A stretch of DNA of 64,000 nt. Origin: Octopus sinensis. Taxonomy: Eukaryota. The notes beneath the pieces are model-generated. The model saw only the letters and a list, made by a program, of their open reading frames with translations, was not told where the DNA came from and searched no databases. This document shows, piece by piece, positions 1 through 64,000 of the stretch (within the stretch, counting starts at the first letter, position 1; the number at the start of each line of letters is the position of its first letter). A program made the translations under genes and the position numbers. The stretch is taken from NCBI RefSeq assembly GCF_006345805.1, contig NC_043000.1:114080001-114144000 (forward strand), given 5' to 3'.

Positions 1-1270
1 GGAATAATGCGTGTGGATATCTCTCGACTGGAAAGTTCTGAGAATCCAGGACACATTCTGCGGGGCCATGTCAACTTTGGTGTTTATATGAGTGCGCCAG
101 CTTACGTGTTGTCCACAATTACTCCCAAGTCTCTGATGTGTGGACGCCGCGAGAGTTTCACCTGAAGGAAGGGAGTATGGGGAGTTTCAGGGCATCCTCT
201 TTCCAAAGTGGATTAGCTCAAATTTATCCTCGTTCAGCAGCATATTGTTTTTTTCTGCCCATTGGATAACAGCCAGTAGATCTGATGAAGGCTGTCAGGT
301 CACTCGCCTCATTATGACCTTCTGTAGTTGGAGTCATCTGCAAAGATTTTTATGTTGCATGTGCTTGAGATGTCATTAATGTCATTAATGTAAATGATTG
401 AAAAGAAGTGGGCCCAGCACAGTGCCTTGCCGGAACGAACGCCATACTGACTTTGGCTGGGCTTGATTTTACCCCTTCAACTACAACATGTTGAGATCTG
501 TCTGTCAGGAAACACTTCATCCATTTCAGTAACTTTCCAGAGACACCAATGTTGGATAGTTTTTTTCAATAGGATCTTGTGATCGACCCTGTCGAAGGCC
601 TTACTGAAATCAAGGTAGATGACATCGGGTGGAGCCCTCTCCCAAAGCTCTCACAATGTCCTCAAAGTGATGCAGGAGCTGCGTTAGGCAGTCCCTTCCA
701 TTACGGAACCCCTGTTGGTTGGAGATCAGCCGTCTGTTGCTTTCCAGAAATTGGGTTATTTGAGATCTCACCACCCTCTCAAATACCTTGATGATATGAG
801 AGGTGAGTGAGATCGGACGGAATTCACTGCAAGGGACTTGTTTCCATTTTTGAAAACTGGGACAACAGACTGGGACAGAAGGTTTTTTGGAATATAGCCG
901 CATCAGTGAGTTTCTCCACAGATTAGCAAGGGGAGATGCAAGTTGGTGTCGACACACCTTCAGGACACAAGCAGGGAACCTATCGGGGCCTACTGTGATT
1001 GTTTGTGTTTTATATTCGTTTATCGCCGCTAGAACATCAGGGGCACTAAACGTTATGTCCGATATAGTGTGTGGGGGGTTGACATCACTGATACAGCCCA
1101 GATCGGCATATCAGGATTGCTGAAAACAGAGCAGTATTGTTTCTGCAGTATCTCGCCATGGATTTGGCATTATCTTGGAGAGTGCCAGTTTCGTCATTAG
1201 AGGGCCTACAGTGGAGACAGTGACCCTGCGTTTACTCGCAAATGAAAAGAACACTTTGGGGTTGAAGTTT
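1..1270 (-). mobile_element. Degenerate non-LTR retrotransposon (CR1/L2-like LINE) reverse transcriptase fragment, running off the window start
   Basis: Minus-strand RT motifs across frameshifts: FRPISLTSHIIKVFERVV, QQGFRNGRDCLTQLL, DFSKAFDRVDH, PQGTVLGPLLF, IKIFADDS. Confidence 0.9.
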
Positions 1271-1275
1271 GATTT

Positions 1276-1280
1276 TATAT

Positions 1281-1323
<43 letters not shown>

Positions 1324-1373
1324 GAATATATATATATAATTATATATCTGGATATGTATATATATATTATCTG

Positions 1374-1421
<48 letters not shown>

Positions 1422-1525
1422 ATATATATATCTGTATATGTATATATAGATAATATCATCTGTATATGTATATATATATATATATTATCTGTATATGTAT
1501 ATATATATATGTATATATATAGTAT

Positions 1526-1560
<35 letters not shown>

Positions 1561-1638
1561 TATAGATATAGATTATATAGCTATGTATATATAGGCTGTA
1601 TATATATAATATATATATAATATATATATGTTATATAA

Positions 1639-1721
<83 letters not shown>

Positions 1722-2079
1722 ATATATATCTGTATATATATATATATATAATATATATATATATATCTGTATCTGTATATATGTATATGTATATATATAA
1801 TATATATATCTAATATATATATATAATATATATTATATAATTATATATATATATTACTATATCTGTATATGTATATCTGTATATGTATATATCTATATAT
1901 ATATATATTGTATATGTATATCTGTATATGGATATATATATATATATATAATATATATATAATATATATATCTGTATCTGTATATCTGTATTGTAAATCT
2001 GTATATGTATATCTGTATATGTATATATATATATAATGATATATGATATATATTATATTCTGTATATGTAGATCGGTAG

Positions 2080-2110
<31 letters not shown>

Positions 2111-2125
2111 CATATTATCATAATA

Positions 2126-2169
<44 letters not shown>

Positions 2170-2402
2170 ATATCTATATATATACTGTATAGTCATATAT
2201 ATATATCGTATTGTATATATATATATATATCGTATATAGTATATATATTATATGTATATATCTATACTATATATATATATATATATATATTATAGATATA
2301 TATATTATATATCTGTATTGGATATAGATATAATATATATATATATATATATATATCTGTATATGTATATATATATATATATATTATATATATATAATAT
2401 AG

Positions 2403-2435
<33 letters not shown>

Positions 2436-2676
2436 TTCTGTATATATATCTGATAATATATATATATATATCTGTATATATATATATATCTATGTATATA
2501 TTATATATATATCTGTATACTATATATCTGGGTTATATATATATAGATATATATATATATATATATACTGTATATAGATATATATATATATATATATATA
2601 TATATCTGTATATATAATATATATAATATATATATATATATATCTTATATATATATATAGTATATATATATATATA

Positions 2677-2707
<31 letters not shown>

Positions 2708-2741
2708 CTGTATATATATATATATATATATTATATATATG

Positions 2742-2778
<37 letters not shown>

Positions 2779-2922
2779 CTGTATATATATATATAATCTG
2801 TATATGTATATATAATATATCTGTATATATATATATACGTATATTCTGTATATGTAATATATATATATATCTGTATATATATATTATATAGATATCTGTA
2901 TATATATATATATATATATATA
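1276..2922. repeat. Long imperfect (TA)n microsatellite with tctgta interruptions
   Basis: Directly visible; source of the spurious YIYI ORFs. Confidence 0.97.
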
Positions 2923-3018
2923 CGGAGTAAACACATAAATGTGAAACAAGGTGGAAAAAGAGTACTCAAATACCAGTGGTAGAGAATATGCTTTATTTTA
3001 AGCAGCAGAAAATTCAAC

Positions 3019-3066
3019 AAAATCTGTTACTCTGAGTTTCTCGTTGCCGTTCATCAGACAGTTTTT
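3019..3066 (-). ncRNA. Minimal type I hammerhead ribozyme motif (PLE pseudo-LTR)
   Basis: Reverse complement: aaaaactgt-CTGATGA-acggcaacga-GAAA-ctcagag-TA-acagatttt. Core intact; stem I ctgt/acag; stem III actc/gagt; GUA cleavage triplet. Confidence 0.75.
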
Positions 3067-4301
3067 GCTAGAATGGAACAATATATATAATTCAATCTAG
3101 TACTCTTACAAACGCTACACCTTAAAAAGAAATGGACTTGTTTGATGGCCCTTTAGAAAAAAACGGTCAATCTTCGAGCGATAAACAAAAAGGTCAAAAT
3201 TATATGTTATAATATAAAAACTATAAAATTATAAAAATTATAAAATCCGAGGAAAAAACCGAGGAAAAAACCTATTGCCGTTAATGAAGACGTACAAATT
3301 AATGCATAGAAATTAACCTGTTATAAATACTGCAATACATATTTATATTAAAATCCACATATATATATCAACATACACAAAGGATGCGCGTAAACGCCAT
3401 ACATACATATACAGACGTATGAATATGAATCTAAATTATAACACATAAAAGCATGTGTACATATATTCACGCAAACCGTCTCGCACGCAAGCTAAAATTC
3501 ATCTATGTAGCAATTCTCATATACTGAGCAAGGAGGGGGAACAAAAGAAAGGGAAAGAGAGAAAAAGGAAAAAGAGGGTGGGGGGGGAAAACTTGTAGCG
3601 ATGTATTGGCATACTATAGAGGCCAGTATACATACACAAGTTTGAATGATACATATACATACCGTCGTGTGTATGCGTGCTTAAGCACAAGCATACTTTC
3701 ACTTACACATACACAGATACGCATGCTTACAAATACATATGCTTTGCTATACACAAACTTAATAAAATTCTAAATTTGACAACATTGCTTTTTTTAAAAA
3801 AACATTGCTTTTAAAAAATGGGTGCATTAATAAAAATATATACGAAAGACATATAAAATAAAATATAACATCCTATTTTGGGTCATTTATAAATAATCAA
3901 GGTAATATAAATAATCAAGGTAATCCTATGCAATACAATAACATGAAAACAAAGTTTGTAGGTTTTCCTAATATATATGTAGAAACAATAAGCCTTTGCT
4001 ATAGATCCGTCGTAGCGCTTAAGAGTCAAAATCAAAATCAAAATCAAAATACAAAAATATATACTCTATCATATGGTATATTATATTCGACATTTTAAAT
4101 TTAGCCGCGTGCCTACATAAGTTCATTAACTCACTTCTGTGATTCAAAGAATTATTGTCTTTGATAATATGTGCATTTTTCTAATAAGCAAAGCTTGCAA
4201 TTGAAATTATATTTGTAAGCTCCATGCCTGTATGGTGCCGCCCTGTCCAGAATGCTCCATGTCACGTTGAAAAGGTGGGGCTTCCTTTTCTTTTAGTGCA
4301 A

Positions 4302-4670
4302 GTGGAAGGCTCATCGGAATACAAGACATACACAGGGGCTTCAGAAAATTCATTTAAACAAGATTTTATTCTCATAAGAATCTTTTAAATACCCAGAGAA
4401 TAGGAAGAAAACCAGCCTAGCAAAATATGTCTGGGAACTAAAAGAAAAGGAAGCCCCACCTTTCAACGTGACATGGAGCATTCTGGACAGGGCGGCACCA
4501 TACAGGCATGGAGCTTACAAATATAATTTCAAGTGCAAGCTTTGCTTATTAGAAAAAATGCACATATATTCAAAGACAATAATTCTTTGAATCAAAGAAG
4601 TGAGTTAATGAACTTATGTAGGCACGCGGCTAAATTTAAAATGTCGAATATAAATATACCATATGGATAG
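4302..4670 (+). pseudogene. PLE GIY-YIG endonuclease C-terminal fragment (frameshifted)
   Basis: Manual translation across 1-2 nt indels: YKTYTGASENSFKQ/FYSHK/SFKYPENRKKTSLAKYVWELKEK...VTWSILDRAAPY...KCKLCLLEKMHI/..SLNQRSELMNLCRHAAKF. This matches the PLE pattern YIG..FK.R...H / WEL / C.LC..EK / LN.RSE....C.H. Confidence 0.85.
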
Positions 4671-5673
4671 AGTATATATTTTGTATTTTGATTTTTGATT
4701 TGATTTGACTCTTAAGCGCTACGACGGATCTATAGCAAAGTCTTATTGTTTTCTGCATAATATTAGGAAAACCTACAAACTTTGTTTTCATGTTATTGTA
4801 TTGCATAGGATTACCTTGATTATTTATATTACCTTGATATTATAAATGACCCAAAATAGGATGTTATATTTTTATTTTATATGTCTTTCGTATATATTTT
4901 TATTAATGCACCCATTTTTTAAAAGCATGTTTTTTTTAAAAAAAAGCAATGTTGTCAAATTTAGAATGTTTATATAAGTTGTGTATAGCAAAGCATATGA
5001 TTTGTAAGCATGCGTATCTGTGTATGTGTAAGTGAAAGTATGCTTGTGCTTAAGCACGCATACACACGACGGTATGTATATGTATCAATTCAAACTTATG
5101 TATTATACTGCCTCTATAGATGCCAATAACAATCGCTACAAGTTTTCCCCCCCCCCACCCCTCTTTCGTTCCTTTTCTCTCTTTCCCTTTCTTGTGTTCC
5201 CCCTCCTTGCTCAGTATATGAGAATGCTACATAGATGAATTTTAGCTTGCGTGCGAGACGGTTTGCGTGAATATATATGTACCATGTGTTATGTGTATAA
5301 TTTAGATTCATATTCATACGTCTGTATATGTATGTATGGCGTTTACGCGCATCCTTTGTGTATGTTGATATATATATGTGGATTTTAATATAATATGTAT
5401 TGCAGTATTTTATAACAGGTTTAATTTCTATGCATTAATTTGTACTGTCTTCTTAAACGGCAATAGGTTTTTTTCCTCGGTTTTTTCCTCGGATTTTATA
5501 ATTTTTATAACTTTTATAAGTTTTTATATATATACATATATATTTTTACCTTTTTGTTTATCGCTCGAAGAATTGACCGTTTTTTCTAAGGGCCAATCAA
5601 ACAAGTCCATTTCTTAAAGGTGTAGCGTTTGTAAGAGTATAGATTGAATTAATATATGTTTTTCCATTCTAGC

Positions 5674-5720
5674 AAAACTGTCTGATGAACGGCAACGAGA
5701 AACTCAGAGTAACAGATTTT
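5674..5720 (+). ncRNA. Minimal type I hammerhead ribozyme motif (PLE pseudo-LTR)
   Basis: aaaactgt-CTGATGA-acggcaacga-GAAA-ctcagag-TA-acagatttt; same motif as in the left arm. Confidence 0.75.
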
Positions 5721-5939
5721 TGTGTGGAATTTTCTGCTGCTAAAATAAAGTATATATATATATATATATAATATATTATATTATATATATATAATATATC
5801 TGTATATATATATATACGGATATAAACAAATATACATAAGCAAATATACATGATAGGCCGACATTTTTAAATGACACCACATATGTACAAATGCATATAT
5901 ATGCGTTTGTGTGTGTATACACACACACATACACACATA

Positions 5940-6007
<68 letters not shown>

Positions 6008-6387
6008 CTACATGCATACATACACACGTACGTACATGCAGGTATATAGGTGGGAGTTTAATGGTGGGTTTTGTGTGTATGTGTATGCATGCGTGCGTGT
6101 GTGTTTCTGGAAACACACATGCACACGGCAACATACACTGTTGCTTAATATATGTAGAGGGTGGTACATGTTTACTGTCATAGAATTTGCAAACAAATGA
6201 TTTTGAAAAAAAAAATTGTGCAAAGGCAGTTCTGTGGGGTGGGAAATGGAAGGGAAAGTGGGCGGGAACCGTGGAGATGAGTTGCGACTGGTGTCATCTG
6301 TTTGTGATGTGCGTAATGTTACATGTATATATATATAATGTATATATACATACATGCATGCATACATCCATACATACATATATATAT

Positions 6388-6570
6388 TCTTTTCTTTTAT
6401 TTGTTTCAGTCATTTAGTTGAGCGACTCTGCCCCAGGACTTATTCTTAGTAAGCCTAGTACTTATTGCATCCGTTCTCTTTTGCCGAACCGCTAGGCTAC
6501 GGGGACGCAAGCACACCAACATCGGTTGTCAAGCGATGTTGGGGACAAATATCGACACACAAACACAAAT
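6388..6570 (-). mobile_element. 3' fragment of an abundant tRNA-derived SINE family
   Basis: Reverse complement of the 3' part of the copy at 16047-16405 (cttagcagttcggcaaaag...gactgaaacaaataaaaga). Confidence 0.7.
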
Positions 6571-6849
6571 ACACATATGCACTGTGACTGTGTATCATTT
6601 CGGGTGTTCTGACGCAAATGACTTCACCAGGTTCGTTGTGTTTGCATTTAGTGATAATTCTGATATAAACGTGTTGCACCAACTCTCCCTTGCGATAGAT
6701 GACCCCGGCTCTTCTTTACCATCTATGGCCTCAACAGCCACCTCAAGCACCGGCATCCTTCATCCCATCAAAACGAAAAGGCTCAGCCACTGGTCTCAGA
6801 TCTACTTCTCGGTTACGAGCTAAGGTCGACCAACCAACCGACCGTTCCA

Positions 6850-7450
6850 TCAGTATATCTTAAATTGAAACGTGGCTTTATTCAACGTCAGAAATATTTT
6901 GATATTATTTTTCTTTGGGTTACGCTTCCTAGGGATGACATTGTATATTGTTTTAGCAACAATGCCATGCCGCATAGGACTATAATACTTCAGTGACATT
7001 TTGAAGAGCCTACTGATCTTCTAATATCTTCCACTGATATGTGACATAACTGACATTTTCGATTACGACTTCGAGTTTTAAAAATTCAATGTTTCCTGTT
7101 AGTTTTCTGGGGTTTTTTTTCTTTGTGGTCAGGGTGGGGTCGTTCATATAAATAATTTCTCACTTAATCCACTGCTCTATTGATTATATAATGAATTGAA
7201 AATAAGTGGGAGATACTTCTACCGATTCCGGCTACTATGTTCTTATTTATAACCGTAGGGTGATTGGAATCTCTGTGAAGATATATGAGTTCTTGAGGCT
7301 TTTTGTGTTGGTAGTACATGCATGTCTTATGGTCTGAAGTAATGTCCAAGAAGGTGATCGTTGTGGGGTGGCAGTTATGTTTAAACCAACTTCCTTGAAT
7401 ATTTCTATTAAGTTCTTCTTAAATCTATCCACTGCATGGTCATACACTTT
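6850..7450 (-). mobile_element. Degenerate Penelope-like element RT thumb/linker fragment
   Basis: ORF pieces RFKKNLIEIFKEVGLNIT and LDIT...KKPQELIYLHRDSNHPTVINKNIVAGIGRSIS are typical PLE RT motifs (LDIT / SNHP). Confidence 0.75.
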
Positions 7451-7794
7451 TACTATAAGACACCAACCACCAGTCGCCACCACCGCCTGTAGCCACCACC
7501 ACCGCCATCATCACTACCATCCTCATTATCCCCCTTAGTTAATTGACAGTCACCGCATCTCCCACGACTCTCCTGTCTGTTGTTGACTGTTTAAAAACTT
7601 AAACTACCAAAGTCATACACAAAAAATGAAAACAAAACAGAACCCCCATCCCCTAAAACAGGAACGGCCAGGCTCTTTGATTTGACAAGTTCATACATGA
7701 AAGCTAACCATTTTTTGCTTCATTTTTCAATTTTCTTCGTTCGTTTCCAGTGTTTCTTTCAACTGCACTTGGCCATTGACGGCGGGTTCTTGTA

Positions 7795-8345
7795 TAAGTT
7801 GTTGTTATTGTTGTTGTCGTCGTTGTTGTTGTTGTCGCTCTTGTTATCATGATGGTGGCAGCGGTGTGATTATGGTCGTGCTGGTGGTTATGAAGGTCGT
7901 AATAGCTATTGCTGTGGTGGTGGTGGTGGTGGTCGTCGTCGTCGTCGTCGTGGTTGTGATATTGGTGGTAGTGATGGTTGTGGTGATGATGGCAGTGTTT
8001 GTGGTGGTAGTAATAGTGATGGCTGTAGTAATTGCAATGGTGATAGTGGTGGTGGTGGAGAAAGTAATTGTTGCTGTTGTTGTTGCGGTGGGGTGTTGGC
8101 GATGGAGGATAATAGCTGTCGAGGTGGTTTGTAGTATTGGTGGTTGTGAGGGTGATGACAGAGGATGTTGTTGCTGCTGTGCTGACGATGCTGGGGTGGG
8201 GAGCGGCAGTGATGACGTTCGCTGTTTTGGTGATGGTGATGATGATGATGATGATGACGGTGGTGGTTTTGAGAGGAGTTTGTGGTTGTAGTGGTGGTGT
8301 GGTGGTGATAGTAGTTACATTTGTTGTTCTTGCTGTAGTAGCTGT
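7795..8345. repeat. Mixed trinucleotide low-complexity tract (GTT/GGT/GAT/GTC)
   Basis: Directly visible; gives poly-V/H/P ORFs in several frames on both strands. Confidence 0.85.
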
Positions 8346-8454
8346 TTACATACTCGGTGCACAGGGAATTAGTACCGAGTGGAAAGGTGAACTTATCCTC
8401 CTTCACACCTTTGACATCTTGCCGTGGGATATTTTTGATGGTGTATGTTTAAGC

Positions 8455-8536
8455 ATGTGGATGTATATGTATGTGTATATGTATGCATGCCTCCCTGCCT
8501 GTATGTGTATGTATGAGCATGTGCGTGTATGTACAT

Positions 8537-8613
<77 letters not shown>

Positions 8614-9025
8614 TGTATGTATGTATGTATGTATGTATGTATGTATTATGTATGCATGTATGAATGCGTGAGTTTGTGTATGTGTGTGTATATGTATACA
8701 TGTGTGTATCAGAGATCATTTTTATCACTTGAAGAAGGGTTCACAAGTGGAACTCAAGGACACAAACAGCATCCACCAAATACATTCACATGCACACACA
8801 CACACACATATATATAGACATACATGTGTGTGTGTATGTGTCTTCAGATGTTTATAGACGTATGTGCTTACGTATGTGTATGTGTATGTATATGCAAACA
8901 CACACACAAACAGACATATATATGATCAAAAGACAGAAAGATAGATGGATAGACTCTGGTGTGGGAGCGTGTGTATTGTATATATGTATACATATACATT
9001 ATATATATACATATACATACATATA

Positions 9026-9061
<36 letters not shown>

Positions 9062-9068
9062 TATATAT

Positions 9069-9112
<44 letters not shown>

Positions 9113-9524
9113 GTTTGTGTGTATTCATATATATATGTGTGTGTGTGTATATATATATACATACATATATATAGGCATGTATATATATATATACATATGT
9201 TTGTGTGTATTCATATATATATGTGTGTGTGTGTATATATATATATACATACATATATATATGTATGTATGTATATACATATATATTTATATATATGTAT
9301 ATACATATACATATATATGTATATACATATATATTTATATACATATATATATATATGTATATATATATATGTATATATATAAATGTATATACATGTATAT
9401 ATATATAAATGTATATACATGTATATATAGATATGTATATATATGTATATATATATGTATATAGATGTATATACATATATGCACACTTATATATATATAT
9501 ATATATATATATTTACATGTATGA

Positions 9525-9557
<33 letters not shown>

Positions 9558-9570
9558 GTGTGTGTGTTTG
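8455..9570. repeat. Compound (ATGT)n/(TA)n/(GT)n microsatellite
   Basis: Directly visible. Confidence 0.95.
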
Positions 9571-10326
9571 CTTGTACAGTGGAGATGGTCTTCAATTTTA
9601 GTGCAGTCCCAAAGCAGATACAATAATTGGTCGAGAAAAGAAGGGAAGAGTTTTGAGTTGGGAGAGGAGAACAAGAGAAAAGAAGAGGCGGGAGAGAAGT
9701 CAAGAGGAGATAACTGAAGAGAGGTCGAGGAGAAAGAAGCAAAGAAGTGGTTAGTTATAATAATGTTATGATATATGTGTGTCTGGTGTCAGCTGGCTTT
9801 TGTTTCTTACTGTCAGCTTAGAACGATAGAGGTGGCGGCTGGGTCACTTAGCACTGAAGATATTTAGTGAAGAAACTACTGGTGCTACTGTGGATTGAGG
9901 TTGTCATTATGATGGTGGTGGTGGTGAAGGAAGATAGAGAGGAGGTGGTGGAGGAGAAGGAAGATAGAGGGAGGTGGTTGATGGTGGAGCTGTTGGTTGA
10001 AAATAGTGTTGAGGATAAAAATCTACTTTTTTCAATTTGTTTTTCAATCGCAGATAATGACATACTGTAGTACCTCCTCATGTATGTGTGTATGTGTGTG
10101 TGTGGGGGGGGGGGTCTTTCGTTCGGTCGTTCGTTCAACAGCTTTTTCTTTTTTTCCATCTAAGCATGAGTTACACTGGAATTGATTTTGAGACAAGATT
10201 TTTTTGCATGTTCTGCAACAATCACTTGGTTTTCAGACAAGGGATTTTAATATGCCACAATTCTTCGAAAGAACAAAGCGTCCGGCCATAATGTCACCAA
10301 GGACCATAATGTCACACACACACACT

Positions 10327-11513
10327 AAAAATAATGGAAACATCTTGAGATTTCAAACAAATGTATTCAATATGGGGTAGGACAGCCTTTGGCAGTAATT
10401 ACAGCTTGAATTCTATGAGGTATGAACTCATACAAAGTTTGAATTGTTTCCAAAGGAATTTTTGTCCATTCTTCAACTAAAACAGTCTCCAAATGGTGGA
10501 AGATATCGATTCCTTACTTACTTTTCTAAAATGCACCATAAATGTTCAATAATATTGAGATTTGGGGACTGTGGTGGCCAGATAAGATGTTCAACTTCAC
10601 TAGAATGTTCCTCGTGCCATCTAGTAACAACTTTAGCAGTGTGAATTGGTGCATTACCATCCTGAAAGATTGTATTTCCTTCTGGAAACAGTTCTGCAAC
10701 CATAGGAAGAATTTGATCAGATAAAATGCTTAAATAGTCTTGATTATTAATTCTGCCGGCGGATTTTCAAGATATAGCCCCCTACCTAGATCATCACAGA
10801 TCCTCCTCCGTGTTTAACAGGTGGAAGAAGGCAGTCTGGGTCAAATGCTTCTTTTGGCTGTCTCCACACGTCCGAGAAAATAGCATTCTTCCACTGCTCT
10901 GAGGACCAATTCTGTAGGTTTTTATTCCACTCTAACGCTTTGCAATGTTTGTTTTTGAAAGTAGTGGTTTTCTGATAGCAGCCCTTTTGTGAGATCCGAC
11001 TTTGTGCAGCTCCCGGCAAACAGCTTTTGTGGAAACTGGGTTCACGGGGTAGTCATTAAGCTATGCAGTAATTTTTGGAGCTGTACTTTTGTGATCCTTT
11101 CTAACAATTTGCATAAGAGTCCGACGGTCCCTTTCTGAAAGTTTTAATTTTCTTCCGGAGTTTTGTTTCGACGAGGAGGTTTTTCCCTCTTTCTCAAAGG
11201 CTGTCATTACTTTTGAGACAGTACTTCTTGATACACCAAACATTTAGGCTGTTTTCGTTACGCTAGCGCCTGTCATACGAGCACCAACAACTTGACCTCT
11301 TTGAAAGTCCGATAGATCTGTCATTTTAAAGAATTTTAATTACCTTTTTCTGATGATGTCTGAAAAGAAACAGCAATTTTAGCAAAACATATTAAGCCAC
11401 ACTAATAATAAATAAAAAAAAACAAAGATAAACAAGCTTTTGGGGGTTTTAAAGATATTTCAAAACTATGATGCTATCATGCTAGGTGTTTCCATTATTC
11501 TGTCCAACCCCTA
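10327..11513 (-). mobile_element. Defective Tc1/mariner transposon with DD36E-type spacing
   Basis: TIR ggggttggacagaataatggaaacacc at 11485-11513 (minus), with a partial partner aaaataatggaaacatc at 10327. Transposase from the ATG at 11324: MTDLSDFQRGQVVGARMTGASVTKTA*MFGVSRSTVSKVM...SGRKLKLSERDRRTL; FSD; VKHGGGSVMI; FQDGNAPIHT...WPPQSPNLNIIEHLW. Contains stops, frameshifts and deletions. Confidence 0.93.
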
Positions 11514-11565
11514 TATACACACATACACACACGCACACACACATAAGTGCATACATACATGCATA

Positions 11566-11566
11566 C

Positions 11567-11656
<90 letters not shown>

Positions 11657-11694
11657 GCTGACAGACAGACAGGCAGACAGACAGACAGACAGAC

Positions 11695-11768
<74 letters not shown>
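11566..11768. repeat. (AGAT)n/(AGAC)n microsatellite
   Basis: Directly visible. Confidence 0.97.
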
Positions 11769-11769
<1 letters not shown>

Positions 11770-12133
11770 ACATACACACACACACGTACGTGCGTATGCT
11801 CATCTTATGATCTCACACATTTATCCTATCGTGAAACTGATATTGGGCTTCACACAGTTTCGTTCAACCAAATTCATACGCAAGCCATTAGTCGGTCTGG
11901 GGCAATAACAGGAGACACTTTCTCAAGCCTTCCCCGCTGTTTCACCACAAAGATTATTCACTGTGAGACATCGAACCCCCTAATTAACTCAGTAAAAATT
12001 ATTACTCTATAATTAATCTGCATTGTATTATCTTTATTTTAAGAATAGTAATACTGAGTACGACATACTGTTCGTTTTATGTAAATGTGTGTGTGTATGT
12101 GAATGTTTGTATGCATTCCATGCGTATGTATGC

Positions 12134-12165
<32 letters not shown>

Positions 12166-12520
12166 TCACACACACATATACATAATACAAGCATGGAACA
12201 CTTACATGCAGAACTCGGAGTTTTCCGACAGCATCGAATATAATTTTTATCTGATTCGCCACAACCGTTCGTCGGCTTTCAAATCTGGTAGCGTTGTTAC
12301 CCTGAACAGTTAAATAGAATTGTGGGAGTCGCATCGACAGCTGATAAATGGTAGCGGTAAACGGAATTAATTATATCCGACGTTGCCGGGGAAACACCGA
12401 GATCTGCATGTAAGGTGTTCCATGATTATATTCTGTATTAAATGTAATCTTCTATTTCAACAACATTAAGGTCAACTTCTTTTGTTGCTACACGTATGAT
12501 CTGTCGGCATACATACATGT

Positions 12521-12551
<31 letters not shown>

Positions 12552-13036
12552 TATGAATGAGTTTATGTATGTATATGTATGTATGTGTGTGTGTAAACAT
12601 ACATATATGTGTGTGTGTGTATAAATATACGTTACGTCAGGACGTTTCTGGGCGCTAATGGTAACATGTAATCCAGTACAACTTGCTGCATGGTTGGGGT
12701 CGTCGGCGACTAAACTGCGAACCCCATTAAGGTGGCTTATTGAGGAGGTTGACTGGAGATCCTGCAGGGTGGCAAACAAAACCTATCAAAGAACAGACGA
12801 ACTTATGAGAGTCAACGGTCATCCAACACTGAGTTCGCAAGCTTGGTCCTGCTATTTCTCATGGATAACGATTGTTCATCCATAGATTGGTGACTTTGGT
12901 GCAGAAACATGATAGCTGAATGAACAGGCACAAGTTCAGTCAACAGAAAACCATGGGAATGAGAATGAGGGCATGGTAAACCACAATACAAGGAGAGGTA
13001 TACACGTTGGGCGTATTTTAAATGGTTGATACGGAA

Positions 13037-13115
13037 GACAACAATCGTTTCGGCTTCCTTTTGCACTGCTCTCTAGCGGATGCAATGCACAAAACAGGGA
13101 GCCTCATCAGGTGAC
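13037..13115 (-). ncRNA. Hammerhead-like motif with extended stem II (probably a PLE remnant)
   Basis: Reverse complement: gtcac-CTGATGA-ggctccc...ggaagcc-GAAA-cgattgtt. Confidence 0.5.
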
Positions 13116-13453
13116 GTAGCATGCTTCAAAAGTTATAACATTCACATAAAAATATAAAAATATTACAAAATTAAAAAATAAAATATACAACGAATCTAGT
13201 GTAAATGGGGGCAAGGGTGTTTATGGCATTAGATTGAACGGCGATAAAGCGTGCAGAGATGTTTGATGGCTGCCTATGGCAGTCAAACGTGACGACGTGG
13301 TCAAAATATTTTTAATATTTTTATCAGCCACTTCCTGAGCACAACTTTCCTCACTTCACCAAAAATGTGTGTGAACTACTAGCAATGCACCATCAGCATA
13401 TAATTTGAAGCGAAAAGGAAATGTAAATCTTATAACTTTTGAAGAACATTACG

Positions 13454-13556
13454 GCACCTGATAAGGCTCTCTGCACAGTGCGTTGTGTCAGATGTCATTA
13501 GATCGTCCCACACCCACTAGGGAACAGACAGAAGGAATCCGAAACGATTGTTGTGC
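13454..13556 (+). ncRNA. Degenerate hammerhead-like motif with extended stem II
   Basis: gcac-CTGATAA-ggctctct...agaaggaatcc-GAAA-cgattgtt-gtgc. Stem I gcac/gtgc; G8 changed to A. Confidence 0.45.
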
Positions 13557-13596
13557 TAAAAGCTTCTAGTTACGCCCTCCTTCCGTATCAATCCTT

Positions 13597-13631
<35 letters not shown>

Positions 13632-13684
13632 TGTATGTATGTATAATCCACATATATATGCATGTGTGTGTGCGGCTGTGTGAA

Positions 13685-13945
13685 AACGTATGGCCTAGTA
13701 GTCAGACTGCTGCACTCACGGTTCCTAGATCGTGGGTTCTCGTTGTGTTCTTCAGTAAACCACTTAATTTCTCGTTGCTCCAGTCCACTCAGATGTGAAT
13801 GGATCACCCTATCATGGAACAGCCTTCGGATCAGGAGGAATGTTAGGCTGCTTGCCAACTCAGCGGGGTGGCATCATTCGAGGGCTAAAATAATGCGAAC
13901 CGCATTCTAGTCAGCGAGGTATAACAACATCCGAGTCGGTCTGTA
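13685..13945 (+). mobile_element. Degenerate tRNA-derived SINE
   Basis: A-box-like tggcctagtagtcag, followed by the ttgctccagtccactcag central domain shared with 22183 and 62756. Confidence 0.6.
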
Positions 13946-14299
13946 TATCTAATATTTTCAGAGATACAAGACAAAGACCAACTGTATAGACTTAAACATA
14001 CACAACTATTTCAATACATATACACTGATAAATGCATATACATCAGACAATATAAATACACAGACAACACACACGCGCTCTCGCGTGCGCACAACACCAC
14101 AACCAACTGGTCGTTATATGCTTTTAGTGGAGTCCACTGTGTTGCGGGCATTCGGGCCAGGCCTCTGGTTGAAGGACACCCCCCTCGCTCTTTTACTCCG
14201 TACATGGTAATGGGTCCCGCCTTTTCCTCTTAATTAAAAGATATAAGTAAAAAAAAAAGGATCATGGATTTATATAGTTAGTCCACATTATTCCGTAGG

Positions 14300-14510
14300 G
14301 AGTATACGGTCGGTTTCCTGGTTCCTCTGGCGAATATATTCCTCCTTGGATGAGACGCCATATATATTCATTTGTACCAGCTGGGTGAACTAGAGCGACG
14401 TGAAATGAAGAGCTTTGCACAAGAACACAACGCCCGCCCCAAGAATCGAAACCTCAATCTCACGATCATGTGTCCAGCACCCCTAACCACTAAGCCATGT
14501 CCCTTCACTT
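14300..14510 (-). mobile_element. Degenerate tRNA-derived SINE
   Basis: Reverse complement of tggcttagtggttagggg...ttcgattc...ttcttgtgcaaag...ttcacgtcgctctagttcacccagctg; related copy at 41085-41250. Confidence 0.65.
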
Positions 14511-15085
14511 GGATTTATATAATAATGGATTTATATAATATTGCAATATACCTGACACACAAAAAAATAGGGTTAATATGCAATCATGAAAATGTTATGC
14601 TCGATCGGGGCTGACCGGGAGCAAAACAGCATTAAGACCCACCCCAAACACACACACACACACCGTGTGTGTGATTTATGGTAGGGACCTTACAGATTTA
14701 TGCCTCATTCACAAACATTGTTTTACTGTTTAAGACTCCGCAATATACTGGCGTATTGTTCTCAGTGACGATTTATGTGTTTTGGTAACCAGGAAAAAAT
14801 TATAAGCTCTTTCTTGCACTTTAAAAAAAAAAAGTTTTTCACTTGTAGCACATGTCGGTCAACATACATGTTGCGACCACTTTTAAGTGTGTGTTTGTGT
14901 ATGTGTGTAGTTACATACAAATACATTCATATGTAGATACATAAAGTAAATGTGTACGGGTATGCATATACATATACGCACATACATACATATATACAAT
15001 GCTATCTCATCGATATTAACTATACGGACAACCACACGGTGCTACCAACTCACACACCTATCTTATAGTTATATCATACATCACA

Positions 15086-15424
<339 letters not shown>

Positions 15425-15513
15425 CCCTTCTCTAAAAGAAGATTCTATTAAAGCAAAACGCAAAAGCTATATCTATGTGTGTACTATACACACACACACA
15501 TATATATATACAT

Positions 15514-15633
15514 TTCTTTACTACCCACAAGGGGCTAAACATAGAGGGGACAAACAAGGACAGTCAAAGGGATTAAGTCGATAACATCGACCCCAGTGCG
15601 TAACTGGTACTTAATTTATCGACCCCGAAAGGA
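15514..15633 (-). mobile_element. 3' half of a Meta-type SINE
   Basis: Reverse complement of the 3' part of 19329-19565. Confidence 0.85.
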
Positions 15634-15635
15634 TA

Positions 15636-15919
15636 CGTCACTAAAGCGACTCCGGGCGTTATTCAGCACCAGTATTGCTAGAAATAAAAGTCAAAGAACA
15701 ACCCATAGCCACAATAACGCACCGTCTTATCTACTGAAAAGGAAGGCAAGCTCCCTATGCACCGGGCATTGCCAGGTCATCAGCGATTTCGCATTTGCAT
15801 TAATGGTCATCAATGGTTCTCACCGGCGCCTTGGGTTAAACTCAACTCACCTTCTCAGCTTATAAGATCACCGTAGAAATCATACTGGCTGAATAGCACC
15901 CTTAGTCGCTTTAATGACG
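15636..15919. mobile_element. MITE with ~32-bp imperfect TIRs and TA flanks
   Basis: ta|cgtcactaaagcgactccgggcgttattcagc ... gctgaatagcacccttagtcgctttaatgacg|ta. Confidence 0.7.
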
Positions 15920-16046
15920 TATATATTTTTGCCCTTCGACTGAAAAATTGATAACAAGCCACCCTTTTATTTATAATTCACAGAGAGAGAAAGAGAGAGA
16001 GATACATAAATACATATACAGTACGTATACAACATACATACATATA

Positions 16047-16405
16047 CAGGCGTGGCTGTGTGGTAAGAAGCTTGCTTCTCAACCACATGGTTCCGAGTTC
16101 AGTCCCATTGCGTAGCACCCTCGGCAAGTGTCTTCTACTACAGCTTGGACCGATCAAAGCCTTGTGAGTGGATTTGGTAGATGGAAACTGAAAGAAGCCT
16201 GTCGTGTGTGTGTGTGTGTGTTTGTCTGTTTGTCCCCCGATGTTAGTGTGTTTACGTCCCTGAAAGCTAGCAGTTCGGCAAAAGGGGCCGATAAAATATG
16301 TACTAGGCTTACAAAGAATAAGTCCCGGGGTCGATTTGTTCGACTAAAGACGGAGCTCCAGCATGGCCGTAGTAATCAAATGACTGAAACAAGAAAAAGA
16401 ATAAA
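16047..16405 (+). mobile_element. tRNA-derived SINE with internal (GT)n
   Basis: A box tggctgtgtggtaag, B box gagttcagtccc. Fragments of the same family at ~11850, 27230, 35720, 36890-37050, 42185-42305 and 60620-61290. Confidence 0.8.
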
Positions 16406-16634
16406 AGAACACACACACACACACACACACACATATTCACATGTATGTTTGTATGTATGTGTATGCTTGTATGCATATACGCATGTCTGTCTGTATGTAT
16501 GTATGTATATATGTATGTATGTATATAAATATAAAGGGCAAGCAACAGGTTGCTTAGCCACATACCGAAAGATTAGAAATAACAGTCAAAGATCGCTTAT
16601 TGCTATTTTCCACATATACAACCTGTTGCCTGCC

Positions 16635-16702
<68 letters not shown>

Positions 16703-16797
16703 ACTTATTTAAAAAGTTCCTACCGATAAAGGTTATGTTTCCATACCGAAATCTACCCGGAAATAATTGTTGATTTTAAAATTATTTACCCTCATAT

Positions 16798-17240
16798 TAT
16801 GTATGTATGTATGTATGTATGTATGTATGTATGTATGTATGTATGTATGTATGTATGTATGTATGTATGTGTGTGTGTATGTGTGTATTATGTATTTATG
16901 TATGTGTGTATGTATGTATTTATGTATGTGTGTATGTATGTATGTGTGTGTATGTATGTATGTATGTATGTATGTATGTATGTATGTATGTATGTATGTA
17001 TGTATGTATGTATGTATGTATGTGTGGGTGTGGGTGTGTACGTACGTATGTATGTGTGTACGTACGTATGTATGTGTGTACGTATGTATGTATGTATGTA
17101 TGTATGTATGTATGTATGTATGTATGTATGTATGTATGTATGTACGTACGTACGTATGTATGTACATACGTACGTATGTACGTATGTATGTATGTACGTA
17201 CGTATGTATGCATGTATGTATGTATGTATGTACGTACGTA
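16798..17240. repeat. (ATGT)n/(ACGT)n microsatellite 5' of the RTE element
   Basis: Directly visible. Confidence 0.97.
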
Positions 17241-18542
17241 CGCATGTTTGCTGCAAAAACAAAAATATTTACCTCTGTCATAAGAGACCTTTTGTATGCT
17301 GATGATTGTGAGCAAGTAGCACACACAGAAATTGATATGCAACACATTTTGAATGCATTCTCTGATGCTTGCACTGCCTTCGGATTGACAGTCAATCTCA
17401 AGAAAACTGTTGTCATGCATCAACCTGCCCCTGGTAAGCAGTATAGTGTACCAAATATCTATGTGAATGGTAAATGACTTGATGTAGTCGATAAGTTTGT
17501 CTACCTGGGAAGCACTATTAATAGATATTGCAATGTGGATGATGAAGTTCCATATAGAATTAGGAAAGCAAGTGTTGCTTTCGGTAGGCTAGAAAAGCAC
17601 CTCTGGAGTCGGCGAGACATATGCAGAAAGACAAAGATAAAGGTGTACAAGGCATGTGTGCTCCCTTCTCTTCTCTATGCCTGCGAGACGTGGGTCACAT
17701 ATCGATACCACCTTAAACATCTGGAACGTTTCCATCAGATGTGCCTCAGACGGATCTATAGCATTAAGTGGAAGGACCGCATCAGTGATCTTGAAATACT
17801 CGAAGGCTCTCGGTGTGTAAGTATAGAAGCTCTTGTGTTAAAGCAAAGGCTCAGATGGAGTGGTCATCTGGTCAAAATGAAGGATTCAAGGATGCCAAAA
17901 CAACTCTTTTATGGAGAGTTAGCTAAAGGAGAACGACCTCCACATAAACCAAAAAAGAGGTATAAGGACTTGCTGAAGGCTTCCTTAAGAGATGCTTGCA
18001 TCTCTCCTGACACATGGGAAGGCATAGCTATTGATCGTAGCAGGTGGAGAAGGATTGTGCATGAGGGGAAAGCCACGTTTGAGAAATCTCGAGTTGCACA
18101 TGAGAAAGTAAGGAGGGATGTCAGGAAGGGCATCGCTGTTACACTTCCAGAAGGGAAGGGTCTTCCTTTGATTCTGACATGCAATGTCTGTGCAAGACCC
18201 TGCCTCAGTAAAGCTGGACTCATGAGTCATCTTCGTAGTCATAAAACGAGACAGATGAGTGACAACCTGGCCACTGGTGGTGGTGTAACACACCATACTA
18301 ATCATATCTGTCGGGCATGTGGAAGAGAGTGTAATTCGGCAGGAGGACTTAAACGACATGCAAATGTACATGAAGCCCAGTTACAACTACAGCCGGCTAT
18401 TACCAGTAAAGGTTTTAGTTGCCAATTTTGTACAAGACATTGTAGATCTTTAGCTGGGCTAAAAAGTCACATTCGATCACAGCACCAGTAACAGTTAAGC
18501 TTCGTGCAATGGCCATACTCGATAACGAGGGGGTAGCCATAA
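17241..18542 (+). mobile_element. 5'-truncated RTE-clade LINE: RT C-half plus three C2H2 zinc fingers
   Basis: One reading frame 17241-18491 with a single TGA at 17475: IRDLLYADDC...FGLTVNLKKTVVM...GK*LDVVDKFVYLGST...RIRKASVAFGRL...LLYACETW...RLRWSGHLVKM...RMPKQLFYGEL. Then CxxC-12-HxxxH twice and CxxC-12-HxxxxH once. Confidence 0.93.
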
Positions 18543-18913
18543 TGTATGTATGTATGTATGTATGTATGTATGTATGTATGTATGTATGTACGCATGTATG
18601 TACGTACGTATGTATTTATGTATGTACGTACGTATGTATGTACGTACGTATGTATGTATGCATGTATGTATGCATGTATGTATGTATGTACGTACGTACG
18701 TACGTACGTATGTATGTATGTATGTATGTATGTACGTACGTACGCATGTATGTACGTACGTATGTACGTACATACGTATGTACGTATTTTGTACGTACGT
18801 ACGTACGTACGTATGTATGTATGTATGTATGTATGTATGTATGTATGTATGTATGTATGTATGTATGTATGTATGTATGTATGTATGTATGTATGTATGC
18901 ATGCATGCATGCA
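18543..18913. repeat. (GTAT)n/(GTAC)n microsatellite forming the RTE 3' tail
   Basis: Begins directly after the 51-nt 3' UTR. Confidence 0.95.
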
Positions 18914-19269
18914 TTAGAAATAAATTGATTAAATTCACAAATTTGCAACTAAGCGTTTTATTCAGAGTTTAATTGTATGCATATGTTGATTCAGACAATA
19001 TTTGGTGAATGAAGTGGAGTATTGACAGATCACAGGCCAGGCTGAATGTAAATTTTGGCTCCATTGAAACAATAATTCCTACCCATAGACAACTGAAAAA
19101 TATTCATCACTAATAAGATTATTGTCAGCCATTTCTGCCTTGATGATATTACTTCCGAGATCACATTGCACAGAAGCATATTTAAACGGCCCAACCCAAC
19201 AGCCTGCAAATAATGGCAGAAATCCCTCAATCTGGCTGCTCGAAGAATCTTGACTCAAATGAGCATTTG

Positions 19270-19860
19270 TGACATCTGACAGTATCGAAAGGACCTATAT
19301 AGGACTCACCGCTAATATATTCAAAAATAAGGCGGCGAGCTGGCAGAAACGTTAGCACGCCGGGCGAAATGTCTAGCGTTATTTCGTCTGCCGTTACGTT
19401 CTGAGTTCAAATTCCGCCGAGGTCGACTTTGCCTTTCATCCTTTCGGGGGTCGATAAATTAAGTACCAGTTACGCACTGGGTTCGATGTAATCGGTTTAA
19501 TCTGTTTGTCTGTCCTTGTTTGTCCCCTCTGTGTTTAGCCCCTTGTGGGCAGTAAAGAAATAAAAAATATATTCAAAAATCGATAATATATCTGCACTCA
19601 TTCAAGCTAAAGGACACAAAAAAGTCTACTCTCTTGATTTAATTTGTTTGGAACCTAAGAGACACCAGTTCGAAACGCATTTCATAGCATTTCATGCATT
19701 TCATGCATTGATGCATCTTCGACAAAACTATTCCGCTTTGCAATGGAATCCGTAACTTTCGGTGATATTAATTTATAAGTTGCATTTTATTACTGATAAG
19801 TGATATCTCTCAGTCAGAGACCGGAGATACTATCTAGCTATCACCATCAGAGACAATCCC
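19270..19860 (+). mobile_element. Highly degenerate PLE GIY-YIG remnant interrupted by a SINE
   Basis: ERTYIGLTANIFKN | SINE | R...SFKLKDTKKST...FVWNLRD. Confidence 0.6.
19329..19565 (+). mobile_element. Full-length young tRNA-derived SINE (Meta-like central domain) with a 15-bp TSD
   Basis: A box agctggcagaaacg, B box gagttcaaattcc, core gcctttcatcctttcggggtcgataaattaagtaccag. TSD aatatattcaaaaat at 19314-19328 and 19566-19580. Confidence 0.92.
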
Positions 19861-20496
19861 TTCTGCATAGCTTTCTTACACGTCAAAACCCATGACCTAT
19901 TAACATCGATGTAATACAGACCGGAGAGTAGCTTCCCTTTGATGGTCACAAATCTAGATTGAGTTCTCTCCCTTGCACTACTGTTCTCTACACAGCTACA
20001 ACCTTTTCCCCAGGGTTATTACGTATTCAATCACCTGATCGCATTTGATCGATGAGTACCAGCCTAGCGAATGCATTGGATCCATTCATTAAATATTGTT
20101 GAACGAGCGCAAATGCACGCCTGTGTGTGCGATGAACTCAGCAGCAACAATTGGTGTAAACTCTACACTGAATATTCTGTACTTTTATCTTCCATTTACA
20201 AAAAAAAAAAAAATCGTGCGTGCGTGTATGTGTTTGTGTATATGTGTCTGTGTATGCGTGTGTATGTAAGCACGCGCGCACGTGTGTGAACACGAGTATG
20301 TATTTACGTGTATATTTATTGTTAGGGATATTATTTTGATGGAAGGACTCACTGCTGGCTACACAGTCAAGTACACGTGTGTGTGTATGTGCATCAGTGT
20401 GTGCGTATATGTGTGTATATAATGCGTAAATTTATATGTAATGTATACATAAACAATGTATATATGGTATGTAATGCTTACATAAATGTGTGTCGA

Positions 20497-20756
20497 TAAT
20501 CCTTTCTACTGGGGGCACAAGGCCTCAAATTTGGGGGAAGAGATCAAGTCGATTACATCGATCCCGGTGCGAAACTAGTACTTACTTAATCGATCCCGAG
20601 AGGATGAAAGGCAAATCGACCCCGGCGAAACTTGAACTCAGAACGTAGCGGCAGACGAAATACCTATTTCTTTACTACCCACAAGGGGCTAAACACAGAG
20701 GGGACAAACAACGACAGACAAACGGATTAAGTCGATTATATCGACCCCAGTGCGTG
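20497..20756 (-). mobile_element. Tandem dimer of Meta-type SINE bodies
   Basis: Reverse complement contains the junction aaagaaatag|gtatttcgtctgccgctacg. Confidence 0.85.
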
Positions 20757-21055
20757 ATTTCCCACGTTCGAATTGTTAAAGTGGTTATTTTATTTAGCAA
20801 AACACCATCGCTTGTTTTAGCCGAAAATATAAAATAGTTAATACAAAATAGCCGTTTCTCAGCATCGTACATATTTCTAGTGTCAACAAAAATAGTTGTG
20901 GACTATTTTTGATGTTTCTACTGTTGTAGACATTTACATATAAAACACTTGACGTTCGTAGAAAAATCATAACTGATTTCGAACTAAAACAAACAGACAC
21001 ACAGATAGATTATCTCTCTGCCATTCTCCTTTCGTAAGATTTATAACATCATAGA
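20757..21055 (-). mobile_element. Possible non-autonomous Helitron-like fragment
   Basis: Minus strand starts a|tctatgatgttataaatc followed by a short tctgtgtgtctgtttg microsatellite, resembling Helitron 5' ends; the fragment truncates the adjacent SINE. Confidence 0.3.
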
Positions 21056-21242
21056 TAATCGTCGTATATTCAATGTATGTATAATAGTTGGTTATAATAG
21101 AGAGGATAATAGTTGGTTAGGTCTTGGCAAATTTCTTCATGGCAGTTACTATGATAACAATAAGCAGGTAAACACCTGTTTTTCCGTGTGACAGAATTGT
21201 TAGAGCCAGAAAAAATGCTTTGCGGTATTTTTCTGGTCTTTG

Positions 21243-21965
21243 AAGGCAGCGAGCTGGCAGAAACGTTAGCACGCCGGGCGAAATGCGTAGCCGTATTTCG
21301 TCTGCCGTTACGTTCTGACTTCAAATTCCACCGAGGTCGACTTTGCCATTCATCCTTTCGGGGTCGATTAAATAAGTACCAGTTACGCACTGGGTTCGAT
21401 GTAATCGACTTAATCCGTTTGTCTCCTTGTGGGTAGTAAAGAAATAGGTATTTCGTCTACCGCTATGTTCTGAGTTCAAATTCCGCTGAAGTCGACTTTG
21501 CCTTTCATCCTTTCGGAGTCGATTAAATAAGTACCAGTTACGCACTGGGGACGATATAATCGACAATCCGTTTGTCTGTCCTTATTTGTCCTCTCTGTGT
21601 TTGGCCCCTTGTGGGTAGTAAAGAAATAGGTATTTCGTTTGTCTTTACGTTCTGAGTTCAAATTCCGCCGAGGTCGACTTAGCCTTTCATCCTTTCGGGG
21701 TCGATTAAATAAGTACCACTTGCGCACTAGGGTCGATATAATTGACTTAATTCGTTTGTCTGTCCTTATTTGTCCCCTTGTGGGTAGTAAAGAAATAGGT
21801 ATTTTTCCGGTCTTTTACGCTCTAAGATCGAATCCTGCAGTGGCCACCTTTGCTTTTCATCCCTCGGGGTTGATGACATAAAGTGCAAGTCAATCAATCG
21901 GGTCGATATAATCGATGACCTCGTTCACCCTGAAACTACTGGCCTTCTACCAAAGTTTGAAACCT
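21243..21965 (+). mobile_element. Head-to-tail array of four Meta-type SINE units
   Basis: Full head at 21243; units restart at 21448, 21630 and 21799, each at gtattt after aaagaaatag. Confidence 0.9.
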
Positions 21966-22182
21966 TATTGTTTTGAAAAGTTTTTCTTCGATTCTTCCAT
22001 GCGAGTTTCTTTTCCACCAGCTGATGGTGCACCTCCATATTCCTCAGATGTATACAACATTGTGTTCTTCCATTTTTGCAGGGATTGGAGAGTACTGGTG
22101 TCGGTGTAACTGATTAGTCCCCTCTTCACCAAATTTCGGGCCTTGTGCCTTTAGTAGAAAGGGTTATTATATCTGACAATGG

Positions 22183-22480
22183 TGGAGGCGCGTGGCTTAG
22201 TGGTTAGGGTATTCGGCTGGCGATAATAAGGTCGTGAGTTCGATTCTGGGCTGCGAGTCGTGTCCTGGAACAAGACACTTTATTTTACATTGCTCTACTC
22301 AGCTGGCAAAAATGAATTGTACTTGTAATTCAAAAGGCCAGCCTTGTCACACACTGTGTCATGCTGAATCTCCCTGGGAATTGCGTTAAGGGCACCTGTG
22401 TCTGTGGAGGACGCAGCCAATTGCACGTTAATATCACGAGTAGTGTATTTCGTAAATACAGTTTGAATAATACCGGATGG
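22183..22480 (+). mobile_element. tRNA-derived SINE
   Basis: ggaggcgcgtggcttagtggttaggg (A box), gagttcgattc (B box), caagacactttatttt central domain. Confidence 0.8.
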
Positions 22481-22899
22481 TCGTAGTTAGAAGGTCTTTG
22501 ATCGTGATTCAACTGGAACAGGACTGACTTACGTTTGAAAGACAATAAATACATCTGAAAACCTCAAAAAATATTTTAAAGAAAAACAGAAAGCAGGAAT
22601 TTTTATATTCATTTATTTAATTATTTTAATTACAGTTTTAATTGTCAAGATATAATTAGGGAGCAGAAAATGGTGAAGTCGTTAAGAGTTTCTTTTATTT
22701 ATTGTTTGTTTTCGCTTTATAATTATAATTTATATTGGGGAGGAAAAAAATAATACCCCAACCCCTATCCCCCAAACCCATTTTCTTAACGAATTGATCA
22801 GTTCCTCAGTCTGTCACTGTTTGAAGGGCTCAGCAAGAGATTTTCCAATATCCGTTCCCCATCCTTAACATTTTAAATGGGTGACCCCTACTGAACAGG

Positions 22900-25340
22900 T
22901 GTAGGGCTACAGTTTACCCCCAATGGAAAAGAGGACACTTTGTAAATATCTCTCCTATTCTGTAAGTCCTCTCAATATGAAGTTTATCAGTGACCCTTTT
23001 TAAGGTCTTATAATGAAGACATATTGAAAAGACTAACAACAACAACAAAAAAAAAACAAAAACAAAAAAAACAAAAAGGTCACCAAAGCACAAAGCTGGA
23101 TCTTGTAGAAGACACTGAAATAATGTGTTTTTGTTTTATATTTTACAAGTTAGTCAGGAAAGAGCAGAAGGTATGAAGCCTGTGCCCCTGAAAGGCATTC
23201 TTTTTCCCAGACAGGTCAAGATCAGATTGATGTGGTTGATGTCCAGCTTAAACAAAAATGTAGGCAGGAAGGGAACCAGTGACCTGGTCCAAATGTGTGC
23301 AACAGAATGAATTCTGACACAGAAAGCAAGGACCAAGTCCTGGTTATTTGACTGGGTGCAGTCTTAAACCAGCCACCCAAGTTAGATCAAAGCGAATGGA
23401 TAATAAATGCTACAATTTATCTTCGGTCGAAGAGGTGAGTAGGGTCAGAGATGTGTTTATGGAACAGAATGGTAATAATGAATCAGAAACAGTGTGTGTG
23501 TGAGGGGTGGGGATCCTGGGTTAGCAAAAGACTCTAGAAAATGTGAGAGAAATGAATTGATGCAAACTTACATCATGTCAAGATTACTGATCTTTAAAAC
23601 CTGTTGGAATCTAAAAAAGTTTGAGGTATTGAAGATGATCCATTCTGGATACAGTTTGAGGTACTTAACAGAGAGAGTTGGTCCATCCATAACAGAAGTA
23701 CTGGACTGATATTTAGTGCAGTTTAAAAGTATTTAATAGGTTTAGGCTATATAACAGGGCTTACAGCTTTATCGACTGTGAAAGGGACCCTAAGCTATGA
23801 CAGAATTGATTTCGACAAGTCATTGTCTCTATTATGAAATAAGGAGACATTTCAGATAAGGATATCTTGTTTCTATAGTGTCTGGGGAGAGTCATTTTCT
23901 TTTTGTGCCTTATTATGTAACACACTCACCAGTAAAATTTCCACTTTTTACTTATTTTTATTTTCCTAAAATTTTCGTTGCGTCTTGCAACCTTTTCAAT
24001 AGTTTTGACTCAAAGCTATTAGAGTCAAAACTATTGAAAAGATTGCAAGACGCAACGAAAATTTTAGAATAATAAAAAAGTAGAAATTTTACCATTGTGT
24101 GTGTGTTACATAATAAAGAACAAAAAGAAATGACTCTCCCCAGACACAATAGAATATGCTTTAACACACAAACTCATAGAAAGAATCTTGCAAACCAAAT
24201 CCAAAAACGAGATATCTTGTTTATTAAGGTTGATGATATTCACACAGTAATGTCTGTTGACCCTAAATACATAGCCAGACTGTTGAAGCAGTGAATGGGG
24301 ACCAGGAGTACAAGAAGTTGTTAAATGGGGATTCCTGAGAAGAGGAATCTGTTGGGGCAGTGAATGAGGTTGAAGAACACAGCTGTGAAACTTCAACATC
24401 TTCCTCCACATCTGGTCCCAAATAACAGCTTCAACAGCTTTCCATATTGCTACTCCCTCGTTCCATCCCTCAATCGAGATTTTCTTCCTTTATCACTCTC
24501 TTTCTCAAGGGAGAAAAGCAGAGGATGTTTGGGGCTCACACCACCACAAGATGCTACTTAGGAAACTGAACCAAAAATTTGTGAACAAGTGGAACAATAT
24601 TGCTCCTAATTTGAAAAGTTGGATATCAATCAACCGATTCCACTGCCTGAATGATGCGGTCTGGGACCGTGAGTAAGAATTAATTCTCAAGAATGAGCAG
24701 AATGGTAAATTTCGAAAATCATTGTAGGTGAGGAGAAATGGAGAGAAGGGTGAGTAACAGGAGGAGGAAGAGGGAGAAGACCAACCTACTCCAAGAAATA
24801 GAATACACAAGAGAGAAAGGAGACAGTATGTGGCCCGTGGGCCAGCCAGAGGTTGGAGTGTGGAAGTTATTTGATAGCAATCAGTTGTGGGACCCTTTAC
24901 TAAAAGAATCTTATCACATCTGCCAGTGTCAAGTTATAGAAGATTCTAGAATATGGTATGGAATCATTTTAAGTATGGCAGTAGGGATCAGCCTGATATC
25001 AGTTTAATATAAAACTGAATATCAATTTAAATACCTGTCCAAACCAAACGAGTGAATAAAGATCAAAGCTAAGTACTCTTGTACAGATAACTCCACCTTC
25101 CTGGGGACATTACAATTTAACTTCAAAGTCAAGCTCCAGTGACCAGCACTGGCATTAGATGTTGAACAGAAGTAAAACCACATAATACAGGTAAGGTAGG
25201 GCCTCACAAGACAGGTGAGATTAATGTGGTTCATATATTTAGAGTTTGATGTCAGTAGGTAGAGTGTGACCAAGAAAGGATTGTCAGGGGGGAGTCCATT
25301 TCCAGAGAGGAAGGATTGGAGAGAAACCTTATGGGTAATG
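22900..25340 (-). mobile_element. Possible very old LINE (EN/RT) remnant
   Basis: Weak, broken minus-strand resemblance to LDL.LT (25270), NISPV...RPISL...K..E.II...FLDSN (23600-23720), in the expected order. Confidence 0.35.
23873..24210 (+). mobile_element. Short foldback PLE-type insertion with a 12-bp TSD
   Basis: Arms 23877-24011 and 24022-24150; TSD gatatcttgttt at 23861-23872 and 24211-24222. Same family at 60867-61108. Confidence 0.75.
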
Positions 25341-25729
25341 TCTATTCACTTATTTTGTAACAGCAGCAGCAGTAGTAGTAGTAGTAAAAAACAATGATCC
25401 CCTCAAGGTGAGTCTTAAGCTGGAAAAGGTGTGTACGGTAGGTTGAGGGAACCTATAAGTCTATCGATGGTGCAGAGCTGATTTGGCACAATAACAGAGC
25501 ACACACTTACACACACACACACACTGATAAATGCTACTCAACTGAGTTCAATGCTAACAGGTAGGATTTGAAATTCAAGTTAGATTAAGATGGGCTTATA
25601 ATTCTACTAATTCCTCTGGTCAATAAAACAAAAACCAATTTACTTTACAGAAAGGTAGATTCAATAAATGCTGTCACCAACCCACTCATGGCAAAATAAT
25701 AATAATAATAATTATTATTATTATTATCA

Positions 25730-25930
25730 TTGGTACATGGCCTGAAATTTCATGGGTGGATGCTAAGCAATTATATTGATCCCAGGGCTCAGTCGGTACA
25801 TATTTTTTTGACCCTGAAAAGATACAGGCAAAGCTGACCGTAGCAGAATTTGAACTGAGAGCATAAAGATTGACAAAGTGCTTAACAGCATTTTGTCCGG
25901 CATGCTAACGATTCTGCCAGTTCGCTGCCT
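25730..25930 (-). mobile_element. Diverged Meta-type SINE
   Basis: Similar to the reverse complement of 19329. Further diverged copies at 29945-30085, 33640-33845, 34233-34450, 54455-54570, 61405-61620 (minus) and 50090-50305, 63095-63300 (plus). Confidence 0.8.
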
Positions 25931-26015
25931 TATTTAAGAATAATAATAATGATGATAATATCTATGGCACCTCTTCCTACAAGAATGAGTAGGACTACCT
26001 GTAACAACAACAACA

Positions 26016-26412
26016 GTGGAGGCACAATGGCCCAGTGGTTAGGGTAGCGGACTAGCGGTTTTGATTCCTAGACCGAGCGTTGTGTGTGTTTATTGAGCAA
26101 AAACACCTAAAGCTCCAGGAGGCTCCGGCAGGAGGTGGTGGTGACCACCGTTGTACTCTTTTGCTCCAACTTTCTCTCACTCTGTCTTCCTGTTTCTTGT
26201 CCCCAACTTTCTGCGCAACCGTTGAGCCTGGATGCACATTCATCCATCCGTCGATGCTCTCGGTGTCGGGGGTTGACCTGCTGTCTCTTCTGCGGGTCTT
26301 ACGAATAGCAAAGGACCACGTTTCAGACTTCTACAGACTATCCTGAGGCGCGATCTTGCGAGCTCTGGGACGAAGACGGCTTCGCTCAACAAACAAACAA
26401 ACAACAACAACA
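26016..26412 (+). mobile_element. tRNA-derived SINE with (AAAC/AAC)n tail
   Basis: ggaggcacaatggcccagtggttaggg head, degenerate B box ggttttgattcc; CpG-rich body; (AAC)n on both flanks. Confidence 0.7.
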
Positions 26413-26691
26413 AAGGCCACAACAGCCATAATGCTTTCTGTTGGTGTAAAGCCCTAAAATTGCTGAGGAGGACTGTACTTGCTGGAATTGATATTAAGAC
26501 ATGACTGTTTATTTTTCCATCCCACAAAGGATGAGTAAAACTGATACCAAAGTCCTCAGAGGTAGGAATTGAACTCATGGTACAGAGGAACCAAACTAAA
26601 TACCACAACAATACTGAAAGCAGTAAAGCTCAGACCCAACCGGCTCATTTCCATCAATTCTACACATATACAATATATATATACATATATA

Positions 26692-26818
26692 CAGGGTGTC
26701 CACAAAGTCTGGGTACATGGGGTAAATAAAATCATAACATAAAGAATTAAATATAAGAAATAATAATTTCTTGAAGTATGTGTTAATCCCCATGTACCCA
26801 GACTTTGTGGACACCCTG
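26692..26818. mobile_element. Tc1/mariner-type MITE, 127 bp, perfect ~31-bp TIRs, TA TSD
   Basis: ta|cagggtgtccacaaagtctgggtacatgggg ... ccccatgtacccagactttgtggacaccctg|ta. Confidence 0.9.
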
Positions 26819-27312
26819 TAGAATTGAGGGAGCTATTACTGGGGCCTCAAGGGATTTTAACAATGGTAAAGCTTTAACAGCACCACCAAGGGTGGACACA
26901 GGCCTACACGGGGGCTGACACATAGTAATCCAACAAGTCGACATCATTAAACAGAAGTAACTGAGATCAAATCTTAGGTTAGTTCTGTGTGTTTTGTGGT
27001 TGTTGAAAAGTTTTAGATAAGACAAAGAATGGTTCTCTGATGGTTTTCATGGCATGTATTCCAATTGTTTAATCGACTGAATTTCTTGTTCATTGGGTTA
27101 GTTTGAAAGTGGCTGAATATACCACAGATGCACATGTACCCTTAATAAGTATAATTCTCAGATGGAATCACTATGACAGTGTGTAACAAGGCTTTACTTT
27201 TAAATTACAGGCACTGTCTGTTCAATAGGCTTCCTCACAGTTTCCTATCTACCCCAATTTCACTGAAACTTTGGCCAACTTGAAGCTATGGTAAAAGACA
27301 TTTGTCAAGATG

Positions 27313-27565
27313 TGGTAGGTAGGTAGGTAGATAAGTAGACAGGTTGGTAGGTAAGTAGATAGATGGGTGTGTAGGTAGGTAGGTAGGCACGTAGTAGGTA
27401 GAGAGAAAAGGAAAGGTCCATAGAGTGACAGGCACATAGGTAGAGTGGTAGACAGGTAAGTAGAGTGGTAGGTAAATGGGATGGATGGTAGGCACATATG
27501 TAGGTAAGGTGGTGGGTATGTAATTAGGAAGGGTAGGTAGGTACGTAGACAGGTAGGTAAGCAGA
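27313..27565. repeat. Degenerate (AGGT)n microsatellite
   Basis: Directly visible. Confidence 0.85.
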
Positions 27566-27629
27566 CTGGATGTCCGAGAGTGAAGGGTATGGAATAATGA
27601 AATCCTAACTTTCTATTCTCTGCAGAGTT

Positions 27630-28200
27630 ACATCCAGGAACATGTGGTCCTGGCATTCAGCTGCATGGAGGCCAAAGTCGAAGAACTAGGTACCATGTGG
27701 TCATGGTACCTAATTATGTCCAAGAACATGTATGTATTCCTATTATATGACAGTTGAGGTCAAGGAACCTGTTGCCCTACATGTCTTTCTTTAATGTGTT
27801 AGATCTTGAAATGTGGTATTGGAATCCTGTAGTACAAGTCTCAGATCTGAGACCACATGGTTCTGGTACCTTAAAACATGTAGACTTGCTAATAACACGT
27901 GATAATGCTGTACAAAGTGTTTGCTCTAGGAACATATCCTGGTTATATAGCAGTTATATAACAGTTTATATTCAAGAATACGTGGTCCTAGTACCATGTA
28001 GTATAAGATTTGGAAACATGTGGTTCTTGCATTCAGCCAAGTTTAAATCTAGAAACATGTGGTTCAGCAACTATCTTGTATAAAAACCTAAGAACATGTG
28101 ATTGTCAAACCATGAAGCAGAATGGCTTTGGTTGGGTACATGTGGTCACGGTACCATGGAGCACAAGGTCTTAGGTGCAGTAACATGTGGTACCTCAGAA
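27630..28200. repeat. Ancient degenerate minisatellite with recurring (ga)acatgtggt motif
   Basis: Motif variants at ~27638, 27693, 27810, 27855, 28015, 28053, 28092, 28137 and 28182. Confidence 0.6.
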
Positions 28201-30646
28201 GTAACAAATGGGTTGGCTGCTTTTCTTTTTTTTTTTTTTGTGGTTTTAGCCAGATAAACTGAAACTACATTCATAGCTATTCTACGTTATGTTGTTGTAA
28301 CAATTGTTGTTATTGCTGCTGCTGCTGCTGTTGTTGTTAAGCAACAAGACGGGTAAGGGTGATTAGGTGATGGTCTAGGGCTTAGGGGTGGGAGACCCCA
28401 GACCTTGGGGAAAAAAAAAACTTTGGTCGTTTTATTATAGTCGAGGGTTTTCCGTTGACGCCTGACACCACTGGGAGGTGGCCCTCAAAGTCACTGAAAA
28501 TGGTGATCTCCAGGTCCAAATTCTTGGACGGCTGCTGCTGCTGCTACTACTGCTGTTGTTGTTGTCACAGGAAATAAAAGAACTATACGAAGAGTTTTTC
28601 GCATTGTACAGCCCCACACAGATACTCACCATGCAAGAAATAGTAGCCGCAGACAAAAGCTGCCTCAAATTACATCCTGTTGTCTTAAAAACAGAAAAAC
28701 ACACTGAACACTGTAGTCCTAGATATACTATATGGATGTGGAGGGAGGGGGGGTGAAAGACGGGATGACCACAGCTGGATAGTTTCATAGGTCTGTTCGA
28801 TCACAAAAGACCAAGGGTTAAAACGACGAAACAACAAGCAGTGCAACCATCAACTAAAATATCACAAAGGCACTGGACTCGAAACTTTATCACATTAAAG
28901 AAGGACAGGAGGGGGAGTTACCCTGGCACTTTCTGTGCCACTCACCATTTTCTTTCTGACATTCAAACTCCAAAAAAACCTTAAAAGAATTAGCAAGGTT
29001 TTGGCAGGGCAAGGGGTTGAATAATTAAGGTTTGTTTCTCTTTCTCTCTTTAGGAAACAGAATCTAAGATCGTGAAACGTAGAAATTCTAAAATCCCACA
29101 TCTTTCATTTCAAACCATTTCTTCTCCCTAAATATATTTCATTCCTCCTTTCATTAGCCATTGAACACATTAACTGACCCTTCTCTCACCCCTTTGACCA
29201 CTTACTTCGAGATGTCATTTCTTCATAAATATGTCATGTCTGTGGAATGGTATTTAAAACAAATCATTGAAGGAAATTTATGCATTGTTTTTGATTCCAT
29301 TTAATGGGAAGGAGGAGGGGGGGGGCTTTAAGAAGGATGGTCAGTTCCTGGGACCTCTGGAGGCTCTTGAAGACTGCCAAGATTGATGCAGTTGAAGTTT
29401 GTAGATTCATAAGAATTCCTATCCATTTGTCTTTCAGTCTGAGAGTATCTACACACACACACATACACAGGCACACATTCATATATATATATATATACAC
29501 ACATACATACTTATATACAGGCATTCATACATTGGAATATCTATGGTCAGAAGAGATGGAACTGCCCCCCCACAAAGACCCCCTTGTTATGAAACTACAG
29601 ACATTCGGTCAGAACAGAAGAAGAAAATGCTACAATCAAAGAATACAGAACTGACATCCAACTTTCCTCAATTAGTTATCCAAACACCAGTTCTGTGAAC
29701 GTGCCATACTAGAGCCCTTTGCTTAGCCCAGGTATCTGCGGTTGTCATTTGGGGAAGTTAACAATCTCAAAGAATTCACAGAGACCTTTAGAGCGAAACA
29801 AAGATTCTTCAAACCTGCTCTATTAGCAGATCAATAAAAGAACCACAAACCTTTCCTCAAATGCCTTCAATACTTGGATACAGTGATCAAGGTTTCAATA
29901 CCCACAAACATCTCCCAACTAACGAATTTAATGAATATTATTCTTTTCTGCTCTAGGCACAAGGCCCGAAATTTTTTTTTGGGGGGGGGGGCAGGGACCA
30001 GTCGATTGGATCGACCCCAGTATGCAACTGGTACTTAATTTACCTACCCCGAAAGGATGAAAGGCAAAGTCAACCTCAGCGGAATCATTTAATGAATAAT
30101 ATTAAAGAATGAATGTGTGTATGTATGTATGTGTGAGTGTGTCTGTGTATATCTATACTTATACACACATACACACACATACATACACACACACCCACAC
30201 ATACATATATGCACAAACAAGCATTATATACATGCATACATACAAATATTAACAGATTTTTTGTTTTTTTCATATTTCCAAAAAGAAACGAGACAACTAT
30301 AGAAAAATATATATTGCACTCCGAAAACATTCAATGTTCAAGTATGTTAATTACAGCATTTAATTTATTTTTACCATGATCATAATCATTATTATTAATA
30401 TCATTATCATTATTATTATTATTATCATCATCACCTTAATCATTATTTGATTCAAAGGCATTTTTTTAAAATTCGTTTTTACTTTTATTTTATTTTTTTT
30501 CATTATTTTCACCCAAAGCAGAAGACCAACAAATATCTTAGTTTGGAAAGATATGAATGATGTCAAAATTTGAAATTTAAGAACCTGATAAGTTTTATTC
30601 CCAAAAGCTGACTGTCTGATTATTTTCATGTTCTTGTAGTGTATGC

Positions 30647-30679
<33 letters not shown>

Positions 30680-30699
30680 TATGTATATATAAAGGGTAA

Positions 30700-31010
30700 A
30701 TATCCCTTTCGATCATGAATGTCCATGGGATTGCACCTAGAAAGTTACCCTCCAAGGCACAAGTCCAGGCAAGGTTGTTTATGGAAGACCAGCAGTCGCC
30801 CAGGCATACCAGCCTCCTCTCTCCGTGTCACTGATGATATCCAAGGGAAAGGCAAAGGAGCCAATACAGCTTGGCACCAGTGATGTCACAACTCATTTCT
30901 ACAGCTGAGTGAACTGGAGCAACGTGAAATAAAGTGTCTTGCTCAAGAACACAACACGCAGCCTCATGAGTGTGAGCCCAACGCTCTAAACACTGAGCCA
31001 TGCGCCTTCA
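30700..31010 (-). mobile_element. tRNA-derived SINE (same family as 62756-63088)
   Basis: The two copies are reverse complements over ~300 bp. Confidence 0.85.
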
Positions 31011-31035
31011 CACACACACACATACATACATACAT

Positions 31036-31088
<53 letters not shown>

Positions 31089-31663
31089 AGAGAGTGTTTT
31101 CTGTATGTGTGTGTTCTGTATTAAATATTAATTAGTCCACAACTGTAAACAGTATTTACAAGAGAATTCTGGAAGAGAATCAATCTGTGCATGCCATTGA
31201 CTGGGAAAGGGTACCGACTGACAGGCTGCCAAGATATTACTGTTCTTACAATAGAATTCACTGCACAAATGTCTATTATCTGCCTACTAAGCAATCACTT
31301 TGTCACAGATACATCATGTTGTTCACAGAGAATGTGCTTAATATCTTTGCACGTACAGAGTTAAGCATAAAGTACTTTTTAAAGTCTGACAGAACAAAAT
31401 ATCCCATCAAGACCACACACACACAAATATATATATACACACACACATACATGTTTGGCTTTACAGACAGTGGAAACAGAATTCTATACATAAAGCAGAG
31501 TATTTACAATTTTACTAGGCAAAGGAAACTAGAGCAAGTCAAGTAAACCAGGGTCTCACGCCAATGAGCAATTACCAAGTTTGGTAATTGCATATTGTTG
31601 GGAAACTCTCCTGGACTTTAAGTCACTGTAGCTTCTTGGCTAATAAAAAAATACATGTAGTTT

Positions 31664-32099
31664 ATATATATATATACATACATATATATATGCATACATA
31701 TACATATGCATAGATACGCATATATATGCACATATACATGCATATATATGCACATATATGTATATACATACATATATATATATACGCATCTATATATGCA
31801 TATATATGTATATACATACATATATATATGCACATATATGTATATACATACATATATATATGCACATATATGTATATACATATATATATATATGCACATA
31901 TATGTATATACATATACATACATATGCACATATATGTATATACATATACATACATATGCACATATATGTATATACATATACATACATATATGTATATACA
32001 TATACATACATACATACATATATGTATATACATACATACATACATATATGTATATACATATACATACATACATATATGTATATACATATACATACATAC

Positions 32100-32130
<31 letters not shown>

Positions 32131-32672
32131 CATACATATATGTATATACATACATACATACATATATGTATATACATATACATACATACATATATGTATA
32201 TACATATACATACATACATATATGTATATACATATACATACATACATATATGTATATACATATACATACATATATGTATATACATATACAAACATACATA
32301 TATGTATATACATATACAAACATACATATATGTATATACATATACATACATACCTATATGTATATACATATACATACATACATATATGTATATACATATA
32401 CATACATACATATATGTATATACATATACATACATACCTATATGTATATACATATACATACATACCTATATGTATATACATATACATACATACCTATATG
32501 TATATACATATACATACATACCTATATGTATATACATATACATACATACATATATGTATATACATATACATACATACATATATGTATATACATATACATA
32601 CATACATATATGTATATACATATACATACATACATATATGTATATATACATATACATATATATATATATATG
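31664..32672. repeat. AT/AC microsatellite with a ~28-bp higher-order unit (tatatgtatatacatatacatacataca)
   Basis: Directly visible. Confidence 0.93.
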
Positions 32673-34449
32673 AGGTTGACCAGCAACAATAGCAAAATTA
32701 TAATTGGGGTAGAAGTGTAGGCTTCCACTAGACAATATATTAGCAGAATATGTTATCAAGATTATGTGTATATGTATATACATATATACACATATATACA
32801 TACATACATATATATATACATACACATATATATTAAGACATGCATTTAATTTCTGAAAGAAACAAATGTGTATAAATAAGGAATATGTGAAAGAATATGG
32901 AAGTGTGTGGGTCGGAGGAGAAAATGTGACATGTTTTGGCAGGGGACACCTTTCATCAAGGATTTCATCCCATTTGCACCAAACATAACATGTTTCTCTC
33001 TTTACCTATATATATATATACATATCCAAATCACATATCAAGTATTGATCTCCTCAGAATATCAATTATCGAAGAAGATCGCCAAAATTCTTGCTTTGAG
33101 CAGCGTTCTTCTTTTTCTTTTTTCTTTGACATTTACCGTTTCGTTTTTCTTTTTCTTTTATCTTTATTTTTGTTCCCAGTTGATAGAAGAATAACTTAAA
33201 CACACTAAGGTTTCATCTCCAATGCTGACACTAACTGTGAATCCCAACATCGAGGTTTCAATCCTCCAAGTGGTTCAGTGTTTATTTTTTTCTTTTCTTT
33301 CCTTATTTCTTTCTTTCTTTCTTTCTCTCTATTTCCATAATGGTATGGAACCAGAAAACATTAACAAGCAGTACAATGGCATCAGTCCTGAGGGTCTGAT
33401 GAGTTACTTTTGTTGTTGTTTGTTTTCTAGCTGACAAAGAAAATCATGATAATGGTAGCGCCATGATGAGAAGAACAAAACAAAATAAAAAAGAAAAACA
33501 GAAAAAAAGAAAGAAAAACTCAAAGGGAACAAAACAAACAAATAAAAAAAAACAAATTTAAAAGTAAATGTCATAATTAAAAGGCCCTTAATTAAATATT
33601 TTTTTCTAAGTAATAATTTCTAATTGTTAATAATTCTTAATTTTTGGTACAAGACCAGCAGTTTTAGAGGGAGGGGTACTGTCAGTAACACTGACCCCCA
33701 TACTTCACTAGGACTTTATTTTATTGACCCTCAAAGAGATGAATGGTAAAGTTGACCACAACAGGATTTGAACTCAGAACATGCAGAAAAACCACATGGC
33801 ATTTTACCTGATGCTCCACTGATTCTTTGTGTTCATCACCTTTTGTTAATTATTTCTAATATAGGCACATCTTGAAATTTGTTGGGGGTGGAGGTTAATC
33901 AATACATCGATTCCAGCATCCTTTATATCATTATTGGTGAAAGGCGATGATGTTGACTTCAGCAACTTTTGAACTTGAGATATAAAGAGTTACAACTAAA
34001 CAGAGCGAAATTCTGCCACTCCACCACCATACCAGTTGACCAAGGCAACTTATCTCTACTTATCACTCCTGCTCATTCTGCTGACCCCAGAACAATGAAA
34101 AGAAACCTCAACCAATCCAGCTTGGATTTGAACTCAGAATGTAAAGAAATGTCACGAAATACTGCAACATGTTTTTATCCAACACACTACACAATTTTAA
34201 CCATTCCACCATCTTGGAATAATAATAATAATAATCCTTTCTACTATAGGCACAAGGCCGGATATTTGGGGACGGGGATAGCCGACTGCATCGACTCCAG
34301 TACGCAACTGGTACTTAATTTATCAACCCCCAAAAGATGAAAGGCAAAGCAATTTGATGAAAGGGATTTGAACTCAGAACGTAGAGGCAGACGAAATACC
34401 GCTAAGCATTTTGCCGGGTGTGCTAACGATTCTGCCAGCTTGCCACCTC

Positions 34450-34493
<44 letters not shown>

Positions 34494-35361
34494 CAATCAG
34501 CAGTAGCAACAGAAGAACGTCGAATACAAACTGATCTACAGTCTCTGTGTGTTTGGCACAAAAAGCAGTTTAACTCTATTAAGGATTGTTTACAGACTGA
34601 TCAACTGACAATAATAATAATAATAATAATTATAATTATAATATAAAGTGACTTTCTATCGATTTGATAGAAACATTTAAATTAAAACAAAAATTCTTTT
34701 AAAATAGAAATAAAAATGAAATAAAAATAAATGAAATGTAAAAAAAAATTAAAAATAATGAAAAATATGTAAAACTGATGGGTGACAATTTGGATGGTGG
34801 GTGGCATCGAGTATCCACCATGACCACCGCAACTGACGGGTGTTACGGACAAACAGATGAATAGAGAGAGAAAGAGAGAGAGAGGAGTCCTATTGTTATA
34901 AAAGGCAACACAAATGAGACTTCCTGTTAGATTAGGGGACAGGGGTTAGATCCATGAGAATCAAGGGCAAGTATCCCTTACCTTTATAGAACAGGTAGAG
35001 GGACCATAATTAAGGGTGCAATGTGTCACTTGTAGAGAATATGTGTATGCTTGTATGCATGTATGCACACACGTGTGTATGTACACATACACACACACAC
35101 ACACACATACATACAAACACATATACATACATATATAAAGTATATATATGTTCAAATATTTTACATAATATATACAGGTACATATATATTACCTATAATA
35201 TATATAATGTAACTATATATGTACATACATATATGTATATATGGCGGTGACCCCTAATGCCAGTCAGGGTAAACAGGTAATCCCATATTTTCGGAGGCCG
35301 TAAATAACAGTAGCATAATAAGTAAGAAAGAGAAAATTTCTCCTAACAACTGGTCAACTTG

Positions 35362-35475
35362 TCATACTACAGCCTGCTTTGTACTGCCGGTGGACGCTAC
35401 CAAAGATGAGACGGTCAGAGCGACTTTGGCAAGTCCTTTCTCCTCCAAGATGTCATGGGCCGAACACATACGCCC
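35362..35475 (-). CDS. LRCH: LRCH-family gene, distal terminal coding exon (end of the calponin-homology domain, no TM; soluble isoform)
   Basis: Strong acceptor ctcatttttctctctttttgcag|, phase 0, encoding GRMCSAHDILEEKGLAKVALTVSSLVASTGSTKQAVV*. Closely matches my recollection of the vertebrate LRCH C-terminus (LCLPLHILEEKGLSQVAVTVQALL). Confidence 0.88.
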   Translation of the reverse strand, partial: GRMCSAHDILEEKGLAKVALTVSSLVASTGSTKQAVV

Positions 35476-35877
35476 CTGCAAAAAGAGAGAAAAATGAGAA
35501 TATGGTTAGAGCTATTTAAGAAAACAGAACAGCAATGATGTTTCCAAAAAACACCACCTAAATTATTGTGGTTACTATTATTTTTTTTTTTTTAAATCAA
35601 AGAAAAATGACCCATGCATCTTTGCTTAAATGCAAAGAAAATAATGTGTTTGTGACAGACATGATAAGCTAATAGGGAAACAAATGAAATCTAAAGGTGA
35701 GGAATACGCAGGAAAGGTGGTGCCCCAGCTTGGCCACAGCCAAATGACTGAAACCAATAAAAGAATAAACTGGATTGTTCTGACAGCATGGGACAGCCAG
35801 TAAAGGGTAGGGACACTGGTGGACCTGGTCAGCTCTACACATGATGGCACCTCTGGGACCATTAACCAACAGCTTAA

Positions 35878-36097
35878 CCCTTTCATTACTGTATTTCTGT
35901 TGAGATGCTCTGTGCTTTTCAATTAATCTTAAATATAACAAAGAATTTAGTAAAATAACTTAGTTATCATTAAGCTAGTGTTAGGATCATAAATTGTGAC
36001 TAAGGTTTGGTGGAAGATTTTAATTCAAAACTTTTGAAAACAGCACATTTGTACTACAGTGCTAGAGGCGGATTCAGCCAGGTTGGTAACGAAAGGG
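35878..36097. mobile_element. piggyBac-type MITE
   Basis: ttaa|ccctttcattac ... gtaacgaaaggg|ttga. Confidence 0.85.
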
Positions 36098-36183
36098 TTG
36101 AAACAAGATGACGATATATATTCGATATACAGAGGAGAAGTAGTTTAAAAGTAGATCTACATGAATGTGTTAACATTATTTAA

Positions 36184-36396
36184 CCCTTTCATTTATTTTG
36201 AGGTGCTCTGTGTCTCTCTCAACTAATTTTAAATATAACAAAGAATTTAGTAAAATAACTTGGTTATCATTCAGCTAATTTTAGGAACATAAATTGTGAC
36301 TAAGGTTTGGTGGAAGATTTTAATTCTAAACTTATGAAAACGAGACATTTGTATTCAGAACCAGAGCCAGTTTCAGCTGGGTTGGTAACGAAAGGG
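36184..36396. mobile_element. piggyBac-type MITE, second copy
   Basis: ttaa|ccctttc ... gtaacgaaaggg|ttaa; same internal sequence as 35878-36097. Confidence 0.85.
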
Positions 36397-37334
36397 TTAA
36401 GTGAGGGAGTCTTAAAAAAAAGAGGGGCCTAAAATTACACAGAAAAGTACACTGGATACAAGAAGTATGAAACAAAACAATATAAAACAGAATGGTCACC
36501 GCTGGAACAATTTTGCTCATAAATCTGTTGATTCAGTGCTGACCTGGGGTTAAATCACAATTCACAACAAAGAGGGGTCAAAACTAAATAAAAATAACTA
36601 TTTAGTTTGTGGTTCAAATATATTTATGCAGCCAGCTTCATTATTGCTATTGTTGTTGTGACATACATTTTTCCATGCTGGAATATCAGATGAAATTTGT
36701 TGAAGGAGATTTTTTTTTACAAGTTGGATGCTCTACCTGTTGCCAACCCTCAGTAGTTTCCAAGCAGGGCAACATTTTCCCTCCCTCAACCCAGATATCT
36801 TTCTATTGAAGACTACAAACATGACACAGCTTTTGTGACTACAATCACCATGCAATATACATATATAATACATACATACACACACACAATGGGCTTCTTT
36901 CAGTTTCCAACTACTAAATTCATTCACAAAACTTTGGGCCACCAGAGGCTTTAATAGAAGACACAGACCCAAGATACCACACAGTGGAACTGAACCTGAG
37001 ATCATTTGGTTGAGAGGCAAGCTTCTTAACCAAACAACTGTGCTTGCACAAACCACAAGACCCCAAAATGATGATTTTCAACACACCTTAAAATATCTAG
37101 CATAACTGCTACTAGTTTGAAGGCATTCCCTTCTCCCTTGTTTATGCTTAGCATCACTGACTTACCATCTGAGCCAAACAAGGTCCACTTAATTTAAGTT
37201 CTAAACCTTTCTCAAACAATATTCCCAGCTTGCTGCTCAAATTTAGTAACAAAAAGATGTGGACATCTTATAATCACCAAAACTACATAAGTGTATGCAT
37301 CCTGAACATCCTGGTTTCACTGATTGTGACCAGG

Positions 37335-37621
37335 TTGAGCGTGATCGTTACCGCGTCGCCTTACTAGCACTTGTGCTAGTGACACGTGAAACATTCAAGC
37401 GAGGTCGTTGCCAGTGCCGCTGGACTGGCTCCTGTGCAGGTGGCACATATAAAGCACCATTTGGGCATGACCATTGCCAGTACCACCAAACTGGCTCTCA
37501 TGCCGGTGGCACATAAAAGTACCCACTCCACTCTCGGAGTGGTTGGCGTTAGGTTCGCCAGACCTCAGTCAAATCGTCCAACCCATGGAAAGCAGACGTT
37601 AAATGATGATGATGATGATGA
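37335..37621 (+). mobile_element. Retroposon 3' fragment with (GAT)n tail (RTE-like tail family)
   Basis: Ends catggaaagcagacgttaaatgatgatgat; same tail at 62400-62652 and 63700-63785. Confidence 0.65.
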
Positions 37622-40600
37622 GGCCGGTTACTCTGCTTCCAAACCAATGCCAGGCCATTCTGCAATTATACAATGCACTCTGAATATGGCCATGTTGGTT
37701 GAAAGAAAGGAATTAGAGAGACCACTTACCTTAGACACAGGGGACACTAATCTGAGTTTCTCAGAGTTGGAGGCTTCAAAAGCCCCTCCAGAAGGTTTTA
37801 GTCAACTTTTCAAAAATTCCCAAATCACATAAAAATTGTAATCAACAGCAGATGATCAGTTGGAGGTGTTTTATTAACAAGAGCTCCTCTGAGCATTCTC
37901 TTTACATTTTGTTTTGTCCAGTTACATCAAGTTCACTGTTATTTTATATTTACAACAATAAAAATGATGTTTCTTGTGTGCTGTTGTTTTTGTTATTTCC
38001 TTTGATGTTTTTGCCGAAGTGGCTGCAGTATTAATATGTTTACCTGTTGTTGATGTTGCAGGTTTAACTGTCAGAAGTGGTGGGGTTATGTAAATAGCTA
38101 ACAGGTACTCGGCTGTTCTACCAAATCTTCAAACTTTCAGCCTCTTTTTTGCTTCTCTCTTCTCTTCTTTACTCCAAGAATAATAATGACAAGATTTCAC
38201 AATGGTCAAGTCACAGCTTGCAGAGTGAGGACTTCTATCAAGGCTGCTGGAATAATTCCTCACTTTTTTTTTTGTTTTCAGGTGTAGTTTTGATTTCTGT
38301 TGTTGCTTCTAGATTGGTGGGGGAGGAAGGGGGTCATTTCTACTGCTACAGTTGTTATTGATGGTGGTGTTGGTGTGGTTGACAGCAAAATTGATCTTCA
38401 AGCCTTTAAGTGGACAGTATCACCACAAAATGTCTCTGTTATGTTGTAAAAGACTAAAAAATGTTGAAGTAGGATCTGCACTCTGACCACGTAAAACCCT
38501 CACCAACAACAACCCAAACAGACTCATGGCTTGAAGGGTTTGTTGCTCGAGTAGTGCAAAGGCACCATCCACCAGGAGCAGGGACTCACCGACAAATGCT
38601 GGATGCAGCGTCACACTGTTGCAGCACGTCCTCATACTACTGCCACATGTGAAACTAGATGTTCATGCAACAAACAACAGGGTAAGGGGCCACTTGGTAG
38701 TTCAATCAGGAAGATGCTTTCATGCTTTTCCTGACATTTAGAAAGGAATTCCAAACCTATCCCCAACCAGAGTAATTTATGAACTCCCAGAATTATCCCT
38801 CAAGCCCCAGCACTAAAACAGCTATGACCCTTATGCACCAGGACCTTATTTCTATTAGCACATCTACCGACCATCACCTATGTCTGTCATCCTAAATACA
38901 ACAAAATAGAGATGAAACCTCAGCTTGCCTTCAACAAGTAATCTAATCTCCATTGTCCTGTGTTAGTCACATGATGCAAGTGATGAAGGTTCGTTACAAG
39001 TTTGTTTCCAGTTAAGTCACCAATTTGGCATACAACAAACCTTACTATTCCCCAAAATAAACCATTCCCATCTTGGTTGCTATGCCCCATTGCCTCTACA
39101 CCAGCTTACCCGACCTCCATTCAAACGAGACTCTTCTGGTTTCTCCTCTTATTTTTGTCACCTTTTCATTTCCAGTCATGCTGAGTCTCTTTCTACATTT
39201 GCAGAACCAGTCAACCCTTGCAACTGCGTTCCTCCTCATCATTATTGCTACTAAGTCTGGAGGTAATGATGGAGGCAACCACAGTGGAAATACTGGGGAG
39301 GCCTGTTGTTTAGCGATGGCGCAGTAGGTCAACTTGCCACCAGGATAGCCATAATTAAACATCTTTTGCCTCCCACCCCCACCCAATGCCTCACCTTTTG
39401 TTCATCTTTATGGAATAAGAGGAAATGAGACACCACTTATATGATGGTGATGCTTACAACCAGTGTGATGTCAAGACAAGGACACACACATGTACACACA
39501 CATGCACATACACGTAATATTAATTCCCACTTAAAAGTGGACGTCTCAGAACACAAAACACTCAAACAGTTACCATGATGTTCCCTCGGGATACTAATGC
39601 AGTATATTGTGTTCTAACACAAGATCCACTTTTAAGAGGGGATAAATATTACCTTTTGGCATTAACACTGTTTCTGTTGTTATTAATTAGTTTTTAATGA
39701 GTCCACTAGCTAATCACAGTACTAGTGTCTGAATAGACAGTGGGATTCAATATGTGTATTGTGAAGGAAAAATCATTGCTATGTCTAACCATGAATGTCT
39801 ATCATTGATAAGGCCAAGGAAGGCGAAAATCACAGGATCTGGTTTTACTGGCAGAGGTAGCATGCAATTATCTCCCACTGGTGAACTCAAAATTCAATGC
39901 AACCAGCCATACATGTGATGGAGGGATGGGCTTCACCCCTCCCTCCCTATGCAGTAAAGAACTGAATTAAATACTACACAGCATTTAGTCCTGCAGGTTA
40001 ACAACTCATCCCGATCCTCTTTGATGCAGACATTTCATAATTAAAGCAAAAATAAAACAAACATGTAATAACAACAAAAAAAAAAGAAAAGAAAAAGACA
40101 AAGAGAGAAAGGTAAAGTTGTGGATTAGTTTTTATCAAAAAAGTTTTAATTTACACAAGATTCTGAGGACAGAGACACGGGACTGTGGGTGACATTATTA
40201 CAGACAGACAACCAAGAGTGGAAAACATGGACCTTTTTTTGGTATCTTTTAGTTTTGTACAAATATTAGACCCCACCACCACCACCACCATTGCCAGTAT
40301 TGGCGGAGGGTGTAGGGGGAAGGTAATTCAATCTGCTAAAAATAGCAACTAAATTTCTCTCAAGTCACGCATTACAGTCTTTGAAAAAAGGAGGACGGAC
40401 ACATTACAATAATGTAGTCCTAGGTAAACTATGTCTAAATGAAAGACAGGATGGTCACGGTTGGAATGTCTTTGATCATAGGTCAGCTGGATCAGGGCTG
40501 ACCCGCAGTTAAATATCACTATTTGGAGTAGTATCTATTAGCATTCTCTCTTCTCACACACAGCCGGCTGAAGTAACTAGTAATGGAATTACACCCTGCA

Positions 40601-40689
40601 ACAACCATTACACCATGGTTAGCCCACATTACTCTGTAAGGAGCAGAGGACCAGTTTCCAGGCATATATATACATACATACATATATAT

Positions 40690-40934
40690 ATCAAAATAAG
40701 CAACAAGGATATCTAAGGTAGTGTAGTACAATCATTTCACGCTATTTCATTTTATTAAACACTGTAAGTATTACATCAGTTTTAAAATCTCGAGCAATCT
40801 TCAGCCACATATAGAATTTTTTAATTAAACGAACAATGCACATTTTTATACTTATTTCACAGTGTTTAATAAAATGAAGTAGCATGAAACGATTGTACTA
40901 CACTACCTTAGATATCCTTGTTGCTTATTTTGAT
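40690..40934. mobile_element. Short foldback element, probably a PLE 3' end
   Basis: Arms ~40690-40763 and ~40859-40934. The spacer has a decayed minus-strand ctgaaga...aaaactg hammerhead-like remnant. Confidence 0.55.
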
Positions 40935-42594
40935 TATAATCACCCGATTTGATTTATATGGATAATACCATACAAAATTATGGTGCCTTTAACTAAAATA
41001 CCATATTCATCTGAATCTAAATTTTGCTGAACTTATATATATATATATATATATACATACATACACATATATATTTCTTTCCAGATGGGATGCCAGTCTG
41101 TTGCAGGATTACTCTTTCTTACCAGCAGAGTGGAAGGGAGCAAACATGAAATGAAGTGTTTTGCTCAAGAACATAACATCATCCGGTCCAGGAATTGAAA
41201 CCACAATCATACAACCATGAGTCCGACACCCTTACCACTCAACCACATGCCTCTACTGCTATTACGGTACCATGATGTAATGTCGCTATGCACTATACAC
41301 AATGGTACCCGAATAATACCCTGCTTGCCATCCAACACCAAAAACTACACGGATAAACAAAGTAGCCTCTACATAGTTACTCAGCCTGCAAGATATAGCA
41401 GCCAACTCACTCTCAAATCACACCTAAATGCCTAAAAAAGGCGAAGAATACATAAGATAATGCAGTCCTAGACAGCACCAAAATTTGGAACGGTCATCAC
41501 TATAAAAAGCCTTTGTTTGTAGGGGCTGACCCAGAGTTAAATAGCAATAATCACAGGGATGATAAAGTGGGTTCCTCCCTTGCCTAACACTGAGAGAGAG
41601 CAAAATACTGTGTTGTGATATAGTTTGTAGGGATAAACTGTCAGTTACGTCCTCTCTAGTGGGTACACGCCAGAAGAAGGGGACAGGGAGCATACCCTAT
41701 GTTACTGAAAGCAACAGGAAAAGATTTTAGGCAACCCCAGCATTTCACTGGTACTTTATTCTATCAACCCAAGGAGGAGGTTCTATAATGCAGAAAATCT
41801 TTGTATGTTTGCATGTGTGTGTGTGTGGTGTGTTAGACACACACACATACACACATACAAATGTTAGTTTTCCAATGAAAGAGGGACCATTCAATAAAAA
41901 GTAAATTCAATTTTTCTAAACTGGATTCTTGTTCTACAAACTTGGGTTTCCCATTATTGGGATTATTAAGTGACCCCTGATTTTTTCATAGAAACCCCGA
42001 GACAGTAGAGGGAAAGGCATTATGAAACTATAACACAGGGGTTACTGCCACACTAGGGAACACCCGATTATGAGGTGGTAATGGAAGGGTTAGACTGTGA
42101 CACGGATATTGAGTCTGCCACTAAAGAACATGAACAGCCCAGTTGAAGAGATTCAGAACAGTATCCCCCCTCCAATCCCATTTCATTCACAAACTTTGGG
42201 CTGAGCTGGAGCTATGATATAGAAGATACTTTCTCAAAATACGAAACCACGAGATTCAAAACTGAAAACCCCATATTTGCAAAAGTAAACTTGTTAACCA
42301 GTCAGCCTGGCCTGCAAAACACACACACACACGTATCTCTAGACATTTGTGAAGAGAAAGGAAGAAATGACGTAAAAATTACTAAAGCATGTTTATCAGA
42401 AGAACAGAAAAGTGTACATACACACAGACGCACACACGTGCACTCACACACATTCACAGGCACAAACACACACAAAGTTGTACGCATCACAGCAAAATGA
42501 AATTTATAAAACTAAATCAAATTAAATTTGGCAACAAATTATTAAAATGCTCCAGCTGAGCCACCCGTAAAAAAAGCAAATGTTTAAATTTAGT

Positions 42595-42643
<49 letters not shown>

Positions 42644-43124
42644 CAAGAGACCGAGAGAGGGTGAGAGAGCAAGAGAGAGAGAGACAGACAGATAGAGAGA
42701 AAGCAAGAGAGATGTGTAGTGCAGTTTATTTGAAGCCTTGACATGGCTTTGTTGCTACTCTGAACAATAAACAAGAAACTTAGAATAGAAACTGGAGAGA
42801 ATCCTCAGCTCTCTCTTCATTTAAACATGTTTGATATGAACAAAAGTATATTTAAGATACATAAATCAATGTCTTTGATATATATACGGCACAAATAAGA
42901 AGGAGAGAATGGAAATGCTTGAATATGTAGTCTAGGGTTCAATCCCTCTTCATTGCCATTTGAAGTTCAGAAATGGAAAGGGAGATTTGTGAATTTTGTT
43001 TAGACAAAAGTCTTCAGGAAGTTCCTGTTAGAAATATCAGCCAAACGTTTGAGAGGAAGTGAACTTGCATCTCAGAGGAAGAAGAAGAATGTGGGGAAGA
43101 CTGAAAGAGCTGTGAGAAGGAAAG

Positions 43125-43745
43125 AGAGGCATCGTGTCCTGGGAGGGAGATAGGAGACATTGTGTCCTGGGGGGAAGATAGGAGACATTGTGTCCTAGAT
43201 GAAAAATAGGAGACACTGTGTCCTGGGAGAAGGAAAGAGACATGTGACCTGGGAGAAGGAAAGAGACATGTGACCTAGGAGAAGGAAAGAAACATTGTAT
43301 CCTGGGAGAAGGAAAGAGACATTGTGACCTGAGAGGGAGATAGGAGACATTGTGTCCTGGGAGGAAGGTAGGAGACATTGTGTCCTGGGAGAAGGAGAGA
43401 GAGACATTATGTCCTGAGAGGAAGACAGGAGACATTGTGTCCTGGGAGAAGGAAAGAGACATGTGACCTGGGAGAAGGAAAGAGACATGTGACCTAGGAG
43501 AAGGAAAGAAACATTGTATCCTGGGAGAAGGAAAGAGACATTGTGACCTGAGAGGGAGATAGGAGACATTGTGTCCTGGGAGGAAGGTAGGAGACATTGT
43601 GTCCTGGGAGAAGGAGAGAGAGACATTATGTCCTGAGAGGAAGACAGGAGACATTGTGTCCTGGGAGAAAGAAAGGGACACTGTGTCCTGAGAGGAAGAG
43701 GGAAACACTGTCATGAGAAGGGGAAGAAAAGGACACTGTGTGTCT
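43125..43745. repeat. Purine-rich minisatellite (~22-26-bp units, gagacattgtgtcctgggagaaggaaa) with a 219-bp higher-order duplication
   Basis: The block starting at 43209 recurs at 43428; the ORF track shows a 73-aa repeat. Confidence 0.92.
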
Positions 43746-44194
43746 TGCGAAAGGCAGACAGGACACCAGATGACTGAATACTTGTAACAGAACAAACTCA
43801 ATTAAGTCTCCAATGATCAGAGTTAATGAGTCAAACAACCAAACCTGTATCATAGAAGAAAACTGTGCAGAATCCTCTCAGAAGGATTGTTATTGTCTTT
43901 GGGAGGAGGTAACCATAAACCACGCCCCATTATAATGTCACCCATATGGCCCCTCAAGACTCAGAATGGGGTAATGGGTTCTGGATTTCTTCCTCTAAGA
44001 GATAAATAAAAAATATCTCAAACACATTCAATGTGATAGAGCTGTTTGGTAGATGCCAGGCTGGACAGATATTTCTTAGAATGACTGTAGTTTTAAAGGT
44101 ACTGCACAAACTGACCACACGCACACTGACAAAAATCAATCCTTACTTCTAGAATCATGGCTCTTAAGAATTGTTCCTCTATTATATACTTTAA

Positions 44195-44640
44195 CCCTTT
44201 CATTACTATATCTATTTTGAGATGTTCTGTGTTTTTTTCAATTACTTCAAATATAACAAAGAATTTAGTAAAATAACTTGGTTATTATTAAGCTAGTGTT
44301 AGAAGCATAAATTGCAACTAAGGTTTGGTGGAAGATTTTAATTCAAAACTTATGAAAATAAGACATTTGTACTACAGAGCCAGAGGTAGTTTCAGCTAGG
44401 TTGGTATCGAAAGGGTTAAGAATTGTTTCTCTATTATATATTTTAACCCTTTCATTACTGTATTTATTTTGAGATGCGCTGTGTTTCTTTCAATTAATTT
44501 TGAATAAAACACAGAATTTAGTAAAATAACTTAGTTATTATTAAGCTAGTGTTAGGAACATAAATTGTGACTAAGGTTTGGTGGAAGATTTTAATTCTAA
44601 ACTTACGAAAACAAGGCATTTGTACTACAGAACCAGAAAA
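44195..44640. mobile_element. Tandem pair of piggyBac-type MITEs (44195-44415 complete; 44447-~44640 truncated)
   Basis: ttaa|ccctttc...gaaaggg|ttaa; same family as 35878. Confidence 0.85.
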
Positions 44641-45264
44641 GCTGTAAATTTACTTTAAACATTGGAAGTGAATGACTTCCCTGTGTCCGATGAGATCTTG
44701 CCAAATTTTCTATATCAAGTCGAGCTATTGTGTAGATTCTACACCCGCTAGAAATGGCCGCACCATTTCCTTCTCATTTTATTTTAATAATCATTACTAG
44801 GTTTATCATGTATAATATAATTACTACAAGAGGTACAATTAAGTATAGTAATTATGTCATCTCAGGGCCCCTTAGAGCCTGATCGTCCCTTCAACAGGTC
44901 CAGCACTCCCTTCAGGGTGGTACTGTCCATGTTGAGAACCTCTGTTCGAGAGCCACAGATTTAGGGCCCCTAGGTAAGGTACATAACTCTGCTGGTTAGA
45001 TTGCCTAACTTATACAAAATAGCATGCTCCAAGGTGAAAAGGTTGAACCATTTGTTTTATAGCTGGATGCCCTTCCAAATGTTCCCCCTTACTTGTTTTC
45101 CAAGTAAGGGATCTCTTAGTTCACATAACTTCAAAGGCACAAAGCAACCAGATGTTTTATTATAAGACAGAGAAGTACCAACAACAGTGTTTGAATGCTG
45201 GGGACTTTTATATAAGTGAGCGCAGATGTAAACACTAACACATACACACACACAGACAAGCAAA

Positions 45265-45267
45265 GAG

Positions 45268-45298
<31 letters not shown>

Positions 45299-45365
45299 AG
45301 AGAGAGAGAGAGATAGGTAGGTAGATAGATAGGTAGGTAGGTAGGTAGATAGATAGGTAGATAGG

Positions 45366-45437
<72 letters not shown>

Positions 45438-45515
45438 GAGACAGACAGACAGATAGATAGATATATACAGATAAATAGATAGACAGATCTAGATATATAG
45501 ACAGACAGACATGTA
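45265..45515. repeat. (AGAT)n/(AGGT)n/(AG)n microsatellite
   Basis: Directly visible; a similar tract lies at 47262-47445. Confidence 0.95.
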
Positions 45516-46111
45516 GATATGTTATTCAACCCAAGTTCAACAAATACATTATCAAAATGTGTTAAAGCCATGATTATTGTGTCCTTTATTTTGATATTTC
45601 AAGACCCCTCTGCCCCGTAATGAAATTCAGCAAGGGATATAAGCCACCAAACTACTATTTCTCCTACACACAGACCTATGATTCTCAGCTTCACCAAGAA
45701 ATCAACCTACAAAAAGTTACATGGTTTTCTTTTTTTAATTCCCCCACCCAGACAAAACCCAAAACTGGTTTCTTGAGCAATGAAAAGAAAATGAAAAATA
45801 GATGAAACAATTCTCCCCCGTTACCTCCACTTCACCCACCAACCCACTCTCTGCTTTTGACTAAACAAAAATAGTTTGAAATGACATGGCAAATAGCAAC
45901 TGCTTTTTACAGACACACTGCCCATTAAACCTTTCGATTTAACCCTCACATTAAATATGACTTTATCCCAGATATACTTCAGTTTTATCCAAACAAAACC
46001 TATTGGATTATCCCAAATATATTTCAGATTTACCCAACCATAACTTGTAAACCCAGATAAATTTCATTATATATATTTCAATTTTGCCCTCACAAAACAT
46101 GTCCAACTACA

Positions 46112-46778
46112 CTGTTCTATATTTTAGAGATGAGGAATTATGTACAGATAGGTGTCCCCCACCTTGTTTGTTTTTACCACAACGTTTCGGCTGATGTACT
46201 CTCCAGCCTTAATCAGGTGTTCTGGTGGAATTTCAAACCCAACCCTTTATTACAAAAATAATAGGTTTATAAGCCCTAAAATTTGCTCCATAACTGCCCA
46301 TGAGCATATAGTGTAGTGGTTAAGAGCACAGGCTACTAATCCCAAGATTCCAGGTACAATCCCAGTCAGTGACTTGAATAAATAATAATCATATTTGTCC
46401 TCATCTTGTTTGTTGTTAACACAATGCTTTGGCTGATATACCCCCCAGCCTTCATCAGGTGACTTGGGGTAATTTTGAAATTTAACCACTACACCATATG
46501 CCCATGGGTATAGGGTGTAGTGGTTAAGAGCACAGGCTACTAACCCCAAGATTCTGAGTTCGATTCCAGGCAGTGACCTGAATAATAATAATAATAATAG
46601 TAATAATAACAACATCGAAAAATACCTTAAGAATGTGAACCCAGGTTCGAAATTTCATCAAGACACTTGATGAAGGTATATCAGTCGAAATGTTCTGTTA
46701 ACAACAAACAAGATGAGGTCAAATATCCGTCAAATGTAAATTATGTACATAATTTCTCATCTCTTAAATATAGAACTG
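46112..46778 (+). mobile_element. Composite element: tRNA-like Pol III head plus hammerhead-bearing PLE-type tail, in rearranged/inverted copies
   Basis: Heads at 46296 and 46500 (gtgtagtggttaagag...gagttcgattcc). Hammerhead-like motifs at 46178-46220(-), 46418-46461(-) and 46663-46700(+). The termini are reverse complements. Confidence 0.65.
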
Positions 46779-47398
46779 TATGCCATTTTGGGCAAGAAGC
46801 CTTGAGCCAACCAAAAGTTTGCGAGTGGATTGTTTCATGCAATAGCCTATGCATGACACAGCTCCTGGTCACAGGTTCAATCCCAGCTGCCTGCTTCCCA
46901 ATCAATATTCAACATAACCAGAATATTTGGTAGATGGAGATGGCAACAGAGTGGACTCCAACAAAGACACTCAAGAGCCAGGAGATAGTGTTAAACTAAA
47001 TGATGAATTGGGATGAAACCCATGACACCAGTATATCACTGGTATACATATTATTTGACACCAAGATGAGATGACTCAATGGAGTCTGATATGTTTCAAA
47101 TCCACACTAACAACTTAGGAAAATGAAACATTTTCAGTTTCATGTTACACTGCTGGCCTGACAATGATGTCTTTTCAAGTAGACAGTGAACCAATTATGT
47201 GTTGACAGGTGGAAGGTGCAGTTTATCTGACTGCATTCATGTGTATGGTGTGTATGTATGTATATATATATATAGATAGATAGATATAGATAGACAGATA
47301 GATATAGATAGACAGATAGATATAGATAGATAGATAGAGACAGATAGTTAGATAGATAGATAGATAGATACAGACAGACAGACAGACAGACAGACAGG

Positions 47399-47446
<48 letters not shown>

Positions 47447-48880
47447 GATAGGTGGTGTAAACAGTGGCAGGTCTTTGTAGAAAGAAAGAGTGAAAGAGAA
47501 ACTAAGGAAGACATGGGTTCAAGCAGTGAAGATTCATCTCAAAATGTTGGAAATTCATAAAAGGGATAGAAAGGACAATAAGGGACTCATGCAATCCATA
47601 CTAGCATGGAAAAGCAGAGAAATGATGATGATAACTGATTGGCTCAAACTGGACACAGGTAAGGGTGTAAAACCAAAGTAGAACAAAACAAAAAACCAAA
47701 CTACCATTTCATTTGAGATGGTGAATTGTCTGAGATTTGGTGGTACTTGGTGCCGAGACAACTACCAAAGAATTCGCATATTGAAACTACTATCAAAAAA
47801 TTATCAAACTTTACAGAGACCCCCCCCCCCAAATTAAAAATAATAATAATAACTTTTGTTATAAGTGGGAGTGGTAGAGGTAGGGAAAACGGTATTATCA
47901 AGCTGGATACCAGGTCCAAGTACTTGCAAGTAGACCCCACTAAAGGTACCCACAGACCAGACAGTGGTGGTTCCAAACTGAGCGACAGTGTTGCCAAGTA
48001 GTGGTGCCAAACCGAGCGATTGAGTGGTGGTGCCAAACAGAGACTTTTACCCAAGTAGGCTAAGCTGATATTTGAACCCAGAACACAAATGGCTAGAATC
48101 AATCCTTGAAAGACATCCAGTTTGATGTTCTTACTCTTCCAACAATCCAGAGATACTTTCTTTTTTCTCTATGAACCCCTCCACCACCAGAAGAATGAAA
48201 GAGAAAGTTGACATCGGCTGGATTTGAACGCAGAGACCAGAGGTTTGGAACCAATACCACAAGGCTTTCTATCTGACAGCTCTCTTCTTGGTGGATTTAT
48301 TCATCAACTTCAGACTCACTGGAATTACAAAATAACATCACTGAATGTATGTGTGTATGGATGTGTGTGTGCGTGTGTGTGTGTCCATGGGAGTTACTGG
48401 ATGATATCTTAAATATAGAAAATATTGCTCCCCTACACCTGATATCCACATGCCCAACATTTGGATATATATATGTATTAAACACACACTCATCTAATGT
48501 ACAAATGAGAAAGAGTACTCAATACACATGATAGAGTTTATATATCGCTTACTTGTTTTACTTAATGGAATGTGACCAAGCTGGAGCACAACATTCAAAG
48601 GTTTCAGCATACGCCAAAGGTAAGGGAAGGTAACCAATATGGAATTGAATGTACATAGACACACACGCAGATACACGACATTTCATCACATGGGTGTTTA
48701 ATCAAAGCAGGGTACTATAGACATCAACAACACTGAACCATACCATTTAATACTAAATTTCAATAAACTTATCCTAACAATCCAACTTCCACTTCACCTA
48801 TTCCATGCCATTTTAACCCAACAATTGTCAAAATACCATTTCCTCTACCCTTAACCCCACATAGTCATATCATATATATT

Positions 48881-49123
48881 TCTTTATTGCTCACAAGGGG
48901 CTATTCATAGAGGGGACAAACAAGGACAGACAAAAGGATTAAGTCGATTACATTGATCCCAGTGCGTAACTGGTACTTTATTTATTGACCCCGAAAGGAT
49001 GAAAGGCAAAGTTGACCTCGGCGGAATTTGAACTCAGAATGTAACGGCAGACGAAATACCGCGAAGCACTTGGCCCGGTGTGCTAACGTCTCTGCCAGCT
49101 CGCCGCCTTTTTTTTTTTTTTGC
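48881..49123 (-). mobile_element. Full-length Meta-type SINE with a 15-bp TSD
   Basis: TSD catatcatatatatt at 48866-48880 and 49124-49138. Confidence 0.9.
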
Positions 49124-49444
49124 CATATCATATATATTATCTCAAAAGCAGGCCCCAGAACCTGTGTGTAAATATTTTGAATTAAGGCACAAGGCCTGAA
49201 ATTTTGATGGGGATGAGGGTTAGCTTATTTCTCAATCTCAGTACGTGACTGGTATTTCATTTTAGTGACACTGGTAGGATGAAAACCAAAGATTTGAAAA
49301 GAGCCAATAAATATACCACCACAAGATGTTTCCTCCTCACCAGCAACATGGCAAATCCATGACACCCACATAGACTTTATCCCACCCCAACTGCCACCTG
49401 TCTTGCCTACCAATAACCTTCTTACTGCTTTCCACATCAATAAG

Positions 49445-49765
49445 TTTTCTCTTGTCACACACCACCGGCTTTTGTTTCACTTTGTCTGTCACTGGGTTTT
49501 ATTGTATCACAATGTCACATCACTGGGCCTTGCCACAGTCCATGTCACACCCCATACTACAAGGTTTTGTCACACTTCGTCATTGGCTTTTCTTGTGTCT
49601 CGTCACTAGGTTTTGTCACACTTCATACTGCTGTGTCACAATGACAAAAGACTACCCTCCACCAGCACCACCACTCTGTGTCACCTGTCATGCTGTTCAA
49701 TCACGTTACTCATTCTGATCCCCAGATCATGTCACACACCGCTTGACAAGATTATGTCATTACCT
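49445..49765. repeat. Degenerate minisatellite built on a tgtcac motif
   Basis: More than ten (tt)tgtcac(ac) variants at irregular spacing. Confidence 0.55.
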
Positions 49766-51244
49766 GTAACTCTTAGAATATATTACTGCCTTCTGCCCAG
49801 ATATTAAACTATAAACCATTCTAATGGATTGTTTCATGCAATAGCCTATGCATGACACAGCTCCTGGTCACAGGTTCAATCCCAGCTGCCTGCTTCCCAA
49901 TTAATATTCAACATAACCAGAATATTCTTCAATCTAGAGCCAATACAGTTTTTAACTACAAGCTGTTATCAACAATATGGGTCACAAAACTGTGAAGAGG
50001 GAGGGGACAGGTGGTGGAAATCAGATTAGCTATCTCCCAATAATAATAATAATATAATAATAATAATAATTATTATTATTATTATTAATAAGGTGAAGAA
50101 CTGGCAGAATCATTGACATGTAGGCAAAATGCTTAGCAGCATTTTGTCCATCCTTACATTCTGCATTCAAATTCTGCTGAGGTCGACTTTGCCTTTCATC
50201 ATTTTAGGGTCGATAAAATAAGTACCAGTTGAATACTGGGGTCGATGTAATCAACTGTTCCCTACCCACAACATTTCAGGCTTTGAGCCTATAATAGAAA
50301 GGATTGTTATTATTATAAAGGCCGTTAATAGTGGCAAGTTGGAAAAGTTTCAAGAAAACTCTTCAATGTTGCCACTACATACTAAAAGACACCCACATCC
50401 AACCAACAAATCTCTCTCTCTCTCTCCTTACCTTCTCTGTTGAATCCAACTTGTGACTCTGCACCAAATGTGCAAAGCCTTGCTTTAAAAGCCACTGTTT
50501 TCCATTCTCTGTTCCTGTTCAACTGTCTGATGCCAGGCAGATCTACATGGAGCAACAGCATCAGAAAGAAGGTTTTACTGGTGCCTATGTCCAAGATTAG
50601 ACAAGGTAGAATTCTTTGCCCATCTATTTCTATTCTTACCTGTTCTTTCACAGCCAGGTAATAAGATTCACGGCTGAAACAGTCCAGCCTTGTCATACAC
50701 AGTGTCACCTTGACAGTTACATTAATGTATCTGTGGAACATTCAGCCACTCATATGCAAATTCAATGAGTCTGTTGCTTCAGTTGACCAAACAACCGAAA
50801 ACCTAGGATTGGAACCAGCAGAGCTCCTATATGTTTCATATTTTTTTCATATTCTTACCTGTTCTCTCTTACAGCCAGGTAAGATATTCAGCGGATAATC
50901 TCTCCCTTTCTCAAACCACTCCTTAATTTCCCTTTTATGTTCTTAACTTGTTTAATGACCACTTAAGAAAGTAATAGGACAAGTTTCAGCCATTAACTGA
51001 CAACTCACTTCAGTATCACTAACTGGGTTTGAACTCACACCTCTTGGACTCCCATCTCCACCACAACAATGGTTATATTTTACCAAAGACAACAACACTG
51101 TCAAAAACTATTGATTCCCGTCTCAAACCTCTCCCTTTTCTTTAGTTTTGTATTCCTTTGCTGAAAATCCAAATATGAAACCCTAGTATATTGCTTATAC
51201 AACTTACATCTACCCTTAACCTTCTAATACAGAAGTAAAGATCA

Positions 51245-51866
51245 ATTTGGGGGCCGGGGTGGGTGGGTTGATTACTTTAACCCCCAGCACTCGAATGGTT
51301 TTTATTTCACTGACCTCTAAAGGATGGAAGGCAAAGTTGACTTTGGCAGAATTTGAACTCAGAACGTAAACATGGACAAAATGCCACTACACCTCTTGTC
51401 CAGTTTGCTGATAATACTGCCAGCTCGCCACCTCATTGATAATCCTTTCTACCATAGGCACAAGGGCTGAAATTTTTGGGGAGGGGACTAGTCAATTACA
51501 TCGACCCTGAAAGGATGAAAAGCAAAGTTGAACTCAGCAGATTTGATCTCAGAATGTTGTGACGAATGAAATACAGCTAAGTATTTTGTCCAGCATGCTT
51601 ACAATCCTCCCAGCTCACCAACTTAGTAATAACAATAACCTTTTCTACTGGAGACACAAGGCCTCAAATTTGTGGGGAGGGGACCAGTCGATTAGATCAA
51701 CCCCAGTTCTTGACTGGTACTTAATTTATCGACTCCGAAAGGATGAAAGGCAAAGTCGAATCTGGTGGAATTTGATCTCAAAATGTAGAGACTGACAAAA
51801 TACCGCTAAGCATTTTGTCCAGTGTGCTAACGATTCTGCCAGCTGGCCACCTTAATAATAATAATG

Positions 51867-51904
<38 letters not shown>

Positions 51905-52110
51905 GATAATAATAATAACAACAACAATGTTTCTAATTTAGGCACAAGGCCAGAGTGTAAGTCAATTCTGACAACCCCATTAGTTTTGGCTGACTAACCC
52001 TGAAAGAATGAAAGTTAACCTCAGCAGGATTTGAACTCAGAATATGAAGAGCTGGAGCAAATACTGCAAAGTGTGTCACCAACGCTCTACCAATTCAGCA
52101 GTCTCACCAC
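51245..52110 (-). mobile_element. Cluster of four co-oriented diverged Meta-type SINEs
   Basis: Repeated gaaaggatgaaaggcaaagt...atttgaactcagaa...ccagctc motifs separated by (AAT)n. Confidence 0.85.
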
Positions 52111-52905
52111 CTTCACCTTAATAATAATAATAATAATAACCATAATAATAATAACAACAATGGTAATAATAATGATGAGTTTTGAGAAGGACAAGCAATG
52201 CTGAAGGGACAAGTCAACATAAAATGATGTAACTGTTTTTTTTTTTTGTTCCACTGCAGTCTGCTGTCCCCAAACCAACAAAGATCACAAATGAAGACTC
52301 AAACCAGAAGAACAGAGAAGAGAGACTTAGTCCAGAAACCTAATTAAATGCATACACACACACAAACACAACATACAGTGTGTGGTGTGTGTGCCTTACA
52401 TAGCCATGTATTCATCCTCCACACCACATTGTATATATAAGGGGTGGTGGTATTATAATGGTGTCAGTGATCAAAAGGATAGAAGAAGCAGGCACTACTC
52501 AAAGCCGGCTATGTTGAAGAGTTACTATAGACATGGTCTAAGGCACTAAATGTAATTAGTACGGATAACAGTAAACAGAAGTATACTGACAACCACTAAT
52601 GAACTCATAGTTAATTAAGAAAAAAAAAAAGAAAAGGAAAAACAATAACTTAAGGCAAAAAAGAATACAAACAAACACATACACATACATACATACATCT
52701 ATGCATACAGACATACACACAATTTAAAAGGGCTAACAGGTTTCCTTGGAAGTCTGTAGAAAATAGTGAAGTTCTGAATCGAGAGGTTTGCGGTTCAAAT
52801 ACAGGATAACTTCAGTAACATGTATTGAATGATGAGGTGAATCAGAAAAATGTTTGGTTGAGCCGGGTGAGGAGAGGCACAGGTTACATTAAACATTATA
52901 TACAC

Positions 52906-52936
<31 letters not shown>

Positions 52937-53692
52937 CACACACAAATAGGCCCATTATATTGTATTAATACATGCATACACAATCAAACACAAGTATGTA
53001 TATTAACATTCAGAGTTTTTGAAAAAGACATGAATGACCAAAGAAGGAAGAATTGTTGTTGCATTGGTCTGGGGAATATTCGACCAGTGAAAATGGTAAG
53101 GAAATAGTTTAGGGAGCTTCAGTGATTGCCTCTTTTTTTTTTTTTTTTCTTAGCCAAAAACAAAAAACAAAAACATTACTAGTATAACAACGATGAAAAT
53201 GTGATCCGGCACAATGCCACAAACTTCAGAGGGCTTAAAGTCAAGGATACTGGTCCCAGTAGATAACTGGTACTTATTTAATGTACCCCAGTATAGTGAA
53301 AGACAAAACATAGTTCTAGATAGGGAGTGAACTCAAAATGTAAAGGATGGGAACTAACAACCACCAGGTATTCAGTCAGACACTCAACATTTTCTTCTCA
53401 CCACAACCTTGCTCAAATTGTTTCCAATAGAAAACAGCTACACAAACCTTGGGAAGAAGTACAACCTAACATACGGACCCCAGTATTAAGCAGGTACTTA
53501 GTCTATTGATCCACAGGCAGACATAAAAGGACTTAATGGCAAATTCTTTGGTTGTTTTGACAGTTGCTCCACAGATTCCCCAAATAATAATAATGGTAAA
53601 TCTGAAATTTTCCACCAACTTTTTTGTTTTCTTCCATTAGAAGAAACAAAGACAGAGAGTTCAAGTAAATTACTCCTCTTAATGTATGTATG

Positions 53693-53738
<46 letters not shown>

Positions 53739-53751
53739 CATACATATATAT

Positions 53752-53788
<37 letters not shown>

Positions 53789-54652
53789 GCATATACACAC
53801 ACTCAAACAGTGAGAGAGGATTGTGTATAAACACAAAGAAATAAGTCCACAGTAATTAAGAGTTCTGTTAATTACAGACCATTAAACTCAGTGTTTCTCT
53901 TAACAGCTGATGAGAAAAAGCATGAACTATACATGAAATTTATGCTTTTATTTATATTTGTGTGTGAGTGTGTGTGTGTGCGATGCACGCACATGTAGGG
54001 GAGTAGAGTATTGAATTAATTTGCAACTCCTCTCTGCTGGAATGATACAAGATTTCCATTCAAACACAACACAGTAAATTCCAGAATTTTCCTAATGTCT
54101 GGGGCTATTTGATAGTTTAACAGACAAAAACTAAGCTCTCTGATTAAATTTATAAGTTTGTGTGAGAAGGTTTATCACCGGAGGAAGGCAAGAGGAGAAA
54201 GACTGGGGGAACCTACTTTGTTAAGGAATAAATAGCTAGAATGTGGTCCTAAAAAAGGGCCAAGAGTAAAATCTAAGAATACAAAGAAAAACGAAAAAGA
54301 AAATGGATTATTTCATTCTGGTTGGAATGTTCCAAGTTTCCAATGTAAAATTTACACACACACACACGCATTGACATATATACACATATACATAATAGAC
54401 ACACAGAGAATTATATACATGCACACGTATTGTCTTTTTACTGTGTATCTCAGATACCAGTGCGGATAAAGAGAGTCAATGACATCGAGCCCAGAAAAAT
54501 GAAAGGCAAATTCAACTTCAGTGAGATTGGAACTCAGAACAAAAAGGGCCATACTTAAATACGGCAAGTTATCTTGCCCTTGCTCAACACAATGAATCTA
54601 CCAATCCACTGCCCTCATATATATATATATATATAATATATATATATATATA

Positions 54653-54907
54653 TACACAAAATTTAGAGGACTGATCATTAAAAGTAGACAGCCTATACGC
54701 CAGATATAGATGTAAAAATCGCCATTTTCCACGAAGAATTTGCTCTCAAGAAAAAACTCAGCAAAAACCTGCTTATTTTTACATTTTGCTTTTTTTGCTG
54801 AGTTTTTTCTTGAGAACAAATTCTTCATGGAAAATGGCGATTTTAGCGTCTATATCTAGCGTATAGGCTGTCCACTTTTAGTGGCCAGTCCTCTAAATTT
54901 TGTATGT
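54653..54907. mobile_element. ~255-bp near-palindromic foldback/MITE
   Basis: tacacaaaatttagaggactg...aaactcagcaaaaa / tttttgctgagttt...cagtcctctaaattttgtatgta; arms ~115 bp. Confidence 0.8.
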
Positions 54908-57503
54908 AAAAAAATTTTTAATCTTCAGATTTTTTAAAAAATATGCTAGGCCACTGGTTTTAATTGATTAATATCAATTTCTACCCAAATTTAATTTTAA
55001 ATATATATATATAGAAGAGTGTTGTAGTGTCCTTGAAGTATTGCAGCATATGTAGGAAAGTGTGTATTTCAAAAAGGCTGTAGCAACAACAATACAGTTC
55101 AAGCATTAAATACTGATAACAAAGATAATGAAATATTGCTTTAGAAATATTTAAGTATAATATTTTAGGTAAAATGCTCCTTTGTGAAGGTGTTAAGGGA
55201 ACATGAGTGGGGTAAAGGTTTTGCATCCTTCATGATTCATCGTGAATCAGCATGCCGACATAAAGGATGCACAACTTCCTGCTCTCAGTTCCTTAAGATG
55301 TTAACAGCTTTGTGAAGATGGGCATTTTACCCGAAATATTAGGATTAAATATTGCTTAGGCAACATTACAATATCTTCGCTCCTGCTATTATTGATGATT
55401 GAATTTCTAACTGCATTGCTAAAACATGCTGTGTTCTATATATCTGTGTGAGTGAGTGTGTGTGTATGTGTTTGTGTGTGTGTGAGAGAGAGAGAGAAAG
55501 CGAGAGAGTATGTAAAAGTTCTTTGTGCTTTTTTCTCTGAAAGATGGGTGGATATAAGTTATTGCACCAATTTAGTTGCTTCCATTTACATGAATTCCTG
55601 AGGGAGATAAAGGAAACTTTTCTGAAAAACAAAATAATTCCCCTCTAATGAGGTTTCCATCTGTTTCTGAAATTTTTCTTTTTTTTCCTTTAAAATTTGT
55701 AATTTGAAAATATTGACAAGTTCAGTCTCAATTGCATTATTATCCATTGTTGGGAACCGGTTGAGCAGTGAGGTTAGTTGAAAAGAAGATTGGACAGAGC
55801 AGGACATTTTGCATTCAATTTGGTCAAGATACATGCCATTCCATAGTTTTAGTAGAGATAAGTATTTTGTACGTGTGTGTGTGTGATATTTTTTGTCTAT
55901 TTTGAGATGTAACAACATAAAAGGATTCAATCAGTTCTTCAGATGGGAATGTGGAGTGTGATGTGTGTTTCTTCTGTGGAAAGTTAACGGGATTACATAT
56001 CGAAACCAAGGTTTCAGTCAACACATTGTTCCCCTGATATGTAGCCGACCTGATGTTTGGCTCAACAAAATCTTGGCTTAAATTACATCCAATTCTGTTA
56101 ACCTTATTTATGTAACAACATGTGTGTGTGTGTGTGTGGTTGGTGTTGTGTAGAGGAGAAAAAGAAAGAAAAAGACAACAGGCAAGAGCAGATGCTTAAG
56201 CTTAAATAGGGAGAAAGAGAGAGACAGAAGGAGAGAAAGTATAAGACTGATGGACAGAAAATAGATAGGGAGGATACAAAAAAAAAAAATTATCATTTGA
56301 TGCTGGCAAACCAAAAATCACAGCCAAAAGGAAAAAAATTTTAAAAGCCTGGTTCTCTCCCTTTGTTAGCAGTCTATTGAAACATGAATACACATTTGTG
56401 TGTGTGTGTGTGTGTGTGTGTGGTTGGTTGGTTGTTTTTTTTTTTTTAATGGAGAAACAAACAAAAGGATGAAGCAAGTTAATTGTGGAGAGCAGGGAGT
56501 TGTTTTCTTTTGTAGTTAATGTTCAATATTAGGGGTGGTTAGGGTTAGAAGGGAGATAAAAAAAAAAAGCGGGGGTGGGGGGTTTCGTCTTCCAGCTTCT
56601 GAATTAGTCATCACCGTTTATGTTTTCATCTGTTTATTTCTTTTCATTTTTTTTCTTTTCTTTTTTTCACCAACCAAACAAACAAAAAAAAAATTAAAAA
56701 AAGCTGGACAAAACAAGGATTGTTTGGGCTTGGGTTAGGGGTCATGGGAGGTGTCGCATGTTCTTGTGGTGGCATGGCACAGTGTTGGCCCCATGGCAAC
56801 ACAACAGTGGAAAAGTTAGTTGAATAATAGGAGCGAATGACTGACTCGGCAACATCCAAGAATTAATATAATCATTATTATCATCCTCATCATGGTGGGT
56901 GAATATTTGTTTAGTTTTTGCATTGATGATGATAGTAGTAGTAGTAGTGGTAGTAATATTGGTAGTAGTATTGGTGGTAGTAGTAGTAGTAGCAGCAGCA
57001 GCAACAGAAAGAGAAGTGTAGATTTTTGTCAGGTTAGAAGAGGCACTGGTTCCATGAAAAACTGCCTCAAGGAAGAATGTCTGTTCTGCTACCAATCTTT
57101 TTGGTCCACTGTCGGTGCAATGTAGGGTTATGTCGCAATGTGGTCACCAAAACTGAATTCAGTCATGGGTAACCATTCTCAATGAGCGTCCATCATTGGT
57201 GTTGAAGTCACGTCCACAAAGTCACAAGGTAAACCACAACAGAAAAATGGACAATCACTGACCACGTAACGGAAACGATGGCTTCATTCTTCACATAACT
57301 TGTTTCCACCATTTTAGGGTCTTCACAATTTTTACCATTTTCTCTTCTTTTTTTGTTTCTTTTTTTTCTTTTTTTTTTTTTTTTTTTCAAAGTTTGGAAA
57401 AAGAAAAATTGTCATTTTCTGGAGAGTTTTCTTCTGTTTTTGTTTTCTTTTTCTTTTTAAACTTTTTCATTGGTCTGAATGTTATTCTTTGAACCATCAT
57501 TAT

Positions 57504-57541
<38 letters not shown>

Positions 57542-57714
57542 ATTGCAATTTAATAATGAAAGTATATTATTATGGTTAGGATAAAATATCCTTTGTTTTT
57601 GTTTTTTTGTTGTTTCTTCTTCTTACGCTTGTTTTATTTTTTTTTCTTGTTTAGGAGGGGAAGGAATAGCAATGGTTAGTAAGTAGTAGCGTCCACCATG
57701 CAAAGCATTCCTTT

Positions 57715-57894
57715 TCATGATGGTGGAAATATCCAGAGAAGCAGGAAGTTGGAAAGTAAAATGATTGCACAGAAGTAGGTAACAAGATAGTCTTTAGCTG
57801 TTAGTCGAGGAAAGCACATCAACTGCTCAACAGTGAAAGCGACTCGTGCAGGTCGTAACATCTCCACTATGTCATCGCATGCACAAAGGTGAGC
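57715..57894 (-). CDS. LRCH: LRCH-family gene, proximal alternative terminal exon (end of the CH domain plus a C-terminal transmembrane helix)
   Basis: Acceptor cttttgactttcatttcag|, phase 0, encoding AHLCACDDIVEMLRPARVAFTVEQLMCFPRLTAKDYLVTYFCAIILLSNFLLLWIFPPS*. Aligns with the other exon (C...DI.E....VA.TV..L) and ends like TM-tailed vertebrate LRCH isoforms (..WLFP..). Confidence 0.8.
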   Translation of the reverse strand, partial: AHLCACDDIVEMLRPARVAFTVEQLMCFPRLTAKDYLVTYFCAIILLSNFLLLWIFPPS

Positions 57895-58952
57895 CTGAAA
57901 TGAAAGTCAAAAGTTCCAAGTTGGGTGACTGTGACCTTTAAAGGATGGCATTCACGGGGATGGCAATCACTGGGAATGCCATACAGACTGAGACAGCAGA
58001 GACACGGTCAAAGTCTTGCAGCAAATTAGATTATTATTATTATTATTATTTATTATTATTATTATTGTTATTAAGTCAAATCAATAAGGAAATAAATGGA
58101 AAGCAAACTAAAGGTTTTTTTGGGTGGGGGATAAAGAAGAAGGAGGAAAAAGAAATAAAGGTGGCGAGAAAGGAAGATGGAAAGGGAACAAAATGCAGTC
58201 AGGTAAGAATAAGAATCGGTGTGAAAGACTGTGTGTGTGTGTTTGAGAAAGAACTGGTAGCATTGCCAAGCCATTTCGCTGAACAGAATGGCAATATGAA
58301 GAACTGTCCAGAAAAGCAACACTTCTAACTATATTGGTGAGAGGAGGGGAGTCATGTTTGAAGAGTCACAGAAGTAGGGATTACAAGGAATTCAAAGGAA
58401 TTTAAGGAGATGGGAAGAGTGGGGAGAGGTGTCTAGTGAGAGAAATCTATTTGTCTAATAGTGGAATCATCTTTACTTTAGGGACAGTTCTTCATTGAAA
58501 TAAAGTAAAGCCAACTGAAAAAAATATATTTAAAAATACAAAAATAAGAAAGAAAAGCTAGTGTAAAATTGTCTTGAAGCATCAAGTGTAAAGCAGCCAT
58601 AGGTAAGATATGGTGGTGGATGGGAGTAGGGGGGTAACTGATATTAATATGGAATCAATGGGGGACTTCCAAGACTAAAGAAAGGGACAAAAAAAAAAAG
58701 GGAAACCCTATCACTTTCTACTAACAATGACTTGGCCCTTTTAAATAAGGGCCAAGTGGCAGTCAGAAGTAAATTAATGGAACTGCCAATAAATAAACCA
58801 ATGTCTTGAAGTTTTACTCCCATGGCTGGGCCGTGTGTGTGTCTAGCAGTAAACCTCCACTGAAGAACCCCTTCTAAAATACCCCTTAACAACAGAACTA
58901 AGGAACATGAAGTGGGAAGCAGTATGTCAAGATACCCAATTATTCTTCAGAT

Positions 58953-59055
58953 AATAAAGTTCTATATTTAAGATGAGGAGTTATGTACATTATTTACATT
59001 AACAACAAACAAGATGAGGACAAATATCCGTCAAATGTAAATAATGTAAACAATG
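58953..59055. mobile_element. Tiny inverted 3'-end insertion of the 46112-46778 family with a 12-bp TSD
   Basis: gttctatatttaagatgagga (minus orientation) joined to aacaacaaacaagatgaggacaaatatccgtc (plus orientation). TSD tattcttcagat at 58941-58952 and 59056-59067. Confidence 0.75.
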
Positions 59056-60739
59056 TATTCTTCAGATGTTGCCATTTATTATTTTATTTCCAATTCTGAT
59101 AGAAAACGGATCTATAAGTTGGCACAGTTTGAGTTACAGAAATTGTTGGAATAATAAAGAATCGTCTTACCCATTGATCATACCCTCAGATCAATAGCTT
59201 TAATACTGCGATATAATTTACTATGCACCACATCAGTGTATTTACTATACACCACATCAGTGTGTGTAACTGACAGATCGCAACTACTATGCCTTAATAA
59301 CTCACTAAACACCAAATCAGTTTCTATAGTGGTGACCATTCACCACTAGTATACATTTGTAGGCACCTAAGTCTCCTTATATATAGCATACATTAGTATT
59401 TAGTACAATGACACATTAAACAGTGTCTGTACTAATGAGGGAACTGCTACATGGACACTCAACTTGCTAGAAACCACAACAAAATTTCCCTCAAATCAAA
59501 CCATACAGTTATAAAATAAGGGCACACTGGATAATGTAACCCTTGGATTACTGTCCCTAAATTTTTATGGCCGGAATGGCACTGGCCATAAGGCTTGGTT
59601 AACAAGGACTGACCAGGGGCTAAGCAACAACAACAAACTCAGCAAAATGCAATATGTCACAATTTTTGCAACAGAATTCAGTAAAAATGTTTTTGTGTTG
59701 GTGGCAGGGTTACTCGGCTTTCGGGTTAGGTAGAGTTAAACCAGGAGCCCCTTCACCGAGAATACTAGCAATGCAACATCTACAGTGGATGACTACTGAG
59801 TCAGTGTGCAAGGAGGAGGAAATCACAGAAGCATTAACAGGGGTGAGGGTGATAAGATGTTCAAATGGTAGCAGTCTACAGAATAACCAAAGCTGGTGCG
59901 ATATCAGCATAATCAAATGATCAAAATTGTTTCCATTGTTATGTGGTGGCAGTATACATAGAACAGCAAAGGCAAGCAAGACAACAATTCCTGCAGAGGT
60001 GGCCAGCACTAAATATTTTCTACTACAGGAAAGCAGGGTTGGATGAGTTGGTAAAATATCAGGTATATGGATAAAGGGTTAAACGGTTGATGTTTCATTA
60101 CCAGAGTTGTGTTGTGTCCATTAATTTCATAAATGTGTACCATGAGCAATGTTTAATTGGGGCAGGTGATAGGGTAGTATATCTTAACTTGCTGTCAACA
60201 CTAGACAAACAAAAGGAAACTCAGTTGAGGGTGTCACTTAGTGAGGACGACACCTTCAAGTGATGTCCCAATTATTTTAATCAAGCACTGGACGTTGTTA
60301 ATGTTTGTTAATTAGTAAAACAACTCAGCTAAAAGAATATAATTAAAGCTGGCTTATTGAATATATTAGAGAACAGGTATGAGATTAGTTTACTTAAGAT
60401 GAACAAAAGAACAAAGACAGCAACAACAAAACATTAAATAAACTGCCTGGTCTTTAACTGATAGAAATCAACATCACCATTATCATTATCAGTTAGAACA
60501 GTCAAACAACTCTCAGTATCTTAATGACAATAGCATCATGGATCTATATAGGAGCTCACCTTACTTCGTCCTCCCCCCACCTCCTATTTGTCATTGTATT
60601 GATAACTAGGTGTAATAGTGGCAAGAAGTTTGCTTCCGAAACACATGGTCCAGGTTCAGTCCCACTACATGGTACCTAGGACCGACCAAAGCCTTGTGAG
60701 CGGATCTGGTAGACAGAAACTGGAAGAGGCCCATCATAA

Positions 60740-60818
60740 ACATGGTGCAGCAAAAAGGTTGCCCCTGATTTCAAAAGTTAATAATTTGAAATAGGGGTAA
60801 CCTTTCTGCCACACCCTG
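60740..60818. mobile_element. Very short Tc1/mariner-type MITE remnant
   Basis: catggtgcagcaaaaaggttgcccct ... aggggtaacctttctgccacaccctg|ta. Confidence 0.6.
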
Positions 60819-60835
60819 TATGTGTGTGTGTGTGT

Positions 60836-60866
<31 letters not shown>

Positions 60867-61108
60867 TTCGTTTTTGGATTTGGTTTGCAAGATTCTTTAT
60901 ATGAGTTCGTGTGTTGAAGCATATTCTGTTGTGTCTGGGGAGAGTTATTTTCTTTTTGTGCCTTATAATGTAACACATTCACCGTGAAAAGGCTGCAAGA
61001 TGCAACGAAAATTTTAGGAAAATGAAAATAAGAAATAAGTGGAAATTTTACTGGTGAGTGAGTTACATTATAAGGCACAAAAAAAAATGACTCTCCCAGG
61101 CACAACAG
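60867..61108. mobile_element. Foldback PLE-type insertion (family of 23873-24210) nested in a SINE's internal microsatellite
   Basis: Shares tgtctggggagagt..ttttctttttgtgcc and gcaaga.gcaacgaaaatttta segments, arranged in inverted order. Confidence 0.75.
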
Positions 61109-62755
61109 TGTATATATATATATATATATATATACACCACACACACATTTGTGTGTGTGTGTGTGTCCCACCACTGCTTTACCGCCTATGTTAGTGTGTT
61201 TACATCCCTATAACTTAGCAGTTCAACAATAGAATGACTACTAAGTTTTAATAAAAATAGGTACTGGAGTTGACATTCAATCGACTAAGGAATTCTGTAT
61301 CTGAGAAGGGAACAAGAAATTATGTAACGGACTTATAGCATATGCATACTGAGTGCTAATACCTGGCCACTATCATCACTAAGCCTCAGCGAAATATTAG
61401 CTTTAAATTTTGGCACAAAACTAGCAATTTCAGGAAATGAGGGCGGGGTGAGTTGATTACATCAACCCCATTGTTCAATTAATATTTATTTTATCAACTC
61501 TGAAAGGATGAAAGCAAAGTCAAACTCGGGTGGAATTTGAACTCAGACTGTCAAAATGGATGAAATACTGCTCAGCAATTTGCCAGGTGTGCTAACAACG
61601 ATTCTACCAGCTCACCACCCAAAATATATTAAAATACATACACTTACATTCATCTGTGTATGTGTGTCCATGTGTGTGTGTGTGTGAGCATGTGTGTGTG
61701 CATATGAGCTCTCAGTTGTGTTTGGAATTGAGAGCCATTATCTAGTTCGGTAAGTGAAACATAATCAGGTTAGTTCCCGTGTTTCCGTAAAAGAGCAAAA
61801 TTGGTGCATGGTAACAGAGGCACCGTAGTCAATGGTTAGTAGTAGTAGTAGTAGAGACAGGGAAGAGAGGGGAGACATGGACAGCAGCAATAATAACAAC
61901 AGCAGCAACAACAACAACAACAACAGCAGCAGCAGCAGACAATAAGAAGACTTCCAGGGACACAGAAATCGGCAACAGAGGAAAGAAGAATTAATAGATG
62001 AGATGTGAAGGAGAGAAAGAAATAGAAGTGGTTTGTTGTTGTTTATGGAAAGACAACAACAACAACGGTTACAACTTCAAGTCAGGAGACAATTAAGGTA
62101 ACTATGTGGTCAGTTAACCTGCTAGACATAGCAGCAAAACAGTAAATTGACATGAAACCCTCTATTTCATCTTGAGAGAGAAAGGGGAAATTGGCCAGGG
62201 TAAGCACAGGTATATGAAATGGGGGTCAGAGTAGCAATAGCTTTGATCATCAATCTGCTCAACCAGGACACACTCAGGGCTAAACAACGACAAACAGAAG
62301 ACTATCCCCCATCGCCACTCATGTCTTTGACACTCTTATTTGCTTCCAAATATACTGATAATAACCCCTTGAAATAATCACAATAATATAAATAGAGTAA
62401 GTGGTAGGTGTTCAGAAGGGTGCCCAGCTGTAAAATCCTTGCCAAAACTGACCTCACCATTGCTTGTGCCATGTAAAAAGCACTAAGTCCACTCTGCTAG
62501 GTGGTTGGTATTCAGAGGGGCATCCAGCTGTAAAAGTCCTGCCAAAACAGTCACAGAAGTCTGGTGCAGGCTTCTGCCGGGCCAGTTCTTGTGAAACCAT
62601 CCCACCCATGCCAGCATGGAAGGCAGACGTTAAACGATGATGATGATGATGACTGAAAGCATATGACAATTCACTAAACTTAGTTATCAATAGTATCATC
62701 ATCAGCAGCAGCAGCATCACTATTATTATTATTAACCTCTATAAGGTGGCTAATA

Positions 62756-63088
62756 AGGTGAAGGTGCATGGCTCAGTGGTTAAAGTGTTGAGCTCACAAT
62801 CATAAGGTAGTGAGTTCGATTCCCAGACTGGAACGTTTGTTGTATTGTTGAGCAAGACACTTTATTCCACATTACATTGCTCCATTTCACTCAGCTGTAG
62901 AAATGAGTTGTGACATCACTGGTGCCAAGCCCTTGCCTTTCCCTTGAATAACACTGGTGGCGTGGAGAGAGGAGGCTAGTTATGCATGGGCGACTGCTGG
63001 TCTTCCACAAACAACCTTGCCTGGACTTGTGCCCCGGAGGGTAACTTTCTAGGTGAAATCGCATGATCATTCATGACCGAAGGGGACC
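62756..63088 (+). mobile_element. tRNA-derived SINE
   Basis: tggctcagtggttaaag (A box), gagttcgattccc (B box); reverse complement of 30700-31010. Confidence 0.85.
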
Positions 63089-64000
63089 AGGTGTTGAGCT
63101 AGCAGAACTGTTACTGCGCTGGACAAAAATGCTCAGTGGCAGTTCTTTGGATTTCGTGTTTTGAATTCCAATGCCACCAAGATTTACTTTGCCTTTCAAC
63201 CTTACATGGTTGATAAGATAAATACCAGCTGAGCACTGGGGTTGCTGTAATCGACTTTTCCTTCCCTTCAAAATTGCTGGCCTTGTGCCAAAATTAAAAA
63301 TGGTTATTAATCTTTATAACATCATCACATATTTTATTGTTCATTTAATCCAGTGGTTCCCAAACTTATTCAGACTGCCACCCACCTGCCACCCAGGCCA
63401 CATTCCTAGCACCCTCACCCCAACTAAAAATCAGAAACATAGACCCCTTTCCGAAGCAAATTCAAAGCAAATGTATTTCACAAATAAAACTTAACCTAAT
63501 GAACCCATTATTTTGTTGTTTTTACATGAATCGCTCCCCACCCATTATCGCCCCACGTTTTACATGAATCGCCCCCACCCCCACCATTATCAACCCACTT
63601 TTCTTCAATGCTCCCCTTGGAACTTTCCACCCCCCATCCCCAAGGGGAGCAATACTGCCCGCGTTGGGAACTACTGGAGTCTGGAGCAATTGGAGTCTGG
63701 ACAGACTCCCTGGCTGACCAATTCCTGCCAAACCATCCAACCCATGCCAGCATAGAAAACGGATGTTAAATGATGATGATGATGTTGAGGGAAGTCCTAA
63801 ATAAAGTTTATAGATCTATAAATCCAATATTAAAGAATGTATTTGTTAAAACAACAACAAAAAACAATATTAATTGTTGAAAGTAAATAAAAGAAAGTCT
63901 TGAATATAATTGGTGCCATTCTTAATTCTTGAATTAAGTGAAGAGAAGAGGCTACAATCAAATAAAGACTCTGACAATGGTAAAATTCCTGGAGTGGATT

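What the first reader, a model, noticed from the sequence alone, without database searches (positions are those of the whole stretch)
35362..57894. Hidden LRCH gene with two paralogous alternative last exons: membrane-anchored versus soluble switch
Seen: two minus-strand exons 22 kb apart, neither in the ORF track. Both have a pyrimidine tract plus CAG, both are phase 0 and both end in a stop. They align with each other (AHLCACDDIVEMLRPARVAFTVEQLM vs GRMCSAHDILEEKGLAKVALTVSSLV). Only the proximal exon adds a ~22-residue hydrophobic tail. Known: this is the last CH-domain helix of LRCH proteins, and vertebrate LRCH1/3 have TM and non-TM C-terminal isoforms. Inference: the duplicated terminal-exon switch is shared by a mollusc and vertebrates, so it may be ancestral to bilaterians. 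It would change both localisation and the CH domain itself.
Basis: partly seen in the sequence, partly recalled or inferred. Interest (0 to 1): 0.75.

Follow-up and report, generated by a model that had tools for sequence, protein, structure and literature searches.

The report
Ancient twin endings of LRCH gene
This octopus cytoskeletal scaffold gene (LRCH) can end in either of two duplicated last exons, one predicted to anchor the protein in a membrane and one to leave it soluble; the same pair in the same order occurs in snails, clams, insects and humans, so the switch is likely older than the chordate age now on record for it.

Summary
Confirmed. Minus-strand exons 57894-57715 (A, 59 aa, hydrophobic tail) and 35475-35362 (B, 37 aa) are alternative last exons of one Octopus LRCH gene. 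The shared donor exon lies 18 kb upstream of A, outside the window. The gene is not hidden: RefSeq models hold both junctions in two octopus species, and public contigs join the shared exon to B. Each exon supplies the last 26 residues of the CH domain. Only A adds a predicted tail anchor. The same event is already catalogued for human LRCH1, LRCH3 and LRCH4, dated to Chordata. What is new here: both exon types occur in gastropods, bivalves and insects, at the same junction, and wherever order can be read it is A before B, as in fish and human. Rows grouping with a jellyfish show no hydrophobic tail. One origin within protostomes is supported by sequence. One origin shared with chordates is not shown: B exons match across phyla (44%), A exons do not (27%), and tree tests reject neither history. 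I put a single bilaterian origin at about 65% and convergence at about 30%.

The parts
57715..57894 (-). Proximal last exon A, coding part with stop: 59 aa = last 26 aa of the CH domain, a short linker, a predicted TM helix and 4 trailing residues
   Evidence: Ends RefSeq isoforms such as XP_036358263.1. The AlphaFold model has helices 891-902 and 909-931 of 935.
57895..57924 (-). Splice acceptor of A: TTTCAG, 12 of 16 pyrimidines at -20 to -5
57633..57638 (-). First AATAAA after the stop of A; candidate poly(A) signal, use not shown
35362..35475 (-). Distal last exon B, coding part with stop: 37 aa = last 26 aa of the CH domain plus a short tail ending QAVV, no TM helix
   Evidence: Ends RefSeq XP_036358268.1 and XP_052823514.1. 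Joined to the shared exon in public contigs.
35476..35505 (-). Splice acceptor of B: TTGCAG, 15 of 16 pyrimidines at -20 to -5
35250..35361 (-). Start of the 3' untranslated region of B; its end was not found
   Evidence: Contigs of X2 and X8 run from the junction to 35250 and 35251
57895..64000 (-). Window part of the intron that leads to the shared penultimate exon. That exon lies outside the window at G000:C4:114155854-114155931 (26 aa, phase 0, donor CAG|GTAGGA); the intron is 17,959 nt to A and 40,378 nt to B. Further LRCH exons lie up to 167 kb beyond the window end.

Best explanation
One octopus LRCH gene splices its shared penultimate exon to either of two duplicated last exons, giving a protein predicted to be tail-anchored in a membrane (exon A) or soluble (exon B), and the pair was likely inherited from a single duplication in the bilaterian ancestor. 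Shown: the two exons, the shared donor, both junctions in gene models, the B junction in public contigs, and that each exon completes the CH domain. Inferred mechanism: if the transcript is spliced to the weaker proximal acceptor and cleaved behind A, A is terminal. Otherwise A is skipped and the stronger acceptor 22 kb further on is used. Both exons end in a stop, so only one can be coding. Predicted outcome: with no N-terminal hydrophobic signal and only four residues after the helix, isoform A would be a tail-anchored protein with LRR and CH domains facing the cytosol. Isoform B would be a free scaffold with a different final CH helix and, in most spiralians, a PDZ-type C-terminus. The switch would thus change both location and CH-surface partners. 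Step confidences: real alternative last exons 0.97; membrane versus soluble 0.85; one origin in protostomes 0.9; one origin with chordates 0.65.
For: Gene: RefSeq isoforms share 1007 residues and then end in A or B. B is identical (37 of 37 aa) and A 95% identical between two octopus species. In 3 of 4 runs laid (3 studies) a loose end at the B acceptor equals the shared exon letter for letter over the 26-30 letters shown; X5 and X8 bridge with more than 31 letters on each side, X2 has 29 upstream. A, B and one upstream CH exon each gave a single strong match in the genome, and no other LRCH exon lies in the window. Domain: Pfam CH runs to profile position 104 of 109 with either exon. Both AlphaFold models place a short and a long helix there, and only A has a further 23-residue helix. 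Range: both types occur in Haliotis, Gigantopelta, Mytilus and Trichogramma and in vertebrate LRCH1; Branchiostoma has a TM type. Order A then B: this genome; fused gene models of Nucella, Pinctada, Drosophila birchii and carp; human coordinates (strands recalled). Spiralian and arthropod TM tails beat a layout-preserving shuffle (1 of 1000 reached the score). B exons of protostomes and deuterostomes share states rare in A exons and in the cnidarian group, for example Gly14 in 23 of 28 and 15 of 16 rows against 3 of 17, 0 of 14 and 0 of 5 (columns picked after looking, and 12 of the 14 chordate A rows have a gap there).
Against: Over the 26 shared residues, protostome A versus chordate A averages 27% identity, below A versus B within lineages (31% and 34%). 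Octopus A is closer to octopus B (38%) than to a bat A (32%). This fails the ancestry criterion of PMC8373072 for exon A. Protostome versus chordate TM tails do not beat the layout-preserving shuffle (421 of 1000). The 26-column tree is unresolved and does not join the A exons. AU tests: one quick run put the independent history at p=0.047 and 0.083, a smaller set and a deeper search rejected nothing, and 'all A exons one clade' had the lowest p in the deeper search (0.11). B-B likeness may be the retained ancestral state, since the cnidarian rows are B-like. All 5 rows placed in a deuterostome-side group outside chordates were B type. One of them (P0337) has the cnidarian-like Ser-Pro at 14-15. 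Bichir LRCH1 has a TM tail that lost the CH ending, so A tails do turn over. Poly(A) use, localisation and topology are untested.
Confidence: 0.65

Rival explanations
1. Same gene anatomy and function, but convergence: protostomes and chordates each duplicated a single B-like last exon and each added a hydrophobic tail to the proximal copy.
For: No sequence signal unites protostome and chordate A exons. AU does not reject protostome A+B (p=0.38) or deuterostome A+B (p=0.23) as clades. The published catalogue dates the event to Chordata only. PMC9741552 reports that, of 42 events in genes where human and fly both have such events, only 7 showed common ancestry.
Against: It needs two independent gains of a C-terminal TM helix on the proximal copy at the same junction. 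The B-only shared states would have to be lost twice. One quick AU run leaned against it (p=0.047).
Confidence: 0.27
2. The pair is older than Bilateria: cnidarians or earlier animals also have a TM exon that my sample missed.
For: Only 5 rows grouped with the named jellyfish, and one species had two isoforms seen. The cnidarian exon begins like the chordate A exon (LCSP-DIL).
Against: None of the 5 rows, and neither Rhopilema isoform, has a TM tail.
Confidence: 0.06
3. The two exons belong to separate tandem genes, or B is a dead remnant.
For: Only 1 of the 15 O. sinensis isoform models fetched ends in B (the set was pulled with exon A as query).
Against: No second LRCH exon set in the window or genome. 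The B junction stands in contigs. B is the more conserved exon across phyla.
Confidence: 0.02

Closest known systems
Human LRCH1, LRCH3, LRCH4 C-terminal tandem exon duplication-derived substitutions (PMC8373072 supplementary table, events dated Chordata)
   Same: Same gene family, same junction inside the CH domain, a TM-type and a non-TM-type last exon, TM exon first.
   Different: Here the pair is in a mollusc and other protostomes, outside the published age. The A exon sequences cannot be tied to the chordate ones.
LRCH family (Foussard 2010, PMC2923620; review PMC7536344)
   Same: N-terminal LRRs plus one C-terminal CH domain; TM and non-TM isoforms are noted for human and mouse.
   Different: The passages I read mention no invertebrate TM isoform and do not say that the isoforms differ in the last CH helix. 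The review suggests the TM form puts LRR and CH outside the cell, whereas the octopus sequence predicts a cytosol-facing tail anchor.
RefSeq Octopus LRCH models (XP_036358263.1 A type; XP_036358268.1 and XP_052823514.1 B type)
   Same: Identical C-termini to the two window exons joined to the shared exon.
   Different: Automatic models only, with no comment on paralogy or age.

Membership tests
LRCH proteins | N-terminal leucine-rich repeats in the same gene | tested here: met
   Pfam LRR hits above cut-off. LRR exons from residue 113 on map upstream on the same strand; the first 112 residues were not found in the 200 kb fetched.
LRCH proteins | Single C-terminal CH domain | tested here: met
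   PF00307 at 946-1033 in both isoforms; closest solved structures are Vav and calponin CH domains.
Tandem exon duplication-derived substitution, C-terminal type | Two homologous exons in one gene, used one at a time | tested here: met
Tandem exon duplication-derived substitution, C-terminal type | Choice made by alternative polyadenylation | not testable with these tools
   AATAAA at 57638 seen. Contigs cannot show RNA ends.
Orthologue of the chordate LRCH event (criteria of PMC8373072) | Same splice site position | tested here: met
   Isoforms diverge at the same aligned residue in octopus, other molluscs, an insect and vertebrates. The genomic junction was checked only in octopus.
Orthologue of the chordate LRCH event (criteria of PMC8373072) | Between-species similarity above within-species similarity, exon B | tested here: met
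   44% against 31% and 34%
Orthologue of the chordate LRCH event (criteria of PMC8373072) | Between-species similarity above within-species similarity, exon A | tested here: not met
   27% against 31% and 34%; TM tails 421 of 1000 shuffles
Orthologue of the chordate LRCH event (criteria of PMC8373072) | Tree groups exons by type rather than by lineage | tested here: inconclusive
Tail-anchored membrane proteins | One TM helix at the extreme C-terminus and no signal peptide | tested here: met
   Prediction only: hydropathy 2.27 with 4 residues after it; N-terminal 11-residue maximum 0.56
Tail-anchored membrane proteins | Membrane insertion with the N-terminus in the cytosol | not testable with these tools
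   Needs fractionation and protease protection

The most novel reading that the evidence does not exclude
The LRCH last-exon pair arose once in the bilaterian stem and has been kept ever since as a two-way switch: a membrane-anchored scaffold with a fast-evolving last CH helix, or a soluble one with a conserved last helix that binds septins and a PDZ-type tail. It would join the 21 human events dated to Bilateria. It would also mean that reported differences between LRCH paralogues, such as LRCH3 recruiting SEPT7 while LRCH1 does not, could depend on which last exon the tested clone carried.
Probability: 0.3. Interest if true: 0.65.

Novelty: new member of a known kind. Interest (0 to 1): 0.42.

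Why it matters
Only 21 of 236 human tandem-exon substitution events are dated to Bilateria (PMC8373072, abstract passage), and LRCH is listed as chordate. Finding the pair across protostomes means either one more very ancient splice switch or a striking convergence down to exon order and a membrane tail. The LRCH review names the functional difference between TM and non-TM isoforms as an open question. A single-copy gene with both exons in flies and molluscs makes that testable exon by exon, and shows that the switch also swaps the last CH helix.

Tried and rejected
Pfam on the two exon peptides alone gave 0 families each. The run search listed no holder on record as RNA; the kind of the four runs laid is the tool's guess, and only the joined form speaks for spliced RNA. 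No contig covered the intron side of the B acceptor, which is not counted as evidence. X14 held only a 166-nt piece that does not reach the junction. ORF listing of the window showed no other plausible gene between A and B (by inspection). Weak genome matches at C9260 (E=0.9, with stops) and C21 (E=0.12) were not followed. No LRCH structure was among the 7 PDB matches. The ESM Atlas gave only generic CH clusters under 0.9. Earlier findings of the scan: none. The 26-column tree and AU tests were tried as proof of common origin and rejected as undecided. The PDZ-type ending was considered as a bilaterian B marker and found loose: 12 of 13 spiralian rows, 1 of 15 other protostome rows, 6 of 16 deuterostome rows, 3 of 5 cnidarian-group rows, and absent in octopus itself. 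No complex prediction was run.
Full report
Observation. Both exons are present as described: A at 57894-57715 and B at 35475-35362, minus strand, CAG acceptors, phase 0, TGA stops. They share 10 of 26 residues and 44 of 81 nt. B is the only other of 13,857 AG/phase-0 positions in 264 kb to score 25 or more against A, although plain tblastn gives only E=0.22. A has a 19-residue hydropathy maximum of 2.27, B of 1.06.

The gene. Exon A matches 36 octopus LRCH proteins at 95-100%. Mapping one of them on the window plus 200 kb of neighbouring genome places exons from residue 113 on, all on the minus strand. The shared penultimate exon (G000:C4:114155854-114155931) lies 17,959 nt upstream of A and 40,378 nt upstream of B. 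RefSeq models of O. sinensis and O. bimaculoides include isoforms ending in B. The A and B isoforms share 1007 residues and end exactly in shared exon + A or + B. In 3 of 4 runs laid on B, the loose end at the acceptor equals the end of the shared exon over the letters shown. Two bridge by the tool's 31-letter rule; the third has 29 letters upstream. A, B and one upstream CH exon each have one strong match in the genome. Separate tandem genes are therefore excluded, and the gene is annotated, not hidden.

What the exons encode. Pfam CH covers residues 946-1033 in both isoforms, so each exon gives the last 26 residues of the domain. B aligns to the last helix of the Vav CH domain. AlphaFold models show the same short and long helix in both and an extra helix at 909-931 of 935 in A only. 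There is no N-terminal hydrophobic stretch and only four residues follow the helix. By established knowledge this is a tail-anchor layout with the domains in the cytosol; it is a prediction. The A acceptor is the weaker (12 against 15 of 16 pyrimidines) and an AATAAA follows A at 57638. This fits competition between proximal termination and skipping, which is inferred.

Other species. Both tail types appear in Haliotis, Gigantopelta and Mytilus, in Trichogramma and in fish and mammal LRCH1. Branchiostoma has a TM type. Four gene models fuse an A-type start to a B-type end (Nucella, Pinctada, Drosophila birchii, carp), which I read as genomic order A then B. Five rows that group with Rhopilema (itself included) have no TM tail; four of them are unnamed and placed by tree only.

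What is known. The supplementary table of PMC8373072 lists LRCH1, LRCH3 and LRCH4 as C-terminal tandem-exon events dated Chordata, with both exon sequences and coordinates. With strands recalled (LRCH1 and LRCH3 plus, LRCH4 minus) the TM exon comes first in all three. I read that paper's dating section in full and passages. Of PMC9741552 I read passages and the convergence section. Its held supplement (15,271 characters) names LRCH once, as LRCH4, Chordata, tissue-specific, blood; I cannot tell whether its human-fly table is fully held, so a mention there is possible. Passages of the review PMC7536344 describe TM and non-TM isoforms and call their difference open; the LRCH4 study it cites I know only through the review. 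A word search of PMC2923620 found no 'isoform' or 'transmembrane' in its main text (passages). Passages of PMC5891429 show that LRCH3 649-777 recruits SEPT7 while LRCH1 does not. The 777-residue form is the B type; the LRCH1 isoform was not stated in what I saw. Passages of PMC5481333 concern another LRCH3 exon. Nine searches listed no paper on an invertebrate LRCH last-exon pair; I saw listings only, not all hits, and most subscription papers are not held.

Test of common origin. Of 476 proteins fetched, 399 had a locatable junction. I picked 80 by hand: 17 protostome A, 28 protostome B, 14 chordate A, 16 deuterostome B, 5 cnidarian group. Left out were near-duplicates, the four fused models, bichir and other aberrant tails, and 11 further representatives of unclear placement or type (P0360, P0369, P0381, P0397, P0399, P0404, P0409, P0416, P0419, P0427, P0458) plus P0461; two of these (P0381, P0427) have TM tails. 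Mean identity over 26 residues: B-B across phyla 44%, A-A across phyla 27%, A-B within lineages 31% and 34%. TM tails: for spiralian versus arthropod, 1 of 1000 within-segment shuffles reached the score; for protostome versus chordate, 421 of 1000 did, though only 13 of 1000 full shuffles. The tree is unresolved. AU tests on 77 rows (three long branches dropped): single origin p=0.21 and 0.27, independent p=0.047 and 0.083. On 52 rows: 0.15 and 0.45 against 0.39 and 0.17. With a deeper search no constraint was rejected (0.11-0.38). A few columns favour one origin: Gly14 and a hydrophobic residue at 20 mark B in both lineages, while Pro15 and a polar or basic residue at 20 are shared by many A rows and the cnidarian group. 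These were chosen after inspection.

Verdict. A real, annotated pair of paralogous last exons of a known kind. The new element is its presence across the protostomes sampled in the vertebrate arrangement. One protostome origin is supported by sequence. One bilaterian origin rests on junction, order, TM placement and a few residues, about 65%. Interest 0.42.

Noticed in passing
window 35362-35373, minus strand: Octopus, Argonauta and an unnamed member of the cuttlefish cluster end exon B in QAVV, whereas the 12 other spiralian B tails tested end S-x-V, a class I PDZ-type motif by established knowledge. Cephalopods may have lost or changed a PDZ partner.
   Followed up: partly
P0139, P0140, P0208, P0209 (bichir and reedfish LRCH1): The TM-type tail lacks the CH ending: Pfam CH stops at profile position 84 against 106 for the B form. 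Either a truncated CH on a membrane anchor or a gene-model error.
   Followed up: partly
P0363, P0365, P0366, P0378 (fly-group rows): The TM-type tail is 253-523 residues long, with an insertion inside the last CH segment and a long spacer before the TM helix.
   Followed up: no
window 17478-18491, plus strand: 337-aa stop-free frame that reads like the end of a non-LTR retroelement (by inspection) with weak C2H2 zinc-finger hits, all at or below cut-off.
   Followed up: partly
window 610-1110, minus strand: Reverse transcriptase fragment (RVT_1, E=2e-5, below cut-off), likely a LINE remnant.
   Followed up: partly
G000:C4, LRCH exons upstream of the window (loci L004-L012): The RefSeq isoforms differ by several optional exons in the low-complexity middle region and just before the CH domain, so the gene has much further alternative splicing.
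   Followed up: no
P0089, P0111, P0234, P0378: Four public gene models fuse the two alternative last exons, probably annotation errors, but useful as markers of exon order.
   Followed up: yes
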